Positions 1-64,000 of a DNA stretch of 64,000 nucleotides are shown piece after piece (the stretch's first letter is position 1; every line of letters starts with the position of its first letter). The position numbers were made by a program, and so were the translations under genes. The notes beneath the pieces are model-generated. The model ran no database searches. It saw only the letters and a program-made list of their open reading frames with translations, and had not been told where the DNA came from. Source of the stretch: Ignavibacteria bacterium (GTDB lineage Bacteria > Bacteroidota > Ignavibacteria > Kapaibacteriales > Kapaibacteriaceae); assembly GCA_016707005.1 (NCBI GenBank), contig JADJIQ010000005.1, positions 460,585 through 524,584 on the forward strand, read 5' to 3'.

Positions 1-455
1 GCCCTATCGATGAGTGCCTCGCGGATAGCCGGCGTCATCGTAAACGGAAGCCCTGACTTGTACGAGAGGGATGTCACCAATTCCAAGACATCCATGCTCA
101 CCGAACTCTCGACTGCATCCGTCATCCCTACCTTGTCAAAGACAAAGGGGGCAATACCAAACACCACAACACAGATAACGAGGAAGAGGCGAGACGGCAC
201 CGGACGAGACGCCCGTTTACCCTCCAAATAGTCCCTTGTGAGCCGTCCGGGATACACCATCAGATCTACAAAGGCCGTCCAGATCTTCCCGTCGATCGAG
301 AGGAAGTCGTAGGAGATGTCAACAAGATATTCCTTGAAGGTCTGGCCATGGATATCGCGCTCCTGTCCGCAGGAAGCGCAGAATGAACCCGATCCTGTAG
401 CTCCGCAATTGAGGCATTCTGCCACTTCGTCAGGTCCTAACCGCATTTCTGACAT
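1..455 (-). CDS. Partial CDS whose 3' end runs off the window. The N-terminus has a zinc-ribbon-like C-x2-C...C-x2-C motif (MSEMRLGPDEVAECLNCGATGSGSFCASCGQE...) followed by a hydrophobic segment, resembling DUF3667-type membrane proteins.
   Basis: I translated the minus strand by hand. ATG lies at 453-455, divergent from hsp20, and the frame stays open to position 1. The CxxC...CxxC motif is followed by LFLVICVVVFGIAPFVF. It is missing from the ORF track because no stop falls in the window. Confidence 0.45.
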   Translation of the reverse strand, partial: MSEMRLGPDEVAECLNCGATGSGSFCASCGQERDIHGQTFKEYLVDISYDFLSIDGKIWTAFVDLMVYPGRLTRDYLEGKRASRPVPSRLFLVICVVVFGIAPFVFDKVGMTDAVESSVSMDVLELVTSLSYKSGLPFTMTPAIREALIDR

Positions 456-593
456 ATGTTTAGTCCGATTTACCGCCGTTTTGACAGACCTACCGGTTTG
501 GCACAGTTTTCCATGGGGAACGGCAGCACAGATATGCCCCCTTTCAACAGGCACTTCACAATGTACTCAACCAAACGTTTCAGGAGACCAGCC

Positions 594-1034
594 ATGACAA
601 TGATCAAGGTTGACCCGTTTCGCAGCTTCGACACAGTTGTACGCAGAATGGGCGATGTATTCGACGATATCCAACGCGGCGGCATTCGATTTGAAGTTGG
701 GGAGTTCAGCCCGCGAGTTGATGTGTCCAACAACGCTGACGGCCTTACAATCCACGCCGAGCTTCCCGGAATGGAAAAGAACGACGTGAAGATCACGATC
801 ACCGACGGCAACGTTCTTACCATCCGCGGTGAGAAGAAGCGTGAAGAACATCACGAAGAGAAGAACTATATGCGCGTTGAACGCAGCTTTGGCACATTCG
901 CACGGTCATTCACCTTGCCTGATAGCATGCGAACGAACTCGGTGAATGCAAGCTTTGAGAACGGCGTTCTCACGATCACGATCCCGAAAGAAGAACCTCT
1001 TGCTCCGCAGGAGCAAGAGATCACCATTCAGTAA
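594..1034 (+). CDS. Small heat-shock protein of the Hsp20/alpha-crystallin family.
   Basis: The alpha-crystallin domain signature GVLTITIPK is present near the C-terminus. The internal ATG at 594 (MTMIKVDPF...) gives a typical ~146 aa sHSP. The upstream part of the 456..1034 ORF is probably leader. It sits immediately upstream of dnaK. Confidence 0.85.
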   Translation: MTMIKVDPFRSFDTVVRRMGDVFDDIQRGGIRFEVGEFSPRVDVSNNADGLTIHAELPGMEKNDVKITITDGNVLTIRGEKKREEHHEEKNYMRVERSFGTFARSFTLPDSMRTNSVNASFENGVLTITIPKEEPLAPQEQEITIQ

Positions 1035-1068
1035 TTGAACAACACACTAGACCACACAAGGAACCTCA

Positions 1069-2976
1069 ATGGGTAAGATCATTGGAATTGACCTCGGCAC
1101 AACGAACTCGTGCGTAGCCGTGATGGAAGGAACAACTCCGGTTGTGATCGCGAATGTCGAAGGCATGCGCACCACACCGTCAGTAGTTGCCTTCACAAAG
1201 AGCGGCGAACGCCTCGTTGGCCAGTCTGCCAAACGTCAAAGCGTTACGAATCCGAAGAACACCGTGTATTCGATCAAGCGCTTTATGGGACGTCAGATGT
1301 CCGAAGTGTCGGACGAAGCCAAGAGTGTTCCGTATGCAGTTGTAGCCGGAGACAACAACACGGCGCGCGTTGACATCGACGGACGACTCTATTCGCCCCC
1401 TGAGATCTCGGCGATGACGCTCCAGAAGATGAAGCAGACCGCCGAAGACTATTTGGGCGAGAAGATCACAGAAGCTGTGATCACTGTTCCCGCATACTTC
1501 AACGATGCACAACGTCAGGCAACCAAGGACGCCGGCGAGATCGCAGGCCTTACTGTCCGACGCATCATCAATGAACCAACAGCAGCTGCCCTTGCCTATG
1601 GCCTCGACAAAAAGGGTCAGAACCAAGTTGTAGCAGTTTACGACCTCGGCGGCGGCACGTTCGACATCTCCATCCTGGAGATCGGCGACGGTGTGTTTGA
1701 AGTGAAGTCAACCAATGGTGACACACACCTTGGCGGCGACAACTTCGACCAGCGCATCATCGACTTCCTTGCCGACGAATTCCAGAAGCAAGAAGGCATC
1801 GATCTTCGCAAGGATCCAATGGCACTCCAACGTCTGCGCGAAGCAGCAGAGAAGGCCAAGATCGAACTCTCGCAGATGCTGCAGACCGATGTGAACCTTC
1901 CGTTCATCACCGCAACAGCAGACGGTCCGAAGCACCTCAACATCAACATCACTCGTGCTCGTTTTGAGCAGATGTGTGTTGATCTCTTCGACCGTTCCCT
2001 CAAGCCATGCGAAGGCGCTTTGAAAGATGCCAAGCTCACCCCGTCACAGATCGATGAAGTGATCTTGGTAGGGGGCTCCACACGCATCCCAAAGATCCAA
2101 GAACTCGTGAAGAATTTCTTCGGCAAGGAACCAAACAAGGGTGTAAACCCCGATGAAGTGGTTGCCGTAGGTGCTGCCATCCAAGGTGGCGTACTCTCCG
2201 GTGATGTGAAGGATGTGCTTCTCCTCGATGTTACACCGCTTTCGCTCGGTATCGAGACAATGGGCGGCGTGATGACACCGATGATCCAAGCCAACACCAC
2301 CATCCCGCACCGCAAGACAGAGACCTTCTCCACGGCATCGGACAACCAGCCGTCGGTTGAGATCCACATCCTGCAGGGCGAGCGCTCCATGGCTGCGGAT
2401 AACAAGACACTTGGCAAGTTCCACCTCGACGGAATTCCGCCGGCTCCGCGCGGTATCCCGCAGGTTGAGGTAACATTCGATATCGACGCCAACGGCATCC
2501 TTAGCGTAACTGCGAAGGACAAGGCATCGAACAAGGAACAGAACATCCGCATCACCGGCTCAAGCGGTCTGGACAAGAACGAAGTTGAACAGATGAAGCG
2601 CGACGCTCAAGACCACGCTGCAGAAGACAAGAAGCGCAAGGAAGAGATCGAGATCCGCAACCAAGCCGATCAATTGGTCTACAGCACAGAGAAGCAGTTG
2701 AAGGAATTCGACGAGAAGCTCGATGCCGACACCAAGGATCGTATCAACAAAGCCAAGGATCGTCTCGCAGACGCCGCCAAGAACAATGCCGCCGACATCC
2801 GTCCGGCAATGGATGCCCTCAACCAGATCTGGAGCGAAGCCTCCACAAAGATGTACGAGCAAGCATCCCAAGCCACACCACCAGACGGCGATCAACCAAC
2901 TGACGGCGCAGCCCCTGGCGAACCAGACGGAAACAAGGTTGAGGATGCGGACTATACGATCGTTGACGAGAAGTGA
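1069..2976 (+). CDS. dnaK: Molecular chaperone DnaK (Hsp70).
   Basis: The canonical Hsp70 N-terminus [14 protein letters not shown] is present, along with the DLGGGTFD and [15 protein letters not shown] motifs. Length is 635 aa. Confidence 0.97.
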
Positions 2977-2979
2977 TTC

Positions 2980-3055
2980 GCGAATAGCGAATAGCGAATA
3001 GCGAATAGCGAATAGCGAATAGCGAATAGCGAATAGCGAATAGCGAATAGCGAAT
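2980..3055. repeat. Tandem heptamer array (GCGAATA) of about 11 copies, immediately after the dnaK stop.
   Basis: The sequence shows the perfect tandem run gcgaatagcgaatagcgaata.... The same heptamer appears in both orientations at 58595-58745. Confidence 0.9.
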
Positions 3056-3062
3056 TCTAAGG

Positions 3063-3098
3063 AGCCTGTGTTGGAGAGATCCGGCACAGGCTTTTTTT
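3063..3098 (+). terminator. Rho-independent terminator downstream of dnaK.
   Basis: A hairpin gcctgtg...cacaggc is followed by ttttttt. Confidence 0.6.
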
Positions 3099-3109
3099 AT
3101 GTAGAAGCA

Positions 3110-4063
3110 TCACTTTGTATGAACCCATCCGAATGCGCGTTGAATGGCGGCATCATATCGTTGCGGATCGGAATCCCTGAGACCTACGTGGCCTGCGTTA
3201 GGGAATACAACGAATTCTCGTTGATACGGCGATGGCGACATTGCCTGTGCAATGCGTTCACCATGAGCAAGTGGGACACGTTCATCCATGGATCCATGGA
3301 GAACGAGGAGGTGGCACTTCAGTTGATGAACAACATTCATTGGGGCTATTGAGACAGGCTCAATGCCTAAGATCTCGCAACTCCGGTCTAAAGCCCACGT
3401 GCCAACGAACGGGATACGATACCCTGTTTTCGATTTCACGAGGTCATCAGTAAGACTCCACACGTCTGAATATCCACTTTCCTCAATAACGAGATCCACG
3501 ATGCGATGATCGGATCGTCCATCTAGATCCGCAGCTAGGATCGCGGTTACAGCACCCATGGAATTCCCCCACAATATCACAGGACGATTCTCCGGAAGCG
3601 GCTTTAACGATCTCATGATCGTGAGAAGATCCATACTCTCTCGATATCCATAACTGCAGGTGCTTCCACTGGATCTGCCATGACCTCGTTGATCGAACAT
3701 TACTACCTCAAAGCCCTGCTCTAGAGACCAAGCCGCAGCACCAAGGCCCCCTTCCTTTTGACTGGCGATACCATGAACAACTATGACTCGCCCCACAGGC
3801 TCGCTTTCTATCGGTCTGAGCAATCGAATCTCAAGAATAGTGGAATCATCTGTCCGTAAAACAAATGTCGAATCGAATCTCGATTCAGGAAGTGCCGCTT
3901 CTGCTTGTGCTATCCATGTTGCCATCGCAACAGAGTCAGGCCTCATTGGGTGAACGATTCCCCATGGTAGTTCATTAACAGCATATGAATGGAGTTGAAA
4001 CACCCCATAACCAATGAAGGCAACAATGATCCCGGCTATAGTGATGGCAGTTTTGTGTTTCAT
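3110..4063 (-). CDS. Membrane-anchored alpha/beta-fold hydrolase.
   Basis: A GNSMGA nucleophile elbow (GxSxG) is present with HG and FDQRGHGRSSG motifs and an N-terminal TM helix. Start is placed at MKHKTAI (4063). The upstream extension of ORF 3110..4210 is a translation of the 8-mer repeat array. Confidence 0.8.
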   Translation of the reverse strand: MKHKTAITIAGIIVAFIGYGVFQLHSYAVNELPWGIVHPMRPDSVAMATWIAQAEAALPESRFDSTFVLRTDDSTILEIRLLRPIESEPVGRVIVVHGIASQKEGGLGAAAWSLEQGFEVVMFDQRGHGRSSGSTCSYGYRESMDLLTIMRSLKPLPENRPVILWGNSMGAVTAILAADLDGRSDHRIVDLVIEESGYSDVWSLTDDLVKSKTGYRIPFVGTWALDRSCEILGIEPVSIAPMNVVHQLKCHLLVLHGSMDERVPLAHGERIAQAMSPSPYQREFVVFPNAGHVGLRDSDPQRYDAAIQRAFGWVHTK

Positions 4064-4109
4064 AGAAGTCCAATATGCTACTAGAAATCCACGAAATCTG
4101 CCATGAACC

Positions 4110-4152
4110 CCGTAACTCTGTAACTCCGTATCTCCGTATCTCCGTATCTCTG
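4110..4152. repeat. Tandem octamer array of CCGTAACT/CCGTATCT-type units, about 5 copies.
   Basis: The sequence reads ccgtaactctgtaactccgtatctccgtatctccgtatctctg. It lies between the hydrolase start and the next gene. Confidence 0.8.
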
Positions 4153-4235
4153 TTAAGGTTTTGTCAAGGTGCACCTGAGTTCCCAACCCCCGATGTTCAT
4201 GTAGCAACATCTGTTCACACTCTCTTGGTAATGGT

Positions 4236-6266
4236 ATGAATCAGTCGGTACGGTTGGTGATTTGTGTTTGTGCATTCGTTCTTGGGATGATCTCTCTTGG
4301 CGCACAAACGAATGATACTTTGGTTTACTTAAATATGTACCGAGTTTTTGAGTATGATTTTCGAATTGAGAAGGTGCGGATGAACTTTGCATATGTCGAC
4401 AGTACGTTCATTTTTGGACTTTATGATGATGGGACCATCTTGTCCGGTCCGGCAGATGCTCGGGTTCAACGAACGTTACTCTCTCCAACTGCCTCGGTCT
4501 TCGTACCGGATACTGACACGCTCCTTGCCCTAGATTGTGGCGGTCTGTGGCTTCTGCCTATTGGATCCGATGAGCCCCGTACTCGCATCATGACCGTTTC
4601 AACAGACAGCAGGTTTGTGACGGCGATCGATCATGGTTTTGCATTGAGACGTGGGGGCAAGGTCTATGTCCACCACGGGTACGCTTCAGAACCGAGTGAT
4701 TCAATTGAACATCCGGAGACCGATGACTATTGGTCTGTTAGTGCAGACGGGAAGAGATCTGCATCATGGGGGTTGGGGCCTACACCGGCAACCGTGCAGT
4801 GGTCTGTAGGTGATGTAGAAACTGTTGATCTGTCTACCAATGGATACACGAGATGTGCTGTGCTGTCGGATTCCGTGATCGCAGCCTGGAATTCGAACCT
4901 GTTTATCTCCCGCGACCGCGGGCTTACATGGCACCACTACAGAGCACCGGAGATCGATCCATCATTGCCAGCCGAGGAGATTACCTATCGATCGTTCCGC
5001 AGCATTGAAGTGAGAGGCACGGATATCTATGTGGGGTTTGTGCCGGAAAAGCTAACCGAGATGTATCACTACTTCTCTTCTGATCTTGGCCTCACATGGC
5101 GGAGATACACTCCTGCAACAGCGCCCGTCCACAACAATGCCATTCCATACAGGGCCGGCATTGCCTCTCCTCGCAATGCTGCAGGCGTCCGATTAGTTAC
5201 CGATACAGATGGTACACGCATCGTAGAATCATTGTGTGAGATTCATGAAGCTGAAGGTGCCTGGAATGAGTACTCCATCGTGGAGCAGCGCGTGTCCGTA
5301 ACGGACACACTCTATACCTGGAGCCACACACTTGACTCCTGCATTGCCTTTGACCCGGGTGCAGACAGCACAACGTCATGGATTTGGTTCAACAATGGGA
5401 TACTCCTTACGAAACAACACTCTGAAACCATCTTCACTGAACGTGCCCTCCCAACTAGCCCCCTTCTCTCATGTTGGGTAGTTGATTCTGTAACAGCGAT
5501 CATCAAGGGTGAGGAAGGGGCGTATGTAACACATGACGCAGGAGCAACGTGGACGGCAGATTCCACCTATGATGGACTGCTTGCCTTTACGCCACTTATG
5601 AACGAAACACAACTCAGTCTCTGGCGCACGGCAACTGCCGGACTTGAGATCCGCTCATCGGATTCGATCTCACCGAATGGCACTCTTGTTGCCAGCCTTC
5701 CCAATACCGAAGCATCACAATTCATGATATCCAGGAATGGGGCTTCTGGTTGTGTGGTTCAGGCCGTAGGCGGTTCTGAATGGACCAGTCTTTCCATCGA
5801 GAACTTCACAGATCCAGGGTCGAACGAGCAGTTCTCAGACCACATGGTCCGATTCGCAGACAGCCTCACATCCAGATTGGCCACCGGACCGCAGCTCAAT
5901 GAAACAACCATCATCCCTCGGATCCACGAAGAACATGGATGGGTATTTGGAATCTCAAACGACGCCGAAGTCGGACTTCGGCAATACGCCATCCCCGTAG
6001 GAGTATCTGAATCAACTTCTATAGAGTCAGCATTGTCCATCTTCCCCAACCCAGCAAAAGACCTGTGTGTTATACGGTCCACGGACGGTACAGAGATCAC
6101 ATCGATACAGGTGTATTCTTCGATTGGCACCCTTGTGCTTTCTCAAACTCCTAACGGTTCGGAAGCACAACTTGACACCTCCACTCTTCCGGCTGGTGTA
6201 TACCACCTCTCCGTCATCGGTCCGGTCATCGGGCACACCTCCTCCCGAATCTGCGTAACCCCGTAA
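4236..6266 (+). CDS. Secreted protein with BNR/Asp-box repeats (glycosidase-like or Ycf48-like beta-propeller) and a T9SS C-terminal sorting domain.
   Basis: It has a signal peptide and Asp-box motifs (SRDRGLTW, SSDLGLTW, HDAGATW). The C-terminus (SIFPNPAKD...GVYHLSVI...) matches the Por-secretion tail pattern. Confidence 0.75.
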   Translation: MNQSVRLVICVCAFVLGMISLGAQTNDTLVYLNMYRVFEYDFRIEKVRMNFAYVDSTFIFGLYDDGTILSGPADARVQRTLLSPTASVFVPDTDTLLALDCGGLWLLPIGSDEPRTRIMTVSTDSRFVTAIDHGFALRRGGKVYVHHGYASEPSDSIEHPETDDYWSVSADGKRSASWGLGPTPATVQWSVGDVETVDLSTNGYTRCAVLSDSVIAAWNSNLFISRDRGLTWHHYRAPEIDPSLPAEEITYRSFRSIEVRGTDIYVGFVPEKLTEMYHYFSSDLGLTWRRYTPATAPVHNNAIPYRAGIASPRNAAGVRLVTDTDGTRIVESLCEIHEAEGAWNEYSIVEQRVSVTDTLYTWSHTLDSCIAFDPGADSTTSWIWFNNGILLTKQHSETIFTERALPTSPLLSCWVVDSVTAIIKGEEGAYVTHDAGATWTADSTYDGLLAFTPLMNETQLSLWRTATAGLEIRSSDSISPNGTLVASLPNTEASQFMISRNGASGCVVQAVGGSEWTSLSIENFTDPGSNEQFSDHMVRFADSLTSRLATGPQLNETTIIPRIHEEHGWVFGISNDAEVGLRQYAIPVGVSESTSIESALSIFPNPAKDLCVIRSTDGTEITSIQVYSSIGTLVLSQTPNGSEAQLDTSTLPAGVYHLSVIGPVIGHTSSRICVTP

Positions 6267-6423
6267 CCATGTAACCCCGTAACCATGTAACACCGTAACC
6301 ATGTAACACCGTAACCCCGCCACATCCCAACACCGGGCGAGGCGGGGCCTCGCCCCTACGCCGTAACCCCGTAACCATGTAACCCCGTATCTCCGTATCT
6401 CCGTATCTCGGTATCTTCCCGAT
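6267..6423. repeat. Octamer tandem repeat array (CCGTAACC/ATGTAACA/CCGTATCT units) with an embedded GC-rich hairpin.
   Basis: About 16 octamer units flank the perfect 9-bp palindrome gggcgaggc-ggg-gcctcgccc at 6339-6359, which is terminator-like for the upstream plus-strand gene. Confidence 0.85.
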
Positions 6424-7452
6424 ATGGCTACTACCCGTACGCGCGTTGTTGAACTCTCTGAGCACACACCTGCCCAGGTGATGCTTTTTGGACTGATGTC
6501 TATCACGTGTTCCGTCCTGCTGTTCACGCTTGTGGCGGCGCCGGCAATGGATGCATTCTTCGCTGCGTTTCTCCGAAGTGACGTGATCCGTGATGGGTCT
6601 CAGGTAACGTATCGGATAGCGGAGAACCGCGACGATGAGGTTGTCACAACCGGCACCTTCTCTACGTGGGCACTGGTCGATCCACGCGAACGTAAGACGA
6701 TCGATGCAGCACGCGCCACGGTACCTGCAGGCACATCAACAGCCCGGTATCATGCAGAATATGTCTTCACTCCGGCCGTTGCTCTAGCACCATTGGTGAT
6801 CGTAGGGGGCTTTGTGATCGCGGCCCTTCTCACAACGTTGTTCGGTGGCTTGGCCGGATTTGTCCGCCAGAAGATCGAACGCGAAGTGCTCAACGCCATG
6901 GATAGGCTTGCCATCAGCCAATACGGCGATCACACGCCGGAGGAGATCAAGTCCATCACACGCGACATCCTGAATGCTGATCTGCGAAGACTACATGATC
7001 TGGCGGACTCATATGAGATTCCGTTCTTCGATCTTGAGATGTTGCGTAATGCCCTTCGGTGGCGCGATTCAAAAGGTCTCACGCGGCTGATGCGCACACA
7101 TGACGCCATCAAGTTCTACATGCGCGAGTATTTTACCGACCGTTACAGTAATGCTGTTCTTGGTTTGGTCTACATCGGCGCAGCCATCCTCATCATCGTC
7201 ATCGGCATACGTGGTTTGAAGTTCCTCCCGGCAACGGATCCCTCGGTTGTCCTTGGTGCTCTTGGCCTTGAGTTCATGCTGCTCATCACATATGCGATGG
7301 TGCTCATGTATGGTCGGACGGAAGAAGATGTAGCAGATGCCCATCGCGAATCCCGTGGCCATGGAAGTGCAACGGATGCCGACGCGGAGCATCTGCTTCG
7401 CGCGTTCCTGGCCGTGCCTCGTGCGTCCAAAGACGAAGGGGAGCGTAAATGA
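6424..7452 (+). CDS. Hypothetical integral membrane protein with about 4 TM helices.
   Basis: Hydrophobic helices VMLFGLMSITCSVLLFTLVAAP, LAPLVIVGGFVIAALLTTLFGGLAGF, LGLVYIGAAILIIVIGI and VVLGALGLEFMLLITYAMVL are present. Its stop overlaps the next gene's start (ATGA). Confidence 0.6.
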   Translation: MATTRTRVVELSEHTPAQVMLFGLMSITCSVLLFTLVAAPAMDAFFAAFLRSDVIRDGSQVTYRIAENRDDEVVTTGTFSTWALVDPRERKTIDAARATVPAGTSTARYHAEYVFTPAVALAPLVIVGGFVIAALLTTLFGGLAGFVRQKIEREVLNAMDRLAISQYGDHTPEEIKSITRDILNADLRRLHDLADSYEIPFFDLEMLRNALRWRDSKGLTRLMRTHDAIKFYMREYFTDRYSNAVLGLVYIGAAILIIVIGIRGLKFLPATDPSVVLGALGLEFMLLITYAMVLMYGRTEEDVADAHRESRGHGSATDADAEHLLRAFLAVPRASKDEGERK

Positions 7453-9443
7453 TCGCGGTTCCTGCCGGACGTGAGAACGTATGTTCTGCTCTTACCAAAC
7501 GTATCGATGCATGGAGCACGGGCTCAGGCGGCGTAGTGGTGATCTCAGCTGAACCGGGCATGGGCAAGACAACCCTGCTCGATTGGATGGAATCAAAACT
7601 TGCCAGTGATCACCCTGGCGTTGTTGTCCGCGTTGATTGCCGTCCTCCTATTGGCGCTATCAATACAAGCGCCATACAGCCCCTTCAACCGTTCGGGGCA
7701 GCAATTGAGAAACTCTATCTTCAATCTGGTCAAGCAGCACGCAAACGTCTTGCCGTGAACATCGGCATGAGCGTTCTGGCTTCCATCCCTATCGCCGGCG
7801 ATCTGTTCTACGCGGTTAAGGCCATCTCGCAGGATGTGAACGAATACAAGCGCGAAACGGCTGCGATGCAGGAGAAGAAACGTTCTGCTGTAGCGGAATG
7901 TGTGACCACTCTTCGCACTATCGCCGAGAAGTCGCCGTTCATTCTTCTGGTCGACGAAGCCCAATGGTCGGATTCGCAAAGTGTAGAGGTTATCCGCCAG
8001 CTCGTGAACACCCTGGGCTCAACGCCGCTGTTGATCGTCTGGTGCGTGTCACCTTCCATGGCACAACGGTCCAATCTTCCGTTATCCATGTTGCTTCGCT
8101 CCGATGACATGCGTGCAGCAACGATCAACCTAGAGCCGATCGGGCAGGAACATGTGGCCGCTGTTGTTCAACAGATACTCCCGACTGCACAGATACCCGA
8201 CACTGTCCTCAAGACCATTTTCGATCGCTCGGGAGGCAACCCGGGTATCGTGACCGAATATGCTCGATTCCTGCAGGGGGCTGGCCATCTCCGCCCGGAT
8301 GGGACGATCGATGAGCATGTGTTTGACTCGATCAAGATCGACAGTACGGATCACCCTGCAACGGATGTGATCCTGCGCGACATCACAGAAGACGATGCCG
8401 TCCTCCTCTCTCTCTGTGCAGCAGAGGGTCAGGAATTCACGGCGTTTCTGCAAGCAGCACTCTCAAACACTGATGTGCTGTCGATGATCCGCTCGCTTCG
8501 GCGACTACAACGAACCACCGGACTCATCCGCAGTATTGGCACCCGCGCGCGCTATGGCGTTAAGACCACAGCGTACGAATTCGAACAGAGCTTCCCGTAT
8601 ACCTACTTCCTGCACCGTCCGGAATACGAAGAGCGCAAGAACATCCATCAGCGTATTGCCGAGATCTTGTCGCGAGAATATGCGTCAACACAGATCGATG
8701 AGTTACGCGGACAACTTGCTGCGCACATCGCAGCACATGGCGCAGAAGCAGAGGACAACGTCATGGTAGAGCGTATGCTCACCGTGATGGCTGATGAAGC
8801 TGAACGTTCTGGTTCGCACGACATCGCCTCATACATCCACTCAGAAGTCCTGCCACCATATGCTGGACTGATGAGCAGCGCCGCTGTAAAGGGTGTGGAC
8901 GTCAAAACAGGTGAAGATGATGCGGAAAGTGATGGATCTGCCTACTCAACCGGTCAGCCCCTTCCCGTTGTTGTTCGAGAGATCTCGGATGCCATCGTGC
9001 AAGGTAGGGCCAATGAGGCGCGAACGGCAGCCATCAGAACGTTGGAGACACACGGTGGACTCTCTCGTCACGAACGCGTATTGCTGACGTGTCTTGCTGC
9101 ACGTGCATGTGTGGATCTTGGGATGCTTGATGATGCCGATACCTTCATGCGATCTGTGGCTTCTCTTTCCGACGTCTCTCCGTCAGATCACTGCTACATG
9201 AAGAACGTAGAGGGGGCTATCGAGCTCGCTCGTGGTAATAGTGCCGCTGCCTCTACCTGTTTTCATGAAGCTGCACGCCTTGCCGAGAATCTCCCGGTCA
9301 ACGTGCGCGTGATGACGCTTGGCAATATCATTCTGCATCTGCGTGCAGCCAATGATCGATCCGTTGATCGATATGAACACACTGTGCGCCGTCTTGCATC
9401 CGTGCATGGCTGGCCCGGTGTTCGCGCAGATCTTGGTCTTTGA
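7449..9443 (+). CDS. P-loop NTPase of the AAA_16/STAND class with a C-terminal TPR-like helical region.
   Basis: It carries Walker A (GEPGMGKTTLL), Walker B-like (ILLVDEAQWSD) and a GGNPGIV motif analogous to GNPLF in AAA_16. It is translationally coupled to the upstream membrane protein. Confidence 0.7.
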   Translation: MIAVPAGRENVCSALTKRIDAWSTGSGGVVVISAEPGMGKTTLLDWMESKLASDHPGVVVRVDCRPPIGAINTSAIQPLQPFGAAIEKLYLQSGQAARKRLAVNIGMSVLASIPIAGDLFYAVKAISQDVNEYKRETAAMQEKKRSAVAECVTTLRTIAEKSPFILLVDEAQWSDSQSVEVIRQLVNTLGSTPLLIVWCVSPSMAQRSNLPLSMLLRSDDMRAATINLEPIGQEHVAAVVQQILPTAQIPDTVLKTIFDRSGGNPGIVTEYARFLQGAGHLRPDGTIDEHVFDSIKIDSTDHPATDVILRDITEDDAVLLSLCAAEGQEFTAFLQAALSNTDVLSMIRSLRRLQRTTGLIRSIGTRARYGVKTTAYEFEQSFPYTYFLHRPEYEERKNIHQRIAEILSREYASTQIDELRGQLAAHIAAHGAEAEDNVMVERMLTVMADEAERSGSHDIASYIHSEVLPPYAGLMSSAAVKGVDVKTGEDDAESDGSAYSTGQPLPVVVREISDAIVQGRANEARTAAIRTLETHGGLSRHERVLLTCLAARACVDLGMLDDADTFMRSVASLSDVSPSDHCYMKNVEGAIELARGNSAAASTCFHEAARLAENLPVNVRVMTLGNIILHLRAANDRSVDRYEHTVRRLASVHGWPGVRADLGL

Positions 9444-9464
9444 ACGATAATCTTTGAGTTCTCT

Positions 9465-12320
9465 ATGAATCGAACCCTGACGCTTCTTTGCGCCACCGTA
9501 TTCCTCGTTGTCTCTGCATTGTCACAGACTGACAATCCACATGCACGGCATATGGAGCGCGCTCATCCAACGCCGCTTCGCAACGTGAACTACGATGGTC
9601 TCACGTACATGGTGCCGATGCTCACGGAGAAGGTCTATCCAAGCCTCTTCCTCAACGTGAACATGATCGTTGAAGAGACAGATCCGCTTCCGGCACAGAA
9701 CGAATCGTCCATCGCCGTCAACCCACGCAACCCACGTCAGCTCATTGGTTCGGCTGTAGACTACCGGCTCAGCTCCTCTACATGGGCCTACTACTCAACT
9801 GACGCTGGTGCAACGTGGGAGAATATCACACTCGGCACTGCTCGTATCGGTTGGGCATCAAGCAATGACCCATCTGTGTGTTTTGATCATAACGGCAAGG
9901 GATACCTTGTCTACGGTGGTTTCAAACGCGAAGGCAATGTGCAGTTCGGCGAGAATGGCGTCTTCATCAGCTCCACTACGGATGGTGGAAAGACGTGGGG
10001 CATGAAACACACGGCCGTGATCATACACACCGGTCCACAGACGGCCGACTCAACATTCGAAGACAAGTACTACATCCACGCCGACACAGCTGCTACATCA
10101 CCGTATCGTGGTCACCTCTACATTCCGTGGAAACGTGTTGTCAACCGCGACTCTTCAACACAGATCGTGATCTCGAAAAGCACGGATGAAGGGGCTACAT
10201 GGTCCACCCCCACCTACGTTAGCGATCGGTTCCCGCGTACATCTGAAGACACTACTTTCGGACAAAGTTTTCCTCTTGCACGCACAGGTCCCGATGGTTC
10301 TGTGCACCTTGTTTGGAACAGTGGAACAGAAGACGCGCTTCGATACGCACGATCTGTAGATGGTGGTGCTACATGGTCAGCACCGCGGATCATTCACACC
10401 TACAAGCCCTTTGGTACAAAGAGCACGATCAACGGTCAAACCAACTCCCGTGTAAAAGGTGTTGTGCGAGCGGAGTGTTATCCAACACTAACCATTGACA
10501 ACACCGGCGGCGCTCGCAACGGATGGTTGTATCTGACGTGGGCAGCAGACAACTACCCCAACGTCTACTTCTCGCGTTCAACAGATAATGGTACTACGTG
10601 GTCACCTGCTCGGATCGTGCATAGCGACACCACGAACGACCAATTCTGGTCATGGATCTCTCTCGATCCAACCTCCGGAGAGATCGCCATCATGTATAGT
10701 GACAGTCGCGATGACGTAGACAACATCCTCGTCAACACCTACGTGAGTTGGTCATCAGATGGCGGTACCACCTGGCTTGATCGTCGCATCGGCGATGATG
10801 TGAATGACCTACGTCGCAACCCATTCCAAGGCAACACCTTTGCCGGTGACTATTCCGGCTGCGACTTCTACAACGGCGTTGTCTATCCATCGTGGGTGGA
10901 TATGCGCAATACGTATGTGAACCCTGCCGACAACGATGTCTTCACAGCCATTGTAGATACACGAGCACCAGGAGCCCCTTCCACTTTTGCTGCTACAACC
11001 ATTCCCAACCGTCCAACACAGATCGACCTCACGTGGTCTGCTGTAACATCACTTGCGTATGGTCAGCCCCTTCCCCCCGATGCACGGATCATCATCCGCA
11101 GAGACGGATCACCGATCGATACACTCGGCGTAACGGCTGTAGCAATGACCGATACGGGGCTCATCAAGTACCAACTCTACACCTATACACTTACTGTTGT
11201 TGCAGGGGGCAGATCAAGCACACCACGCGTTGCATCGGCATATGCAGGGGGCTCCAAGGAACTCCAGGCGCCACGATTGGTCTCTGCGGTAGGAAGCACA
11301 AGTCGAGAGACCGAGATCGTTGTTGACCTGCCGAAACTTCGTCTCGACAATGTGACACAGATCATCAACCTCGCTGGGCTTGAGTCTGCGCTGACCGAGC
11401 AAAAGTTCGCAAAAGCACTTGCCGTGACCGACACCGGTACTCGCACAACGCATCTCGTTACGCCGTCAGAGGACGGTTGGTATCGCGTGCAAGAACGAGT
11501 CCTTGATTCAGAAGGCAATACGAGTCCGCTCAGTGACTCACTTTGGATCTACACCGGATCGTTGCAGAGCGATGCGCAGAACTTCACCACAGAACCGCGG
11601 TACCACAAGATCCTCGGCAATTGGGGCAATGCAACCAACTTCTATCGGTCTGCTCCGGCATCGTATGCGCATAGTCCTAGTGGTGCATACCTTCCAAACA
11701 GACGGGACACCGTGCAGATATTTCCGTTTGCCGTTTCGTCGGCCGTGATCCCTGAATATCCAACTCCGGCGCTAACGGTTTCCGTTGCAGCCTTCATTGA
11801 TCCAAGCGACACGATGTTCCTTGAGGTATCAACCAATGGAGAGCGCGGTTCCTACTCAGTGCTTGAATGGTGGAACTCCTCGCGAGATGCGCGCTGGAGC
11901 GATACTACCAAGGGCGAAGACGCATGGCGGACATACACAATGGTTCTGCCATACGAGCAAAAAGACGACACACTTCACTTCCGCCTGCGCTTCCGAAGCA
12001 ACGCATCACGGCAATCAGATGGCTTCTACATGGATGATCTTGCTTTTGACTACATCAACAGCGTCGACGAAGAACAGTCAGCTATCTCCACCATCGCCCC
12101 CATTCCAACCTCGGCATTTGTGAACGTCACCTTGCAGAACGATGCACCCGTCACACGCTGCGTGGTTGTTGATGCCCAAGGCACAACCCACAACGTTTCG
12201 TGGTATCAGTCGGGCCTCTCCCTTATTGCTAACGTTCAGCACCTTCCCCAAGGTGTCTATACTATCGCTATCGATCGTACTTCGTCTACGTCCCACTCCC
12301 CATTCCTCATTCTCCGCTAA
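9465..12320 (+). CDS. Secreted BNR/Asp-box repeat protein (sialidase-like or glycosidase-like) with an FN3-like region and a T9SS CTD.
   Basis: It has a signal peptide and multiple Asp-boxes (STDGGKTW, STDEGATW, SVDGGATW, STDNGTTW, SSDGGTTW). The C-terminus has a CTD pattern (GVYTIAIDR...). Confidence 0.75.
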   Translation: MNRTLTLLCATVFLVVSALSQTDNPHARHMERAHPTPLRNVNYDGLTYMVPMLTEKVYPSLFLNVNMIVEETDPLPAQNESSIAVNPRNPRQLIGSAVDYRLSSSTWAYYSTDAGATWENITLGTARIGWASSNDPSVCFDHNGKGYLVYGGFKREGNVQFGENGVFISSTTDGGKTWGMKHTAVIIHTGPQTADSTFEDKYYIHADTAATSPYRGHLYIPWKRVVNRDSSTQIVISKSTDEGATWSTPTYVSDRFPRTSEDTTFGQSFPLARTGPDGSVHLVWNSGTEDALRYARSVDGGATWSAPRIIHTYKPFGTKSTINGQTNSRVKGVVRAECYPTLTIDNTGGARNGWLYLTWAADNYPNVYFSRSTDNGTTWSPARIVHSDTTNDQFWSWISLDPTSGEIAIMYSDSRDDVDNILVNTYVSWSSDGGTTWLDRRIGDDVNDLRRNPFQGNTFAGDYSGCDFYNGVVYPSWVDMRNTYVNPADNDVFTAIVDTRAPGAPSTFAATTIPNRPTQIDLTWSAVTSLAYGQPLPPDARIIIRRDGSPIDTLGVTAVAMTDTGLIKYQLYTYTLTVVAGGRSSTPRVASAYAGGSKELQAPRLVSAVGSTSRETEIVVDLPKLRLDNVTQIINLAGLESALTEQKFAKALAVTDTGTRTTHLVTPSEDGWYRVQERVLDSEGNTSPLSDSLWIYTGSLQSDAQNFTTEPRYHKILGNWGNATNFYRSAPASYAHSPSGAYLPNRRDTVQIFPFAVSSAVIPEYPTPALTVSVAAFIDPSDTMFLEVSTNGERGSYSVLEWWNSSRDARWSDTTKGEDAWRTYTMVLPYEQKDDTLHFRLRFRSNASRQSDGFYMDDLAFDYINSVDEEQSAISTIAPIPTSAFVNVTLQNDAPVTRCVVVDAQGTTHNVSWYQSGLSLIANVQHLPQGVYTIAIDRTSSTSHSPFLILR

Positions 12321-12366
12321 CCCTATCTAACATTCTAACACTCTAACCCTCTAGCACTCTAACGCA
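12318..12366. repeat. Short tandem octamer array of CTAACNNT units between convergent genes.
   Basis: The sequence reads ctaaccctatctaacattctaacactctaaccctctagcactctaacgc. Confidence 0.6.
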
Positions 12367-12676
12367 CCTTCACCGTCTTAATTGTGTTCGTTTGCTTCCC
12401 ATCAGACACAACAACGAGATACATTCCTTGTGCCCAATCTGCACAGTCGACCACATACTCCTGTCGCCCTTCAATAGGGCGGTATCGTGGAAGAAGGTCA
12501 ACAAGGCGAACACCGCTTGTAGATACAACTTCGAGCTGTTTAACATCTTGTTCTGAACCGCGCATTACTGAAACCGAAACAATGAGTGTTCCGTCAAACG
12601 TTCTAGGCTGTGCATCAACTGCGATACCCGATTGAAATACCGTCATTGCCACGAGTATTTGCGTAATGAACTGCAT
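12359..12676 (-). CDS. Small ORF encoding only a signal-peptide-like N-terminus plus a T9SS C-terminal sorting domain.
   Basis: The C-terminal 60 aa (GVRLVDLLP...AQGMYLVVVSDGKQTNTIKTVKVR) is a textbook CTD. Its ATG overlaps the stop of the upstream 830-aa gene (TAATG). Confidence 0.5.
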   Translation of the reverse strand: MQFITQILVAMTVFQSGIAVDAQPRTFDGTLIVSVSVMRGSEQDVKQLEVVSTSGVRLVDLLPRYRPIEGRQEYVVDCADWAQGMYLVVVSDGKQTNTIKTVKVR

Positions 12677-15129
12677 TATTCTGCTCCATGCACCGAGATG
12701 AACGTTTCTCCTGTTCGTGAATTCGTAAGTAGGTAGATCCCTTGCATAGATGATTCTGGCGACACAACACTTCTACCGAGAACATCGTACATGGCAATGA
12801 CGTTCTGATGCCACATTGAGAGGGCCTGATTCCACGGAATACAACGCAATACTACTTTGTTCAGCAACTCACTACTCTCGTTAACCGATGTTGAGTTTGA
12901 TGATCGGAAGCACCCAGTAGTTGTATTCAAATACAAGATATCATTAGAGCCATTGTAGGTCATGCTTATGACTTCTCCAAGTGGCTGGGCAGAAGTAGGC
13001 TGAAAGTCTCGCCATGTGCTACCTAGGTCGTCGGAAGCGATGATGCCGGTAGGCATGGCGAGTAAAACTGTAGAGTCTGACAATACAACTCCATCCCCTC
13101 CCGTGAATGTTAGTCCTCTCGACAAGGACTGTCGATGGGTTTCATTCCAGTCGTTCCCATCTATGTCGAACACAGTGACAGCTGCATCGTCAATAGTGTG
13201 ATTCACTGATTCAGGGTCAAGAGGGGTTGGTATGAAGGACGTATCACGAATAACACGAGAAGAAAGAGTCGCGATCTTTCCGTTCGGTAAGGCTACCGAA
13301 GTGACGAAGTAGGACAAGTCCCTAACTTCTTTGCGTAAACGCCATGTGCTTCCATTGTCTGAGCTTGCAAGAACGTATCCACTTAACACAATCTTGGCTT
13401 CAAGAGTCTCAGCATCGCGTACATTAAGTCCAGATACAAATGCTACCAGCCTTCCATTGCCCGCATTAATAAGAGACGAAACGTACCTCGATTCTGCCCG
13501 CTCATTGATTGGCAGAAGATCTCCAAGACTAAAGGATGAGGTTAGTGTCCGTCCTTCAATTCTCGATATGCCACCCTTTACACCAAAGACGATTGATCCG
13601 TCGTCACTAACAACCACTGACGACGTTGTGTCTTGGAAGAGAGTATCATACTGTAGCTCCATTGGCTCGATCATACGAAGTTTCGTTCCTGGAGTCAGAA
13701 TCTTGCTGCCGAACGCTACCATTTGCCTAAAGCCAAGCGCAGTGTAGTCATATGGGCCATTAGTAGTTTTATCACGAACAAACCCGCTGACAGATCGGTC
13801 CTCCAACAAGCCCACACCATTAACAGATCGAAGCAAACAATCTGTTACCAACTTACAATGCACAACTCCATCTTCAGTGACAACAGAATTCAGGATCTGT
13901 TCTGGACCGAGCACATCAACGTCGTTTAACAATGAAGCTACACTCACATATCCGAATGGGTTAGCTAATACCAGACACCTACTCATTATTAAAAGTATAT
14001 TCTGCGGAGCAAGCCTCCGCACATCGGTAACGTGCGGATACATAAGTTGAGAGGAATCCGCAATTCGAATCATTGGAGAGCTCGCTGGATCGATCTCTAC
14101 TATACTATTACCCCAACGGCTATTGGATGAGGGCTTCAAGACCTGAGATTCTGCCACGTCAGATGGAGTGTAAGTGATATCTGGTGCACTTCCATACTCC
14201 ATCGGTGTCATACTTGGTCCGAACTCACCCCCTGCAATCCATCGATGAAAACTAGCCGGGCTCGTAGTTGAGTTCCTCATAAAAACGATGCCATTGCCAG
14301 ATGAAATGATTCTCATGCGGGAACGATTAAACTCATGTTGAACACCATCAATAGCAACACTTGTCTTGCACGAAACAGATCCTTCTGCCAATGATCCGAA
14401 ACATAAGGTATCCGGTTCTTGCCCCTTTCCATTCTTCATCACTAATATGGATTCCATACCCAATAGTGCGATCGAATGAACACTGCCACTACCTGCATCT
14501 AGGTATGGGGCGTTGTAGACCTGTCCATTTCTGACGATCAGAAAGTCGCGCAATGCTTGGTTGCTCAATAGTATTGCACTTCGCAAGGATCGGTTACGAT
14601 CACCGTAACCGTTCATCTCTATCCAATTGTCACCACAGTCTGTTGATATAAAGCTAATGGGCATTGTTGTATCTGGCGCTTCTTTGTGACGGCCGTACGC
14701 ATACATAAGTCCCGCGCCATGCAGTACAACTTCAGTGATTACATACGGAGTATTCCGAATCTGTGTATGTACTGTGCCCGCTCCCGTACGTGGGATAATG
14801 ACGTATCGCCGCGCATCAAAGCCCTCTTGAACGACAACAACGGAACCATCTTGGCAATCGGACGGCTTGTTTTTTTCGAAAGCAGGATCATTTACAATGC
14901 CATTAACCATTGAAAGCCTGAGGTGTGTTGCGTCAAGCCTCATTGGGGCGAGACGTTGCACAATCAACGGTATGTTATCATCAAACTGCGATGGCATTAA
15001 CTCAACGGCTGTTCCCGTACCAACAATCATTCGTTGCTGGTAATGCACTTGAAAGTCAATTTGACTTACTACCGCCGTGTTGCCTATTGAGAGACAAGCA
15101 AGCACAGCGAGCGTCAGCCCGATGTTCAT
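12676..15129 (-). CDS. Secreted BNR/Asp-box beta-propeller protein with its own CTD-like C-terminus.
   Basis: It has a signal peptide (MNIGLTLAVLACLSIG) and Asp-boxes (SSDNGSTW, SDDLGSTW, STDCGDNW). The tail is CTD-like (NVIAMYDVLGRSVV...QGIYLL). Alternative starts lie at 15156, 15159 and 15168. Confidence 0.7.
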   Translation of the reverse strand: MNIGLTLAVLACLSIGNTAVVSQIDFQVHYQQRMIVGTGTAVELMPSQFDDNIPLIVQRLAPMRLDATHLRLSMVNGIVNDPAFEKNKPSDCQDGSVVVVQEGFDARRYVIIPRTGAGTVHTQIRNTPYVITEVVLHGAGLMYAYGRHKEAPDTTMPISFISTDCGDNWIEMNGYGDRNRSLRSAILLSNQALRDFLIVRNGQVYNAPYLDAGSGSVHSIALLGMESILVMKNGKGQEPDTLCFGSLAEGSVSCKTSVAIDGVQHEFNRSRMRIISSGNGIVFMRNSTTSPASFHRWIAGGEFGPSMTPMEYGSAPDITYTPSDVAESQVLKPSSNSRWGNSIVEIDPASSPMIRIADSSQLMYPHVTDVRRLAPQNILLIMSRCLVLANPFGYVSVASLLNDVDVLGPEQILNSVVTEDGVVHCKLVTDCLLRSVNGVGLLEDRSVSGFVRDKTTNGPYDYTALGFRQMVAFGSKILTPGTKLRMIEPMELQYDTLFQDTTSSVVVSDDGSIVFGVKGGISRIEGRTLTSSFSLGDLLPINERAESRYVSSLINAGNGRLVAFVSGLNVRDAETLEAKIVLSGYVLASSDNGSTWRLRKEVRDLSYFVTSVALPNGKIATLSSRVIRDTSFIPTPLDPESVNHTIDDAAVTVFDIDGNDWNETHRQSLSRGLTFTGGDGVVLSDSTVLLAMPTGIIASDDLGSTWRDFQPTSAQPLGEVISMTYNGSNDILYLNTTTGCFRSSNSTSVNESSELLNKVVLRCIPWNQALSMWHQNVIAMYDVLGRSVVSPESSMQGIYLLTNSRTGETFISVHGAE

Positions 15130-15155
15130 CGGGCTGACGCAAGCTTTTAGGCACA

Positions 15156-15875
15156 TCATGGTGCACAATCCGGATCTGTGTTACAACATTCAAGCCTCCT
15201 CGGGCAACTTTCAATAAGGAAGCATGGCTCGTAGCAGGATGAGTTAGAATAATCACATTCATTATAATCTGAAACAAAGCAACAGCCATTCGCAGCCCTC
15301 TCCCAGCCAGTCTCAATAATACAACAGCCATCGCCGCACCTCTCAATGCAATTGGTGGTGCTATTGAAACTCACACATTTGGGGAAGATCACACTCCAGC
15401 AGTAAATCGATCCCGTTGCCAATGGCACGTTTGCACCTAGGTAGCCAGGATTCTTACACGGATCAAACCTGCACAGAATTGCCTCAAACACTAGCTTGAC
15501 GTCCAAAGGGGAGGGAGGTGGATCTATAAAACACACCTTTGTGATGTGTGTGTATTGATTCATTTGCAGGTTGGAACAGAGACCAGGTAGCAATTGACCA
15601 ATTCCAGGCCTTGTTAGACAACCAAAAATCTCAATCTCATAATCACGGCCATCAATGCAGATCGTCAACTGACCCATTGAGGCAGGTTCATCACAATCAC
15701 AGGCACTTGTCATCGGAGATTCTACGGCAGATCTGATCCCTAGCCCAACTACACTTAATGCGCCTGGTTGGCTATGCCATGCGGCGGGGGGGGTAATAGA
15801 ATACGCCGTCATTATGCACGACGTAGCAATGAATACGGCCAGAGTAGCTCTGGCTATTACATGAAACCCTTTCAT
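15156..15875 (-). CDS. Cysteine-rich secreted hypothetical protein, about 240 aa with 30 or more Cys.
   Basis: It has a signal peptide (MKGFHVIARATLAVFIATSC) and dense CxC, CC and CxxC spacing. A GGAGG-like SD and a TAnnTTTG-type promoter lie upstream. Confidence 0.55.
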   Translation of the reverse strand: MKGFHVIARATLAVFIATSCIMTAYSITPPAAWHSQPGALSVVGLGIRSAVESPMTSACDCDEPASMGQLTICIDGRDYEIEIFGCLTRPGIGQLLPGLCSNLQMNQYTHITKVCFIDPPPSPLDVKLVFEAILCRFDPCKNPGYLGANVPLATGSIYCWSVIFPKCVSFNSTTNCIERCGDGCCIIETGWERAANGCCFVSDYNECDYSNSSCYEPCFLIESCPRRLECCNTDPDCAP

Positions 15876-15987
15876 GGGTCCCTCCTCAATAAAGTAGAAA
15901 ATGTATAAACCGCGTTCAGCGGCATCTATCAATAAATTTCTAGGGTAGGCAAATACAAAATAGAAAAAACTCGATTCCATCAAACAC

Positions 15988-17058
15988 CTAATTCTCCAAC
16001 ACAAACGATATCTCCGTCCCCCTGCCCACCCCGCTGTCTACTGCTATCGGCGCATGATGCGCTTCGAGAATATGCTTCACGATCGCTAGACCCAGACCGG
16101 TGCCGCCAACGGCTCGCGAGCGGTCTTTGTCAACGCGGTAGAACCGCTCAAAGATGCGTGGGAGTGACTCTTCGGGAATGCCGATGCCTGTGTCCCGAAC
16201 GCTTATCCGCAGGGTAGTGTCAACATGTTTTGTGCTCACGTAGACATCTCCACCATCAACATTGTATTTGATGGCATTCTCAAGGAGATTGGTCATCACC
16301 TGCGTGAGACGTTCTTTATCGCCGTACACCGTTGAGTTCTCTGCGATGTCACAGTGCACGGTAACGTTGCGCTGCGCAGCGCGGATCTCCGTAGTGTGAA
16401 CGATGTCGCGCAGGAGTTCTCCGATATCGAAATAGCGGAAGGAGAACTTGAGCTCACCGCTCTCGATCCGAGAGATATCGATAAGGTCGCTCAACAGAGC
16501 ATTGAGACGGAGAGCATTGTTGTAGGCTTTTTCGAGGAACTGCAGCGACACCTGCGGATCGTCCATTGCACCATCGAGCAACGTCTCCAGATATCCCTGC
16601 ACACTGAAGATCGGAGTGCGGAGTTCGTGAGAAACGTTGGCAACGAATTCCGAGCGGACGCGTTCGAGTCGACGCATTTCGTCGATGTCCTTCGCTGCCT
16701 TGTGTGCAAGTCTGTTGATCGCATCAGCAACACGGACAACATCAAGCAATGCGTTCTTGCCGAGTTCGATCCTACCGCTCACGGCACCGTCAGTGATGGC
16801 ATGTGTGATCTCGATGATCCGATCAAGGGGCTCAACGATCCTTGTACGTTGGGACCGCAGGAAGATCCAGACACATGCCGCGCCCCCTCCCGAAACAAGG
16901 AGAATGAAGAGGAGGATCCGAGGTGCACCGATGCCGGAAACGTCTGTTCCGGTAATTGCCAATACCACAAGAGCTGCGAGGTTCACGCCGACCAATGAAA
17001 GGGTCAGCCAGAACATCGAAAACCGAGTTATCGTGGGTCTAATTGACGTTGGCGCCAT
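15988..17058 (-). CDS. Sensor histidine kinase with 2 TM helices and HisKA/HATPase domains.
   Basis: The H-box SHELRTP, N-box NLLENAIKY, DTGIGIP and GGTGLGLAIVK motifs are present. Confidence 0.85.
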   Translation of the reverse strand: MAPTSIRPTITRFSMFWLTLSLVGVNLAALVVLAITGTDVSGIGAPRILLFILLVSGGGAACVWIFLRSQRTRIVEPLDRIIEITHAITDGAVSGRIELGKNALLDVVRVADAINRLAHKAAKDIDEMRRLERVRSEFVANVSHELRTPIFSVQGYLETLLDGAMDDPQVSLQFLEKAYNNALRLNALLSDLIDISRIESGELKFSFRYFDIGELLRDIVHTTEIRAAQRNVTVHCDIAENSTVYGDKERLTQVMTNLLENAIKYNVDGGDVYVSTKHVDTTLRISVRDTGIGIPEESLPRIFERFYRVDKDRSRAVGGTGLGLAIVKHILEAHHAPIAVDSGVGRGTEISFVLEN

Positions 17059-17067
17059 GAGCGCAAG

Positions 17068-17769
17068 TTAGACCTGTTCGGAGAAACGGTAGCCAACACC
17101 TTTTACCGTTTCTATCCAGGCACCGTAGGTCCCCAACTTCTCGCGCACCTTGCTGACGTGCACGTCCACGGTACGGTCGATCACATAGACGCTCTCGCCC
17201 CAGATGCGACGCAGGAGCGCCTCGCGGGAGAACACCTTACCACGGTTCGACGCAAGGAAGGCGAGCAGTTCGAATTCCTTCTTTGGGAAGAAGATCTCCT
17301 TGCCGTCCACTCGCACCGTGTAGTTCTGACGGTTCACTTCCAGAGCACCCAGACGCAGGATCTCAGGGGCAGCAATGGTTTCGGTCCGGATCTTCTCTTG
17401 GCCGCGACGGATGATCGTTTTTACTCGGGCAAGCAAGACGCGGGGAGAGATCGGTTTCTGAATGTAATCGTCGGCGCCAAGCTCAAGTCCGAGGATCTGA
17501 TCGATCTCACTTGACTTGGCGGTCAGAAACATGATAGCCGTTGTTGACAGCGAGGTATCCTGACGAAGGCTGCGGCAGACTTCAAAGCCGTCCATACCCG
17601 GCATCATGATGTCTAGGATGACCAGATCCGGACGTACGGTGGTAGCCACTTCAACTGCCTGGGTGCCATTGGAGGCCGTAAAGACCTTATAGCCCTCCTT
17701 GCTGAGGTTGTACGAGATCAGGTCCACGATGTCCTGCTCGTCGTCCACTACCAAGATCTTCTTTTCCAT
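17068..17769 (-). CDS. OmpR/PhoB-family response regulator.
   Basis: The receiver domain (VVDDEQDIVDL...D) is followed by a winged-helix C-terminus. It sits directly upstream of the kinase. Confidence 0.9.
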   Translation of the reverse strand: MEKKILVVDDEQDIVDLISYNLSKEGYKVFTASNGTQAVEVATTVRPDLVILDIMMPGMDGFEVCRSLRQDTSLSTTAIMFLTAKSSEIDQILGLELGADDYIQKPISPRVLLARVKTIIRRGQEKIRTETIAAPEILRLGALEVNRQNYTVRVDGKEIFFPKKEFELLAFLASNRGKVFSREALLRRIWGESVYVIDRTVDVHVSKVREKLGTYGAWIETVKGVGYRFSEQV

Positions 17770-17872
17770 GGAACAAACTTACCCCCTCAAAGCTTTACAG
17801 GAAGGTTAAAATCAGGTAACGTCACGGGGTAGTGCGAGGGCGAACCTTCACTATCTTTCACGTGGACCCTCT

Positions 17873-20800
17873 ATGTCCAAGCAACCACGATACGGCTCCG
17901 GGGGGAGATCGCGCGTCGGCAGCACCCTTGTGTACGCCGCGGTGGCATTGGTCTGTGTTCTTCTTCCGTCGATCACGGTAATTGCTCAGCCCCTTTCAAC
18001 GATGAATTGGTACTTCGGTCAAAGGGCCGGAGTCACGTTTCGCAATGGATCCATCGAGGCCGTTGCGGACGGTCAGCTCAACACGAGCGAAGGGTGCGCA
18101 ACATATTCCGACCCACTTACCGGTGAGCTTCTCTTCTACACAGACGGAGTGATGGTTTGGAATCGGATCCACGAGATCATGCCAAATGGTATGGGGCTTG
18201 CCGGCGATCCGTCAACCAGTCAAAGTGCATTGATCGTCCCGGCACCCGGACGTCCTAATATCTACTACGTCTTCAATGCTGCTCCGGTAACATCATCCAA
18301 TGTTGGAACGCGCTGTCTTTGCCTGTACTACAGCATCATCGACATGCGAGCCGATGCCGGGTTCGGAGATGTTGTGAAGAAGAACGAGGTCGCACTCAAC
18401 GATATCACAGAACATCTCACGGCAACGGCAGATTGTAATGGAGATGGATGGTGGATCGTTGTTCGAAGCAGATCAACGAGACATTTCTACAGTCTGCATC
18501 TCACAAGAGATCAACTCGCACCTACTCCTGTTGTTTCAGATGCAAGCAACCCAACGTTGATCGTACGAGAAGCGGGTCAGATGCACATCTCGCCCGACAG
18601 CCGACAGCTCGTGATCACATCCGCTACAGGCAACTCGCAGTTGTATGACTTTGATGCGCAGACAGGAAAGGTCACCAACGGCATCAATCTCTTCAAGACA
18701 GAGATCTTTGGCTCACACTACGGAGCAGCATTCTCTCCCGACAGCAAGAAGGTCTACATCTCTGTAGCGAATGAGGGTCCGATAACTCCCACGCGCGTCT
18801 ACCAGTTTTCGATCGGCGTGAAGGATGCCTCTACCATCACGGCTTCGAAGTTTCTTCTTGGCGAGATCTCCGGTACCTATACCTGGACGCCAATGCAGCT
18901 TGCCCTTGATGGACGTGTCTACATCGGCATATCCGGTAAGCCCTGGCTGGCACTGATCGATGCACCAAACTCAGACAGTTCGTTGGCAGCGCTTCAAGAC
19001 ACAGCGATACGGTTGTCCGGCGTATGCAGATCCGGGTTACCAAATATCATCGGTTCAACGTTGATCGACCCGGCACTTCGGCTAACGGCGTGTAGCCTTC
19101 CTCGTGCAAGCTTTGACTACCCTGCCGACATCTGTGAAAAAACGTGCATTTCGATCCGTGATGCCAGCACCGGTTCTATCGATTCGTGGCAATGGTACTT
19201 TGAAGGGGGCTCCCCTTCTTCATCCATCGAGCGCAATCCGCAACGGATCTGTTACGAGAGTTCAGGTGTGTATTCTATCCGGCTCATCGTATCAAACGGA
19301 TATGGCTCGGATACGGCCTACAGTTATGTGACTGTGATGCCTAGACCTAGCGTCAGCATCGATAGTGTTGCAGAGATCTGCCCCGGTACACCTATTCAGC
19401 TGCGGGCATACGGTGCCGATTCCTACGTATGGTCACCGGCCAATCAGGTCAGCGACCCGCTTCGTTCCGATCCCGTCGTTCGTCCGCGGTCAACGACACG
19501 ATACACCGTGATCGGCACAAACTCGTATGGATGTAAGGACACAACAACCATCCTTGTTCGCGTAACGGATATGTCTGCAGGATCCGATGTCTCCATCTGT
19601 GTTGGCGCATCGGCACAGCTCACCGCACAAGGAGCTGAGTCGTATTCATGGTCACCCATAGACGGCTTATCCGATCCGCTATCTGCCGAGCCGATTGCCT
19701 CGCCGGACCGCACAACCTCGTATGTGGTTACTATGCAACGCGGACAGTGCATCGTTCGCGATACCGTTGTTGTAACGGTCGTTGACTCCTTCAACGTCAA
19801 GATCGTTGGCCCGGACAGAACCTGTATCGGGGATACCTTGATACTCTCGCCCTCCGTTGGTACATCGCACGTTTGGTCGGGCAATGGCGTTATCGACCCT
19901 ACATCGACCGTTGCTCGTGTTGTAATGGGCAACTCTCCTACCATGATCCGTTTGATCGCACGAAGTGGAGATTGCCTTGCGTATGACTCACTTATGGTAC
20001 AACCGGTGTTCGGTCCACCGATCGAACTTGGACCGGACGTGCGTGTCTGTCAGGGTGAATCAACCGTTCTAACGGCACAAACGGCGGCCACAGATGTTGT
20101 CTGGTCTCCGTCGGACGGCCTCGACCGCACTCTTGGCAACACGGTGATCTGCCTGCCATCCGCTACAACACGGTACATCGCTTCGGCAAGGGGCGATTCC
20201 GGATGTGTGAACTTCGATACGATCACCGTGGTAGTACTGCCTCGTCCAGATGCCCACGCCGGTGCTGATACATCGATCTGTGCCGGAAGCTCTGTACAAC
20301 TCAACGCATCAGGTACTGCCGATCGATTTGAGTGGTCTCCTACCATTGGACTCGATGATCCTACAGCATTGCGGCCAATTGCCTCCCCAGTACAAACAAC
20401 AACGTATGTCCTTCGTGCGTTGACCGGCACCTGTGAAAGCTTCGATACCGTAACGGTCTTCGTCTCAACACTCAACGTTGGCATCTCTGCCGATACGGTG
20501 ATATGCAAGGGTGAAGCAACAATGCTTCGTGCGTCCGGTGCATCAACCTATCAATGGACTCCACCCGCCGGACTCAGCGATCCGAACAGTGATACGCCCC
20601 TTGCCAGCCCTCAAACAACAACCACCTACACCGTCCGCGGGATCGATCAGTTGGGATGTGAACAAACCCGTTCTGTTACGGTCAGGGTCCGGGACACGGC
20701 ATCCATCAGACTCATCGCCGGCAGTGTAACAGCAGCAGCCGGTTCTGAAGATGTTGGCATTCCTGTGTTCGTTGAGGTGCCGGCTTCGTTGTTGCCACTC

Positions 20801-21388
20801 ACGATCCGTGAGCTGCGCGCCACGCTTGTGAATAATGCCAGTGCATTCTTGCCGGATTCCACAGATCGCGGTGCGCTTCGCACGAGCCTACGTGGTGAGG
20901 ATCGACTCTCATACCTGTTCGTTGAGAATGTGCAGGTGATCTCCACCCGTCAAAAGATCACAGAGGTCAGGGGGCTGGTCTTGGCCGGTACCATCGAGAC
21001 AGTTCCTCTCACATGGGAAGATGTGTCGTGGCAAGGAGAGGCATGTCCTACTATTCGTTCGACGAACGGACTACTGTATATCTCGGGATGTAATCTCTCA
21101 GGGAGAGCATTGCGCAACTTCCTTGCGTCAACCGTTGGTGTCCGCGCCTTGCCGTCCGAAGATAGGATCGCCATTGATCTCCAGGCGAACATGCCGGGAC
21201 CATATCATTTGCAACTCGTTGGTCTTGATGGTCGCGTATTGTGGACGCACACGATCACTCGCACCGAGCGTGATCTCGGTGCTGCTCCACTGCAGATCGA
21301 TATGTCTGCAATGAGCACAGGAATGTATGTGCTGCATGTTGTACTTCCGGCGAACTCGGAGACCATTCCATTCGTATGGGTCCGATAA
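17873..21388 (+). CDS. Large T9SS-secreted surface protein: an N-terminal beta-propeller-like region, 6 tandem Ig-like repeats, then a CTD.
   Basis: It has a signal peptide and a repeated motif W-S-P-x2-G-L-S-D-P...P-x-A-S-P...T-T-Y-x-V. The C-terminus is CTD-like (GPYHLQLVGLDGRVL...GMYVLHVV). Confidence 0.8.
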   Translation: MSKQPRYGSGGRSRVGSTLVYAAVALVCVLLPSITVIAQPLSTMNWYFGQRAGVTFRNGSIEAVADGQLNTSEGCATYSDPLTGELLFYTDGVMVWNRIHEIMPNGMGLAGDPSTSQSALIVPAPGRPNIYYVFNAAPVTSSNVGTRCLCLYYSIIDMRADAGFGDVVKKNEVALNDITEHLTATADCNGDGWWIVVRSRSTRHFYSLHLTRDQLAPTPVVSDASNPTLIVREAGQMHISPDSRQLVITSATGNSQLYDFDAQTGKVTNGINLFKTEIFGSHYGAAFSPDSKKVYISVANEGPITPTRVYQFSIGVKDASTITASKFLLGEISGTYTWTPMQLALDGRVYIGISGKPWLALIDAPNSDSSLAALQDTAIRLSGVCRSGLPNIIGSTLIDPALRLTACSLPRASFDYPADICEKTCISIRDASTGSIDSWQWYFEGGSPSSSIERNPQRICYESSGVYSIRLIVSNGYGSDTAYSYVTVMPRPSVSIDSVAEICPGTPIQLRAYGADSYVWSPANQVSDPLRSDPVVRPRSTTRYTVIGTNSYGCKDTTTILVRVTDMSAGSDVSICVGASAQLTAQGAESYSWSPIDGLSDPLSAEPIASPDRTTSYVVTMQRGQCIVRDTVVVTVVDSFNVKIVGPDRTCIGDTLILSPSVGTSHVWSGNGVIDPTSTVARVVMGNSPTMIRLIARSGDCLAYDSLMVQPVFGPPIELGPDVRVCQGESTVLTAQTAATDVVWSPSDGLDRTLGNTVICLPSATTRYIASARGDSGCVNFDTITVVVLPRPDAHAGADTSICAGSSVQLNASGTADRFEWSPTIGLDDPTALRPIASPVQTTTYVLRALTGTCESFDTVTVFVSTLNVGISADTVICKGEATMLRASGASTYQWTPPAGLSDPNSDTPLASPQTTTTYTVRGIDQLGCEQTRSVTVRVRDTASIRLIAGSVTAAAGSEDVGIPVFVEVPASLLPLTIRELRATLVNNASAFLPDSTDRGALRTSLRGEDRLSYLFVENVQVISTRQKITEVRGLVLAGTIETVPLTWEDVSWQGEACPTIRSTNGLLYISGCNLSGRALRNFLASTVGVRALPSEDRIAIDLQANMPGPYHLQLVGLDGRVLWTHTITRTERDLGAAPLQIDMSAMSTGMYVLHVVLPANSETIPFVWVR

Positions 21389-21413
21389 TTCGAAGCACAA
21401 GCGGTACTTTTGT

Positions 21414-23531
21414 ATGATGGATCGACGATATGCCCACCTCTTGTGGGCTTTTTTCATTGCGACAACGATCGTTAGTGCGCAGACCCCGAAGCGCGATACG
21501 CTTCGAACACGCCACGTAACCGATAGTCTCCGTACGTATCTCAAGTCACAGGTTGTTGTGACCGGGACGCGCAATGAAGTGCGTCTCAAAGACTCACCCG
21601 TTCGTGTTGAGGTGATCGGCAAGGAACGGATCTCCACAACGGCAATGACGGACATCGGAGATCTCCTCCGTGAGCAAGCCGGTATTGTGATCACCGGTGC
21701 CGTACGAAACGGGATACAGATGAATGGCCTTGGCCCTGACTACACACTCATCCTGATCGATGGACAGCCCGTAGTAGGACGTGTGGCCGGTGTTGTAGAC
21801 CTCTCTCGTATCTCTGTTGGGAATGTAGAGCGCGTTGAGGTAGTGAAGGGGCCAATGAGCAGTATGTATGGAAGTGACGCCCTGGCCGGCGTTGTGAACA
21901 TCATCACCAAACGTCCGGCCAACGGATTCAATGGGACCGTCATGGTTCAGGGCGTTACAAGAGGCCCCCTCGAAACTCGTATTGAAGGTGGCTGGGGCAG
22001 TGATTCGATAGAAGTCTCGGGATTCCTTGATTACAAGAACCAACCGCAGTTCTCACTCCCGCTTGATACAATGTCCATTCCGTATGCGGGGTTTCAGGAT
22101 GGCACGCTGCACGGCAAGTTTCAATGGAAGTTTGCCAAGGGGTGGACCACTCGTGCTTGGCTCAGACTTTTTGGGTCGGAGACGCGCGGATCATTCATTG
22201 AAAGTGTTGCCGGACAGATCGCACAAAACACAGGATCGGTGCAACAGTGGGACGTTTCCAGTACGGTTGGCGTAGAGTACCAAAGCGGTCGCGCACGACT
22301 CACCATGAACGCCTACGGGTCTTCCTATAACGAACGATACAACTTCGATTCTTCTCAGGGGGCTGCTGGTTCAACTGATGATCTGTTGCGGCGCATTGGT
22401 CGACTCTATGCGCAATACGACGTGCAGCTTGGAGCTGCCAACAGACTCACGATGGGCGGAGAGTTCCTCTACGATGACATCGATGGATCTCGATACAGAG
22501 ACTCAACCGGCGCACATCCGTTCTATCGCACCTATGTGGCGTTCGCCCAATGGGAGGGAATGCCAACGGATTGGATCTCGTATGTGGTGAGTGGACGATT
22601 TGACGGCAACAGTGTCTTTGGTTCGGCGCTGAGTCCGCGCCTTTCGTTGTTATGGAAGCCAGGCGAGAACCTACGCGCGTCCGGATCCATCGGTACTGGA
22701 TTCAAAGCCCCCGACTTCCGTCAGCTCTACGTAACGTTCTCCAACCGGCTTGCCGGTGCAGGTTATGACCTGATCGGTGCCGAGCGCCTGGGCAATACGT
22801 TGGAACCCGAACGCAGCGTCTCGTATGACCTCAGTCTACGCTATGAAGATGGTCAGCGTCAGCTCACGGATGAGCTATCCCTTCTCTACAGTGCTGAGAT
22901 CCGCGCCTTCCGAAACGATCTGCGAAACCTGATTGAGTTTTACTTCGTGGAGTCTGTTGAGGGCAGAGATGTGTACTCGTATCGCAACATCTCGCAGGCC
23001 TATACACAAGGGATCGAGTGCAACCTCCGTCTCGCACTTGCCATCGACAACGTTGGCGTCTTCAGTGCACTCGGCGGATATCAATTCCTCGATGCAAAGG
23101 ATGTGCAGGTTCTTGAGGCGATCGACAATGGTGAAGCCGGCACCATCGATGGACTTCTCACGCGCGAAGACTACCATGGACTGTGGGGTCGGTCTCAGAA
23201 CAGCGGATCGCTCCGCATTCAGTACGACTCTCCCGACCATGCTTGGAGCACCAACGTTCGCTTTCAATTCATCGGACGGTACGGCGATGAATCTCTGGAC
23301 AAGAACGGTATCGTGATCTCTGATCCGCCGCGCAAGGTCCTCGACCGCGATGACGAATTCGTTCAAGGCTACGTTGTTGTCAACCTTGCTCTCACACGCT
23401 CATTCATGCTCAACGAACAACGTCTGCTCATCGGTACCGGCATCAATAACCTGCTCGATGAATTCCACCCAACACTCATTCCGGGATTGGTTGGGCGGCA
23501 GTTCTACGTGCAGGCAAGCATCAGCTTTTAG
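21414..23531 (+). CDS. TonB-dependent outer-membrane receptor.
   Basis: It has a signal peptide, a plug domain (VVVTGTR, GPMSSMYGSDALAGVVNIITK), a beta-barrel and a terminal aromatic residue (...ASISF). The start is placed at the MMDRRY methionine. Confidence 0.85.
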   Translation: MMDRRYAHLLWAFFIATTIVSAQTPKRDTLRTRHVTDSLRTYLKSQVVVTGTRNEVRLKDSPVRVEVIGKERISTTAMTDIGDLLREQAGIVITGAVRNGIQMNGLGPDYTLILIDGQPVVGRVAGVVDLSRISVGNVERVEVVKGPMSSMYGSDALAGVVNIITKRPANGFNGTVMVQGVTRGPLETRIEGGWGSDSIEVSGFLDYKNQPQFSLPLDTMSIPYAGFQDGTLHGKFQWKFAKGWTTRAWLRLFGSETRGSFIESVAGQIAQNTGSVQQWDVSSTVGVEYQSGRARLTMNAYGSSYNERYNFDSSQGAAGSTDDLLRRIGRLYAQYDVQLGAANRLTMGGEFLYDDIDGSRYRDSTGAHPFYRTYVAFAQWEGMPTDWISYVVSGRFDGNSVFGSALSPRLSLLWKPGENLRASGSIGTGFKAPDFRQLYVTFSNRLAGAGYDLIGAERLGNTLEPERSVSYDLSLRYEDGQRQLTDELSLLYSAEIRAFRNDLRNLIEFYFVESVEGRDVYSYRNISQAYTQGIECNLRLALAIDNVGVFSALGGYQFLDAKDVQVLEAIDNGEAGTIDGLLTREDYHGLWGRSQNSGSLRIQYDSPDHAWSTNVRFQFIGRYGDESLDKNGIVISDPPRKVLDRDDEFVQGYVVVNLALTRSFMLNEQRLLIGTGINNLLDEFHPTLIPGLVGRQFYVQASISF

Positions 23532-23622
23532 TTACGTAGTTACTCAGTTACATAGTTACTCAGTTACGTAGAAACTTTGATACTCTGTAACTCTGTAACT
23601 GCGTAACTGAGTAACTGCGAGT
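23530..23622. repeat. Inverted octamer-repeat blocks (GTTACNNA on the left, GTAACTNN on the right) forming a long imperfect hairpin that exactly fills the gap between two convergent stop codons.
   Basis: The left arm gttacgtagttactcagttacatagttactcagttacgtag is complementary to the right arm tctgtaactctgtaactgcgtaactgagtaactgcgag. It is a probable bidirectional terminator. Confidence 0.8.
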
Positions 23623-24104
23623 TAGACCGGCTTAAATCCTTCAAACGCCTGCAAGCACTTGTTGCAGTAGTGAAGGGAGCGGCAGAGAGTTGGTCCGAAC
23701 GGGCTCTTGAGCGTGGTGTCACGTGAACCGCAGAATGGGCAGGCCACGTTGTTCAGCACATCAAGCTTCAGTGTGAGCGTATCAAAGGGCTCTGGTGGAG
23801 CAAGGCCATGTTTTAGCAGAGCGGCTTTACCCGCTTCGGTGAGGCGATTGGTAGTCCATGGTTGATCAAAGGTGACACTTACCGTCACGTTCGAAACACC
23901 AAGCCCCCTAACAGCCGATTCAACGTCATTACGCATCACAGTGATCGCCGGACATCCAACGAATGTTGGCGTCATGGTAACGTGGACCTCGTCATCACTA
24001 CGCACATCAACGTTTGTGATGATCCCCATGTCCACGAGAGAGATCGTTGGGATCTCCGGATCGTGCACATTGAGAAGTGCATCATAAACATCTTGCTGCG
24101 TCAT
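23622..24104 (-). CDS. paaD: Phenylacetyl-CoA 1,2-epoxidase subunit PaaD (DUF59/MIP18-like, with a C-terminal Zn ribbon).
   Basis: It has VHDPEIP and IVDMGII-type motifs and a C-terminal CPFCGS...CNKC. Confidence 0.8.
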   Translation of the reverse strand: MTQQDVYDALLNVHDPEIPTISLVDMGIITNVDVRSDDEVHVTMTPTFVGCPAITVMRNDVESAVRGLGVSNVTVSVTFDQPWTTNRLTEAGKAALLKHGLAPPEPFDTLTLKLDVLNNVACPFCGSRDTTLKSPFGPTLCRSLHYCNKCLQAFEGFKPV

Positions 24105-24105
24105 C

Positions 24106-24861
24106 TCACCACTCCGCAGACGGATCGATGCGATAGACTTCCGTCATCTCATCAAGAAGCGGTTTGAGGTGTTCTGTATGGTGTCCCTTACGTCCACCAT
24201 ACACTGGAGTGACATTTGTCGGGATCACGAGTGTTGACGTTTGCAGGAGTTCCTCAACAAGTTCAACCCAGCGTTGCTGAGCGGCTACTTCTCCAATGAA
24301 GATCCCATCGGCTATCAATGCATCCTCATGTTCTCCGGGCTCGAACATTCCCAACGCATATGGCCATGCGACATTCAGGGCCGACTGCATTCGTGCATGG
24401 GACTCTTCGTTGCCATTGGCACCAAGTTGTACCATCCATGTTTGAGCATGATAGAGATGGTACTTCAGTTCGCCGTGGATCTTGCGGGCAAGGTTGGCAA
24501 GGGGCTCTACAGAGCTCTGAACCAATGCCGTCCAACGAACATACTCTGCCACGTCAAAGAGGAAGTGTCGTACGAGTGAGAAGTCATATTCACCATTCGG
24601 CAACTCGACGAAATGCGAGCAGCGCATCTTGAGTTCATCGCGCATGAAGGCTGCGGTGTCCGCATCCGGCCCTCCGCCAAGTTCGTGCATGATGGTGTAG
24701 AGAGCTTGAGCGTGACCGAGTTTGTCTTGCGCGATCGAAGAAAATGCAATGTCTTCTTCCAAGAGAGGACCAAGTCCGGTCCACTCCGAATGCCTGTGCG
24801 CAAGGATCAGTTCGTCATCCGCCATGCGGTAACAAAGGTCGTTCAGTGCGTTCGTATTCAT
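24106..24861 (-). CDS. paaC: Phenylacetyl-CoA 1,2-epoxidase structural subunit PaaC.
   Basis: The C-terminus GGRKGHHTEHLKPLLDEMTEVYR matches E. coli PaaC (GGKKGLHTEHLGPMLAEMQYLQR). Length is 251 aa. Confidence 0.85.
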   Translation of the reverse strand: MNTNALNDLCYRMADDELILAHRHSEWTGLGPLLEEDIAFSSIAQDKLGHAQALYTIMHELGGGPDADTAAFMRDELKMRCSHFVELPNGEYDFSLVRHFLFDVAEYVRWTALVQSSVEPLANLARKIHGELKYHLYHAQTWMVQLGANGNEESHARMQSALNVAWPYALGMFEPGEHEDALIADGIFIGEVAAQQRWVELVEELLQTSTLVIPTNVTPVYGGRKGHHTEHLKPLLDEMTEVYRIDPSAEW

Positions 24862-25253
24862 TCGGCAGAGCCTTCCGTATTCTGTTTCTTAAAGGCTTCC
24901 ACCTTGTTGCGGACCATGTAGGCCGACACTTCCCGGTATTTCTTCTCGGGAGTTGTGGCGAACACATCGGCATCTTCTGCAGACATCGTGAACACGTCTC
25001 TTGTGTTCACCACCCACAGATTCACCGTTTGGCCACGCCGAGCATACTGCTCCTTTGCCAAAAGGAGAGCTAGCTCGTGGTTGGGTGCGTGAACACATCC
25101 AACGTGCATGTGGTGTGCACCACTCTTGCCCTGGTGGAAGACCTCAAAGGTCTGAAACTGATCGAGCTCCGGTTTTGGTTCCAGCGGGTCTTTCCGCTCC
25201 GGATCGATCTGCATCCGCGTAACACGCGGGTCGAGGGATATGATCGTCGCCAT
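24858..25253 (-). CDS. paaB: Phenylacetyl-CoA 1,2-epoxidase subunit PaaB.
   Basis: The FEVFHQGKSGAHHMHVGCVHAPN...LWVV segment resembles E. coli PaaB (YEVFVRGKQGLSHRHVGSLHAPD...VWVV). It overlaps paaC by 4 nt. Confidence 0.85.
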   Translation of the reverse strand: MATIISLDPRVTRMQIDPERKDPLEPKPELDQFQTFEVFHQGKSGAHHMHVGCVHAPNHELALLLAKEQYARRGQTVNLWVVNTRDVFTMSAEDADVFATTPEKKYREVSAYMVRNKVEAFKKQNTEGSAE

Positions 25254-25331
25254 GAGGGCAAATTTACGAACTTTTCAGCCCCCATTGTCCTGATTAAGAC
25301 AGACGGTATGAGAGGTAGAGAGAGTAGACGG

Positions 25332-25537
25332 GACGTTGACGTTATGACGGTATGACGGTATGACGGTATGACGGTTATGACGTTATGACTGGTAACTAAG
25401 TAACTGCGTAACTGAGTAACTGAGTAACTGAGTAACTAAGTAACTGCGTAACTCTGTAACTGAGTAACTGCGTAACTGCGTAACTCTGTAACTGCGTAAC
25501 TAGTAACTGCGTAACTAGTAACTAGTAACTAGTAACT
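25332..25537. repeat. Largest tandem octamer array: 4 GACGGTAT units, then about 20 GTAACTNN units, degenerating into GTAACTA heptamers.
   Basis: It is read directly from the sequence. It occupies the position upstream of paaB where paaA would be expected. Its 3' part encodes the last 7 codons and stop of the gene at 25515..27818. Confidence 0.9.
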
Positions 25538-27818
25538 GACTTACCCCCACCATCTCCCCATTGGCCATTACCGTAAGCGAATAGGGTCCTGTTGGCAGAC
25601 CGTTCACGTTGAGGGTGATGTCTATTTCACCGTCCGGAACGCTGCGGGCAGACGAGTAGCCCATCACGCGTCCGGCAACATCATGCAGGGTGGCTGTTAG
25701 GTCCGCAGAGGGCCCCTGAACGTGTTTTACTGTGATGGTTAGAGAAGTAGAGGCCGGAACAGGAAAAGGGGCTGAGAGTCGCCACGAGGAGCCCGCACTG
25801 ATCACGAGTGCGGCCACACCTACATCGCAGCGAGATGAGCCGGTGAACGCGATGGGAAGCCCCTTACTTTGAATTGGGATCTTCCCAACAGAGCAGGTGT
25901 CGGGGAGGGCAAGAGTATCTTCTACAAGGCCTGTATCAATGGCCGAGGCACAGAGGGTGAGCTCGCCGATCTCACCGGGAGCGATGTTGATCGGGAATTG
26001 CGCTTGGGGCATCGAGAAGTAGACGTTGCCCACGAAGAACGGACGGGAGATCACCAGCGGTTCGTTGGTTGAGATGTTTCTGATGCGGACTGTGCGGCAA
26101 GCCAGGGTACCTACGTTGTGATCGTTGACGATGATCACGCCGCCGTCGCCGGGGCTGAATTGCACGTTCGCCTTGTTGCGGGTATCGAGCTTGACAACAC
26201 GCGTGGTGTCCGACGTGCCAATACAGCCATTGTCGTCCACCACCGTCACCACATAATCGCCACCCTGATCCGTTGTGATCGAGCTGCTTGTTTCGCCGGT
26301 ATTCCACTCATACTTGCGGAAACCGGGAGGTGCCGTTAGAGTGATCACGTCATCGAGACAGATCGTGAGTGACCGGTTTGCTTGGATTGTTGGTCTAGGA
26401 CGGGGGTTAACGGTTACGGTGATCTCCGACGTGGCGGTGCAGCCGGCGGAGTCGAGGGTTACACAGGTGTACTTCCCACTTGTCTTCACCACCGTGGACT
26501 GTGTTTGGTCACCATTGGACCACAACCAGGAGTTGATCGGCCCATCCACACTGAGGGTGATAGAATCTCCCTCACAGACAGTCTTCGGGATGGAGGTGAT
26601 ACGCGGTTCGAATGTGCTTTTCAAAGCAACTCGTATGGTATCCTTGGATTCGGCACATGTTGCTCTGTCATAGACGGAAACGATGTACCTGCCAGGTTCA
26701 GTCAGGTACCTGCCCGGGGACTTTACGCCATCGCTCCATGAATAATTGTCAACGGCAGAACGCGCTTCTACAAAGGCACTATCTCCCTTGCAGATCATGA
26801 TAACCTCATCAGCGGGGACGATGGCAACCTTTGGTCCGGCTGCATTGAAGTTACTTCTGTACACACCCTGACCAACGGCCCAGCCGAGCGTGTCGTTGAT
26901 GAAGAAGATATCGTCGATGTTTCCTCGGATACCACAATTACGGTTGGTCCAAGACTCCCCCGCATCGTCGGTATACAACACAGCCCTATCGTTGCCCACG
27001 CCCCATCCGCGACGTTCATCGAGGAGGAAACTGCCGAACATGTTTGCGCCGGTCTGATATTCTCGCCAAGATCGACCAGCATCGTTGCTATATCTAAGAG
27101 AACCGATTCCGCTGGCATTACCATCACACGTGTTACCGGCTGTTGGGATCAGCATGGCATTGCCGGAAATGGCGAGCTCCTCTGACCAGACCTTGCTGCC
27201 TGTTCGGGAGTAGATGCTCCATGACCGACCGAAGTCTGTTGTGCGCCACAGAACTCCGCTGCTCACAGCGAATCCACTTCCGTTACGGAAGATGATCCCG
27301 TCACTCAGTCCGCTCATCGGCTCGGTCCCATAGGACACCGTCCAGCTCTGTCCGGCATCGGTCGTCCGGTAGAATGCCTGTATACCTGATGCGCAGCCAC
27401 CAACGAAATACAGACCTTCGTTCTGATTGATCCAGTAGGAGCCCCATCCCTTTTCAAAATTGGGATCGAAGGGTGAGATGTCTCGCCAGGTTATCCCGCC
27501 GTCATCGCTGCGAAAGACGCCGGCATGACCTGACACGTAGCCGATCGAAGGCGTCAAGAACTGGACATATTCGAGAAATGCCCCTGGGATAGTAGAACCG
27601 CGCCACGTGGCACCGCCATCCGTGGTACGAATGATCTCACCATTCATCCCGCACACCCAGCCTAGATTCTGATTGCCGGGCAGGAAATAGACGTCGAGAT
27701 AATACCCTTGATCATAGGGAGGTGGCAACAATGCTTCCTTCCATTGCGCAGCAAGCGGTGCCGTTAGCGAACAGCAGAGCAAGACCAATGTTGCGATATG
27801 ACCAAAGGTTCTCTTCAT
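25515..27818 (-). CDS. T9SS-secreted BNR/Asp-box beta-propeller protein with Ig-like domains and a CTD.
   Basis: It has a signal peptide (LVLLCCSLTAPLAAQ), Asp-boxes (TTDGGATW, SDDGGITW, TTDAGQSW, TTDFGRSW, SNDAGRSW, TDDAGESW) and a CTD-like tail. Confidence 0.75.
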   Translation of the reverse strand: MKRTFGHIATLVLLCCSLTAPLAAQWKEALLPPPYDQGYYLDVYFLPGNQNLGWVCGMNGEIIRTTDGGATWRGSTIPGAFLEYVQFLTPSIGYVSGHAGVFRSDDGGITWRDISPFDPNFEKGWGSYWINQNEGLYFVGGCASGIQAFYRTTDAGQSWTVSYGTEPMSGLSDGIIFRNGSGFAVSSGVLWRTTDFGRSWSIYSRTGSKVWSEELAISGNAMLIPTAGNTCDGNASGIGSLRYSNDAGRSWREYQTGANMFGSFLLDERRGWGVGNDRAVLYTDDAGESWTNRNCGIRGNIDDIFFINDTLGWAVGQGVYRSNFNAAGPKVAIVPADEVIMICKGDSAFVEARSAVDNYSWSDGVKSPGRYLTEPGRYIVSVYDRATCAESKDTIRVALKSTFEPRITSIPKTVCEGDSITLSVDGPINSWLWSNGDQTQSTVVKTSGKYTCVTLDSAGCTATSEITVTVNPRPRPTIQANRSLTICLDDVITLTAPPGFRKYEWNTGETSSSITTDQGGDYVVTVVDDNGCIGTSDTTRVVKLDTRNKANVQFSPGDGGVIIVNDHNVGTLACRTVRIRNISTNEPLVISRPFFVGNVYFSMPQAQFPINIAPGEIGELTLCASAIDTGLVEDTLALPDTCSVGKIPIQSKGLPIAFTGSSRCDVGVAALVISAGSSWRLSAPFPVPASTSLTITVKHVQGPSADLTATLHDVAGRVMGYSSARSVPDGEIDITLNVNGLPTGPYSLTVMANGEMVGVSQLLVTSY

Positions 27819-28648
27819 CGGATGATGATCGCACGTCCCTTCATCAGTTTACGGTTGGAAGTGATCGCAACAACATACGCCCCTTGAGGCACTTGGGAAC
27901 CATCGTTGCCTCTGCCATTCCACGTATAGCGGAATGATTCGCCGGAAGCAATTGCATTGTCCGATGCTACAATAGCACCCAGATGGTCAAGGACGGTGAT
28001 CTGTAGTTGTTCGTTTGCCTGGGTAGGTACGGTCATTGACACCTGGTCGTGGGCAGGCACCGGTGAAACCACAACATCTACATCGGAGTACTCATCCACG
28101 GAATTGGGGAGTCCGACAACGACCTCCACCACAGGCATGCGATTCCATTGATCGATGGTGCCGGCACTGCCATCTCCGTTCACGGCATTGCCAATGGCCC
28201 GAAGATAATAGGTACCGGGTTGGGAGGGGGCTGTCCAGGTAAAGGTAAATGACGCCTCGTTGTCGACCAATGGTTTCGGCGTAGAATGAGTGAGTTCACC
28301 GGCAGAGAGTCTCAACCCCTGACCAGTCACGATCCCGAGGGTACCTGCGTTCGTGGTCCCTTGTTCGGTGGACTTTACGGCTATTCCAACTCCCGCAGCT
28401 TGTCGTGAAAGATGGGACACTACTACGGTGAGGGTAATGGTCTCCCCACTCACGGCAGAGAGCTTTCCGTCTACAGCTTGAACAACGCGCAATGTAGTGG
28501 CTGGGTTCGCTGAAGATGCGGCTCCATGACATCCCGAACCTGAACAACCGGGAGAGTTCAGGGCTGTGCGTCCTGCCTGACCAGAACCGCTGGCGAAAAG
28601 TCCAGTGGATGCAACGATCAAGATCACAAGAGTAGAGAAGATCCGCAT
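27815..28648 (-). CDS. Small T9SS-secreted protein with an N-terminal C-x4-CH motif and a CTD.
   Basis: It has a signal peptide and the motif GCSGSGCHG right after it. The C-terminus is CTD-like (GAYVVAITSNRKLMKGRAIIIR). It overlaps the upstream gene by 4 nt. Confidence 0.65.
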   Translation of the reverse strand: MRIFSTLVILIVASTGLFASGSGQAGRTALNSPGCSGSGCHGAASSANPATTLRVVQAVDGKLSAVSGETITLTVVVSHLSRQAAGVGIAVKSTEQGTTNAGTLGIVTGQGLRLSAGELTHSTPKPLVDNEASFTFTWTAPSQPGTYYLRAIGNAVNGDGSAGTIDQWNRMPVVEVVVGLPNSVDEYSDVDVVVSPVPAHDQVSMTVPTQANEQLQITVLDHLGAIVASDNAIASGESFRYTWNGRGNDGSQVPQGAYVVAITSNRKLMKGRAIIIR

Positions 28649-28724
28649 TCAAAAGTTCCGTTTAGAAATGAACATCGTGGTGAGTGAGTATGATAGCTCA
28701 AAGAGGTCAACTGTTACGGACTTG

Positions 28725-28766
28725 GCCAAAATAAAAAGCGGGGACGCACTGACGTGCGTCCCCGCT
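28725..28766 (-). terminator. Rho-independent terminator of the giant gene.
   Basis: A 13-bp perfect stem agcggggacgcac/gtgcgtccccgct with loop tgac is followed on the minus strand by a T-rich tract. Confidence 0.7.
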
Positions 28767-28790
28767 GAAATGTGAAGCTGGCTGGTCGAA

Positions 28791-31700
28791 TTAACGACGG
28801 ACCAGACGGACCACCCAACGTTCGCTACCCGTGGTGACGACCACGTTGTAGACACCGTTGGCGAGGATACCCATGTCGACCGACGTGCGGAATGCACCGC
28901 CGTTTGCGGCCTCATTGAGTGTCATCACCAGCTCGCCGACTGCATTGACAAGTTCAATGCGAACCGGACCAGCTTGTGTGATCGTTGTTTCGATAGAGAA
29001 CTGACCATTCGATGGATTCGGGAAGACGCGGAGTTCGGCTTGACGGCCGGCTACTACATCTTCATCGACATCCGTGAGGATAACATCGAATGCTTCAGAG
29101 ACCGAGGCGCAGGTGTTGTTATCTGCGATCTCAACACGGTACGAGCCTGGCAGAGCCACTGTGTACGTCTTGGCCGTAGCTCCAGCGATCATTGTTCCGT
29201 TGCGGAACCACTGCCACGACTGAGCAACTGCTGAGTTCGCGGTGAGAACATCACCCATGCGGGAGATCGTAGGAATAACAGGCAAGCTGTTCACCGTTAC
29301 CACTGTCTTAGTTGAGTTAGCAGGGCACGACGTGTTGTTCGTGACCGTAACCCAGAACTCGCCACCATTTTGCACCGTGATCGTGCGGCCAGTTGCGCCG
29401 TTCGACCAGATGTATGATGCGTAGCCAGCAGGTGCAGTAAGTGTTACAGCACCACCTTCGCAGAACGTGGTTGGGCCGTTTGCTGTGATGACAGGAGGAG
29501 CGACAGGAGCGACCGTGATACCAACGGTATCGGACGAACCAACGCAACCATTCACGTCAACAACTTGGCAATAGACCGTATCCGTTTGACGGATGATGAT
29601 CGAGCGAGCTGTGCCGTAATTCGTGCCTGAAGTAGATACCCATGTGTACGATACGAAGCCAGCCGGTGCGCGTACTTCAACGCTGTCACCTGAGCAGAGA
29701 TTCGCAGAACCAATGAGTGTAAGAACCGGTGCAGGTGTTGGATTCACAACTACGTCAACTTCCGTTGATGTGCCTGTGCAGCCATTGTTATCAGCAACAG
29801 TTACAGTGTACGAGCCAGATTGTGTGACCACGATCGATTGCGTTTGAGCGCCGTTCGACCAGAGGTACGCATTGAATCCGGAAGGAGCTGTAAGTGTTAC
29901 GCTACCACCTTCACAGAACGTTGTTGGAGCATTGATCGCGATGATCGGCAGCGTGCTTGGGAATACGTTCACTTGGATCGTATCCGAGCTATTAGAGCAA
30001 CCGTTTTCATCCGTCACTGTGCACCAGTACTTGCCCGTTGTGCGAACAACGATGCTACGTGCTGTTTCACCTGTGTTCCAGATGTACGAAGAGAAGCCGA
30101 TCGGTGCGCTGAGAGTCACATCTCCACCTTGGCAGAATGTCGTCTGGCCAGAAGCCGTCAGAACTGCGTTTGGAAGAGCGTTGACTGTAACGTTGATCGT
30201 ATTCAGAACCGTGCAAAGGAAGCCATTCACTTCTGTAACCGTCAGTGTAGCAGCACCCGGGAGTGTCCACTCAACTGTTACGTTCGGTGTGCCTTGACCA
30301 GCACGGATGATGTTGCCACCAGAAACTGCCCAGCTATAGGTGTTACCAGGGATACCCGGTGTGCTATAGTTCTGAAGCGAATTCTGGCAAGCAGACCTTG
30401 GACCAGAAATGACTGGGTTCGGAAGCGGATTGATCGTTACAGACAGCGATCCAGTTGCTGAGCAACCGAAGCTCGATGTATGTGTGACCGTGAGGTTACC
30501 CGTGATCGGTGTAAGACCAGAGTTAGCCCACTGAACACCGATCGTGAGTGTTCCTTGACCCGAGACGATAACACCGTTTGTTACAGTCCAGCTTGGCTGA
30601 AGGCTACCTGAGCCCGCTGTGATCACAGGGATGCTCGATGTATACGTTGCCGTGTTGATGGTTGCTGGCGAATCTGAAAGATCCGTTGCGCAGACCGGTG
30701 ATGGACCTGTGATCGATGGTGTTGGAGGAATTGGACGGATTGTGACGTTGAGCGTGTTCACACCGAAGCATGTGCCTGCAGGGAGAACATCAGCAACATC
30801 TTCACGAACGCTAACCGTAGCAGCTGTCGTGTTCGGCCAAACCGGAGCACTCCACGTTACACGGATCGTGTTCGGAGCAAGGTTCACATACGTGCCGCCA
30901 ACAACGGTCCATGTATATGCATTACCCGATACGAATGGTGTTGTGTAGTCTTGAACGCTGTTGCCACATGGATTGACTTGACCTGTAACGACCGGCGTTG
31001 GCGTCGGACGGATCAGGATCGTGTCAGTATCCGTTGTGATACAGTCAGAACCAGGAACAGTCTCGGTGCAAGCGATGGTACCGTTACCGGCAGCACCCCA
31101 AAGAACCGTGATCTGATTTGTGTTGCTACCAGCAGTGATCGTACCACCTGTTACAACCCACTGGAAGACATTTCCAGGTGTTGGTGTTACAGAGTAGACG
31201 TGTGTGCTGTTGTTGCAAACGATACCCGGACGGCGTGTGATCGGATTACCGTAGCCCGTTGCAGACTGGATGTCTGGCGTTGGGATCGGGTTAACGCGGA
31301 TGTTCACCGTTGTTGTTGTGAAGCAGAAGCCACCAAGAGCTGTTTCTGTCACACTCATTGTGTGAAGACCAGGCTGGATCCAGCGAACTGTGATCGTGTT
31401 GCTTGTTGGATATCCTGCGATCGTAGCGAAGGCGTTCGTTGGTGTGATCACCCAGTTATAGGTGCTACCTGGAACGGCTGGCGTAGAATACGTGTGTTCC
31501 TTGTTGATACAGACAACTGTCGAACCTGTGATGTTCGGTGTTGGCGTGTAGCTCACAGCAACATTCTGCGTAACAGTCTTGAAGCACGGCGTTCCCGTCG
31601 TGGTTTCTGTTACTGTCAGCGTGTTGTTGCCGATCGTCTGCCACGTTACCGAAACAGTGTTAGCTGTTGCTGTACCGTTGATAACACCACCTGTTGCAGT

Positions 31701-34700
31701 CCAGAGATACGAGCTCGTGCCAACGAATGGCGTTGAGTACGTGATCGTTTGACCTTGGCAAGCTTGGTTTACAGCACCACCCGGTGTTACGCGGGAGATG
31801 GCTGTTGCTGTTGGTGTTTGCTGAACAGTGACGTTCAGTGTTGCACTGCGGAAGCAGTTACCAGAGACGTTTGTCTGCGTGACGCCAACAGCATATGTAC
31901 CAGCGTTATTCCATGTGACGGTTACGCTCGAACCAGTGATGGAGGAGACGATCGTGCGATCGGCTGCCGTACCACCAATTGTCCAGTTGTACGTGTGACC
32001 AGGAACTGCTGTTACTGAATATGTCTGCGTTGTACCAGAGCAAACTGGTGTGCCACCAGAGATGACTGGGTTTGGCTGCTCTTCAACCGAAACGTTGAGC
32101 GATGTTGTGCCGACGCAACCGGTGTTAGCCGTTGCTGTCTCAACAACTGTCAGCGTTTGATTTCCGAGTGCTGTCCAGTTCACTGTCACTGCATTTGCAT
32201 TGTTGACACCAGTGATCGTACCGCCCGTTACTGTCCAGAGGTACGTTGTACCGCCAAGGTTCGGAGTGGAGTACGTGATCGTCTCATCCAAGCAAGCTTG
32301 GTTAAGAAGACCAGCTGGTGAAGTACGTGTAATGACCGGAGTTGGCTTAGCAGTTACTGTAACGTTCGCTGTAGTTGTGACGACACAAAGACCAGCTGTT
32401 TCCGTTACCGTAAGTGTGCGTGTACCGGCTGTGAGCCAGAGCACTGTGATCGTGTTGTTCGTTGTACCAGAAGCGATCGTACGATCCGTTGCTGTGCCCG
32501 AAACCGTCCAAGCATATGTGCTGCCAGCTTGTGCCGGTGTGCTATACACTTCTGTTGAGTTCGAACATGCATTGAGATTGCCGGAGATCGTTGGCGTTGG
32601 CATGCGTGTGACAGCAACATTCTGAGTCACAGTCTTGAAGCACGGCGTTCCCGTCGTGGTCTCCGTCACTGTGATCGTGTTGTTACCAACTGTCTGCCAT
32701 GTTACCGAGACAACGTTTCCTGTAGCCGAACCGTTGATCGATCCACCAACTACTGTCCAGAGATATGAGCTTGCGCCGTTCGCTGGTGTTGAGTAGGAGA
32801 TCGTTTCACCGTTACATGCTTGATTGAGCGGAGTACCAGAGACACGCGAGATCGCAGTGGCTGTTGGTGTCTGCTGAACCGTCACAACAAGATTTGCTGT
32901 GCGTGAGCAGTTACCGGAGTTGTTCGTTTGAAGGACCGACACCGTGTAGGAACCGGCGTTGTTCCACGTTACGGACATGCTGCTACCAGTTACACTCGTG
33001 GTGATCGTGCGATCTGCTGCCAGACCGGTGATCGACCAGTTATATGTGTGACCAGCGACGGCTGTTACCGAATACGTTTGTGTTGAACCGGAGCAAACAG
33101 GTGTTCCACCTGAGATAACCGGATTTGGCTGCTCTTCAACCGAAACGCTGAGCGAAGTTGTTCCGACGCAACCGGTGTTAACCGTTGATGTCTCTACAAC
33201 CGAAAGCGTTTGGTTTCCGATAGCTGTCCAGTTGATGGTTACAGCGTTCGCATTGTTTACACCAGTGATCGTTCCACCTGTTACCGTCCAGAGGTACGTT
33301 GTGCTACCACCGTTTGGTGTGGAATACGTGATCGTCTCATCCAAGCAAGCTTGGTTAAGAAGACCGAGCGGAGATACACGTGTGATGACCGGAGCTGGCT
33401 TAGCAGTTACTGTGACGTTCGCCGTGGCCGTTGCTGTGCAAAGACCAGCGGTTTCAATCACTGTAAGAGTGCGAGTGCCGGCTGTGAGCCATTGAACTGT
33501 GATCGAGTTGTTTGTCAAGCCCGAGGTCGTGCGATCTGCAACTGTACCCGACACAGTCCAAGCATACGTGCTACCGGCCACTGCTGGTGTGCTATATGTT
33601 TCGGCGCTATTCGAGCATGCGTTGAGATTGCCCGTGATCGATGGTGCAGGCATGTACGTTACAGCAACGTTGAGCGTAGAAGTAGCCGAGCAAAGACCCG
33701 TTGCTTCCTTCTCAACAACTGTAAGTGTCTGCGTGCCGATCGTTGTCCAGCGAACTTGAACTGCGTTCGTTGTTGCGCCAGAAACGATCGTTGCACCAGT
33801 TACCGTCCACTGATACGTTGCTCCAATGTTGTTAGCAACAGAGTAGGCAACGTTACCTGGGTTTGTGACCGCGTTGTATGCGCACACTTGTGTTGGACCA
33901 GTGATGGTCTGCACTTGTGGCTGATAACGGATCGTGACGAGCACTGTGGCCGAACCTGTGCAACCGCTCAGAGTATTCGTTTCTGTCACTGTAACGTTTG
34001 ACGACAGTGTAGAACCAACACCTGGATTGGTGAACTTGATCGTGAGGGCATTAGTACCCGAGCCACTTACGATCGATCCGTTAGAGAAGCTCCACGAATA
34101 CGTGTTGCCCACAACGTTCGGCGTGCTGTATGTAGCGATCTGCTCACCGCACACGTTTGTCGGACCAGTGATGGCCGGCGCAGGTGGGTTCGTGATCGTT
34201 ACGTTCTGTGATACAGTGGTTGTGCACTGTGATGATGTGTGCCACTTAGCAAGAGTGATCGTGCCTGTACCTACAGTGTTCCACTTGACATAGACAGTAG
34301 TGCCATTGTCCGGACCAGGATTGTTACCTGTTACATCCGAGATAATGCCGCTTGTAGCTGTCCACTTGTACGAGAACGTACCAGCAGTTGGATCTGTCTG
34401 ACCATACTGGATCACTTGGTTAAGGCATGAGCCACCTGTTGCACCACCTGGGGTGAGACGCGTGATCGTCGGAGCCGGTGTTGGAACGATCGTGATCGTG
34501 CGTGTTACCGTCTTCGAGCAAGTTGTAGCGTTTGTTGTTTCAACAAGCTGGAGCGTGAACGAGTTGCCACCGCCGATAGCGCCCGTAAGGACCGTTGCTG
34601 TTGCCTGATTGGCACCAGCTGTGATCGTTGCGTTACTACCGCCGAGCATTGTCCATGCATAGCTGTTAGCAGGAGCATTGTTTGCTGTGCTGTACGATGC

Positions 34701-37700
34701 AACGGCATTGTCGCACACTACGCCTGGGCCATTGATGACCGGGTTCGGCGTTGGGTTAACGTTGACGTTGAGAGTTGTACGGTTGAGGCAACCAACAACA
34801 CTTGTTTGTGTAAGCGTGATCGTAGCATTCGGGTTAGGAGTTGTACCCCATGTTACCGTGATGCTATTGCCATTCACTGCTGTGATCGTCGATGGGTTAC
34901 CAACAACACCTGTGCCTGTTGCACCACCTGGTGTTGTGATCGTTCCACCAACAACATCCCACTTATACGTGTCGCCCGTGAAGAGCGTGGCCGTGTAGAT
35001 CGAAGTCGACGTTGGTGAACCAGTTGAATTCTGGCAAACCTGCGTTGGACCTGTGATCACTGGCTGTGGTTGTGGGTACACCGTCACGTCATACGTGAGG
35101 TTCGTCACGCAACCACCGTGTGACGGTGGAAGTGTTACAGCAAGCTGGATCTGACCGATGTTCGTGCCGCCCGTAGCGTGCCACTCTGTAACGATCGATG
35201 TTGTGTTTTGACCGCTGCGGATCACACCGACAACAGGACCAGTTGGCATGTTCCAGAGATACGTTGTTCCGGCAGGGAACACGCAACCAGGTGCACGTGC
35301 TACTGTGTACGTTGTGAGGTGCTCTTCGAAGCCACCATAGATACATGCCGTTGTTGGACCGCTGATCGTAGCATCTGCAACAGTTGGGTTGATCGTCACC
35401 GTCACAACCGCTGTGTCAGGGCATCCGAAGACGTTCGTTTCGATCATGCGGACCTTCACAGGCAATGGATTGTATACACCATTGCATGAAAGAAGGTGGG
35501 TTCCCCATGTTGTGACGAACGGATTAAGCGTACCAAAGCCTGTGTTGTTTCCAACGAGTGGAGTTGTACCTGTTGGAGGATTTGTTGTTACCGGAATCTC
35601 TACGGTGTTGTCGACAACACCAAGGATCTTCCAATCATACGTTGCAGCCCATCCACCGAAGGAAGGAGTTGCAGCCGTATATGTACCAACCGATGGACCA
35701 CATGCTGGGTTTGAACCCGAGAATGAAGCAACCGGCTTAGGATTGACGGTAACGTCCGTACCCGGAGCATCTGATACAGGGCAAGCTGAAGCTGGGATCG
35801 GACGAGCATAAACTCCTGCACCGGTGCGCAGTTGAGCGCGCACTTCGAAGTTTACGATCGTTGGAACGGCTGGGTTTGTCGGAAGAACGCTGAGAGCTGG
35901 AATCGAGATCGGACCGATCGCGCCACCAGTACCATTGAAGGTAACAGCAGGAGCCATCGAAACACCGTTGCGGAGGATCTCATACGTTACACCGTCTTGT
36001 GAACCAGCCTGGGTGAAGATCACCGGCTGTTCCCAACAAACTGGGTTCGGTGTGTAGCTATTCGCTTGAACAAGCGGAAGAGCGAAGACCGTAGCTGTTG
36101 GATGCTGCGTGAGGATCACGAAGCAAGCAGGCGGATTCGTGTTCGACGTTGCAACTACTTCATACTCGTAGTTCGCAGCGGCAAGCAGTGGATAACCACC
36201 AACTGGGTTTGTGTTGTCGGCAAGGAGGAGTGCTCCACCTGTACCTACAGCGCTAATACCAGTTGACACGAATGCTGCCGGTGGCAATGCTGCACCGGTT
36301 GCATTGTCGCGGATCTGACGACGGAAGAGTTCATACGTTACCCAGTTCTCAGATCCAGCTACTGTAACGTTTACGAGGTCACCAAAGCACACAGGCGTTG
36401 GAGCGATCGTTACAGCAAGAGCTGCATTCGGGATCTGATGAACATTAACTGTGGCATCACCTGTCGAAACGATATACGGTCCGCATACCGGAGCAAGATT
36501 AGATGCTACAACACGGAACAGATACACCGTAGGTGCAGGAGCAACAGTTGTGAAGGCAAGATCTGCTGTAGGAACAACAAAGTTCAGAGCAGCACCAGTA
36601 CCATTTTGAGCAGCAACCGTTGCGTTAGCCCATGTACCACCACCGTTGGTTGAACGTTGGACTTGATACGAGTAACCAACTTGCGAGTTTGCAAGCGTGA
36701 GTGGTGCCGTTTGGGCACCCGTGTTGCAGATGTCTTGTGGTGTAACACCAAGAGCATACTGAGTTGGGATAACATTGAGTGTGACGTTGTAGTCAGGTGT
36801 CGTTGCACCGCAACCACCAGGGTGCACTTCCGTGACCTTGATCTTTGCAGGTGACGCACCATAGAATACAACACGCACGCGTGATGCATTCAATGTGCCC
36901 GGAAGAAGCTGGCTAGCAACCGGAGCTACGTTACCAGCGATCGTTGTGTATGCACCACCATTGTTCGTTGAGTACGCAACGATATAACCATTCGATATCT
37001 GCCACGAGTACGTGTTGCCAAGTACTTGTGGAGTAGCGAAGTCATATGTGTACGTGAACGGACCAGCGTGTGGCATGCCAACCGGATCTACCAAGTTCTG
37101 GCAGACAACGTTTGGATTCAAGCCAGCAGTAGGAACATTGATAACGATCGATGGAGTTGGAACCGGGTCAACTACGAAGTTTGTCACTGTTGACGTTCCG
37201 CAACCCGAAATAGCATCAACCCCTGTCACTGTAATTGACTTCGGACCTGCACCACCAAGATTTGTGATCTGACGTGTGAGGTCGGGAGCTGGTCCAGCCG
37301 CATTCAGAACTATGCCACCACCTGGAACCCAAACATAGTTAACTCCCGGTTGGCCTGCCCCACCGTTTGTTGCCACTGCAACATTGATCGGTACCGGTGT
37401 ATTGACGCAGAATGGAAGAACCGGAGCAAATGTGATCGGAGCCGGTGCAGGACGTGCATAAAAGGTTGTGTTGGTTGAACCAACCAAGCTGACGCAGCCT
37501 GCTGCCGATGTGAGTTGTGCATTGATCGTCACGACAACGCTCTGTGGTACAAGTGCCGCGTTTTGTGGCAATTGACCCCATGTGATCGTACGTGCGACGG
37601 CACCAACTGGCTGAGCAAAAGGACTGCCAGTTACAACTGTTCCAACCGGAGCGCCAGTTACGTTAACTGCAAGCGAACCAGCCTGAGCCGTTGTGATCGT

Positions 37701-40700
37701 GTAGTTCGTCGTAGAAACTGGGTTCTGCGGGGAAGCTGCACACGCTGTTGCCACCGGTGTGATGACCGGAGCTGAAGGCACCTGGTTGATCGTGAACGCC
37801 TGCGTCACAGTTGCTGCACAAGTGGTTGTTGTGTTTGTTACTGTAAGTGTAAGCGAGTACGAAGATGTAGCAGCCGGAGGATTCGTGAATGTCACGATCA
37901 TCGTTGGATTGTTATTCACGCCAAGCGTACCGATACCGTCTACGTCAAGGGCTTCTGCCCACAAGTAGGTAGGAGCACCACCACCATTGACAAGTGCCAA
38001 TGTTGAGAACGTATGCGCTTGATTACCGCAAAGCGTTGGAGCTGGTGCACCAATGCTGAACGTAGGATTTGGGTTGATCGTGATTGTGTAGGTCTTTACA
38101 GCCGCACAACCACCTTCTGTGTATTCATGAGAGATGGTACCGGTTCCGGCAGCACCCCACTGAACACTAAATCCACCAGGACCAACTCCAGTAACGCCCG
38201 GACCACCAAGAGCATAGCCACCAACGAATGGGGCTTGTGGTGTTCCACCTGAAATTGTAAACGAATGGGACCCAGCACCTGTTGCGGTATACGCGACTGG
38301 TGCTGCTGGTGACGCACACGTTGCAAGTGCTCCAGTGAGTACAAAGGCTCCTGTAGGAGGAGTCGCAATAACAGTCACATTAAGCGTCGAGCTAGCGTTA
38401 CAGCCAAGGGCAGTACGCTCATCAACGGTAACTGTGCCTGCACCTGGGGCTGACCACTGAACAGTGATAAGCGATACACCAAGATTGACGTTTCCAGGTG
38501 TTGTTGTAGATGTTGCAGGAAGAGCAGTTGTTGTTGCTGCATTCGCTGCGACGATCGTTCCACCACCACCAGTGACCGCCCAACGATAGCTGTTGCCAAC
38601 TGTGACCGTATTGAGCGTGTATGAATACTGAATTGGGTTTGGAGCCGATTGGTATGAAGGATTACCAAGTGTGGCAGGTACAAACTGACAAGGTGTGTTC
38701 GAACCAACGATCGATGGCGTTGGGAGCGGGTTAACCGTTGTTGTTGTGCTATACGTGCGTGTGCAACCACTAGCAGTTGTTTCAAGAACAGTCATTGTTC
38801 CTGTACCAGCTGCCGTCCAGTTAAGCTGACGCGACTGATTTGCAACAACGTTTGCCGCAAGTGGTGTTCCGTTTGGATATCCGGCTGAACCGCCAGTATA
38901 TACAAATGGAAGACCTGAGGCCGTGTATGTATATGTATTACCCGCAACACCAACAAGGCCAGTTCCGCCATTGTTCGTGATGGAGTACGTCATATTCGTA
39001 CCGGCACAAACACTCGCAACTGAACCGGCTACCGCATTTGTTGGCGGAAGTGGGTTAACAGTAAAGGATGTCTGCAACACCGGTCCTGGGCAGAGATTGC
39101 CCGGCCCGTTGAAAGCCTGCACTTGGACCGTTACTGTTGCAGCCGCGGCCGGTTGTACCGGTTGATTCGTTACGGTGACGACCTTTGTGTTCGTGCTACC
39201 TGCAGGGAATGTAGCTCCGATGGTGTTCGTTACGAACGCCCATGCATAGGAACCATAACCAGCAGGAGTCGAGTAAGTCACATTGTTCGAGCCTGTTGCC
39301 ACCGCACAGATAGCACCTGGTGCTACTGTAAGAGGTCCAACCGGAACCGAATAGATCGTTACACGATTAACGAACGTGCTGATCGCTGAGCAGTTCGTTG
39401 GTGCCGGACCAGTTTCTGTTACCTGGATGTTGTAGCTCGTACCGGCGTTCGATCCGCCAGCAGGATACTGGATATCCGCGATCTGGTTCTGAGCACCCGA
39501 AAGGATGATCGTGGCACCAGGTGCTGTTGTCGACCATGCCAGTGTTGATGTAGCAATAGATGGTACAGCTACATATTGAACAGTTGCACCTTGGCAAATG
39601 TTCTGAGTACCTGTGATCGAGCCAATTGCTACCGGTTGGGCATTCGCAACAACTGCATAATCCGCAGTTTGAACCGTTGTACAGTTATTGAGCGTTGTGA
39701 TACCATAATAGTACCACGTACGATCCACCGTTGCGGCAGGAAGGGCTGTAACGAGATCCCACGTAGGTCCAGCGCCGCCAATTGTTCCAAGTGCTGTTCC
39801 ACCTGCACCTACGCAAGGCACATTTGGAGTTGGGCAGCGGAAGAAGGCTGTTTGTGTGCCAGCGAGTGCCAGCGGACCAGGAACCCATGAGTATACTTCA
39901 TTGAGGAATGGACCGCCAGCGCCAGGACGTTGGTCTTGACCAATCGTTGCTTGCGGTGGCTGACAAAGCGAGAGAAGACCGATCGTGTGTTGGTCTTGAG
40001 CTGCTTGAACGTTCAGAGCGTTGTCGTCGATCTGCTCTACGAAGATGTCGATCTGACCAGCATCTGCGTCACCTTCAAGGTGAAGGACCAGCTGAACAGA
40101 GACTGTTGCAGGATTTGGAGCACCCGGTGGGATCGGTCCCGGTGGGTTTGGATAGAAGTACGGAACATCGTCAAACGTGACGATGAGCGTTGTACCTACG
40201 AGTTCATACCAGATCTGTCCGCCAACCTGTGGCGAAAGGTCCGTATTTGCCAGGTAGATAGCATCATATGTAGCACCTGCACCCGGAGCGGCCAGATTGC
40301 GCGGGGCGATCTGAACTGCGAGTGGGTCGTTGCGGAACGTGATGAAACCATTCGAGCCTACATAGAAGCCGTCAACCGCAAGGTCAATGAGGCGTCCATG
40401 AAAACGGAATTGGCCGGCAACGTTCTGCTCAGCAGAAACTTCGTCGTCGTCCAATGCCAGATTAACCTCGGCGCCGCCTGGTGCGGCGAATGCGTAGCCA
40501 GGTGCAGCACCGTTAACAGCATAACCGATATTGATACCGGGAGCTGTCAGGGTGGCCCGAAGTGTTGTGTTCTGTCCTGCACAGACCGGGTTCGGACCCG
40601 GACTGGCCAACAGATCAACGGTTTGCGCCTTCACCGAGATGCCTGTTAGCAACCCGGCGGTCGTAATGACCGTCAACAACAGAGCCTGGAGCCAACGCCC

Positions 40701-40745
40701 CACACTCCGTTGTCGCGAAGAGAACGCGGAATCGAATCGATTCAT
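28791..40745 (-). CDS. Giant T9SS-secreted adhesin-like protein of about 3984 aa, built from dozens of Ig-like/beta-sandwich domains.
   Basis: A continuous 12 kb ORF with a signal peptide (MNRFDSAFSSRQRSVGRWLQALLLTVITTAGLL; GGAGGA SD at -4). It has pervasive repeats of about 100 aa (YSTPA..GSTYAWTVSG...TLTV.ET) and a classical CTD (RVFPNPSNGQFSIE...GVYNVVVT...VVRLVRR). Alternative starts lie at 40799 and 41012. Confidence 0.85.
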   Translation of the reverse strand: MNRFDSAFSSRQRSVGRWLQALLLTVITTAGLLTGISVKAQTVDLLASPGPNPVCAGQNTTLRATLTAPGINIGYAVNGAAPGYAFAAPGGAEVNLALDDDEVSAEQNVAGQFRFHGRLIDLAVDGFYVGSNGFITFRNDPLAVQIAPRNLAAPGAGATYDAIYLANTDLSPQVGGQIWYELVGTTLIVTFDDVPYFYPNPPGPIPPGAPNPATVSVQLVLHLEGDADAGQIDIFVEQIDDNALNVQAAQDQHTIGLLSLCQPPQATIGQDQRPGAGGPFLNEVYSWVPGPLALAGTQTAFFRCPTPNVPCVGAGGTALGTIGGAGPTWDLVTALPAATVDRTWYYYGITTLNNCTTVQTADYAVVANAQPVAIGSITGTQNICQGATVQYVAVPSIATSTLAWSTTAPGATIILSGAQNQIADIQYPAGGSNAGTSYNIQVTETGPAPTNCSAISTFVNRVTIYSVPVGPLTVAPGAICAVATGSNNVTYSTPAGYGSYAWAFVTNTIGATFPAGSTNTKVVTVTNQPVQPAAAATVTVQVQAFNGPGNLCPGPVLQTSFTVNPLPPTNAVAGSVASVCAGTNMTYSITNNGGTGLVGVAGNTYTYTASGLPFVYTGGSAGYPNGTPLAANVVANQSRQLNWTAAGTGTMTVLETTASGCTRTYSTTTTVNPLPTPSIVGSNTPCQFVPATLGNPSYQSAPNPIQYSYTLNTVTVGNSYRWAVTGGGGTIVAANAATTTALPATSTTTPGNVNLGVSLITVQWSAPGAGTVTVDERTALGCNASSTLNVTVIATPPTGAFVLTGALATCASPAAPVAYTATGAGSHSFTISGGTPQAPFVGGYALGGPGVTGVGPGGFSVQWGAAGTGTISHEYTEGGCAAVKTYTITINPNPTFSIGAPAPTLCGNQAHTFSTLALVNGGGAPTYLWAEALDVDGIGTLGVNNNPTMIVTFTNPPAATSSYSLTLTVTNTTTTCAATVTQAFTINQVPSAPVITPVATACAASPQNPVSTTNYTITTAQAGSLAVNVTGAPVGTVVTGSPFAQPVGAVARTITWGQLPQNAALVPQSVVVTINAQLTSAAGCVSLVGSTNTTFYARPAPAPITFAPVLPFCVNTPVPINVAVATNGGAGQPGVNYVWVPGGGIVLNAAGPAPDLTRQITNLGGAGPKSITVTGVDAISGCGTSTVTNFVVDPVPTPSIVINVPTAGLNPNVVCQNLVDPVGMPHAGPFTYTYDFATPQVLGNTYSWQISNGYIVAYSTNNGGAYTTIAGNVAPVASQLLPGTLNASRVRVVFYGASPAKIKVTEVHPGGCGATTPDYNVTLNVIPTQYALGVTPQDICNTGAQTAPLTLANSQVGYSYQVQRSTNGGGTWANATVAAQNGTGAALNFVVPTADLAFTTVAPAPTVYLFRVVASNLAPVCGPYIVSTGDATVNVHQIPNAALAVTIAPTPVCFGDLVNVTVAGSENWVTYELFRRQIRDNATGAALPPAAFVSTGISAVGTGGALLLADNTNPVGGYPLLAAANYEYEVVATSNTNPPACFVILTQHPTATVFALPLVQANSYTPNPVCWEQPVIFTQAGSQDGVTYEILRNGVSMAPAVTFNGTGGAIGPISIPALSVLPTNPAVPTIVNFEVRAQLRTGAGVYARPIPASACPVSDAPGTDVTVNPKPVASFSGSNPACGPSVGTYTAATPSFGGWAATYDWKILGVVDNTVEIPVTTNPPTGTTPLVGNNTGFGTLNPFVTTWGTHLLSCNGVYNPLPVKVRMIETNVFGCPDTAVVTVTINPTVADATISGPTTACIYGGFEEHLTTYTVARAPGCVFPAGTTYLWNMPTGPVVGVIRSGQNTTSIVTEWHATGGTNIGQIQLAVTLPPSHGGCVTNLTYDVTVYPQPQPVITGPTQVCQNSTGSPTSTSIYTATLFTGDTYKWDVVGGTITTPGGATGTGVVGNPSTITAVNGNSITVTWGTTPNPNATITLTQTSVVGCLNRTTLNVNVNPTPNPVINGPGVVCDNAVASYSTANNAPANSYAWTMLGGSNATITAGANQATATVLTGAIGGGNSFTLQLVETTNATTCSKTVTRTITIVPTPAPTITRLTPGGATGGSCLNQVIQYGQTDPTAGTFSYKWTATSGIISDVTGNNPGPDNGTTVYVKWNTVGTGTITLAKWHTSSQCTTTVSQNVTITNPPAPAITGPTNVCGEQIATYSTPNVVGNTYSWSFSNGSIVSGSGTNALTIKFTNPGVGSTLSSNVTVTETNTLSGCTGSATVLVTIRYQPQVQTITGPTQVCAYNAVTNPGNVAYSVANNIGATYQWTVTGATIVSGATTNAVQVRWTTIGTQTLTVVEKEATGLCSATSTLNVAVTYMPAPSITGNLNACSNSAETYSTPAVAGSTYAWTVSGTVADRTTSGLTNNSITVQWLTAGTRTLTVIETAGLCTATATANVTVTAKPAPVITRVSPLGLLNQACLDETITYSTPNGGSTTYLWTVTGGTITGVNNANAVTINWTAIGNQTLSVVETSTVNTGCVGTTSLSVSVEEQPNPVISGGTPVCSGSTQTYSVTAVAGHTYNWSITGLAADRTITTSVTGSSMSVTWNNAGSYTVSVLQTNNSGNCSRTANLVVTVQQTPTATAISRVSGTPLNQACNGETISYSTPANGASSYLWTVVGGSINGSATGNVVSVTWQTVGNNTITVTETTTGTPCFKTVTQNVAVTRMPTPTISGNLNACSNSTEVYSTPAQAGSTYAWTVSGTATDRTIASGTTNNTITVLWLTAGTRTLTVTETAGLCVVTTTANVTVTAKPTPVITRTSPAGLLNQACLDETITYSTPNLGGTTYLWTVTGGTITGVNNANAVTVNWTALGNQTLTVVETATANTGCVGTTSLNVSVEEQPNPVISGGTPVCSGTTQTYSVTAVPGHTYNWTIGGTAADRTIVSSITGSSVTVTWNNAGTYAVGVTQTNVSGNCFRSATLNVTVQQTPTATAISRVTPGGAVNQACQGQTITYSTPFVGTSSYLWTATGGVINGTATANTVSVTWQTIGNNTLTVTETTTGTPCFKTVTQNVAVSYTPTPNITGSTVVCINKEHTYSTPAVPGSTYNWVITPTNAFATIAGYPTSNTITVRWIQPGLHTMSVTETALGGFCFTTTTVNIRVNPIPTPDIQSATGYGNPITRRPGIVCNNSTHVYSVTPTPGNVFQWVVTGGTITAGSNTNQITVLWGAAGNGTIACTETVPGSDCITTDTDTILIRPTPTPVVTGQVNPCGNSVQDYTTPFVSGNAYTWTVVGGTYVNLAPNTIRVTWSAPVWPNTTAATVSVREDVADVLPAGTCFGVNTLNVTIRPIPPTPSITGPSPVCATDLSDSPATINTATYTSSIPVITAGSGSLQPSWTVTNGVIVSGQGTLTIGVQWANSGLTPITGNLTVTHTSSFGCSATGSLSVTINPLPNPVISGPRSACQNSLQNYSTPGIPGNTYSWAVSGGNIIRAGQGTPNVTVEWTLPGAATLTVTEVNGFLCTVLNTINVTVNALPNAVLTASGQTTFCQGGDVTLSAPIGFSSYIWNTGETARSIVVRTTGKYWCTVTDENGCSNSSDTIQVNVFPSTLPIIAINAPTTFCEGGSVTLTAPSGFNAYLWSNGAQTQSIVVTQSGSYTVTVADNNGCTGTSTEVDVVVNPTPAPVLTLIGSANLCSGDSVEVRAPAGFVSYTWVSTSGTNYGTARSIIIRQTDTVYCQVVDVNGCVGSSDTVGITVAPVAPPVITANGPTTFCEGGAVTLTAPAGYASYIWSNGATGRTITVQNGGEFWVTVTNNTSCPANSTKTVVTVNSLPVIPTISRMGDVLTANSAVAQSWQWFRNGTMIAGATAKTYTVALPGSYRVEIADNNTCASVSEAFDVILTDVDEDVVAGRQAELRVFPNPSNGQFSIETTITQAGPVRIELVNAVGELVMTLNEAANGGAFRTSVDMGILANGVYNVVVTTGSERWVVRLVRR
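31500..33650. repeat. Intragenic tandem duplication inside the giant gene: two units of about 1.05 kb (about 350 aa) at roughly 85-90% nt identity.
   Basis: Hand alignment shows, for example, 32221 ccgcccgttactgtccagaggtacgttgta... against 33271 ccacctgttaccgtccagaggtacgttgtg..., an offset of about 1050 nt. Protein blocks RMPAPSITGNLNACSNS... and RMPTPTISGNLNACSNS... match. Boundaries are approximate. Confidence 0.7.
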
Positions 40746-41217
40746 ACGATCCTCCAAATGAGACTTTGAAATACTGTTACTCTTACTGTTATTCTTCATA
40801 GTTGACGTGGTCTGTTCCCCATTCACAAACACCAATTGGCGCCCGAGGCGCCTTGATTTTTCAGATTGTGCATTGTCGCGTAGAGTCATAATGTCCTTCC
40901 GAACCGTTGGATTGAAACGGCACGGCGCACAACACCCCCGTTGCCAGAGGCGTGTACATCGTCGCGAAAATAGGTCGACGGAGCGGTTCCACCAAACACG
41001 ACTTTGCCACAAAGCATCATATATGCCATGGGACTAGCGTTTTTCGCGAATATGTTCTGCGTCGTCTGAGTCATTGTCTTCGATCAGCGTTGTTTTTATG
41101 TGTTGCTACGTGGTTCTACGTAGACAAACCTGTGAAACAGATTCCACACCACCAAGGACATTGGACCAGATCACGGTGGGTCACCCCCCGAAATCCAGCC
41201 CACCTTGATGGCAGGAG

Positions 41218-42243
41218 CTATTCCACAAGCCCCGTGCCAAATTCCTGGGAGTTACGCATATCGTGCACGTATTTCCATAGGTCTTCGATGAGTTCGGTGA
41301 TGCCTTCTTGAGCAACGGCTGAGATGATCTTTGCCTTGTGCTTCTTTACAAACTTGCCTTTAGCCAGTTCTGCGAGCTCGTCAGGGGTGAGGGTGTCGGC
41401 CTTGGTGAGTCTCACAAGCCATGGTTTCTTGAGGAGCGACGCGGAATATTGGCCCAATTCATTACGAAGGGTCTTTAGGTCCTTTTCAGGATCCTCAGAC
41501 ATCACGTCGATCATAAAGAGGAGAACTGCGGTCCGTTCGATGTGACGAAGGAACTGGATCCCAAGCCCCTTGCCCTCATGAGCCCCCTCGATCAGTCCAG
41601 GGATGTCAGCAACGGTGAAGCTGCGATACTCACCTGCCCGCACAAGCCCAAGGTTGGGCACCAAGGTTGTGAACGGATAGTCTGCGATCTTGGGCCGCGC
41701 TGCCGAGATCGTGGCAATCAGCGTGCTCTTGCCGGCATTTGGGAACCCTACAAGACCAACATCTGCCAAGATCTTGAGTTCGAACTCAATGTCTCGCTCT
41801 TCCCCTGGCGTTCCGGGGTCTGACATACGGGGCGCCTGGTTGATCGATGTCACAAACTCGGAGTTGCCCCGACCGCCCATGCCGCCATGGGCAACAGTAA
41901 CTCGCTGACCCTGCTGGGTTAGGTCGGCGATCTGCTCCTTTGTCACCTTGTCGCGTATCACGGTCCCTACCGGAACACGGATGACCACGTCATCCCCACT
42001 CCTGCCTGTACAGTTGCTCTGTCCGCCTCGTGCCCCACTCACGGCCTTGTAGTGCCTGCGGTACGTAAAGTCAAGCAGCGTACCGAGTTGACGGTCGGCC
42101 TCGATGATGATGGAGCCACCTTTCCCGCCGTTTCCGCCGTCGGGACCACCCTTGGGGACGTATTTCTCGCGTCGGAATGAGATGTGGCCGGGACCACCAT
42201 CACCGGCCTTGACGTTGATCCAGGCGGTATCGATAAAGTTCAT
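41218..42243 (-). CDS. obg: GTPase Obg/CgtA.
   Basis: The Obg fold N-terminus (FIDTAWINVKAGDGGPGHISFRREKYVPKGGPDGGNGGKGG) is present, with G-motifs GFPNAGKST and DIPGLIEGA. Start is at MNFID (42243). Confidence 0.95.
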   Translation of the reverse strand: MNFIDTAWINVKAGDGGPGHISFRREKYVPKGGPDGGNGGKGGSIIIEADRQLGTLLDFTYRRHYKAVSGARGGQSNCTGRSGDDVVIRVPVGTVIRDKVTKEQIADLTQQGQRVTVAHGGMGGRGNSEFVTSINQAPRMSDPGTPGEERDIEFELKILADVGLVGFPNAGKSTLIATISAARPKIADYPFTTLVPNLGLVRAGEYRSFTVADIPGLIEGAHEGKGLGIQFLRHIERTAVLLFMIDVMSEDPEKDLKTLRNELGQYSASLLKKPWLVRLTKADTLTPDELAELAKGKFVKKHKAKIISAVAQEGITELIEDLWKYVHDMRNSQEFGTGLVE

Positions 42244-43421
42244 ACAAAGCTCCTGTGCAGGGCCTGGGCAAATTCCATGGCTGCCGTACTGTCCGGCGCC
42301 ACTCCCTGACGGGCAAAAAATCTGTCGACTACTCCGGCTGCTTCCTTCCACTCGGCACACCTGAGCACGTCGGAAACCACCCGTGAATACAACTCCGCGT
42401 CTTTATTGAAGACTTTCTTGATCACCCGTTCCTTTGAGCTGACATCGAGCATGGTTCTGAAACGCTCTTCCCTGCCGGCGTGTACATCCGGGATGTCTGG
42501 AACCTCGGGGATCTCGGCCGTTATCTCGGTTTCCACGAGTTCAGGAACCGGCTCTGGTAATGGTTCGGGTACAGGTTCGGGCACTGGTATCGGGTCAGAA
42601 GGCGCTGGTGTGATCGCTTCGGGAACGGTCTCTTCGATGTTGGCGATCACGGTATCGATCACGTCAAAGAACTTGAGGCGGGTAAGGGCGCGGAGCTCTT
42701 CCCGATACAGCAGGCGCTCCAGAGCTTGGGAGATCGGGACAGCCCCTTTATCATCGAGGAAGATGATCACGGCCTCGGTAGGGACGGATTCAGGTGGTAG
42801 GTCGGGGTCCGCCTCCGCAAAGAAGGCATAGATGCCATCGAGCAGGCGGACAAACTCGTCCTGAGACAGATCGAGGATGGCATCGTTGTCCACCTTCTCT
42901 ACGATCCGCTCGAACTCCACAACGCTGAGGATCTCGTTGGCCGAGGACTCTGCCGGACGTGCCTTGGCCCATTGGCGGATGCCTTCCAGCAGGTAGGTGT
43001 TATCTGTGAGGTAGTTGAGCCGGAGAAGGATCTCGTAAAGGGGCTTGGTGGGCTCCCCACGGAAAACGAACCACTTTAGGGTGGTACGCGGCCGTACGAG
43101 AAAATTCAGTCGGGTCTTAACAGCAGCATCGATCGTGGCGGTCAGTTCCTCATGATCGAACCTGGCGGACTTGATGTAGAGATCATCGAGTTTGGGGAAC
43201 ATGGCACGCAACGCCTCATTCCCGGTATCGAACCGCGGATTGGACGAACGGATTGCCCTCTCTTCATGGAGCCACCACTCGGCTTCCGCACGGAAATACG
43301 CGCGGTAGGCGGGATGAACGTTCTCATTGGCCAAGATGGCCGAGAGGGGGATGCTGGGCTGACGCGTGTCGAGCTGTTGTTTCAGCTGTTTGCGGACACG
43401 GTCAAGTTCCTTTTCAAACAT
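42240..43421 (-). CDS. Hypothetical protein with a Pro/Glu-rich linker (PEPVPEPLPEPVPE).
   Basis: A 393-aa ORF overlapping obg by 4 nt. No recognisable catalytic motifs were found. Confidence 0.55.
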   Translation of the reverse strand: MFEKELDRVRKQLKQQLDTRQPSIPLSAILANENVHPAYRAYFRAEAEWWLHEERAIRSSNPRFDTGNEALRAMFPKLDDLYIKSARFDHEELTATIDAAVKTRLNFLVRPRTTLKWFVFRGEPTKPLYEILLRLNYLTDNTYLLEGIRQWAKARPAESSANEILSVVEFERIVEKVDNDAILDLSQDEFVRLLDGIYAFFAEADPDLPPESVPTEAVIIFLDDKGAVPISQALERLLYREELRALTRLKFFDVIDTVIANIEETVPEAITPAPSDPIPVPEPVPEPLPEPVPELVETEITAEIPEVPDIPDVHAGREERFRTMLDVSSKERVIKKVFNKDAELYSRVVSDVLRCAEWKEAAGVVDRFFARQGVAPDSTAAMEFAQALHRSFV

Positions 43422-43469
43422 GGAATCTGTATCTCTGTGCTAGCACGCAAGATACGACATACCAAGCGC

Positions 43470-43844
43470 TCAATGCCCAGCTACGCCAAAGCGTGGCTCT
43501 TGGGTCTTCTTCTTTCGCAGTTTCTCGTAACGCTTGTCAACCTCCACCGGCACGGGCGGAAGATCATACAGATCCACGGTTGGGGACTCGATCTGGTTCA
43601 CCGCACGAACTACCGTGATGTTGGGCTGAGATGTCCACCACACCACGCCTCCAAGCAACCCAAGAACTGTTGTGGCAACGATCAGCAACCTATAGACGGC
43701 CCCGCCGCTGCGGGCCTTCTTTAACACCTTGTCCTCAAAGGAGACCGGTGTTTCGATCGGCGGCAGTGAAGACAACAACGAACGCAGATAGACAACGCGC
43801 TCAAAATCGTCGGGAGGTTGAACTGGGGATAGAGTAGACATCAC
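43470..43844 (-). CDS. Putative membrane-anchored anti-sigma factor.
   Basis: It lies immediately downstream of and coupled to the ECF sigma gene, with a single TM (LLIVATTVLGLLGGVVWW) and a short N-terminal cytoplasmic part. Confidence 0.5.
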   Translation of the reverse strand: MMSTLSPVQPPDDFERVVYLRSLLSSLPPIETPVSFEDKVLKKARSGGAVYRLLIVATTVLGLLGGVVWWTSQPNITVVRAVNQIESPTVDLYDLPPVPVEVDKRYEKLRKKKTQEPRFGVAGH

Positions 43845-44482
43845 TATTCCTGCGAGGGAAAGACCTCATTGTAGAGATCGCGTAAGAGTTCCTGAAGCTG
43901 TGCACGACCTCGGTTGATACGGCTCTTCACCGTTCCCATCTCCGTTTTCGTGATCTCGGCTATCTCCTCGTAGGTGAGCTGCTGAACATCCCGAAGGATC
44001 ACCATTTCACGATAGGTAGGAGACACACTCAATAAGGCACGTTGAACATCCTGAACGATCCGTGTTCTATCGACTTGATCATCAGGGCGATATGTTTCAT
44101 CAGGGATGTCCCAAACTGAATCATCTTCGCCCACACTGAATTCCTCGCTTAGGCTTGTACCGAATCTTCTGCGATATCGCTTCAGCTCCGTACGAGCAAG
44201 ATTGGATGCGATCGTATACAGCCACGTCGAAAACTTCACTTCGCCAACAAAGGTGTGGCCAAAACGATACAAGCGCACAAACGTCTCCTGCGCAACGTCG
44301 ACGGCGTCGTCGTAGTTACCCAAGAATCGGTAGGTGTACGTCGTGATAGGCTCCTTATACCGGCGCATGAGTGCAACGAAGGCCGCTTCGTCACCCTCGA
44401 GATACCGTTTCAGAAGATCTTCATCAGTGGCGTTATGTCGGACCGACTGCATTGATTCTGCAGTTATACCATTACCTGACAT
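43844..44482 (-). CDS. ECF-type RNA polymerase sigma-70 factor.
   Basis: Sigma-70 region 2 (FVALMRRYKEPITTYTYRFLGNYDDAVDVAQETFVRLYR) and region 4 (LTYEEIAEITKTEMGTVKSRINRGRAQL) are present. Confidence 0.85.
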   Translation of the reverse strand: MSGNGITAESMQSVRHNATDEDLLKRYLEGDEAAFVALMRRYKEPITTYTYRFLGNYDDAVDVAQETFVRLYRFGHTFVGEVKFSTWLYTIASNLARTELKRYRRRFGTSLSEEFSVGEDDSVWDIPDETYRPDDQVDRTRIVQDVQRALLSVSPTYREMVILRDVQQLTYEEIAEITKTEMGTVKSRINRGRAQLQELLRDLYNEVFPSQE

Positions 44483-44491
44483 GTTTGTTCC

Positions 44492-45856
44492 CTATCTGAA
44501 CAACGCACTGAGTACATGCGACAATCGCTCTACTGGTACGATGTTCTTTGAAGGGGCTTCTGCAGACGTTGGAGCATAGATCTGATCCAGTCCCAACCGC
44601 ACCGCTTCGCCCACTCTCTGATCAAGATAGGCAACCCTACGTACCTCACCCGTTAAACCTAGTTCCCCAACAAAGGCAACTCCCGAAGGAATAGGTCTAT
44701 CAGTTACGCTGCTCGCAATGGCTACCGCCACTCCGAGGTCGATCGCAGGGTCTTGCACGGCGATCCCACCAGCCACATTGACAAACACGTCACTCTGACG
44801 CACCTGCACGCCCCCTCGCTTCTCAAGAACGGCAAGGATCATCTGGAGTCTCTTCGTATCGTAGCCAGTGCTCACACGCTGCGGAACGCTATATCCGGTT
44901 GGGGAGACCAAGGCCTGTACTTCTACGAGGAGTGGACGTGTTCCCTCCATCACAGCTACAACAGCAGTGCCGGGTTCGTCCATACTCCTGTTGGAGAGCA
45001 ATACTTCACTTGGATTGTGCACCTCACGCAGACCGCTCGAGGTCATGTCGAAGACGCCGATCTCATTCGTTGACCCGTAGCGATTCTTCAATGCACGCAA
45101 CACGCGATACGAATAGGTGCCTTCACCTTCGAACTGCAACACGGCATCGACCATGTGTTCAAGTACCTTCGGTCCGGCAATGAGGCCATCCTTGGTAACG
45201 TGACCGATGATGATGATCGGAATACCACTGCGTTTTGCGATCCGCGTTAGAAGCGACGTACACTCGCGAACCTGAGCCACACTGCCGGCCGATGACTCCA
45301 TGAGATCGGTCGTGATGGTCTGCACGGAATCCACCACAACAAGCGATGGCGTTGTGTGTTCGATCAAGGCAACGATGCGTTCAACATTCGTTTCTGACGC
45401 TACAATGATGCCGTCACTCTTCACACCTAGTCGTTCAGCACGTTGCTTGATCTGATGCAGACTCTCTTCACCAGTCACATACAGACATGCACGGTCAGGT
45501 ACAAGAGCTCCCGCATGGGCTGCAAGCTGCAACATGAGCGTACTCTTCCCCATTCCCGGATCGCCCCCTACCAGCACGATACTCCCTGGTACGAGTCCGC
45601 CTCCTAACACTCGATCGAGCTCATCCATTCCGGTGTGGATGCGGGGCGCTTGATCTGCCATCACACTTGTAAGGGGCGTAGCAGCTCCCGCAACAACATC
45701 GATCGATGAACGATTGGATCGCCCCTTACCCTTGGAAGTCTGTGCATCAACTTCTTCGATCATGGATTCCCATGTTCCGCAAGCCGGACAACGGCCAAGC
45801 CATTTCGGAGCTACATGTCCGCAGGACGAACAGCGATAGACGGTGCGTATCTTCAT
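44492..45856 (-). CDS. radA: DNA repair protein RadA/Sms.
   Basis: It has an N-terminal C4 zinc finger (YRCSSCGHVAPKWLGRCPACGTW), Walker A (GDPGMGKSTLMLQ), a KNRFG motif and a Lon-like C-terminal domain. Start is at MKIRT. Confidence 0.93.
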   Translation of the reverse strand: MKIRTVYRCSSCGHVAPKWLGRCPACGTWESMIEEVDAQTSKGKGRSNRSSIDVVAGAATPLTSVMADQAPRIHTGMDELDRVLGGGLVPGSIVLVGGDPGMGKSTLMLQLAAHAGALVPDRACLYVTGEESLHQIKQRAERLGVKSDGIIVASETNVERIVALIEHTTPSLVVVDSVQTITTDLMESSAGSVAQVRECTSLLTRIAKRSGIPIIIIGHVTKDGLIAGPKVLEHMVDAVLQFEGEGTYSYRVLRALKNRYGSTNEIGVFDMTSSGLREVHNPSEVLLSNRSMDEPGTAVVAVMEGTRPLLVEVQALVSPTGYSVPQRVSTGYDTKRLQMILAVLEKRGGVQVRQSDVFVNVAGGIAVQDPAIDLGVAVAIASSVTDRPIPSGVAFVGELGLTGEVRRVAYLDQRVGEAVRLGLDQIYAPTSAEAPSKNIVPVERLSHVLSALFR

Positions 45857-45900
45857 TGGTGTTTCGTTTGTGAATCTCAAAGCTAGGGAATGTTCGTCGC

Positions 45901-46821
45901 GTGAACTCTTCAAACATCTCCATACACGATGCCTACGAAGTGTGTCGCAAGGTCACCTACATCCATGCAAAGACCTTCTACTTCGCATCGCGCTTCATCC
46001 CGCTCAATAAACGGAATGCCTGCTATGCGGTGTATGCATTCTGTCGGTACGTAGACGATCTCGTAGATGTGGCAATGGAGCAGGGAAACGTGACGCGGGA
46101 AGATGCCGTGCGTCTTGTTTCTCAGTGGAAGGCGGACTTGGACTCCGTCTACGCCCGCTCTCTAACCACTATACCGGACGCAACCGAGCGCAGCGCCATC
46201 CTTCTTGCATGGGATGACACACTTACTCGCTTCCACATACCGCGCGGCTTACCTGATGAGCTGATCGAAGGCGTCTTAATGGATACGTCCATCACACGTT
46301 TTGATTCCTTCGATGATCTATGGACGTACTGCTACAAGGTAGCATCTGTTGTTGGACTCATGACGTCGGAGATCTTTGGGTATTCGTGCAAAACGGCTCT
46401 TCCTCGAGCAGTGGACCTCGGCATCGCTATGCAACTCACGAATATCATCCGCGATGTTGGCGAAGACGCGCAACGGGGTAGGATCTATCTTCCGCAAGAA
46501 GACTTGGATCGATACGACGTGAGTGAGGATGACATTCTCAGCCAACGATTCACTCCGAACGTACGATCACTGATACGCAGCTACGTAGAGCGCGCGCATG
46601 AATACTACGAAGCGGCGGAACCTGGCATCGCAATGCTTTCCAGCGACAGTCGGATCACGGTGCTGCTGATGAGCAGAAACTATCGACGCATCCTGCGCGT
46701 GGTGGAGTCCATGGACTACAACGTGTTCCTACGCAGAGCAAGTACATCGATGTATGAGAAGATCCTCGCCATTCCATCTGCGTACTTAGAGTCGCGCAGA
46801 ATGCCACGTGTTCACTCGTAG
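45901..46821 (+). CDS. crtB: Phytoene/squalene synthase family enzyme (CrtB-like).
   Basis: Asp-rich motifs (YVDDLVDV, RDVGEDAQRGRIYLPQED) typical of the trans-isoprenyl diphosphate synthase head-to-head family are present. The apparent start is GTG at 45901, so the start is uncertain. Confidence 0.8.
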   Translation: MNSSNISIHDAYEVCRKVTYIHAKTFYFASRFIPLNKRNACYAVYAFCRYVDDLVDVAMEQGNVTREDAVRLVSQWKADLDSVYARSLTTIPDATERSAILLAWDDTLTRFHIPRGLPDELIEGVLMDTSITRFDSFDDLWTYCYKVASVVGLMTSEIFGYSCKTALPRAVDLGIAMQLTNIIRDVGEDAQRGRIYLPQEDLDRYDVSEDDILSQRFTPNVRSLIRSYVERAHEYYEAAEPGIAMLSSDSRITVLLMSRNYRRILRVVESMDYNVFLRRASTSMYEKILAIPSAYLESRRMPRVHS

Positions 46822-47654
46822 TAGAACACAACGTCCGTAACGTTGAACTGGCCGTATTCAAAGTCCCCCGAGTCAAGATTCCACACGAAGTCAACCTCCG
46901 TTGGTATCATCACACCATCGATCTCGCGGTAGTTCCTGCAATGCAGCGTAAACGTTGCTTGTTCGAATCCGCTCTTATGATCGCGATACTTATCACCGGT
47001 AACGATTCGGTCTACTTCACCAATATCGTTCACATGGAACGTTGCCTGAACCTGCGTCTCCCCATCCGTGATAACAGCACGAGCAGTTGACGCGTCGATC
47101 TCTTCCCAACGCAAGGTGTTGGTTGGCAAGAGTCCGGTTGGCAACCATACAAGTTCGCTCAGGAATCGGAACAGCATTGAGGTATCTGTCTCGGGGCCTT
47201 CATACTCTTGCAGCGTGAGCGCTCCAAAGAGCTTCAAATGTCCGTGACCTGTTCCGTGCATGTAGCTGAGTTTTGCCGTGCGCCACCATGCGGCATTGTG
47301 TTTCAGAGTGGCGTCCCACACGAATCCTGGTTCCATACCCGACAACACTTCCTTGGCCTTCACAGTGAACCACGGACTGCCCGGGCGATGTCGGAATCGT
47401 GCCGTCTGCTGTAACACTGCATACCGGATGTTCGCCTGTCCTTCCTTCAGTGCATAATGCAGATATCTCCGCACCGGCTCCGGAAGTTTACGCGCTAGTT
47501 CCGATGAGAAATGCGGAAGGGGCTCCTTCCCAACCGAGTTGATGAGCTTGCGGATCGCACTTGCAACGAAGATGCGTGATACAAGTGCACTGAGTGACAC
47601 CAAGACCACGATCGTACCGATGGAAGCAAGAAGGATGACGAGGATCTTAGGCAT
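46812..47654 (-). CDS. Hypothetical protein with an N-terminal TM anchor.
   Basis: A 280-aa ORF. Its 3' end overlaps the convergent crtB 3' end by 10 nt. No motif was recognised. Confidence 0.5.
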   Translation of the reverse strand: MPKILVILLASIGTIVVLVSLSALVSRIFVASAIRKLINSVGKEPLPHFSSELARKLPEPVRRYLHYALKEGQANIRYAVLQQTARFRHRPGSPWFTVKAKEVLSGMEPGFVWDATLKHNAAWWRTAKLSYMHGTGHGHLKLFGALTLQEYEGPETDTSMLFRFLSELVWLPTGLLPTNTLRWEEIDASTARAVITDGETQVQATFHVNDIGEVDRIVTGDKYRDHKSGFEQATFTLHCRNYREIDGVMIPTEVDFVWNLDSGDFEYGQFNVTDVVFYYE

Positions 47655-47660
47655 GATTCA

Positions 47661-49034
47661 TCAGGACGTGCGTCCTGCCTCCCACTGCATCAGACTGCGT
47701 GATGCACGCTGAAGTAATTCTGTCCCTGCAACATACACGAAGATGAGTGGTATCACCTTAAAGAGTCCGCGGCGCAACGTCTGCTCAACTATCGCCGCAC
47801 TGAATATCGTCCCCACAAACCAAAGTCCGAGGAAGACAACACCGATCCACATAAGTGGTAGCAATGGTCCTGTCTTGCGAGTTACAACCACATTGCCGAC
47901 AAAGACCACAGCAAGCAAGAGGAATGAACCCGCCCATAGCCCCTTATCGATAACGACATTTGAGAAGGTGCTTGTGACAACCTGTATGAACCGAGCTCCA
48001 TCAAAGCCGATAAGTTGTTCCGCCGTAGACGGGCGTACCGGGAGATAGGCATTGAAGAACAGAACATGCCAAATGGCAAAGACGCCAAGAGACGCAACAG
48101 CTGCCACCGCTGCATACGTTGCCGCCGAACGCCAAGAGAACGCGCGTGCCACGAATGGAAGAGAGGCAGCAACGCCGATCGCAACGAGCAGGATTGACTC
48201 CGTACGAGACCAGCATGCCCCGCAGAGCATGATCACTGACAACCACAACAGGGCTTGTTGATTCTTGGCGATGGCTTGCCAGATCAGAATGGCGCCAATA
48301 GCAAAGAATGCGGCGTTGATATGATCCGTCTGAACGAGATAGGAGTACCCCAGCATCTCAGGCGTGAGAATATAGAGGATCCAGAGAATGCCGGCGATGA
48401 ATGGATGCGCAAGTTCACGTAGCACCGACCATAGAAACCACGCCAGTGCACATGCGACTATTGGGACCCACAGCTGACCATAGGCGAATCCAACAAGGCG
48501 GAACATCACCTGCAGCAACATGGCGAATGGGGCGTAGAATGGCTGGTTGGACAGTTGGCCCGCAAGAGAAGGATCAGTGAAGACACGATTGACGATCGTG
48601 CCTTCTTCAACCGTCTGACGAGCAACGAGATCGATGCCTGCCATCGCATCGAACGGTGTAACCGGCCAATACCATGCAGCCCATGTAGCGATGAACGCAA
48701 CATAGAGGGCAACACCAAGCGGTATCATGTCATAGAGCGTGAGCGTCCAGGTCGGCTTCGAGAGGAGTCCGCTATAGAACGCTGAAACATTCTTCCACCA
48801 CACATGCGGCAGCAATGCAACAACAGCACCGGAGATCAATAGCGTTCCGGTGGACAACGGAATGTTCAGCAGCTCACAACCAAAGAATGCGACCGTATGT
48901 AAGAACATGCCCACAAGCAAGGCCAGCGGGATGGACATTGACCTCGGCATGGCAACGCGCAATGCTCCCAGTGTAGCAAGTCCTGCTATCCACTGAAGGC
49001 CGATCATCATGAAGAACGGGATGCCGACGTTCAT
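47661..49034 (-). CDS. Polytopic integral membrane protein with about 11-12 TM helices, possibly a GT-C-like glycosyltransferase.
   Basis: It is highly hydrophobic with periodic TM segments. There is a 1-nt overlap with the upstream gene. Confidence 0.55.
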   Translation of the reverse strand: MNVGIPFFMMIGLQWIAGLATLGALRVAMPRSMSIPLALLVGMFLHTVAFFGCELLNIPLSTGTLLISGAVVALLPHVWWKNVSAFYSGLLSKPTWTLTLYDMIPLGVALYVAFIATWAAWYWPVTPFDAMAGIDLVARQTVEEGTIVNRVFTDPSLAGQLSNQPFYAPFAMLLQVMFRLVGFAYGQLWVPIVACALAWFLWSVLRELAHPFIAGILWILYILTPEMLGYSYLVQTDHINAAFFAIGAILIWQAIAKNQQALLWLSVIMLCGACWSRTESILLVAIGVAASLPFVARAFSWRSAATYAAVAAVASLGVFAIWHVLFFNAYLPVRPSTAEQLIGFDGARFIQVVTSTFSNVVIDKGLWAGSFLLLAVVFVGNVVVTRKTGPLLPLMWIGVVFLGLWFVGTIFSAAIVEQTLRRGLFKVIPLIFVYVAGTELLQRASRSLMQWEAGRTS

Positions 49035-49537
49035 TATCGCCCCTTCCCGTATTCGATCAATAACGAATCGATGTTCGTTTGCCCACCGCGACGTGCGATC
49101 CAGATCTGGTTCTCATTGAGCACAACAAAAGCGTTCGCTGATGAACGACGTGTTGAATCCGCCCAGGTAACAATGTTCTGAAAACCAACCATCCAGGTGA
49201 AGATCCGCGCGTCGGTCCATATCGCGTTCGATGTCATATATCGTCCGGCATACGACATCGGAGGAAGAAGGACGACGTCCGTTGGACGCATGTGGTTGAC
49301 GATGTATGTAGGGATCTCCACGTTCGCTACATGTCTCATGAAGAGACGTTCCTTCCACGAACGGATCTTGTTCAGCGAGTCGAGCTTATCTCCATAGAGA
49401 CCGATACGAGCATCATACGCCGTAGCATACGTATTGAAGCCGTTGAATTCGGCTGATATCAATACTGTAATGATCACCACCATGATGATGGCGAGGATGA
49501 GACCACGCAGGGAGAAGATCGGCGGGCGCTCGTTCAT
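49034..49537 (-). CDS. Hypothetical membrane-anchored protein.
   Basis: A 167-aa ORF with an N-terminal TM (LILAIIMVVIITVLI), 14 nt downstream of atpG. Confidence 0.45.
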   Translation of the reverse strand: MNERPPIFSLRGLILAIIMVVIITVLISAEFNGFNTYATAYDARIGLYGDKLDSLNKIRSWKERLFMRHVANVEIPTYIVNHMRPTDVVLLPPMSYAGRYMTSNAIWTDARIFTWMVGFQNIVTWADSTRRSSANAFVVLNENQIWIARRGGQTNIDSLLIEYGKGR

Positions 49538-49550
49538 TGCAACCTATGGA

Positions 49551-50432
49551 TCAGTTGCCGGACAGTGCCTCGGCACCACCCACGATCTCCAACATTTCCT
49601 TGGTGATCGCTGCTTGACGTTCGCGGTTGTAGATGAGTTGCAGAGACTTGATAAGGTCGCGGGCGTTGGTAGTAGCATTCTCCATCGCCATACGACGAGC
49701 AGCATGTTCGGCTGCATTGGAATCAAGGAGGGAACGCCACACTTGAAGCTTCACATACATTGGGAGAAGCGTATCAAGGATCTCCGCACGTGTAGGTTCA
49801 AAGATGTACTCAACGTTGTGCTGGGACTTGTCAGGCTTCACATCAGGAATGATCGGAAGCAGCTGCATTCTCCGCACTTCTTGGCGCATCACAGTAACGA
49901 ACTCATTGGACATCAACTCTACCTGATCGAAACGCTGAGCCAGGAATGAATCGGAAACGAGTTCGGCGATATCTACGGCAGTACTGTAGTCGAGCTTCGT
50001 GAATACGTCGTTGAACTCACGGACCACGTCCTCCGAGCCCTTACGAGCAGAGTTCACGGCACGCTTTCCAACAGGGATCACGTGAATGGTTGCAGCAGGA
50101 TGCTCCTTATGCAACTCCGCCATGCGAAGTCCGGCGGCACGCAACAGGTTCGTATTGAACGCACCGCAGAGGCCACGGTCCGACGAGATCACGATGATCG
50201 CGATCGATGTAACGGTCTTGCGGGTCTCGAAGAACGGGTGCACGAACTCTGTATCTGCCGACGACAGATTACCAAGGATCTTCTGCACTTGTTTTGCAAA
50301 GGGGCGGGCAGCGATGATCGCATCTTGGGCACGACGAAGTTTCGCCGTTGCCACCATGCTCATTGCCTGGGTGATCTTCGACGTATTCTTGACCGAGGTT
50401 ATGCGGTCGCGTGTTTCACGTAGGGTTGCCAT
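49551..50432 (-). CDS. atpG: F0F1 ATP synthase gamma subunit.
   Basis: The N-terminus (MATLRETRDRITSVKNTSKITQAMSMVATAKLRRAQ) and C-terminal LIYNRERQAAITKEMLEIVGGAEAL are typical of gamma subunits. Confidence 0.92.
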   Translation of the reverse strand: MATLRETRDRITSVKNTSKITQAMSMVATAKLRRAQDAIIAARPFAKQVQKILGNLSSADTEFVHPFFETRKTVTSIAIIVISSDRGLCGAFNTNLLRAAGLRMAELHKEHPAATIHVIPVGKRAVNSARKGSEDVVREFNDVFTKLDYSTAVDIAELVSDSFLAQRFDQVELMSNEFVTVMRQEVRRMQLLPIIPDVKPDKSQHNVEYIFEPTRAEILDTLLPMYVKLQVWRSLLDSNAAEHAARRMAMENATTNARDLIKSLQLIYNRERQAAITKEMLEIVGGAEALSGN

Positions 50433-50462
50433 CCGTCTGTTTCCGTTCTAGTCAGTTGGTTT

Positions 50463-51422
50463 TCACAAATACGGCCAGTCCTTGAGCAAATGCTCTTGGA
50501 CGTAGTCGGCAACGGTTGATTCAAGGGGACCGAAGTGTACATCAGGCAACGCTCGTTGCATGGTGGACATATCGGCCAGCGTAAAGTTCTGGTACTGTTT
50601 CGCGAGACCTTCCGGCATATCCGTATACACGATGTTCGGTTCTCGACCCATGGCAGTGAACACTGCGGTCATGAGGTCATTCCATGTTCGTGCAACACCG
50701 GTCCCAAGATTCATGATCCCGTTCACATCAGGCCGTTCCAACAGCGTCATCATCACCTTGCAGACATCTTTCACGTAGACAAAGTCTCGCATCTGTCCGC
50801 CGTCTGTATAAGACGGATCGACACTCTTGAATAGGCTCACACTTCCCGATGCATGGATCTGAGATACGGCTTTGAATACCATGCTGGACATACTGCCCTT
50901 GTGATATTCATTTGGACCGAACACGTTGAAGAACTTCAAACCAACACAAGAATCTGTGAGGTTCTGTTCTCTGATCCAGCGATCGAACAGATGCTTCGAA
51001 TACCCATACATGTTCAACGGACGCAGATCCGTTGAGCCGTCTGTATAGCCTCGTGAGCCACTGCCATACGTTGCAGCACTGCTTGCGTAGATGAACCGTG
51101 CTCCGCGTTCGATCGCGAATTCCGCGACGTCGATGCTGTAGAGGTAGTTGTTGTCATAGAGGTAGTCCGCATCTGTCTCCGTTGTGGAGGAGCAGGCACC
51201 CATATGGACAACAGCCTCAACGTCTTCTACGTCGCCAACGGCCATCATATCCCTGAATTCTTCCTTGCCAACTATGCCAATGAACGTCCGATCAACAAGA
51301 TTCTTCCACTTGTTCCCGGTACCGAGAGAGTCCACGATCAGAACATCCTCACGTCCTGCGGCATTGAGCGAAGCAAGAAAGCAACTCCCAATGAAACCCG
51401 CGCCGCCAGTGAGGACGATCAT
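50463..51422 (-). CDS. hldD: ADP-L-glycero-D-manno-heptose 6-epimerase.
   Basis: It aligns strongly by eye with E. coli HldD (MIVLTGGAGFIGS...EGACSSTTE...YASSAATYG...NVFGP.E.HKGSMSS...NLGTG). The start is placed at MIVLTGG (approximately; about +/-1 nt of indexing uncertainty here). Confidence 0.9.
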   Translation of the reverse strand: MIVLTGGAGFIGSCFLASLNAAGREDVLIVDSLGTGNKWKNLVDRTFIGIVGKEEFRDMMAVGDVEDVEAVVHMGACSSTTETDADYLYDNNYLYSIDVAEFAIERGARFIYASSAATYGSGSRGYTDGSTDLRPLNMYGYSKHLFDRWIREQNLTDSCVGLKFFNVFGPNEYHKGSMSSMVFKAVSQIHASGSVSLFKSVDPSYTDGGQMRDFVYVKDVCKVMMTLLERPDVNGIMNLGTGVARTWNDLMTAVFTAMGREPNIVYTDMPEGLAKQYQNFTLADMSTMQRALPDVHFGPLESTVADYVQEHLLKDWPYL

Positions 51423-51432
51423 CGTTGGAACC

Positions 51433-52986
51433 TTAGACGAGTGCCGCTGCGAAGCGCTCAGTGAAGCTCTTGAGCGTTGCATTGAGATTCGCAACGATCT
51501 CGTCTGTAAGGGCCTTCTTCACGCGCAGACCTTCGATGATGTCAGCATGACCGGCATGGACGAACTCAAGGAGTTCCGTCTCATACTTTTTGATGCTCTC
51601 CACCGGAAGCTCGTCCATGAAGCCTGTGGAGGCTGCATAGATGACAACGATCTGGTCTTCAACGGGAACAGGCGAATACTGTGGCTGCTTCATCACTTCA
51701 AGGAGGCGTGCGCCTCGACGAAGTTGCTGGAGCGTTGTCTTGTCGAGATCGGATCCGAAACGTGCGAATGCTTCAAGAGCACGGAACTGAGCAAGATCCA
51801 GCTTCAACGGTCCGGCAACCTTCTTCATGGCCTTGATCTGAGCATTACCGCCCACACGAGACACCGAGATACCCACGTTAAGAGCAGGACGTACACCGGC
51901 ATTGAAGAGGTTCGGTTCGAGGTAGATCTGACCGTCCGTGATGGAGATCACGTTCGTAGGGATGTAGGCAGATACGTCACCGGCTTGTGTTTCGATCACC
52001 GGAAGTGCAGTAAGCGAGCCGCCACCTAGTGCGTCGCTGAGCTTAGCTGCGCGTTCCAGAAGACGTGAGTGGAGATAGAACACGTCACCCGGATACGCCT
52101 CGCGTCCTGGTGGACGACGAAGGAGCAGAGATACTTGGCGATACGAAGCAGCTTGCTTGGAGAGATCATCATACACCACGAGTGCGTGGCGACCTGAGTC
52201 GCGGAAAAACTCGCCCATCGAGCAACCGCTATACGGTGCGATGAACTGCAATGGTGCAGGGTCAGAAGCAGTGGCGCAGACCACTGTTGTGTACGCCATA
52301 GCGCCATATTTCTCGAGTGTGGCCACAACATTGGCTACCGTGGATCCCTTTTGGCCAATGGCTACATAGATGCAATACACAGGCTTGATGCCTTGATCGG
52401 CAGCTTCCTTTGTATGTGTGAAGCGCTGATTGATGATCGCATCAAGGGCAACAACCGTCTTTCCTGTTTGGCGGTCTCCGATGATCAACTCACGCTGACC
52501 GCGACCGATCGGGATGAGTGCATCGATGGCCTTGATACCCGTTTGAAGCGGTTCGGTCACCGGCTGGCGGTCGATCACACCAAGAGCCTTGCGCTCGATC
52601 GGATAGAAAGCGGATTCCTTGATCGGCCCCTTACCGTCGAGTGGTCTTCCCAGCGGGTCAACAACACGTCCGATAAGTCCTTCACCAACAGGCACAGATG
52701 CGATCCGGCCCGTACGGCGTGCTTGATCACCTTCCTTGATAAGGGAGTCCTCACCGAACAACACAACACCAACGTTGTCTTCTTCGAGGTTGAGAACCAT
52801 GCCCATCACACCATTCGGAAACTCAACGAGCTCCGAAGCCATCACGTTGGTGAGGCCGTAGATGCGAGCAACACCGTCGCCCACCTGGAGAACGGTTCCT
52901 ACTTCATAAATATCGGTCTCCTTTTCGAACCCCGTCAGCTGGCGACGGAGTATCGCAGAGATCTCATCGGGACGTACTTCAGACAT
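51433..52986 (-). CDS. atpA: F0F1 ATP synthase alpha subunit.
   Basis: Walker A (GDRQTGKT), DDLSKQA and the general F1-alpha architecture are present. Length is 517 aa. Confidence 0.97.
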
Positions 52987-53028
52987 CGTTGTGATTCCTT
53001 GAGAGTTTGTTCATGTTCGGGGAGAGGG

Positions 53029-53568
53029 TCACGCGCTGGCCAGTTTTTCCTTCAGCACACTCAATTGGTGCCGAAGAGAGCCGTCCAACACTTCATCGCC
53101 AACTCTCACAACAGCACCACCGAGAATGGTGGGATCTACGTCGTAGGTGGCGATAACGGTCTTGTTGAGTCGTTGGGCAATCGTCTTTTCGATTTGTACT
53201 CGTTCCGGGTCTGCAAGATCCACGGCCGACGTCACGCGGATGCGTTCGATGTTCTTCACATCATCGAGCATTGCTCCGTATTCCATGACGATCTCGCGCC
53301 AGAGATGCCCCCTACCCTTATCGAGGATCAGCATCATGAAATCGAGGGTCAGTGGGTTCAGTTTGGCGCTGAATATATCACGAACGACTTGCTTCTTGAC
53401 ACTCACATCGATAATGGGGCTTCTCAGCATTGCACGAAGATCCTTGGACGAGTCACCAACCTGACCAAAGTACTCCATGTCCTTTGCCACCTCATCTGCG
53501 ATCTTTCGTTCCACCGCAGTTTCGAGGATGGCCTTTGCATACCGGCGAGCGATTTTCAGTGTTGACAT
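53029..53568 (-). CDS. atpH: F0F1 ATP synthase delta (OSCP) subunit.
   Basis: It has a delta-subunit size of 179 aa and sits between atpF and atpA. MSTLKIARRYAKAIL is an OSCP-like N-terminus. Confidence 0.85.
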   Translation of the reverse strand: MSTLKIARRYAKAILETAVERKIADEVAKDMEYFGQVGDSSKDLRAMLRSPIIDVSVKKQVVRDIFSAKLNPLTLDFMMLILDKGRGHLWREIVMEYGAMLDDVKNIERIRVTSAVDLADPERVQIEKTIAQRLNKTVIATYDVDPTILGGAVVRVGDEVLDGSLRHQLSVLKEKLASA

Positions 53569-53575
53569 TGTAGGC

Positions 53576-54070
53576 TCAGTTCTTCGAGAGTTCGTTCACA
53601 TAACCATCAACGATCCGCTTGTGATCGTCGCCCTGAAGGTTGCGTCCAAGAAGCTTTTCCGTTGCATCAACAACAAGGGTTGATACTTCAGTACGAAGCG
53701 CCTTGATCGCATCGTCTTTCTGACGTTCGATCTCACGGGCAGACTCCGCAAGCTTCTGCTGCTTCACAAGTTCTGCCTCATCAGCAGCCTTGCGCACCAT
53801 AGCTTCTGCTTGCACCTTGCCTTCGCGAACGATGGCCATCATTTCCTGTTGGGCACCGGCGATCTTCTCCTTGCTCTCACGCAAGATGGAGAGTGCCTCG
53901 GTGTTTGCCTTGTCGGCATTCGAGATCGCTTCAGCGATAGAATTCTCGCGAGCTTCAAGCCCTTGGCGCATCGGCTTGTAGAAGAACTTCGCAATGATAA
54001 AAACGAAGAATCCGAAGTTGATGAGGGTCCAAATGATGAGACCCGGGTTCATCTCTAAGAATGATGGCAT
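53576..54070 (-). CDS. atpF: F0F1 ATP synthase subunit b.
   Basis: An N-terminal TM precedes a long charged coiled coil (AQQEMMAIVREGKVQAEAMVRKAADEAE...). Confidence 0.85.
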   Translation of the reverse strand: MPSFLEMNPGLIIWTLINFGFFVFIIAKFFYKPMRQGLEARENSIAEAISNADKANTEALSILRESKEKIAGAQQEMMAIVREGKVQAEAMVRKAADEAELVKQQKLAESAREIERQKDDAIKALRTEVSTLVVDATEKLLGRNLQGDDHKRIVDGYVNELSKN

Positions 54071-54235
54071 GGTTTTTCAGTTACGGAGTTTGAGAGATAC
54101 GGAGATACGGAGATACGGGGTTACGGGGTTCGTCATCTCGAGCGAAGTCGAGAGACGAAACTCATCGGTCGTAGTTCCCAAACATGTTGAGGACTACGAC
54201 CGGCCCCGACGTGCGGGGCCGTGTAGTGTCGTCGC
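54071..54235 (-). promoter_or_regulatory. Structured intercistronic region between atpE and atpF: an octamer array (GATACGGA/GTTACGGG) plus two stable hairpins.
   Basis: The repeat run gttacggagtttgagagatacggagatacggagatacggggttacgggg is followed by stems ggtcgtagt...actacgacc and ggccccg...cggggcc. This may be an mRNA processing or stability element that sets c-subunit stoichiometry. Confidence 0.5.
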
Positions 54236-54466
54236 TTAGCTCTTGACAGCCAGCAGGATGCAGATAACGCCTGCGAGAAGGGCAACGCCTTCGATCAGAG
54301 CCGCACCGATGATCATCGTTGTGCGGATGTCGCCTGCATTTTCAGGTTGACGGCTCGATGCTTCGAGAGCAGCAGCGGCCAAACGGCCGATACCGGTACC
54401 AACACCAAAAACCGTAACGCCCACGCCGAGACCGGCAGAGAGCCATGCGAATGCTACTGGATCCAT
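54236..54466 (-). CDS. atpE: F0F1 ATP synthase subunit c.
   Basis: It has the hairpin TM architecture with the conserved carboxylate (GAALIEGVALLAGVI) and a strong AAGGAGGT SD. Start is at MDPVAF. Confidence 0.9.
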   Translation of the reverse strand: MDPVAFAWLSAGLGVGVTVFGVGTGIGRLAAAALEASSRQPENAGDIRTTMIIGAALIEGVALLAGVICILLAVKS

Positions 54467-54515
54467 AGTCAAACCTCCTTGAATAGTGATGTGAATTGGT
54501 TTCGAAAGAATGACA

Positions 54516-55549
54516 TCAATGTGCGTGAGCGTCTGCATGGTGATGACCATCGTCTTTGACGTGATCACCAAGAGCAAGACCCACGAACACGGACGTCAGC
54601 ATAGCAAAGATGTATGCTTGAAGGAATGCAACAAGAAGTTCAAGGAGGTAGATGAAGACCGAGAAAGAAACACTTACCGGCGTCACCAACCATGACTTGA
54701 AGAAGAAAATGAGTCCTACGAGAGACATCAGCACGATGTGTCCGGCAGTCATGTTCGCGAACAAACGGATCATGAGTGCGAACGGCTTCGTGAACAGCGA
54801 GATGATCTCGATCGGCACCATAATCGGGAACATGTACCAAGGAGCGCCACCAAGAAGGTGATGCAGCCATGATTTGATACCGGCATCCTTGATGGCAACG
54901 TAGTTCACGAGAACGAACGTGGACAGAGCCAAGGCAGCTGTCACTCGAGTGCACCTGTTGCAGCGTGGCAACCCGGAAGTAGACCAACAAGGTTCAGCGT
55001 CAGAACAAAGAAGAAGATCCCAAGAACGAACGGCATGAGTCGATGCGTACGCTTGATCGTTCCAACATTCGGACGGACGATCTCATCACGAACGTAGAGA
55101 ACCACGGACTCGATCACGTTCTGAATACCCTTTGGCGCTTCGAGCGGCTGCTTGATATATCTGCCGCGAGCGATCGCAAGCAGAATGGTCACGATCGCCA
55201 TGGCGATCCACTCGTATGCCACGAAGTTCGTGACCGAGAGATCAAGCATTGGCGATCCACCATCAGACACGCGAACGGGATGGCCTGTGTGAAGCGAATA
55301 CACACCGGCTTCTTCCATCGCGTGTTCGTTGGCGTAGACGTGTAGCCCATTATCAACGAAGATCACCGGCAAGACCGGCAGATGATTGAAGAAGATGTTC
55401 AACTCGTGGTGATCACCAAGCGAACCGAGGAGGGTGGTAAAGACCTCACTGCCTTGTGGGCTGGCATGCGGATCTGCGGCGTGTGCCGTAGTGTCATGCG
55501 CCCCGTGGCTGGTGCTGTCGTGAAGCGTTTGTGTTGTGTCGTGACTCAT
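54516..55549 (-). pseudogene. atpB: F0F1 ATP synthase subunit a (atpB) split by a frameshift near 54940-54975 into two overlapping ORFs. This is either a sequencing/assembly error or a genuine disruption.
   Basis: Upstream ORF 54941..55549 ends ...LLPGCHAATGALE*. Downstream ORF 54516..54971 continues in another frame with RVTAALALSTFVLV... and contains the conserved MIRLFANMTAGH (essential Arg) motif. Confidence 0.75.
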
Positions 55550-55920
55550 GGAGTGCTTATTGCGAACGTCAGGTCAGAGGTTTTTTTTTTAAGTAGGTCT
55601 GTCACCGGACGCCTGGTTTGGCGCTTGGCGACCTCGTACGATCGATGAAAAAAAAGGATCTCTCCCAGCAAGAGTACAAAACATGCCACTGCAAATGTGA
55701 GAGCGAATCCCACTTGATGCATCTGCACGATGCTGAGAAAGTACCACGCCGCAGCCATCACGAAGATTGATCGGATACCAAGACTACCGAAGACAAGTGC
55801 GAGAAAGACGTTCAGGTCCTTGCCAAATGCGGCACGCGAAACAACGTACCCAATAGCTGTGTTCACCACACAGATACCGAGTGCCGTTAGCACACCAACA
55901 AGTGGCCCCTTCACATCCAC
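55546..55920 (-). CDS. atpI: ATP synthase protein I (AtpI)-like small membrane protein.
   Basis: A 124-aa protein with 4 TM helices, directly upstream of atpB with a 4-nt overlap. Confidence 0.6.
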   Translation of the reverse strand: MDVKGPLVGVLTALGICVVNTAIGYVVSRAAFGKDLNVFLALVFGSLGIRSIFVMAAAWYFLSIVQMHQVGFALTFAVACFVLLLGEILFFHRSYEVAKRQTRRPVTDLLKKKTSDLTFAISTP

Positions 55921-55926
55921 GCGTAC

Positions 55927-56178
55927 TTACTCCCGTTCGTTCTGATCAAGCTTTCGTTGTTTTTCTTCGTCGCCCAGTCGTTGAACCGAGCGTAAGAACT
56001 GAACAAGGCCAACAACACTCCCTACCGATGCACCGATGATGAGGATCACCGGTTCCGTTGAGGCAATGGAATCGATCCACCACCCTATTCCGCCAAGCAC
56101 TATCACCGTGGCCGCCATCTGGGTTCCCAGAAGGAGGTAGGGTGCAGCCTGTCGCATGGCAGAATCAGTAGACTGCAT
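55927..56178 (-). CDS. AtpZ-like putative F0F1-ATPase accessory subunit (ATPase_gene1 family).
   Basis: The pattern AAPYLLLGTQMAATVIVLGGIGWWIDS... matches the typical small two-TM protein found upstream of atpI in FCB-group atp operons. The alternative start MRQAAPY lies at 56157. Confidence 0.6.
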   Translation of the reverse strand: MQSTDSAMRQAAPYLLLGTQMAATVIVLGGIGWWIDSIASTEPVILIIGASVGSVVGLVQFLRSVQRLGDEEKQRKLDQNERE

Positions 56179-56224
56179 TATTGAGCCGAGTTGAAATGGC
56201 GCGCAAAAATAGGTCGATATGGGG

Positions 56225-57589
56225 CTAAAAACCCAATTCTCGCAGTGCATTTAGCACTGCATCCGTGTAGATGTTGGATGTTTCGCCATACCACTTCCCC
56301 TCGGGCACGAATCTGATGGCTCCGTAGGTTGAGGGATTAAGGGGCTGAATAGGACTTGTGGCTACGACAGTTGTCTCATCGATTCGGAATTCGTTGTCAA
56401 CGTCGTAGAGGGCGATCGTACACCCCAACTCGGTCAAACTGCGCTCGTCAATTGGAGCCTTTTCGTACCCAAGGAGTACAAAAGGAACTCGGACCTTGAC
56501 GACGTAACCGTCTACGCGGGGCGCAGTTACCACTCGAACGAGTTGCACGGCTTCTTCCTGGGCAGGGTCGAGTTCATCGGTGGTTTTGACCTTGATACTT
56601 GGTCTGCGATCGGCAAAATCACCGATGCGAACGGAGAAGGCGAACAGGCCAGAATCGCTGCTTGACCGAACAACAAGTTTGTTCCGATCGACCTTTGAGA
56701 TGTACCGATTGCCCCCTACTTCCTGGGCCGGGGTCACATCCAACCAAATATCAAGTTTATCTGCGGCGCAGGTGTCGCACCACCCGGTAATGATGCTGGA
56801 ATCTCGAACGGCGATGCGGAAATACAGAAAATCGTCATCGTATACCACTCGCGCACGGAATGATGCATCCTCCTCACCTTGCCACCAGAAGGCTCCATTC
56901 ACAACGTTTCGAACAGCTCCGATCCCTACTTCAGGGACGAAACCTGCAAAGACCTGCCGGCCTCTGCTGTAACAGGGAATGGTTAGGTACTCTGCCGCAA
57001 AGGCCGGATCACCCTCGGAGGTGAGGAATCTCTCGCGCGTCTCGAGGGTCTTATAGGATCGGAATGTTTCGTGACCGAACGATTCGATACGGTCGCTCAC
57101 AAACTCGTCAACGAGGATCACACTTCCCTCTGCAAACCGATATCCGCGGATGGTCCAATCCTCTGCCCTGCGCTTCTGGGTAACGTACGCCGTTACCTCC
57201 TTGATGACCACGCCGATCTCGAGCGGGAGATCGATGTACTGCAATGGCATCTTCGAGATGTTTACAAGGAAGCCCTCATTGTCAACGAAAAGATAGACCA
57301 CACACTCACGTTTTCGAGTGCCGAGGATATTCACGGACATGGCAAGATCGTAGAAGCCATCTCCGCTGAAATCACCAACGTCCCATCCCCAGATCCGGTA
57401 CTGGGAGCCTTGTGGCATTGATGACCGAACGTCCGCGATAAGGTCTTCAGCAAAGTATGGATCGATCTTACGGGCGAACTCATCAAACTCCATCCCAGAC
57501 TGCGCTGAGAGAGAGAGGGGGCTTGCCATGGTTATAGCAAACACACTGAGAACAGAGGCAAGAATGATCGGCAGAGATTTCACGTTCAA
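56225..57589 (-). CDS. Hypothetical secreted protein.
   Basis: It has a signal peptide (MNVKSLPIILASVLSVFAITMASPLSLSAQ). It overlaps the upstream kinase gene by 4 nt. Confidence 0.55.
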   Translation of the reverse strand: MNVKSLPIILASVLSVFAITMASPLSLSAQSGMEFDEFARKIDPYFAEDLIADVRSSMPQGSQYRIWGWDVGDFSGDGFYDLAMSVNILGTRKRECVVYLFVDNEGFLVNISKMPLQYIDLPLEIGVVIKEVTAYVTQKRRAEDWTIRGYRFAEGSVILVDEFVSDRIESFGHETFRSYKTLETRERFLTSEGDPAFAAEYLTIPCYSRGRQVFAGFVPEVGIGAVRNVVNGAFWWQGEEDASFRARVVYDDDFLYFRIAVRDSSIITGWCDTCAADKLDIWLDVTPAQEVGGNRYISKVDRNKLVVRSSSDSGLFAFSVRIGDFADRRPSIKVKTTDELDPAQEEAVQLVRVVTAPRVDGYVVKVRVPFVLLGYEKAPIDERSLTELGCTIALYDVDNEFRIDETTVVATSPIQPLNPSTYGAIRFVPEGKWYGETSNIYTDAVLNALRELGF

Positions 57590-58584
57590 ATGGTATCGGC
57601 TGAAGAGAGGACGATGTCCCTCACTTCGATATGGTCTGCCTTAAGCCGTGCACCATATTGAGCAACGACCTGTGCAGACGCATACGATGCCAACCTACCG
57701 GCATGTTCCGGATGATGGCGATGAAGCACACCATAGAGGAAGGCACCGGCATACATGTCTCCGGCACCGGTGGTATCAACGGAGGTAACCTTATAGGCCG
57801 GCACTTCAACATCGAGTCCATTCCACCGTACCCGAGATCCATGGGGTCCGGCCGTCAGAACAACATTCGGATACCGATCGATCAACTCGCGGTATGCTTC
57901 GTCCACAGTCTCTGTGCCGGCAAGAGAGGTCCCCTCGCGTTCATTGCAGAAGACGAGGTCCGCATTCTTGAGAACACTGCGCAGCCTATCTCCGAATACA
58001 TCAATGATGAATCCGTCAGAGCAGCTCACAGCAACGTTTGTACCGTGCTTACGCGCATAGAACATCGCAAGGTCCACTGCCTCAGCACCGTTGTCATCGG
58101 TGAGTTTGTAGCCTTCTACATAGATCCACTCGCTCGCCTTGATCAGGTCTTCGCTGATGTTATTGCGAGAGAACTCGGTATTCACTGCAAGAGTGGTATT
58201 CAAAGTCCGCTCACTGTCTGGCGTAATGAGAACCAGGCACGATCCCGTGCTTGCCCCCTTCACCTGTTCAGCAGCAAGAACGATTCCCAGGTCCTTGAAC
58301 TCCGAAGCGTAGAAGTCACCGAATCGATCTGCACCAAGTAAGGAGCTGTAGGCACCACTTCCGCCGAATTGGGCGAACGCAATGATGGTGTTTGCGGCCG
58401 ATCCACCACTGCAATGATGCGCTTCCCGGTCACCCAGGGCCGTGATCATCTCTTGCTGACGAGCGGTGTCTGTTAATGTCATCGCGCCCTTTGTCACTCC
58501 GAACTGTTGAAGCTCGGCATCGGTAACGCGGTATTCGAGGTCTACAAGGGCATTTCCAACCCCTGTGAGAAGGATGTTTTTCAC
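57586..58584 (-). CDS. PfkB-family carbohydrate/nucleoside kinase (adenosine kinase-like).
   Basis: The PfkB signature DTTGAGDMYAGAFLYG is present with an N-terminal ...NILLTGVGNALVDL. The probable GTG start is at 58584. The ATG-initiated extension to 58641 in the ORF track is a translation of the GCGAATA repeat array. Confidence 0.8.
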   Translation of the reverse strand: MKNILLTGVGNALVDLEYRVTDAELQQFGVTKGAMTLTDTARQQEMITALGDREAHHCSGGSAANTIIAFAQFGGSGAYSSLLGADRFGDFYASEFKDLGIVLAAEQVKGASTGSCLVLITPDSERTLNTTLAVNTEFSRNNISEDLIKASEWIYVEGYKLTDDNGAEAVDLAMFYARKHGTNVAVSCSDGFIIDVFGDRLRSVLKNADLVFCNEREGTSLAGTETVDEAYRELIDRYPNVVLTAGPHGSRVRWNGLDVEVPAYKVTSVDTTGAGDMYAGAFLYGVLHRHHPEHAGRLASYASAQVVAQYGARLKADHIEVRDIVLSSADTI

Positions 58585-58594
58585 AGTGCGAAAA

Positions 58595-58745
58595 TAGCTA
58601 TTCCTGAATAGCGAATTCAGAATAGCGAATAGCGAATTCAAGATTCGTTCTCTTGATGTTACCTCTCTGAACTCAGAACTCGCTATCCGCTATTCTGAAT
58701 TCGCTATTCGCTATTCGCTATTCGCTATTCGCTATTCGCCATTCG
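58595..58745. repeat. Inverted GCGAATA / TATTCGC heptamer arrays forming a long hairpin or cruciform between ddl and the kinase gene.
   Basis: The left arm gaatagcgaattcagaatagcgaatagcgaattc is complementary to the right arm gaattcgctattcgctattcgctattcgctattcgc. It is the same heptamer as the array after dnaK. Confidence 0.85.
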
Positions 58746-59759
58746 CTATTCCGAAAGGCGTATAATCTCCTCGCACAATTCCCCGAACTCAATTCCGGCG
58801 GCACGGGCGGCCATGGGGACTAGGCTTGTCTCGGTGAAGCCAGGGATGGTATTCACTTCCAGGCAGTAGGGGATGTTGTCTTCGGTCAGACGGAAGTCGA
58901 TGCGGCTGTAGGCGCGACACCCAAGGATGTGGTGGGCAGCTACTGCGAGATTCTGGACGTGATCCTGAACTTCCTCTGACAGGTCTGCGGGGCAATGGTA
59001 CTCTGTCTTGCCCTTGGTGTACTTGTTCGCGTAGTCGTAGTACCCTTCCTTCGGCTCGATCTCGATGATCGGCAAGGCTTCGTTCCCCAGTACGGCAACA
59101 GTCAGCTCTCGACCCGGGATATACCGCTCCACAAGGATCGATCGTGTGAACTGTCCGGCAAGCCGAATGGCAGCGGCCAGATCGTCCTCGGTCACGCGAT
59201 GGAGGATCGTCATCCCGACAGTAGATCCCTGGTCATTTGGCTTTACGACCATAGGGCCGTTGATCTCCTTGATCACCTCGCCGAGCAGATCGCTATCGTC
59301 AGCTTGCTCCGGCGTTACACTCACCCAATAGGGGGTTGGAATCCCCGCAACTTGGAACAACATCTTGGATAGCCCCTTATCCATAGCGGCTGCACTGGCA
59401 AGCATTGTGCTCCCGGTGTAGGGAATACCGCGCAGATCGAGGAGGGACTGTACATAGCCGTCTTCGCCGTATTGCCCGTGTAACAGGAGGAAGACGAGGT
59501 CGATGTTGTTGAACTGGTCAGAAGTAATACACTCCATCAATCGGATCGGACTGAAGGACGCTAACTCGTCGGATGTGACCTCGCGAGCGGTAGCTGCCTG
59601 AAGCTCATCATCGGTCACTATGCCGTTTGCACCGCGGGCAGGGTCGATCGCCACAACGGTATGACCACGGCCCCTCAACGCAGACACAGCTGCACGACCA
59701 CTGAGGAAGGAGATGTTTCGCTCGGGACTAAGCCCGCCAAGGAGAACGGCTATGTTCAT
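58746..59759 (-). CDS. ddl: D-alanine--D-alanine ligase.
   Basis: The ATP-grasp Ddl architecture is present (MNIAVLLGGLSPERNISFLSG, GQYGEDG, EVNTIPG). Confidence 0.93.
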   Translation of the reverse strand: MNIAVLLGGLSPERNISFLSGRAAVSALRGRGHTVVAIDPARGANGIVTDDELQAATAREVTSDELASFSPIRLMECITSDQFNNIDLVFLLLHGQYGEDGYVQSLLDLRGIPYTGSTMLASAAAMDKGLSKMLFQVAGIPTPYWVSVTPEQADDSDLLGEVIKEINGPMVVKPNDQGSTVGMTILHRVTEDDLAAAIRLAGQFTRSILVERYIPGRELTVAVLGNEALPIIEIEPKEGYYDYANKYTKGKTEYHCPADLSEEVQDHVQNLAVAAHHILGCRAYSRIDFRLTEDNIPYCLEVNTIPGFTETSLVPMAARAAGIEFGELCEEIIRLSE

Positions 59760-60532
59760 GGTGCATCATATAGGTTTCGAAGAAGCTTCACGTCTTCCCA
59801 TGCGAGCTTCTTCCATTCTGGATTTCTGAGAAGGGCTGCAGGATGATAGGTCACGAGCATGCGAATGCCTTGATAATCGTGGATCTTCCCGCGCAGGTTC
59901 GTCATTGATTCTTTGTTTTTCAACAAGGTGTTGGCTGCTGTAAGACCCAATGCAAGGATCAGCTTTGGTTTCACGAGCTCGATCTGTTTCCAGAGATACG
60001 GCTCGCACTGGTCCGTCTCCATTACAAGGGGCTTACGGTTATTGGGTGGACGGCACTTGAGGATGTTGCAAATGTAGACCTCATCCCGACCAAGTTCGAT
60101 GGCTTCGAGGATCTTTGTGAGCAGCTGTCCGGCCCGCCCAACGAATGGCAGCCCCTGCTCATCCTCATCTGCCCCAGGTGCCTCACCAACGATCATGATA
60201 TCAGCGTTCTCATTCCCACTGCCGAACACAAAGGAGTTTCGTGTGTGTCCAAGGGGGCACTCTAGACACGTGTGGATCTGGTCATGCAAGGATGCAAGCG
60301 AGCCCGCAGATCGCCAAGCTGAGGGATTTGATCGAATGGGCATTGGTTCAGCCTCTACGAATTGCGGTATTTCTTGACCTATGCGTTCCGTCATGACAGT
60401 TTCTGCAGGAACGACGTACATTTCGGTGCCGTACATCTGTATCTGTTGTTTGAGATACCGGACGAGTATTTCTTGTTGCGTAGACACAGCGCGAAGATAC
60501 CGGTTCATGGCGTTAGGTTGTCCACGATTCAC
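59756..60532 (-). CDS. Family-4 uracil-DNA glycosylase with an N-terminal extension.
   Basis: It has the GEAPGADED and HPAALLRNP motifs and the Cys cluster (CLECPL...CNILKCRPP) of 4Fe-4S UDGs. It overlaps ddl by 4 nt. Confidence 0.8.
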   Translation of the reverse strand: MNRGQPNAMNRYLRAVSTQQEILVRYLKQQIQMYGTEMYVVPAETVMTERIGQEIPQFVEAEPMPIRSNPSAWRSAGSLASLHDQIHTCLECPLGHTRNSFVFGSGNENADIMIVGEAPGADEDEQGLPFVGRAGQLLTKILEAIELGRDEVYICNILKCRPPNNRKPLVMETDQCEPYLWKQIELVKPKLILALGLTAANTLLKNKESMTNLRGKIHDYQGIRMLVTYHPAALLRNPEWKKLAWEDVKLLRNLYDAP

Positions 60533-60557
60533 TCATTCACCTTGAAGGGATATTCAC

Positions 60558-61073
60558 ATGAACATTGTTTCGCGCCTTCTTTCGATGGTATTGATCGCTG
60601 CATCCGTCATCGCGGTGTCCTGCTCCAGCAGCGACAGTCCAAGTGACCCGAACACCTCTTCAGGAGAAACGTTTACATTCACAAAGAGTGGCGGTCTCAC
60701 CGGCAACTCGAACTACTCGTCGTACACTCTTGCAAGCTTCAGCACAGAGAACAACGTCACATATGTCCTCGGGTCCGACGTAGCCGTTACAACGGGTCCA
60801 TCGGCCAATATGGTCGTTATCACCGTACCGGGGAAGACCACAGGCACGTACGCACTTGGCGATAGTGAGTGCACTCTCACGATGTTCGCAAACTCCGTCC
60901 CCTACCTCGCTACATCCGGTACTGTTGTGGTTTCCTCGTTCGGAGCCGTGGGTTCACAGATCAAGGGCACATTCTCCGGCACAATGGTCAGCGCAACGGG
61001 CGGAGCCGGTGTGACCATCACGAACGGCGTCTTCGACGTCAAACGTGATGCCGATGACCTATACACAGAGTAA
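60558..61073 (+). CDS. Hypothetical lipoprotein.
   Basis: It has a signal peptide with a lipobox (VIAVSCSS) and a Ser/Thr/Gly-rich mature part. Confidence 0.6.
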   Translation: MNIVSRLLSMVLIAASVIAVSCSSSDSPSDPNTSSGETFTFTKSGGLTGNSNYSSYTLASFSTENNVTYVLGSDVAVTTGPSANMVVITVPGKTTGTYALGDSECTLTMFANSVPYLATSGTVVVSSFGAVGSQIKGTFSGTMVSATGGAGVTITNGVFDVKRDADDLYTE

Positions 61074-61101
61074 ACTCTCTCTCCTTCGCTATTGAACCAT
61101 A

Positions 61102-61146
61102 AACGAAAAAGCCTCTCCCGTTCATTCGGGAGAGGCTTTGTTTCTT
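61102..61146. terminator. Bidirectional rho-independent terminator between convergent genes.
   Basis: A 10-bp perfect stem gcctctcccg/cgggagaggc with a 6-nt loop is flanked by an A-run and a T-run. Confidence 0.75.
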
Positions 61147-61163
61147 GTAGCGATGTTTGAGTC

Positions 61164-63677
61164 TCACTCCTCGTGAGCTTCGGCCTCTTCGGGTTCCTCT
61201 TGGGTGTCACCGCCCTTTGACTTGCCTGCGGTGAAGACAAGGAGCCCCGTTTTTTTATCGAGCTTGCCCTTGATTATAGCCCCATCCGTGAAGTGACCTC
61301 TGAGGAGTTCTTCTGCAACCGGATCTTCAACGAAACGCTGGATCGTTCGGCGAAGGGGGCGAGCACCATACTTCTCATCAAAACCCTTGTCTGCGAGATA
61401 CTCTTTAGCAGACTTCGCAAGTTCAATGGAAATGCTACGAGACTCGAGTCGCTTGAGAACACGTTTCAGCTGCAGATCGATGATCTTGTACATGTGCTCC
61501 TTCTTGAGGGAACGGAAGATCACATACTCATCGATACGGTTGATGAATTCAGGATTGAAGAGACGTTTCATCGTTTCTTCGACCGTGGACTTCATGTTTT
61601 CATAGTCATCCTCAACGGCGTCCGTGGTGAAACCGATCTTTCCACCGGCTTTCACGTCTCGCATACCAACGTTCGAGGTCATGATGATGATGGTGTTCTT
61701 GAAGTCAACGCGCCTGCCAAGACCATCGGTCAATTGGCCATCGTCAAAGACCTGCAGGAGGATATTGAAGACATCAGGGTGCGCCTTTTCGATCTCATCG
61801 AGCAGGATGATGGAGTATGGCTTGCGCCGCACTTTTTCCGTGAGTTGTCCGCCCTCTTCATACCCAACGTATCCCGGAGGAGCACCAACAAGTCTGGAGA
61901 CGGAGAACTTCTCCATGTACTCGGACATATCGATGCGGATGAGAGCATCTTCGCTGTCAAACATGTACCGAGAAAGTGCCTTGGCCAATTCCGTCTTTCC
62001 AACTCCTGTTGGTCCGAGGAACATAAATGAACCGATCGGACGATTTGGATCCTTAAGTCCGGCACGAGCTCTGCGGATGGCCTTTGCAAGGTGCTCCACA
62101 GCTTCGTCCTGACCGATCACCTGCGTCTTGAGTTCTTCGGCCATCTTCAAGAGTTTGGCGGTCTCCCCTTCTGCGATTCGGTTCACAGGGATCCCGGTGA
62201 TCATGGCAATCACGTCGGCAACATCATCTTCCGTTACATCAAAGACAACATCTCCAGCCTTATTCTCCCAATCTTCCTTTGCGAGCTCAAGATCAGCTTG
62301 ATGCTTCTTCTCGAGGTCGCGGAGACGAGCGGCTTCTTCAAAGTTCTGAGACTTCACAACGCTGTTCTTTAACACGCGTACTTCTTCGATCTTCTCTTCG
62401 AGTTCCAGTACCTCTTTCGGTACATGGATGTGCGCCAGGTGTACACGTGCGCCAGACTCGTCCATTACATCAAGAGCCTTATCCGGCAGGAAACGGTCTG
62501 TGATATACCGGTCTGCCATAAGTACACATGCCTTAACTGCCTCATCAGAGTACCGCACGCCATGATGCTTCTCGTACCGATCCTTCACATTTGTAAGGAT
62601 CTGTACAGCCTCATCTGGAGTAGGGGGCTCAACGATGATCTTCTGGAACCGCCGGTCAAGCGCTCCGTCCTTCTCGATGTACTGGCGGTACTCATCAAGC
62701 GTGGTGGCACCGATACATTGGATGTCACCTCTGGCCAGGGCCGGTTTGAACATGTTTGATGCGTCGAGAGAGCCACTGGCGCCCCCTGCCCCAACGATGG
62801 TATGCAACTCATCGATGAAGAGGATCACGTCCTTTGCTTTCTCGAGTTCGTTCATCACGGCTTTCATGCGCTCTTCGAACTGGCCGCGGTACTTCGTGCC
62901 TGCCACAAGAGCAGCAAGGTCAAGAGTGACGATACGCTTGTCAAAGAGAACCCGTGAGACCTTGCGGTCGATGATGCGTAAGGCAAGACCTTCAACGATA
63001 GCTGTCTTGCCAACACCCGGTTCACCGATGAGGACGGGGTTGTTCTTTTTTCGACGTGAAAGGACCTGAGCCACCCGCTGAATCTCCTTCTCACGGCCGA
63101 TGACCGGATCGAGTTTACCTTCGAGAGCTAGCTTTGTAAGATCCCGACCAAAGTTGTCTAACACGGGTGTTTTGGCCCGTTCCGGTGCGGATTTTGCGCG
63201 ACCGGCACCCTTTTCTGGGCGCTGAGGACCAGAGCTCGGCTTCCCGCTGAGGTAGGCATCGAGTTCCTTGCGCACTGCATCGTAATTCACTGAAAACTGG
63301 CCTAGGATCTGGGCGGCGATGTTATCCTCGTCTCGCAAAAGCGATAGTAGAAGATGCTCTGTGCCGATCACGTCAGATTTGTAGAGCTTGGCCTCGAGAT
63401 ACGTGATCTTGAGTACCTTTTCAGCCTGCTTGGTAAGCGGGATATTCCCGATCGTTAGAGGTCCACTCATGGACCGTACGGTATCTTCAACCGCACGTTT
63501 GAGCTTACTGAGGTCTACGCCAAGGTTGCGAAGGATCTTTACCCCAATACCTTCGCCTTCGCGAATGATACCGAGGAGCAAATGCTCCGTACCGATGTAG
63601 TCATGTCCGAGTCTCAACGCTTCTTCCCGGCTTAGCCGGATAACGTCTTGAACACGGTTGGAAAAGTTGCCTTCCAT
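61164..63677 (-). CDS. clpC: ATP-dependent Clp protease ATP-binding subunit ClpC/ClpB-type: two Clp_N repeats, two AAA+ modules and a UVR/coiled-coil region.
   Basis: Both Walker A motifs ([15 protein letters not shown] and [14 protein letters not shown]) are present, with Clp_N repeats and the sensor-2 region. Start is at [11 protein letters not shown] (63677). Confidence 0.93.
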
Positions 63678-63717
63678 GGCGGATGTCCTTGGAACGTGAT
63701 CTGTTCCTCTTAAAGAC

Positions 63718-63733
63718 GAACACCGCGGTGTTC
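63718..63733. promoter_or_regulatory. Perfect 16-bp palindrome GAACACCGCGGTGTTC in the clpC upstream/leader region.
   Basis: A perfect inverted repeat read from the sequence, followed by a T-rich tract. It is a candidate operator (heat-shock repressor site) or a terminator of the upstream gene. Confidence 0.3.
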
Positions 63734-63802
63734 TGTTACTTTTTGCCCGAGAAATATACTGCCGCTGACCCTCGCCCATGGGGAGAGGTTATTCACAGGC
63801 AC

Positions 63803-64000
63803 TCAATCGTAGAGCTTCTTCACCTTGCCGATCTTGACGGTCAGCGTAGGGATATGTGCCGCTGATGTGACTGGGATCTCCGCCGGCGTGGTTGCCTTGG
63901 AAGCCCCCTTCTTTGACTTCTTCGATTTCTTGTCGGTGGCTGCAACAGGTGCCGCAGCAACAGGTGTTGCTGAGATCGGCAGAGGAACGTAGACATACGA
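63803..64000 (-). CDS. Partial CDS whose 5' end lies outside the window, with a Lys/Ala/Pro-rich C-terminus (...ATDKKSKKSKKGASKATTPAEIPV...IGKVKKLYD*).
   Basis: Hand translation of the minus strand gives a 66-codon open frame ending at TGA 63803-63805. It is not in the ORF track because it contains no Met. Confidence 0.35.
   Translation of the reverse strand, partial: SYVYVPLPISATPVAAAPVAATDKKSKKSKKGASKATTPAEIPVTSAAHIPTLTVKIGKVKKLYD

Follow-up and report, generated by a model that had tools for sequence, protein, structure and literature searches.

A strain-variable array of 7-8-nt repeats upstream of paaBCD that appears to have reshaped the coding end of the neighboring gene for a predicted secreted protein

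Intergenic heptamer direct repeats of the TAACTGA type are known from Beggiatoaceae, Cyanobacteria and five Bacteroidetes, where strains differ by indels in 7-nt steps and roles in protein binding have been suggested (MacGregor 2015, PMC4679880). At a broader level, 5-11-nt long simple-sequence repeats, among which heptamers are commonest, are phylogenetically scattered; in the summary of Mrazek et al. 2007 given in PMC4679880 (see also PMC4692102), they are ascribed to polymerase slippage. Hypermutable tandem repeats with strain-variable copy number also occur at gene boundaries in the phase-variable loci of Haemophilus and Moraxella (PMC12721329, PMC4679880).

The window, the whole 64-kb stretch of DNA analyzed here, carries an array of short tandem repeats between the gene of a 767-aa predicted secreted protein (25515..27818, minus strand) and paaB. 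The array reported at this position in the initial annotation is real, as Tandem Repeats Finder (TRF) calls, a unit parse and the excess over shuffled sequence agree, and, as also claimed there, it is the biggest in the window, which has about 11 arrays of 7-8-nt units. Sub-array 1 (25390..25537, minus strand) comprises 19 head-to-tail units by TRF, unit parse and motif counts against shuffles; the TRF call itself covers 25388-25539, with a period of 8, 19.6 copies and a score of 185. On the coding (minus) strand, each unit consists of the invariant hexamer AGTTAC (GTAACT on the plus strand) and a linker of 1-2 nt, the linkers of the 19 contiguous units being GC (six), T (four), TC (four), AG (two), TT (two) and C (one). 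The first three units are 7-mers, AGTTACT, and the period is 8 in 14 of the 19. Sub-array 2 (25337..25394, minus strand) adjoins the paaB promoter side of the spacer and contains about seven (A/C)CGTCATA units, equivalent to TGACGGTA on the plus strand (unit parse, and a TRF call over the same coordinates with period 8, 7.0 copies, 88% matches and a score of 84). The GACGGTAT units had been counted as four; such units are present, but as three exact copies and three to four variants. Within the window, GTAACTNNGTAACT occurs 22 times against 0.00 expected from 100 shuffles, and GTAACT 51 times against 17.5 +/- 3.8.

With head-to-tail units of 7-8 nt, a length far beyond chance and a mostly non-coding position, the array belongs to the long simple-sequence repeats, and its nearest described counterparts are the TAACTGA-type intergenic repeats. 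Like these, it consists of short tandem units in a spacer with the same core, and GTAACTGA on the focal plus strand contains TAACTGA itself. It is likewise sporadic and lineage-specific, with the same spacer array-free in close relatives and strains differing by whole units, and several unit types are mixed in one genome. The differences are equally distinct. The focal period is mostly 8, with a hexamer core and a free linker; only 5 of the 19 focal units spell TAACTGA, and the focal 7-mers read TAACTAG. TAACTGA repeats usually lie in forward orientation a few nucleotides before a start codon, whereas the focal TAACTGA is on the plus strand while both flanking genes are on the minus strand, that is, in reverse orientation, and sub-array 1 ends about 135 nt before the paaB ATG. 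The focal array also overlaps a coding 3' end, to which it gives seven codons and the stop. The host, a Kapaibacteria-like lineage, is missing from the published list of TAACTGA-bearing organisms (PMC4679880).

The class of long simple-sequence repeats is purely descriptive, and it does not predict the stop-codon anchoring, the combination of a constant core and changing linkers or the inverted-array hairpins found in the window. The cyanobacterial short tandemly repeated repetitive (STRR) heptamers, reportedly described by Mazel and colleagues in 1990, are said to form genome-wide intergenic arrays in particular lineages, as here, but with other unit sequences, in another phylum and with no reported overlap of a coding end. 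A CRISPR array is excluded by the anatomy, since units of 7-8 nt with 1-2-nt linkers stand against repeats of about 23-50 nt and unique spacers of comparable size. On anatomy alone, a transposon or MITE and a small ORF are excluded as well.

The array is hypervariable between strains and confined to one lineage. At this junction it is found only in four independent assemblies, those of the window and of loci L081, L001 and L002, and it is different in each. By copy numbers that derive from short-read metagenome assemblies and may be unreliable, the 261-nt spacer of the window contains 19 AGTTAC and 7 CGTCATA units; in L081, which belongs to the same species (96-98% nucleotide identity), about 13 AGTTAC and five AGTCACTT units take up 180 nt; in L001 there are 11 seven-mers and seven ACGTCATA units; and L002 has six and five. 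The counterpart of sub-array 2 is AGTCACTT x5 in L081 and ACGTCATA x5-7 in L001 and L002; these last two also have TAACTAG or TAACTCG heptamers. Despite 19 versus about 13 units, the first three 7-mers, the protein tail that they encode and the promoter block described below are the same in the window and L081. Arrays of 7-8-nt units number 11 in the window, five each in L001 and L002 and one in L081, and L003-L040 have none except one in L019.

The upstream edge of the array lies within the 767-aa gene. The 3' end of this ORF reads GTA AGT CAG TTA CTA GTT ACT AGT TAC TAG (V S Q L L V T S Y and stop), and translation and codon layout place its last seven codons, Q L L V T S Y, and the TAG (25515..25538, minus strand) inside the array, as initially annotated; they are supplied by the three AGTTACT units and the AG of the fourth unit. 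(AGTTACT)x3 holds TAG in all three reading frames. Repeat-free orthologues end differently, in a hydrophobic residue, a variable residue, two hydrophobic residues, a variable residue and arginine (for example PVIVVR, TILVHR or VVTILR). In the repeat-bearing genomes, the tails are QLLVTSY, QVMITNY or PVMITSY and are coded by AGTTACT or ATTACTA units; L081 has the same QLLVTSY as the window, and L001 and L002 have the related tails QVMITNY and PVMITSY. In the alignment of tails, QLLVTSY stands opposite PVIVVR or TILVHR and is longer by one residue. Compared with L001 and L002, the repeat edge in the window reaches exactly one 7-nt unit deeper into the gene, with TTACTAG replacing their GTGATGA and the length unchanged.

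The proposal that repeat expansion reshaped this coding end is supported by these comparisons: repeat-free orthologues end otherwise, the VTSY, ITNY and ITSY tails are repeat-encoded, and every orthologue with such a tail also has repeats. Expansion thus appears to have altered the 3' coding end of the 767-aa gene. One repeat-free relative, L004, carries GTT ACT at the corresponding place in its tail, but L003, L005 and L009 are without it. As AGTTAC arrays are also present in the neighboring spacer, seeding of the unit from native Val-Thr codons is no more than a weak lead.

The affected protein features a signal peptide, a Ycf48/BNR-like beta-propeller (Pfam PSII_BNR, 6.5e-13), Ig-like domains and a C-terminal beta-sandwich, and its gene is under strong purifying selection (dN/dS 0.04-0.07). 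The initial annotation had it as a type IX secretion (T9SS) gene. The protein's own Pfam Por_Secre_tail match is below threshold (1.2e-4, 22.7 bits against a cut-off of 27) and spans model positions 2-68 of 75, leaving the last strand outside the alignment, and TIGR04183 was not reported by the NCBIfam search. Several of its more than 100 full-length orthologues, including P0002 and P0020, do carry PF18962. The AlphaFold model (mean pLDDT 91.2) places C-terminal strands at 692-699, 706-712, 718-725, 731-737, 744-752 and 755-764, a block with pLDDT 85-94, and the last predicted strand takes in the repeat-coded residues 761-764. T9SS type-A sorting domains are beta-sandwiches of some 70-100 residues with the final strand running to the C-terminus. 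The model reproduces this form, and the C-terminal beta-sandwich is likely to be such a domain.

We consider it probable that the array is a lineage-specific long simple-sequence repeat, one of many in the spacers of this Kapaibacteria/Ignavibacteria-like group, that arose after the split from repeat-free relatives. Its unit number and type would change by replication slippage or unequal exchange, and loops of 7-8 nt would be expected to evade mismatch repair. The array would occupy all unconstrained DNA from the end of the 767-aa gene to the paaBCD promoter, which directly precedes the start codon of paaB. On the upstream side of the array, unit homogenization may have crept into coding sequence, overwriting the last seven or so codons and the original stop. 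The new tail would be tolerated because three AGTTACT units provide a TAG in each frame, so that the protein always ends within seven codons, and because the hydrophobic or beta-prone LLVT may still round off the final beta-strand of a sorting domain that is cleaved away once the protein has been secreted.

The C-rich half of the spacer may serve as a Rho-dependent terminator or as an insulator between the two transcription units. The tract at 25302..25394 (minus strand), made up of sub-array 2 and a CT-rich stretch, spans 93 nt in which the sense RNA is rich in C (0.37) and poor in G (0.12). Judged by composition only, this matches a Rho/rut site (about 70-90 nt, C-rich and G-poor), and the tract is a candidate Rho-loading (rut-like) region that might act in termination. 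On the paaB side, a putative -7 promoter box, TAAATTTG (25259..25266, minus strand), precedes the paaB ATG by 5 nt. In a comparison of eight loci, it sits inside a block, GGGCTGAAAAGTTCGTAAATTTG, that is conserved in array-bearing and array-free relatives alike, and it fits what we take to be the Bacteroidota-type -7 promoter box, TAnnTTTG. A scan of 23400-25700 detected no sigma-70-type promoter in the spacer and no intrinsic terminator (a GC-rich hairpin with a U tract) in that region. Folding of the focal spacer as RNA gave no excess stability over shuffled sequence (z = -0.48), and an Rfam scan of the whole window returned no family at its gathering score. With no terminator-like site and this fold, both a hairpin element and an intrinsic (Rho-independent) terminator are rejected as readings of the focal spacer.

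The spacer between paaD and the gene of a TonB receptor holds a sister array (23529..23619, no strand assigned; TRF, codon layout, fold z = -7.2 and -6.4) in which AGTTACNN x5 follows the TonB-receptor stop, whose TAG lies within the first unit, and inverted AGTTACNN x4 follows the paaD stop, both halves pairing into a long hairpin. The same inverted layout, with 7-mers, is present in L001 and L002 and nearly absent in L081. The arrays at 23526-23626 and 58596-58740 fold into hairpins. Most of the approximately 11 arrays begin at a stop codon, inverted pairs give long hairpins, and stops are embedded in array units in five other window genes and in the histidine-kinase gene of L001. At least six unrelated unit families are found within the 64 kb. 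A 3.7-kb insertion in the window sits within another array; its three genes have no PHROGs or Pfam match.

These arrays might alternatively be functional cis-elements, multivalent RNA or DNA platforms at gene ends for a lineage-specific nucleic-acid-binding protein, with possible roles in 3'-end formation, insulation, mRNA stability or, for arrays before starts, translation initiation. The hexamer core is constant in 19 of 19 units of sub-array 1 and 9 of 9 sister-array units, with linkers in eight forms; if about six random independent changes had struck the 148 positions, the chance of all falling in the 34 linker positions would be about 1e-4 by our own calculation from the unit list. This core-only invariance is a hint that the core is constrained, which would not be expected from purely neutral slippage, and an invariant AGTTAC core with free linkers is closer to known multi-site arrays than to a decaying microsatellite. 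The same core motifs are also retained at three orthologous spacers of the window, L001 and L002, though dS is 0.4-3.0 and synonymous sites are largely saturated. Within the lineage, the 767-aa gene, paaD and the TonB-receptor gene each have AGTTAC in sense orientation right behind their stop, and three start codons have a sense-oriented CCGTATCT array shortly before them. The C-rich, G-poor composition of the promoter-proximal half, like that of a Rho-loading site, is also in keeping with a function, as are the protein-binding roles proposed for TAACTGA arrays (MacGregor 2015, PMC4679880).

We nevertheless regard a cis-element role as rather unlikely. Each of the six or more unrelated unit families would need its own reader. 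Units also change in type and number within the species: at 96-98% identity, CGTCATA has given way to AGTCACTT in L081 and the paaD/TonB array is nearly absent there. The orientation pattern rests on a lineage sample of two to three independent sites, and 128 AGTTACNN arrays in 120 metagenome loci follow no orientation rule relative to genes (17 sense and 25 antisense after stops, 12 and 17 before starts). The focal array itself has neither a stable structure nor an Rfam match.

A more far-reaching version of the functional reading is a genome-wide gene-boundary system, in which stop-anchored AGUUAC-type cores, repeated between free linkers, would be read by an oligomeric nucleic-acid-binding protein that defines mRNA 3' ends or insulates transcription units, with inverted pairs acting as hairpin terminators. 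We hold this to be decidedly unlikely. If true, the arrays could encroach without penalty on the final codons of dispensable protein tails, such as those of cleavable T9SS sorting domains.

A phase-variation switch, acting on paaBCD expression or altering how the 767-aa protein ends and thereby its secretion, would be consistent with the strain-variable unit number, the repeat over the coding end and a period of 7-8 that is no multiple of 3, features that recall the phase-variable loci of Haemophilus and Moraxella. Unlike in those loci, the focal repeat lies after the effective stop and upstream of the promoter, not within it, and neither frame nor promoter geometry is affected. The conserved promoter block is downstream of the array, by the paaB ATG, so promoter spacing is independent of unit number; units past the first TAG are untranslated; and with the three leading 7-mers identical in both strains and holding TAG in every frame, the tail is fixed unless fewer than three remain. 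Such a switch is very unlikely.

An assembly artefact in this metagenome-assembled genome, affecting the array or its length, is similarly improbable. Over some 200 nt with repeated 16-24-mers, short-read copy number could collapse or inflate, and many AGTTACNN arrays in metagenome contigs are located at contig ends. An array of the same family nevertheless occupies the same junction in the four independent assemblies, its degenerate units give unique k-mers, and the flanking genes are intact.

Downstream of the array, paaB (24858..25253; Pfam PaaB, 85 bits with a cut-off of 27; TIGR02157, 74.7 bits, short of the 85.45 required), paaC (24106..24861; TIGR02158, 250 bits) and paaD (23622..24104; TIGR02159, 168 bits), all on the minus strand, overlap or abut over 23622..25253. 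They form a tight operon lacking paaA, and both points agree with the initial annotation: two bona fide PaaA queries gave no tblastn match across the 64-kb window. Identity of PaaB, PaaC and PaaD to L001 and L002 is 93-99% at the amino-acid level, with dN/dS of 0.02-0.03. The gene order p277, 767-aa BNR gene, paaB, paaC, paaD and convergent TonB receptor is common to about 40 Kapaibacteria-like loci (L001-L037, L039 and L040), across which identity falls to about 63% for PaaC and about 39% for the 767-aa protein (L024). A tblastn search of 81 loci found no PaaA within +/-10 kb in any of these shared-order loci. PaaA, 70-80% conserved, is readily detected beside paaB in the more distant L038 and L041-L080; paaA also lies beside paaB in L202 and L204, other Kapabacteria have canonical paaABCD, and a database search with Kapaibacterium PaaA led to canonical paaABCD contexts in both matches looked up.

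Among the shared-order loci, only L001 and L002 have a 7-8-nt array at this spacer, and where the spacer between the 767-aa gene and paaB was read (L004, L005-L007, L009 and L029), it measures 20-90 nt. Because the order is common to about 40 loci, most of them array-free, and the array is confined to the window, L081, L001 and L002, the paaA-less junction is, by this comparison of gene order, ancestral to a whole clade and older than the array. The initial claim that the array replaces paaA, or marks the scar of its removal from an ancestral paaABCD, therefore fails: although paaA adjoins paaB in many Bacteroidota and other Kapabacteria, is missing from the 64-kb window, and arrays can be sites of rearrangement, as the 3.7-kb insertion inside another array indicates, a scar is wholly improbable given that the loss or relocation of paaA predates the array and that purifying selection on paaBCD implies a working partner encoded elsewhere.

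The array is accordingly no evidence of catabolic gene loss, and annotators should not take the missing paaA for a gene lost recently; across an entire clade of Kapaibacteria, paaBCD is kept under strong selection without an adjacent paaA. Our analysis extends TAACTGA-like repeats to another phylum-level lineage. Any functional hypothesis for them must account for stop-codon anchoring, invariant cores with free linkers and inverted-array hairpins. The end of the 767-aa gene provides a clear and comparatively dated case in which a hypervariable non-coding repeat appears to have overwritten the end of a conserved gene without harm, because the repeat supplies stops in three frames and the replaced part would be a secretion signal tolerant of substitution.

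The spacer between the 767-aa gene (25515..27818, minus strand) and paaB contains a 7–8-nt tandem repeat at window positions 25337-25539. Tandem Repeats Finder resolves this region into two adjoining arrays of period 8: a TGACGGTA array (25337-25394, 7.0 copies) and an AGTTAC array (25388-25539, 19.6 copies, score 185), the latter scoring highest of all arrays in the window. On the minus strand, which is the coding strand for both flanking genes, the region begins with three AGTTACT 7-mers and continues with 16 more units, each an invariant AGTTAC hexamer plus a linker of 1–2 nt. Over all 19 AGTTAC units, the linkers are GC (six), T and TC (four each), AG and TT (two each) and C (one). About seven (A/C)CGTCATA units follow, then a CT-rich stretch and a short conserved block reaching the paaB start codon. 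The window has 22 occurrences of GTAACTNNGTAACT, versus 0.00 expected. Direct sequence reading and Tandem Repeats Finder confirm the array as described in the initial annotation. It comprises direct repeats only and is predicted to be unstructured (RNA fold, z = -0.48), and scans found no Rfam family, sigma-70 promoter or intrinsic terminator at the array.

Repeat units had been proposed to encode the last seven codons (QLLVTSY) and the stop of the 767-aa gene, and the codon layout at its 3′ end (...GTA AGT CAG TTA CTA GTT ACT AGT TAC TAG) bears this out. The protein features a signal peptide, a Ycf48/BNR-like propeller, Ig-like domains and a C-terminal beta-sandwich, to which Por_Secre_tail gives a sub-threshold match; several orthologues score above threshold. 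In the AlphaFold model (60-sequence alignment, mean pLDDT 91.2), the final strand spans residues 755-764, taking in the repeat-coded residues 761-764. Where the genome is free of the repeats, the orthologue finishes with a hydrophobic strand whose closing residue is basic (...SYPVIVVR, ...SSTILVHR, ...SCVVTILR). Tails differ from this in the four genomes that carry an array at the 767-aa gene/paaB junction, and the DNA difference consists of repeat units. The window and the close strain L081 (GCA_016707835.1) share CAG TTA CTA GTT ACT AGT TAC TAG, whereas the related locus L001 has CAG GTG ATG ATT ACT AAT TAC TAG and L002 has CCG GTG ATG ATT ACT AGT TAC TAG. TTACTAG in the window thus replaces GTGATGA in L001 and L002, exactly one extra 7-nt unit at unchanged length, which is the expected product of unit homogenisation creeping into the gene. 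The occurrence of repeat-unit tails in array-bearing genomes only supports the proposal that the repeats reshaped the coding end.

Orthologue length is nearly constant (767-768 aa versus about 765), and alignment and the AlphaFold model indicate that the repeat-coded residues retain the hydrophobic pattern and stay within the last predicted strand. Purifying selection acts on the gene (dN/dS = 0.04-0.07). As the sequence itself shows, (AGTTACT)x3 carries TAG in all three frames, so translation stops within seven codons whatever the entry frame. In type IX secretion, the C-terminal domain serves as the export signal and is cleaved off after export; tail substitution in the 767-aa protein would therefore be cheap.

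The flanking DNA of L081 is 96-98% identical to the window, and its first three array units are the same. However, L081 has only about 13 AGTTAC units, its CGTCATA units are replaced by AGTCACTT units, and its paaD/TonB-receptor array is almost absent, with the spacer down to a few bases. Gene calling in this strain splits the TonB-dependent receptor (L081 14124-16244) into ORFs of 240 and 451 aa rather than a single 734-aa gene; the split could reflect a frameshift or pseudogene, or assembly collapse at inverted arrays. In L001 and L002, whose synonymous divergence from the window is 0.4-3, the same three spacers contain arrays built on the same core, with 7-mer units and differing copy numbers. 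Across the related loci L003-L040, Tandem Repeats Finder detected a single 7–8-nt array (L019) and none at the 767-aa gene/paaB spacer; other heptamer arrays occur in a few unrelated Bacteroidota loci. Metagenome contigs were scanned for four AGTTACNN units. Among the matches listed, G+C ranges from 0.19 to 0.70, most arrays use one linker type, some again provide a stop codon, and orientation relative to neighbouring ORFs is not consistent.

The focal array probably consists of slippage-driven simple-sequence repeats that occupy all the unconstrained spacer DNA, limited on each side by a functional boundary. The downstream boundary would be the paaB promoter: a TAnnTTTG-type box, which we take to be a promoter box, lies 5 nt before the paaB ATG, in a block that is conserved whether or not an array is present. 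The upstream boundary would have shifted a few codons into the tolerant tail of the 767-aa protein. Slippage leaves unexplained the perfectly conserved hexamer core beside freely varying linkers and the persistence of the motifs at orthologous sites, so we retain a functional role as a rather improbable alternative. The arrays might act as binding platforms at gene ends, or the half rich in C and poor in G (0.37 and 0.12, respectively, over 93 nt) might form a Rho-loading insulator between two transcription units. Phase variation through the array is unlikely; the window and L081 differ in unit number yet have the same tail. An assembly artefact is likewise unlikely, as four independent assemblies carry a related array at this junction.

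Tandem Repeats Finder reports approximately 11 arrays of 7–8 nt in the window, whose flanking genes were identified with Pfam. GCGAATA arrays lie 3′ of dnaK, followed by a classical hairpin with a T run, and 3′ of ddl; a GTAACCNN array lies 3′ of another T9SS-tailed BNR gene, a TCTAACNN array between two convergent genes, and a AGTTACNN array, in both orientations, between the TonB receptor and paaD. In six of the eight gene-end arrays, the stop codon falls within the first, second or third unit. The TCTAACNN array provides TAA for one gene and, on the other strand, TAG for its convergent partner, and a histidine-kinase gene in L001 ends in VLEG-stop inside a GTGCTAGA array (L001 18860-18961). 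Like this L001 array, those at window 2977-3055, 6254-6416, 12321-12363, 23529-23619 and 58606-58751 start at or contain the upstream gene's stop; the genes concerned include the TonB receptor, ddl, the second T9SS-tailed BNR gene (tail VTP-stop, repeat-coded) and both convergent-pair members.

Inverted array pairs form long predicted hairpins (RNA fold, z = -6.4 to -8.6). They occur at 23526-23626 (AGTTACNN versus GTAACTNN) and 58596-58740 (GAATAGC versus GCTATTC), the latter between the co-directional ddl and PfkB kinase genes and followed by a short T run, and are probably terminators built from repeat units. CCGTAACC and CCGTATCT arrays are located just upstream of three start codons. There, composite CCGTAAC(C/T) and CCGTATCT arrays (4108-4150, 6361-6416, 54094-54126) precede, in sense orientation, the genes at 4236(+) and 6424(+) and ATP synthase subunit b at 54070(-), and two of the three extend to 7-25 nt from the ATG. 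They resemble the start-codon-proximal TAACTGA repeats of Beggiatoaceae. A 3.7-kb segment (12359-16046) missing in L001 and L002 encodes three ORFs of 105, 830 and 282 aa, none of which matches Pfam or PHROGs. It appears to be inserted inside the TCTAACNN/GTGTTAGA array, with the intact array at 12321-12358 and a degenerate remnant (GTGTTGGAGAATTAGGTGTTTGA) at about 15985-16010, the end of a histidine-kinase gene.

TAACTGA intergenic direct repeats are known from Beggiatoaceae, Cyanobacteria and five Bacteroidetes (MacGregor 2015, PMC4679880). They reach 43 copies with other heptamers mixed in, are missing from the same spacer in close relatives and show strain indels in 7-nt steps; roles involving RNA-binding proteins or rearrangement have been suggested, their function being unknown (PMC4679880). 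As cited there, Mrazek et al. (2007) describe long simple-sequence repeats of 5-11 nt, heptamers being commonest, and attribute them to slippage. The plus-strand unit GTAACTGA of the focal array contains TAACTGA, but the array departs from the exact-heptamer, forward-orientation pattern and is accordingly placed with the long-repeat kind rather than with TAACTGA arrays proper. It belongs to a known, functionally unexplained repeat class, with local peculiarities.

Pfam and NCBIfam identify paaB (24858..25253), paaC (24106..24861) and paaD (23622..24104), all on the minus strand, downstream of the array, as initially annotated. In 80 loci surrounding PaaC homologues, we located the counterparts of six window proteins; the best matches are metagenome-assembled genomes labelled Ignavibacteria or Candidatus Kapaibacterium. 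L001-L037, L039 and L040 share the window order of [giant protein], p277, the 767-aa BNR gene, paaB, paaC, paaD and a convergent TonB receptor, at identities down to about 63% for PaaC and about 39% for the 767-aa protein (L024). The giant protein, a 4073-aa ORF (28791-41012, minus strand) just upstream of p277, is a T9SS cargo of giant size and part of the conserved synteny block; its internal repeats are 28-46% identical to the Ig-like region (residues about 330-545) of the 767-aa protein, and its L081 counterpart carries Por_Secre_tail. L002, L017, L019-L021, L040 and L044 show Kapaibacteria-type synteny, yet the taxa in their titles are unrelated ones (Didemnitutus, Patescibacteria, Hyphomicrobiales, Bradyrhizobiaceae and Bifidobacteriaceae); mis-binning or mislabelling of the MAGs is the probable cause.

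PaaA is highly conserved across Bacteroidota (70-80% identity), and paaA lies directly or a short way upstream of paaB in L038, L041-L080 and two other Kapabacteria genomes (L202 and L204), which have canonical paaABCD. Neither the 64-kb window nor, in the syntenic clade, the 10 kb on either side of paaC contains a detectable PaaA. L001-L040 represent a Kapaibacteria-like clade with paaB-paaC-paaD strongly conserved right downstream of a T9SS-tailed BNR gene and no paaA within 10 kb. In the array-free loci read (L004, L005-L007, L009, L029), the 767-aa gene/paaB spacer is 20-90 nt, leaving no room for a gene. Shared gene order, short spacers and the lack of a nearby PaaA together indicate that the paaA-less junction is an old, clade-wide arrangement. 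Since the repeats are confined to the youngest sub-lineage, they cannot be the scar of paaA loss that the initial annotation proposed; of its two main proposals, the reshaped tail stands and the scar does not. Some Bacteroidia (L041, L049, L059) have paaA and paaB separated by a gene for a T9SS-tailed protein, so interruption at this position is not unique to the Kapaibacteria-like clade. The strong purifying selection on paaB, paaC and paaD (dN/dS = 0.02-0.03) suggests that their PaaA partner is encoded elsewhere in the genome.

Follow-up and report, generated by a model that had tools for sequence, protein, structure and literature searches.

Giant T9SS-exported Ig-repeat fibres such as SprB and GhpA constitute a recognised class that is little known outside the Flavobacteriia, Saprospiria and Porphyromonas. 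SprB of Flavobacterium johnsoniae is a giant repetitive T9SS cargo. GhpA of Aureispira sp. CCB-QB1 is a T9SS-exported appendage whose Ig repeats carry disulfides and which measures 240 nm for 5898 aa (bioRxiv 10.1101/2024.01.29.577165). The gene family described below provides a conserved, syntenic example of a T9SS fibre in the Kapaibacteriaceae, and does not overturn current understanding.

Examination of the window, i.e. the entire stretch of 64,000 nucleotides that was analysed, shows that a Kapaibacterium-like member of the Bacteroidota carries an intact and genuine 12-kb gene for a secreted protein of ~400 kDa. The coding sequence (28791..40745, minus strand) specifies 3984 aa plus a stop from an ATG that is preceded by a Shine-Dalgarno sequence, is free of internal stops and displays an excess of third-position changes. 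This excess is strong when the window is compared with one of the orthologous loci (L002), with 18/23/87 changes over 328 codons, and the family is under purifying selection. A look-up of the 3984-aa product found no identical sequence on record. The Shine-Dalgarno sequence GGAGGA (40750..40755, minus strand) is separated from the ATG at 40745 by a 4-nt spacer and is kept in all but one of the 22 orthologous loci, the exception (L008) having GGAGGG; the start-region string GGAGGATCGTATGA is likewise unchanged in 21/22, with L008 displaying a single G-for-A change. The gene ends in an intrinsic terminator (28727..28766, minus strand), in which a GC-rich stem (28766-28737) with 13 bp, 10 G-C pairs and a 4-nt loop is followed by the T-run TTTTTATTTT; its folding z-score is -6.0. 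The initial annotation, made from the letters alone, had described an uninterrupted ORF of ~12 kb and ~3984 aa with its own Shine-Dalgarno sequence and terminator hairpin, all of which stand.

That annotation had also named collapsed repeats as the way in which its ORF could prove to be a chimera. The sequence is of a metagenome type rich in repeats and one orthologue contains a scaffold gap; nevertheless, a chimera of this kind or a decaying pseudogene is extremely improbable, given the zero internal stops, the purifying selection and the fact that the most alike internal DNA repeats are only 73-76% identical. Tandem Repeats Finder reported no repeats over the gene, the repeat periods being longer than 500 nt and the copies too far diverged. 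The window aligns collinearly with other assemblies, with identities of 98.7% over 5.8 kb (L012), 89% over 7.6 kb (L011) and 85% over 8.5 kb with the duplicated cassette described below included (L002, contig CALMZQ010000003.1), and an assembly artefact is rejected.

The giant gene adjoins obg in all 22 recovered loci, which come from Kapaibacterium- or Ignavibacteria-labelled MAGs and metagenome contigs, and the neighbouring Obg proteins among them are down to 62% identical. The scored orthologues contain 21-36 repeats each, matching the same repeat profile, and PF19408 and PF18962 are listed for the products of the orthologous genes in precomputed Pfam annotation. Thus, the gene first suspected to be strain-specific is a conserved obg-linked one, in which repeat number alone varies; a strain-specific island was also considered and is ruled out by this synteny and by the ordinary GC content. 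Near-identical copies of the gene (98.7%) are present in a wastewater metagenome. With obg upstream, the genes downstream code for a choice-of-anchor V protein and a BNR/sortilin-like protein, each with a CTD. As in generic PKD_6/Ig_7 T9SS type A proteins, PF19408, PF19081 and PF18962 all score above their cut-offs in the giant protein, whereas its head, its linkage to obg and its conserved leader set the giant-gene family of this clade apart.

Inspection of the N-terminus reveals a Sec-type signal peptide (aa 1-40; 40626..40745, minus strand) of the form MNRFDSAFSSRQRSVGRW / LQALLLTVITTAGLLTGI / SVKA|Q, in which a basic n-region and a hydrophobic core of 18 residues precede the predicted cleavage site, all of these being kept in the orthologues. 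The predicted Gln at +1 agrees with the Bacteroidetes 'Q-rule' (PMC5837995). The C-terminus contains a T9SS type A sorting domain (aa 3907-3984; 28794..29027, minus strand), which over aa 3907-3982 matches both Por_Secre_tail (PF18962; 36.2 bits against a Pfam cut-off of 27 bits) and the type A model TIGR04183 (27.6 bits against a curated cut-off of 23 bits). This domain also weakly matches a PDB chain of 75 residues that is labelled 'Endonuclease I' (8glk_D; E = 0.024). CTD-like tails are seen in three more proteins of the window (4236-6266, 25515-27818 and 27815-28648), one of which passes the Pfam cut-off while the other two fall slightly short of it. No T9SS machinery genes (SprA/Sov, PorK-N, PorU/V) occur within the 64-kb window; hence, the host is presumed to possess a T9SS from these cargo tags only.

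The bulk of the protein is a stalk of ~38 tandem Ig-like modules, comprising ~30 of the PKD_6 type, 3 variant modules and 5 of the Ig_7 type. A self-built HMM recovers 35 repeats of 86-120 aa each, spanning residues 350-3820, beyond which one further Ig_7-like module reaches ~residue 3900. From the N-terminus onwards (all minus strand), a first PKD_6-like block of ~10 modules (~aa 350-1310; 36816..39698) is followed by three variant modules without a Pfam match (~aa 1311-1650; 35796..36815), a second PKD_6-like block of ~20 modules (aa 1651-3506; 30228..35795) and five Ig_7 ('CHU_C-associated') modules (aa 3507-3900; 29046..30227), the part closest to the stem repeats of GhpA. The PKD_6 model (PF19408; gathering cut-off 25 bits) matches with 194.5 bits in 8 stretches, which the self-built HMM raises to ~30 modules, and Ig_7 (PF19081; gathering cut-off 27.3 bits) matches with 54.3 bits in 5 stretches within aa 3500-3905. 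The repeat consensus, TYSTPxxxGxTYxWTVTGGTIxxxxxxNxxTVxWxxxGxxTxTVTET, agrees with the motif YSTPA..GSTY.WTVSGG.I...TV.W...G..TLTV.E of the initial annotation. Structure prediction of the repeat unit, a check suggested in the initial annotation, rendered two modules of the second block as seven-strand Ig-like sandwiches (AF2, pLDDT 94). Together with the 35 HMM repeats, this prediction upholds the dozens of diverged beta-sandwich repeats of ~100 aa that had been described along with the signal peptide and a classical T9SS sorting domain, both likewise recovered here. Each Ig-like module contains two invariant cysteines, which probably pair to form one disulfide per module. In the second block, a cassette of four modules has also been duplicated in tandem (aa 2347-2696 and 2697-3048; 31602..33707, minus strand), with a period of 1053-1056 nt and identities of 79% (aa) and 74.5% (nt); one orthologue (L001) has one copy fewer of this cassette.

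Preceding the stalk is an N-terminal head of ~300 aa (aa 41-350; 39696..40625, minus strand), in which a NIDO-like core is succeeded by a further beta-rich subdomain. Neither this head nor the conserved leader with its possible upstream start had featured in the initial annotation. The NIDO (nidogen-like) domain, PF06119, occurs in the animal proteins nidogen, mucin-4 and alpha-tectorin as well as in secreted proteases of bacteria. We know of no function assigned to NIDO domains, even in animals, and a literature search returned no study on the bacterial versions. A Pfam search with aa 42-350 recovered 0 families even at E <= 10, with the PF06119 model included; a search with the head alone returned only one partial orthologue, and a profile search, swamped by low-complexity words, gave only 6 matches. 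Profile comparison identifies the core (~aa 85-227; 40065-40493, minus strand) as a divergent NIDO-like domain that is missed by Pfam. PF06119 is carried by 10 of the 29 remote homologues of the head, and in three of these (P0011, P0014 and P0027) its coordinates coincide with the head-homologous region. An hhalign comparison of the head with Pfam-NIDO-positive bacterial segments gives a probability of 99.1% and E = 2e-18, the similarity between head and NIDO being transitive or at the profile level only. The head shares with NIDO the motifs LGDD..S, F.F.G, Y(V/I)(G/S)SNGF(I/V)TF, DL.P..GG.I.(W/Y) and VP, but differs from it in having LIDLAV as an additional insertion and a loop rich in proline. 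The head is homologous to the NIDO-like modules borne by proteases that bacteria secrete; T9SS or PEP-CTERM sorting tags are also present on a subset of these proteases. The AF2 model of the head has a pLDDT of 72, and no solved structural relative was found. Given its relationship to an animal module, the head could offer a tractable bacterial model of NIDO-type binding.

The only PDB sequence relative of the giant protein is GhpA (9flp and fragments; phmmer E = 2e-79, 14 stretches). Foldseek searches with the repeat pair recover bacterial surface proteins and adhesins as structural neighbours, namely GhpA, SbsB and SraP, with GhpA fragments among the best fold matches (TM 0.45-0.60, 19-26% identity). 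Most of the GhpA sequence match is due to the five Ig_7 modules (aa 3500-3812), which align repeatedly along the GhpA stem; no significant stretch falls within aa 1-2500, where the lone one (aa 468-589) scores below 0. The kinship is confined to the Ig repeats. Both proteins nevertheless begin with a Sec signal and a distal head, and continue through a long cysteine-bearing Ig stalk to a T9SS tag. Together with the sequence and structural matches, this shared logic speaks for a GhpA-type 'grappling hook', in which copies of the giant protein would be bundled into a rigid multimer that catches prey or partner cells. GhpA itself is a heptameric bundle. We regard such a hook as quite unlikely, because the sequence match comes mainly from the five Ig_7 modules, the head is a 300-aa NIDO-like one in place of the ~1400-aa hook of GhpA, and no T6SS genes were seen within the window. 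The C-terminal domain is of type A and the gene has no PorP/PorE neighbours, the downstream genes coding instead for the choice-of-anchor V and BNR proteins, whereas GhpA is accompanied by the adjacent PorP-like/PorE-like ghpB/ghpC. The repeats also differ, with ~38 that are mostly of the PKD_6 type as against 52 Ig_7-like ones in GhpA, as does the lineage (Kapaibacteriaceae versus Aureispira).

SprB and the giant protein are both very large, repetitive, T9SS-exported surface filament proteins, and as a giant repetitive T9SS cargo the latter could conceivably be a mobile gliding adhesin of the SprB kind that is propelled along the cell surface. In the HMM searches that had been suggested alongside structure prediction, Por_Secre_tail, PKD_6 and Ig_7 score above their cut-offs, whereas neither the SprB repeat (PF13573, on the whole protein) nor a type B CTD (CHU_C PF13585 / TIGR04131) is matched at E <= 0.01; type A models alone match the CTD. 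Furthermore, no PorP/SprF-like partner gene adjoins the giant gene and no gliding genes were seen in the window. Lacking the SprB repeats, type B CTD and sprF-like partner, the protein is very unlikely to function in this manner, and the earlier suggestion of a gliding-associated filament is not sustained.

We propose that the giant protein is most likely a surface fibre of ~150 nm that is anchored by its C-terminus and bears a binding head at the far end, a reading in which we have good confidence; the length is an estimate that takes GhpA as the scale (240 nm for 5898 aa). The adhesin-like surface protein of the initial annotation is a reasonable reading; the export and architecture are legible in the sequence, while adhesion itself is something we infer. 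The protein would pass the inner membrane via Sec, be cut at VKA|Q and fold in the periplasm, probably acquiring one disulfide per module from its paired cysteines, and the T9SS translocon would recognise it via the C-terminal domain. In the Porphyromonas gingivalis model for type A cargo, the PorU sortase removes the CTD and the new C-terminus is joined to surface lipopolysaccharide. By analogy, the giant protein would lose its CTD to PorU and become lipopolysaccharide-linked through its new C-terminus. Tethered in this fashion, the fibre would hold the NIDO-like head off the cell to bind a ligand (a surface, a polymer or another cell), and the changes in repeat number through duplication and loss of the cassette would tune its reach. 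Some type A cargo in the Bacteroidota is set free into the medium, and the giant protein might similarly be released rather than anchored, to serve as a matrix, coat, S-layer-like scaffold or decoy. The S-layer protein SbsB is the best Foldseek match by E-value and the surface is very Thr-rich (Thr being 16.6% of the protein); however, the TM-score of the SbsB match is low (0.38), as of a generic Ig tandem, and the protein contains only 7 glycosylation sequons of the form D(S/T)(A/I/L/V/M/T). For a protein with one distinct head at the N-terminal end of a long stalk, a tethered fibre is also a better fit than a lattice former would be, and we consider release unlikely. As an anchored fibre, the giant protein would be nothing unusual among giant surface adhesins, although no member of its family has been characterised and its leader is oddly conserved. 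Its gene is a candidate for determining attachment or the formation of flocs.

This leader of ~470 nt, which precedes the giant gene, is more conserved than the synonymous sites of the gene itself. It contains a sigma-54-like -24/-12 element, TGGCAC-N5-TTGT (41225..41239, minus strand), which overlaps the obg end in the window and is intergenic in other clades, and a conserved, operator-like palindrome, TGTGGAAT-CT-GTTTCACA (41131..41148, minus strand). A further GC hairpin or palindrome, GGCGCC-N3-GGCGCC (40838..40852, minus strand), is 98% paired, with 3 pairs altered on both sides. Apart from one 6-bp GC helix, support for RNA structure across the leader is weak, and a search of Rfam found no family in it. 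A conserved upstream ORF of 62 aa (40886..41074, minus strand) ends in a TGA that overlaps an upstream in-frame ATG (ATGA) in 22/22 loci. From this ATG (40889-40887), a stop-free extension of 48 codons (40746..40889, minus strand) continues in frame into the gene, making an alternative start with a product of 4032 aa possible. The extension is open in the ten genome-collection loci, over 48-64 codons with 0 stops as against 1-7 in the other frames, and the upstream ATG of the remaining twelve is in frame with the main ATG at a distance of 48 or 60 codons. These open frames, in-frame indels and the ATGA overlap first suggested that the leader is coding. The 62-aa ORF and the extension are no longer claimed as conserved coding sequence, because their substitutions lack a third-position excess and the conservation of the leader is far above that of synonymous sites in the gene; the extension also displays no codon periodicity.

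For the anchored fibre, we hypothesize that transcription probably begins at the conserved sigma-54-like box at the obg end, with a predicted start near 41213, and proceeds through a conserved regulatory leader. It is possible, though doubtful, that the ~470 nt separating obg from the giant gene form a new cis-regulatory unit and that the fibre is a clade-wide NIDO-headed appendage of the Kapaibacteriaceae, perhaps bundled like GhpA. Such a unit would combine a sigma-54-type promoter, the operator-like palindrome and a GC hairpin kept by compensatory changes with a translated upstream ORF of 62 aa, the stop of which overlaps the in-frame upstream start in the ATGA. Translation of the leader might then control expression, or the choice between the normal protein and one N-terminally extended by 48-64 residues. 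If regulatory, the leader would show how expression of a very costly 12-kb gene is controlled. The longest mechanical ORF of the gene extends further, to a TTG at 41012. Candidate starts of the giant gene lie at 40745, 40799 or 40889, the choice among them being ambiguous, and gene callers place the start at the upstream ATG in L011-L022.

Examination of the minus strand at 28791..40745 reveals a single frame of 3984 codons without stops, a length at which the ORF cannot be a product of chance; the longest mechanical ORF reaches upstream to a TTG at 41012. The ATG at 40745 is preceded at 4 bases by GGAGGA, and the start region (GGAGGATCGTATGA) is unchanged in 21 of 22 orthologous loci, the remaining one (L008) having a single G-for-A change. 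By inspection, the N-terminus (MNRFDSAFSSRQRSVGRW-LQALLLTVITTAGLLTGI-SVKA|Q) is built like a Sec signal peptide, with all three of its regions, and predicted cleavage at SVKA|Q places Gln at +1, which fits the 'Q-rule' of Bacteroidetes signal peptidase I substrates (PMC5837995). The C-terminus matches both the type A sorting domain of type IX secretion system (T9SS) cargo (NCBIfam TIGR04183) and Pfam Por_Secre_tail over their curated cut-offs. 3' of the stop codon lies a terminator (28766-28727, minus strand) with a 13-bp stem, 10 of whose pairs are GC, followed by a T-run (folding z-score -6.0; none of 200 shuffles folds equally well). Thus, the uninterrupted ORF of about 12 kb, signal peptide, Shine-Dalgarno sequence, terminator hairpin and T9SS sorting domain that the initial annotation had read from the DNA are all recovered. 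Comparison with the orthologue on MAG contig CALMZQ010000003.1 (L002) gives 18, 23 and 87 changes at codon positions 1, 2 and 3, a third-position excess of the kind that purifying selection leaves in a protein-coding gene. The mature chain (aa 41-3906) has a mass of about 394 kDa and a pI of 4.8, and threonine makes up 16.6% of the full 3984-aa product.

Between these signals, an HMM grown by iteration from a single repeat recovers 35 copies spanning aa 350-3820. Their consensus agrees with the motif quoted previously, and its invariant cysteines lie at spacings of about 25-31 and 59-70 residues. Pfam PKD_6 is found over its curated cut-off (194.5 bits, 8 stretches), the final four or five modules (aa 3507-3900) belong to the 'CHU_C-associated' Ig_7 family, and three variant-type modules (aa 1311-1650) are without a Pfam match. 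Typical identity between modules is about 35%. An AlphaFold2 model of two consecutive modules, for which the protein's own repeats served as the alignment (pLDDT 94.1, pTM 0.77), shows each as a sandwich of seven strands that begins at P-x-P-x-I-T-G and ends at V-x-V, as the earlier description of beta-sandwich repeats had it, in which the first strand and the F-G turn each carry one cysteine; we infer that a disulfide joins the two. Together these observations demonstrate sorting signals at both ends of the protein and a modular beta-sandwich stalk.

Only one duplication in the gene is recent: aa 2347-2696 and 2697-3048 are copies of a four-module cassette that share 79% protein and 74.5% DNA identity and use different codons at 39% of their identical residues. 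Given that repeats so diverged do not collapse in assembly, the gene is not an assembly collapse. The window can also be followed collinearly in three assemblies made independently: a contig from wastewater matches it at 98.7% over 5.8 kb, one from Logan at 89% over 7.6 kb, and CALMZQ010000003.1 at 85% over 8.5 kb, duplicated cassette included. Repeat divergence and collinearity together rule out a chimera of collapsed repeats, the artefact that the initial annotation had considered.

The N-terminal head (aa 42-350) has no Pfam match even at E <= 10. Searched exhaustively with HMMER, 1.84 billion representatives yielded 32 matches, among them three or four giants of 2332-3802 aa that have the same N-terminus, and many weaker ones to unrelated secreted proteins aligned to query residues ~40-160. 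Pfam NIDO (PF06119) is present in 10 of the 29 weaker matches (best E = 9e-30), in company with trypsin, subtilase, thermolysin and fungalysin domains and with tails of the T9SS or PEP-CTERM type. In three remote homologues (P0011, P0014 and P0027) the NIDO coordinates are those of the query-matching region. An alignment reveals shared motifs, namely LGDD..S, F.F.G, Y(V/I)(G/S)SNGF(I/V)TF, DL.P..GG.I.(W/Y) and VP, and when profiles of the giant heads and of those NIDO-positive segments are compared, the probability of the match is 99.1% (E = 2e-18). Because of these coinciding coordinates, common motifs and profile score, we call the head a divergent NIDO-like domain, that is, a homologue and not a Pfam member. 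The domains that accompany it elsewhere hint at a role in targeting or binding.

Nine loci of the giant gene came from a scan covering one genome per GTDB species, and look-ups of the small ORF upstream of it added twelve contigs. In every locus with enough upstream sequence (all but L022), the order is obg, small ORF, giant ORF. Labels on the records read Candidatus Kapaibacterium or Kapabacteria, Ignavibacteria or Melioribacter, with Kapaibacterium placed in Bacteroidota; in the nine genome-collection loci, Obg is as little as 62% identical to that of the window. Two MAGs with a Bacteroidota-type locus (L008 and L010) are labelled 'Hyphomicrobiales', probably a binning or labelling error. 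Complete orthologues are 2332-3979 aa long, and the ones that were scored contain 21-36 repeats matching the repeat profile of the window. The Kapabacteria MAG orthologue (L001) has one four-module cassette fewer; it is annotated as two partial genes because a run of N (L001 10638-10666) splits it, precisely in the head's proline-rich loop. Local GC content around the gene is ordinary. Shared synteny and varying repeat number therefore mark a conserved clade gene with a stalk of variable length and not a strain-specific island, contrary to the strain-specificity first proposed. Directly downstream on the same strand is a 277-aa choice-of-anchor V and FlgD_ig protein (27815-28648), then a BNR/sortilin-like protein (25515-27818); both have T9SS-type tails, as does a BNR-repeat protein at 4236-6266 (plus strand).

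What is most novel about the locus is its leader, the ~470 nt separating obg from the giant gene. All 22 loci contain the small ORF (40886-41074, minus strand; 62 aa in the window and 59-73 aa in ten genome-collection loci), which is called in 19 protein clusters, all unannotated hypothetical, and has no Pfam family. Its TGA always overlaps, as ATGA, an upstream ATG of the giant frame, which is open from 40745 back to 40889. The two ATGs are 48-64 codons apart in the ten genome-collection loci, with no stop in frame versus 1-7 in the other frames, and 48 or 60 codons apart in the twelve further contigs, in which gene callers place the start at the upstream ATG. A third in-frame ATG (40797-40799, minus strand; MKNNSKSNSISKSHLEDR-MNRFDS) lies 18 codons 5' of the main start, and the peptide from it is similar in several orthologues; the orthologous giant ORFs open with M(N/T)(R/S)(F/I)(D/G)S. 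Synonymous sites have changed far more than the leader (87 of 328 third positions versus 8 changes in 250 nt, window against L002), and substitutions in the leader lack codon periodicity (e.g. 9/9/9 and 13/16/21 versus 52/42/159 in the gene body). Within the leader, the helix of a GGCGCC-TCG-GGCGCC hairpin or palindrome (40852-40838, minus strand) is retained through compensatory double changes in two orthologous loci (L003 and L004), which in L004 rewrite the encoded residues from RRLGR to GHQWC; covariation is absent for the other proposed leader helices, and the leader matches no Rfam family. About 60 nt 5' of the small ORF is a conserved palindrome, TGTGGAATCTGTTTCACA (41148-41131, minus strand; TGTGGAAT-CT-GTTTCACA, perfect as TGTGAAAT-CT-ATTTCACA in some orthologues), which looks like a candidate binding site of a dimeric regulator. 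The 3' end of obg contains a sigma-54-like -24/-12 element, TGGCACGGGGCTTGT (TGGCAC-N5-TTGT; 41239-41225, minus strand), whose form TTGGCACGG-N4-TTGT is conserved in all clades, both inside obg and where intergenic; the 64-kb window has two matches to the box versus 0.5 expected. Our reading is that the leader is regulatory and translated in part. On this reading, coding of the mature protein effectively starts at 40745, and 40889 is a possible alternative start.

Among PDB sequences, the sole match at E <= 0.001 is the Aureispira protein GhpA (E = 2e-79), mostly from the five Ig_7 modules aligned repeatedly along its stem. With the two-module model as query, Foldseek has GhpA fragments, the SbsB S-layer protein and the SraP adhesin among its top matches. 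GhpA is a T9SS substrate of 5898 aa; seven of its chains, with 52 Ig-like repeats each, run in parallel to build a 'grappling hook' of 240 nm, the N-terminal hook module measures 1400 aa, and PorP/PorE-like genes adjoin the ghpA gene (bioRxiv 10.1101/2024.01.29.577165). The giant protein resembles GhpA in its distal head, cysteine-bearing Ig stalk and T9SS tag; however, it lacks the hook module, and its locus has no ghpB/ghpC genes next door. Of the families named for profile searches by the initial annotation, Por_Secre_tail and Ig-like domains (PKD_6, Ig_7) were found; SprB repeats and the type B (CHU_C) sorting domain, which would be expected of the gliding adhesin SprB, were absent in a Pfam search of the whole protein. 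The giant protein would work like the GhpA and SprB fibres and belongs to neither family.

By analogy with type A cargo, the protein would be exported across the inner membrane by Sec, fold and form its disulfides in the periplasm, and be translocated by the T9SS, whereupon PorU would remove the sorting domain and the protein would be attached to surface lipopolysaccharide. The outcome would be a fibre tethered by its C-terminus, about 150 nm long if scaled from GhpA (240 nm for 5898 aa). Adhesion via the head is probably the most economical reading; bundling of the fibres, a role in gliding, and release of the protein instead of anchoring are lesser alternatives. The gene is real, and the initial annotation read it correctly in outline; its product is a new, uncharacterised member of the known class of giant T9SS Ig-repeat surface proteins, set apart by its NIDO-like head, conserved genomic position and unusual leader.

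Elsewhere in the window, 12001-16000 has a GC content of 0.47, versus ~0.53 outside this region, and may be acquired DNA; it contains two ORFs without Pfam matches (12676-15168, 830 aa; 15156-16004, 282 aa), adjoined by a histidine kinase and response regulator pair. A PKD/Ig_7 protein of 1171 aa (17873-21388, plus strand), in which a C-terminal sorting domain was not detected, is followed by a TonB-dependent receptor (21327-23531, plus strand). Finally, 42240-44482 (minus strand) codes for an ECF-type sigma factor (43844-44482) and then two ORFs without annotation (124 and 393 aa); this order also occurs upstream of obg in the L001 locus, and the region could be a sigma/anti-sigma module.
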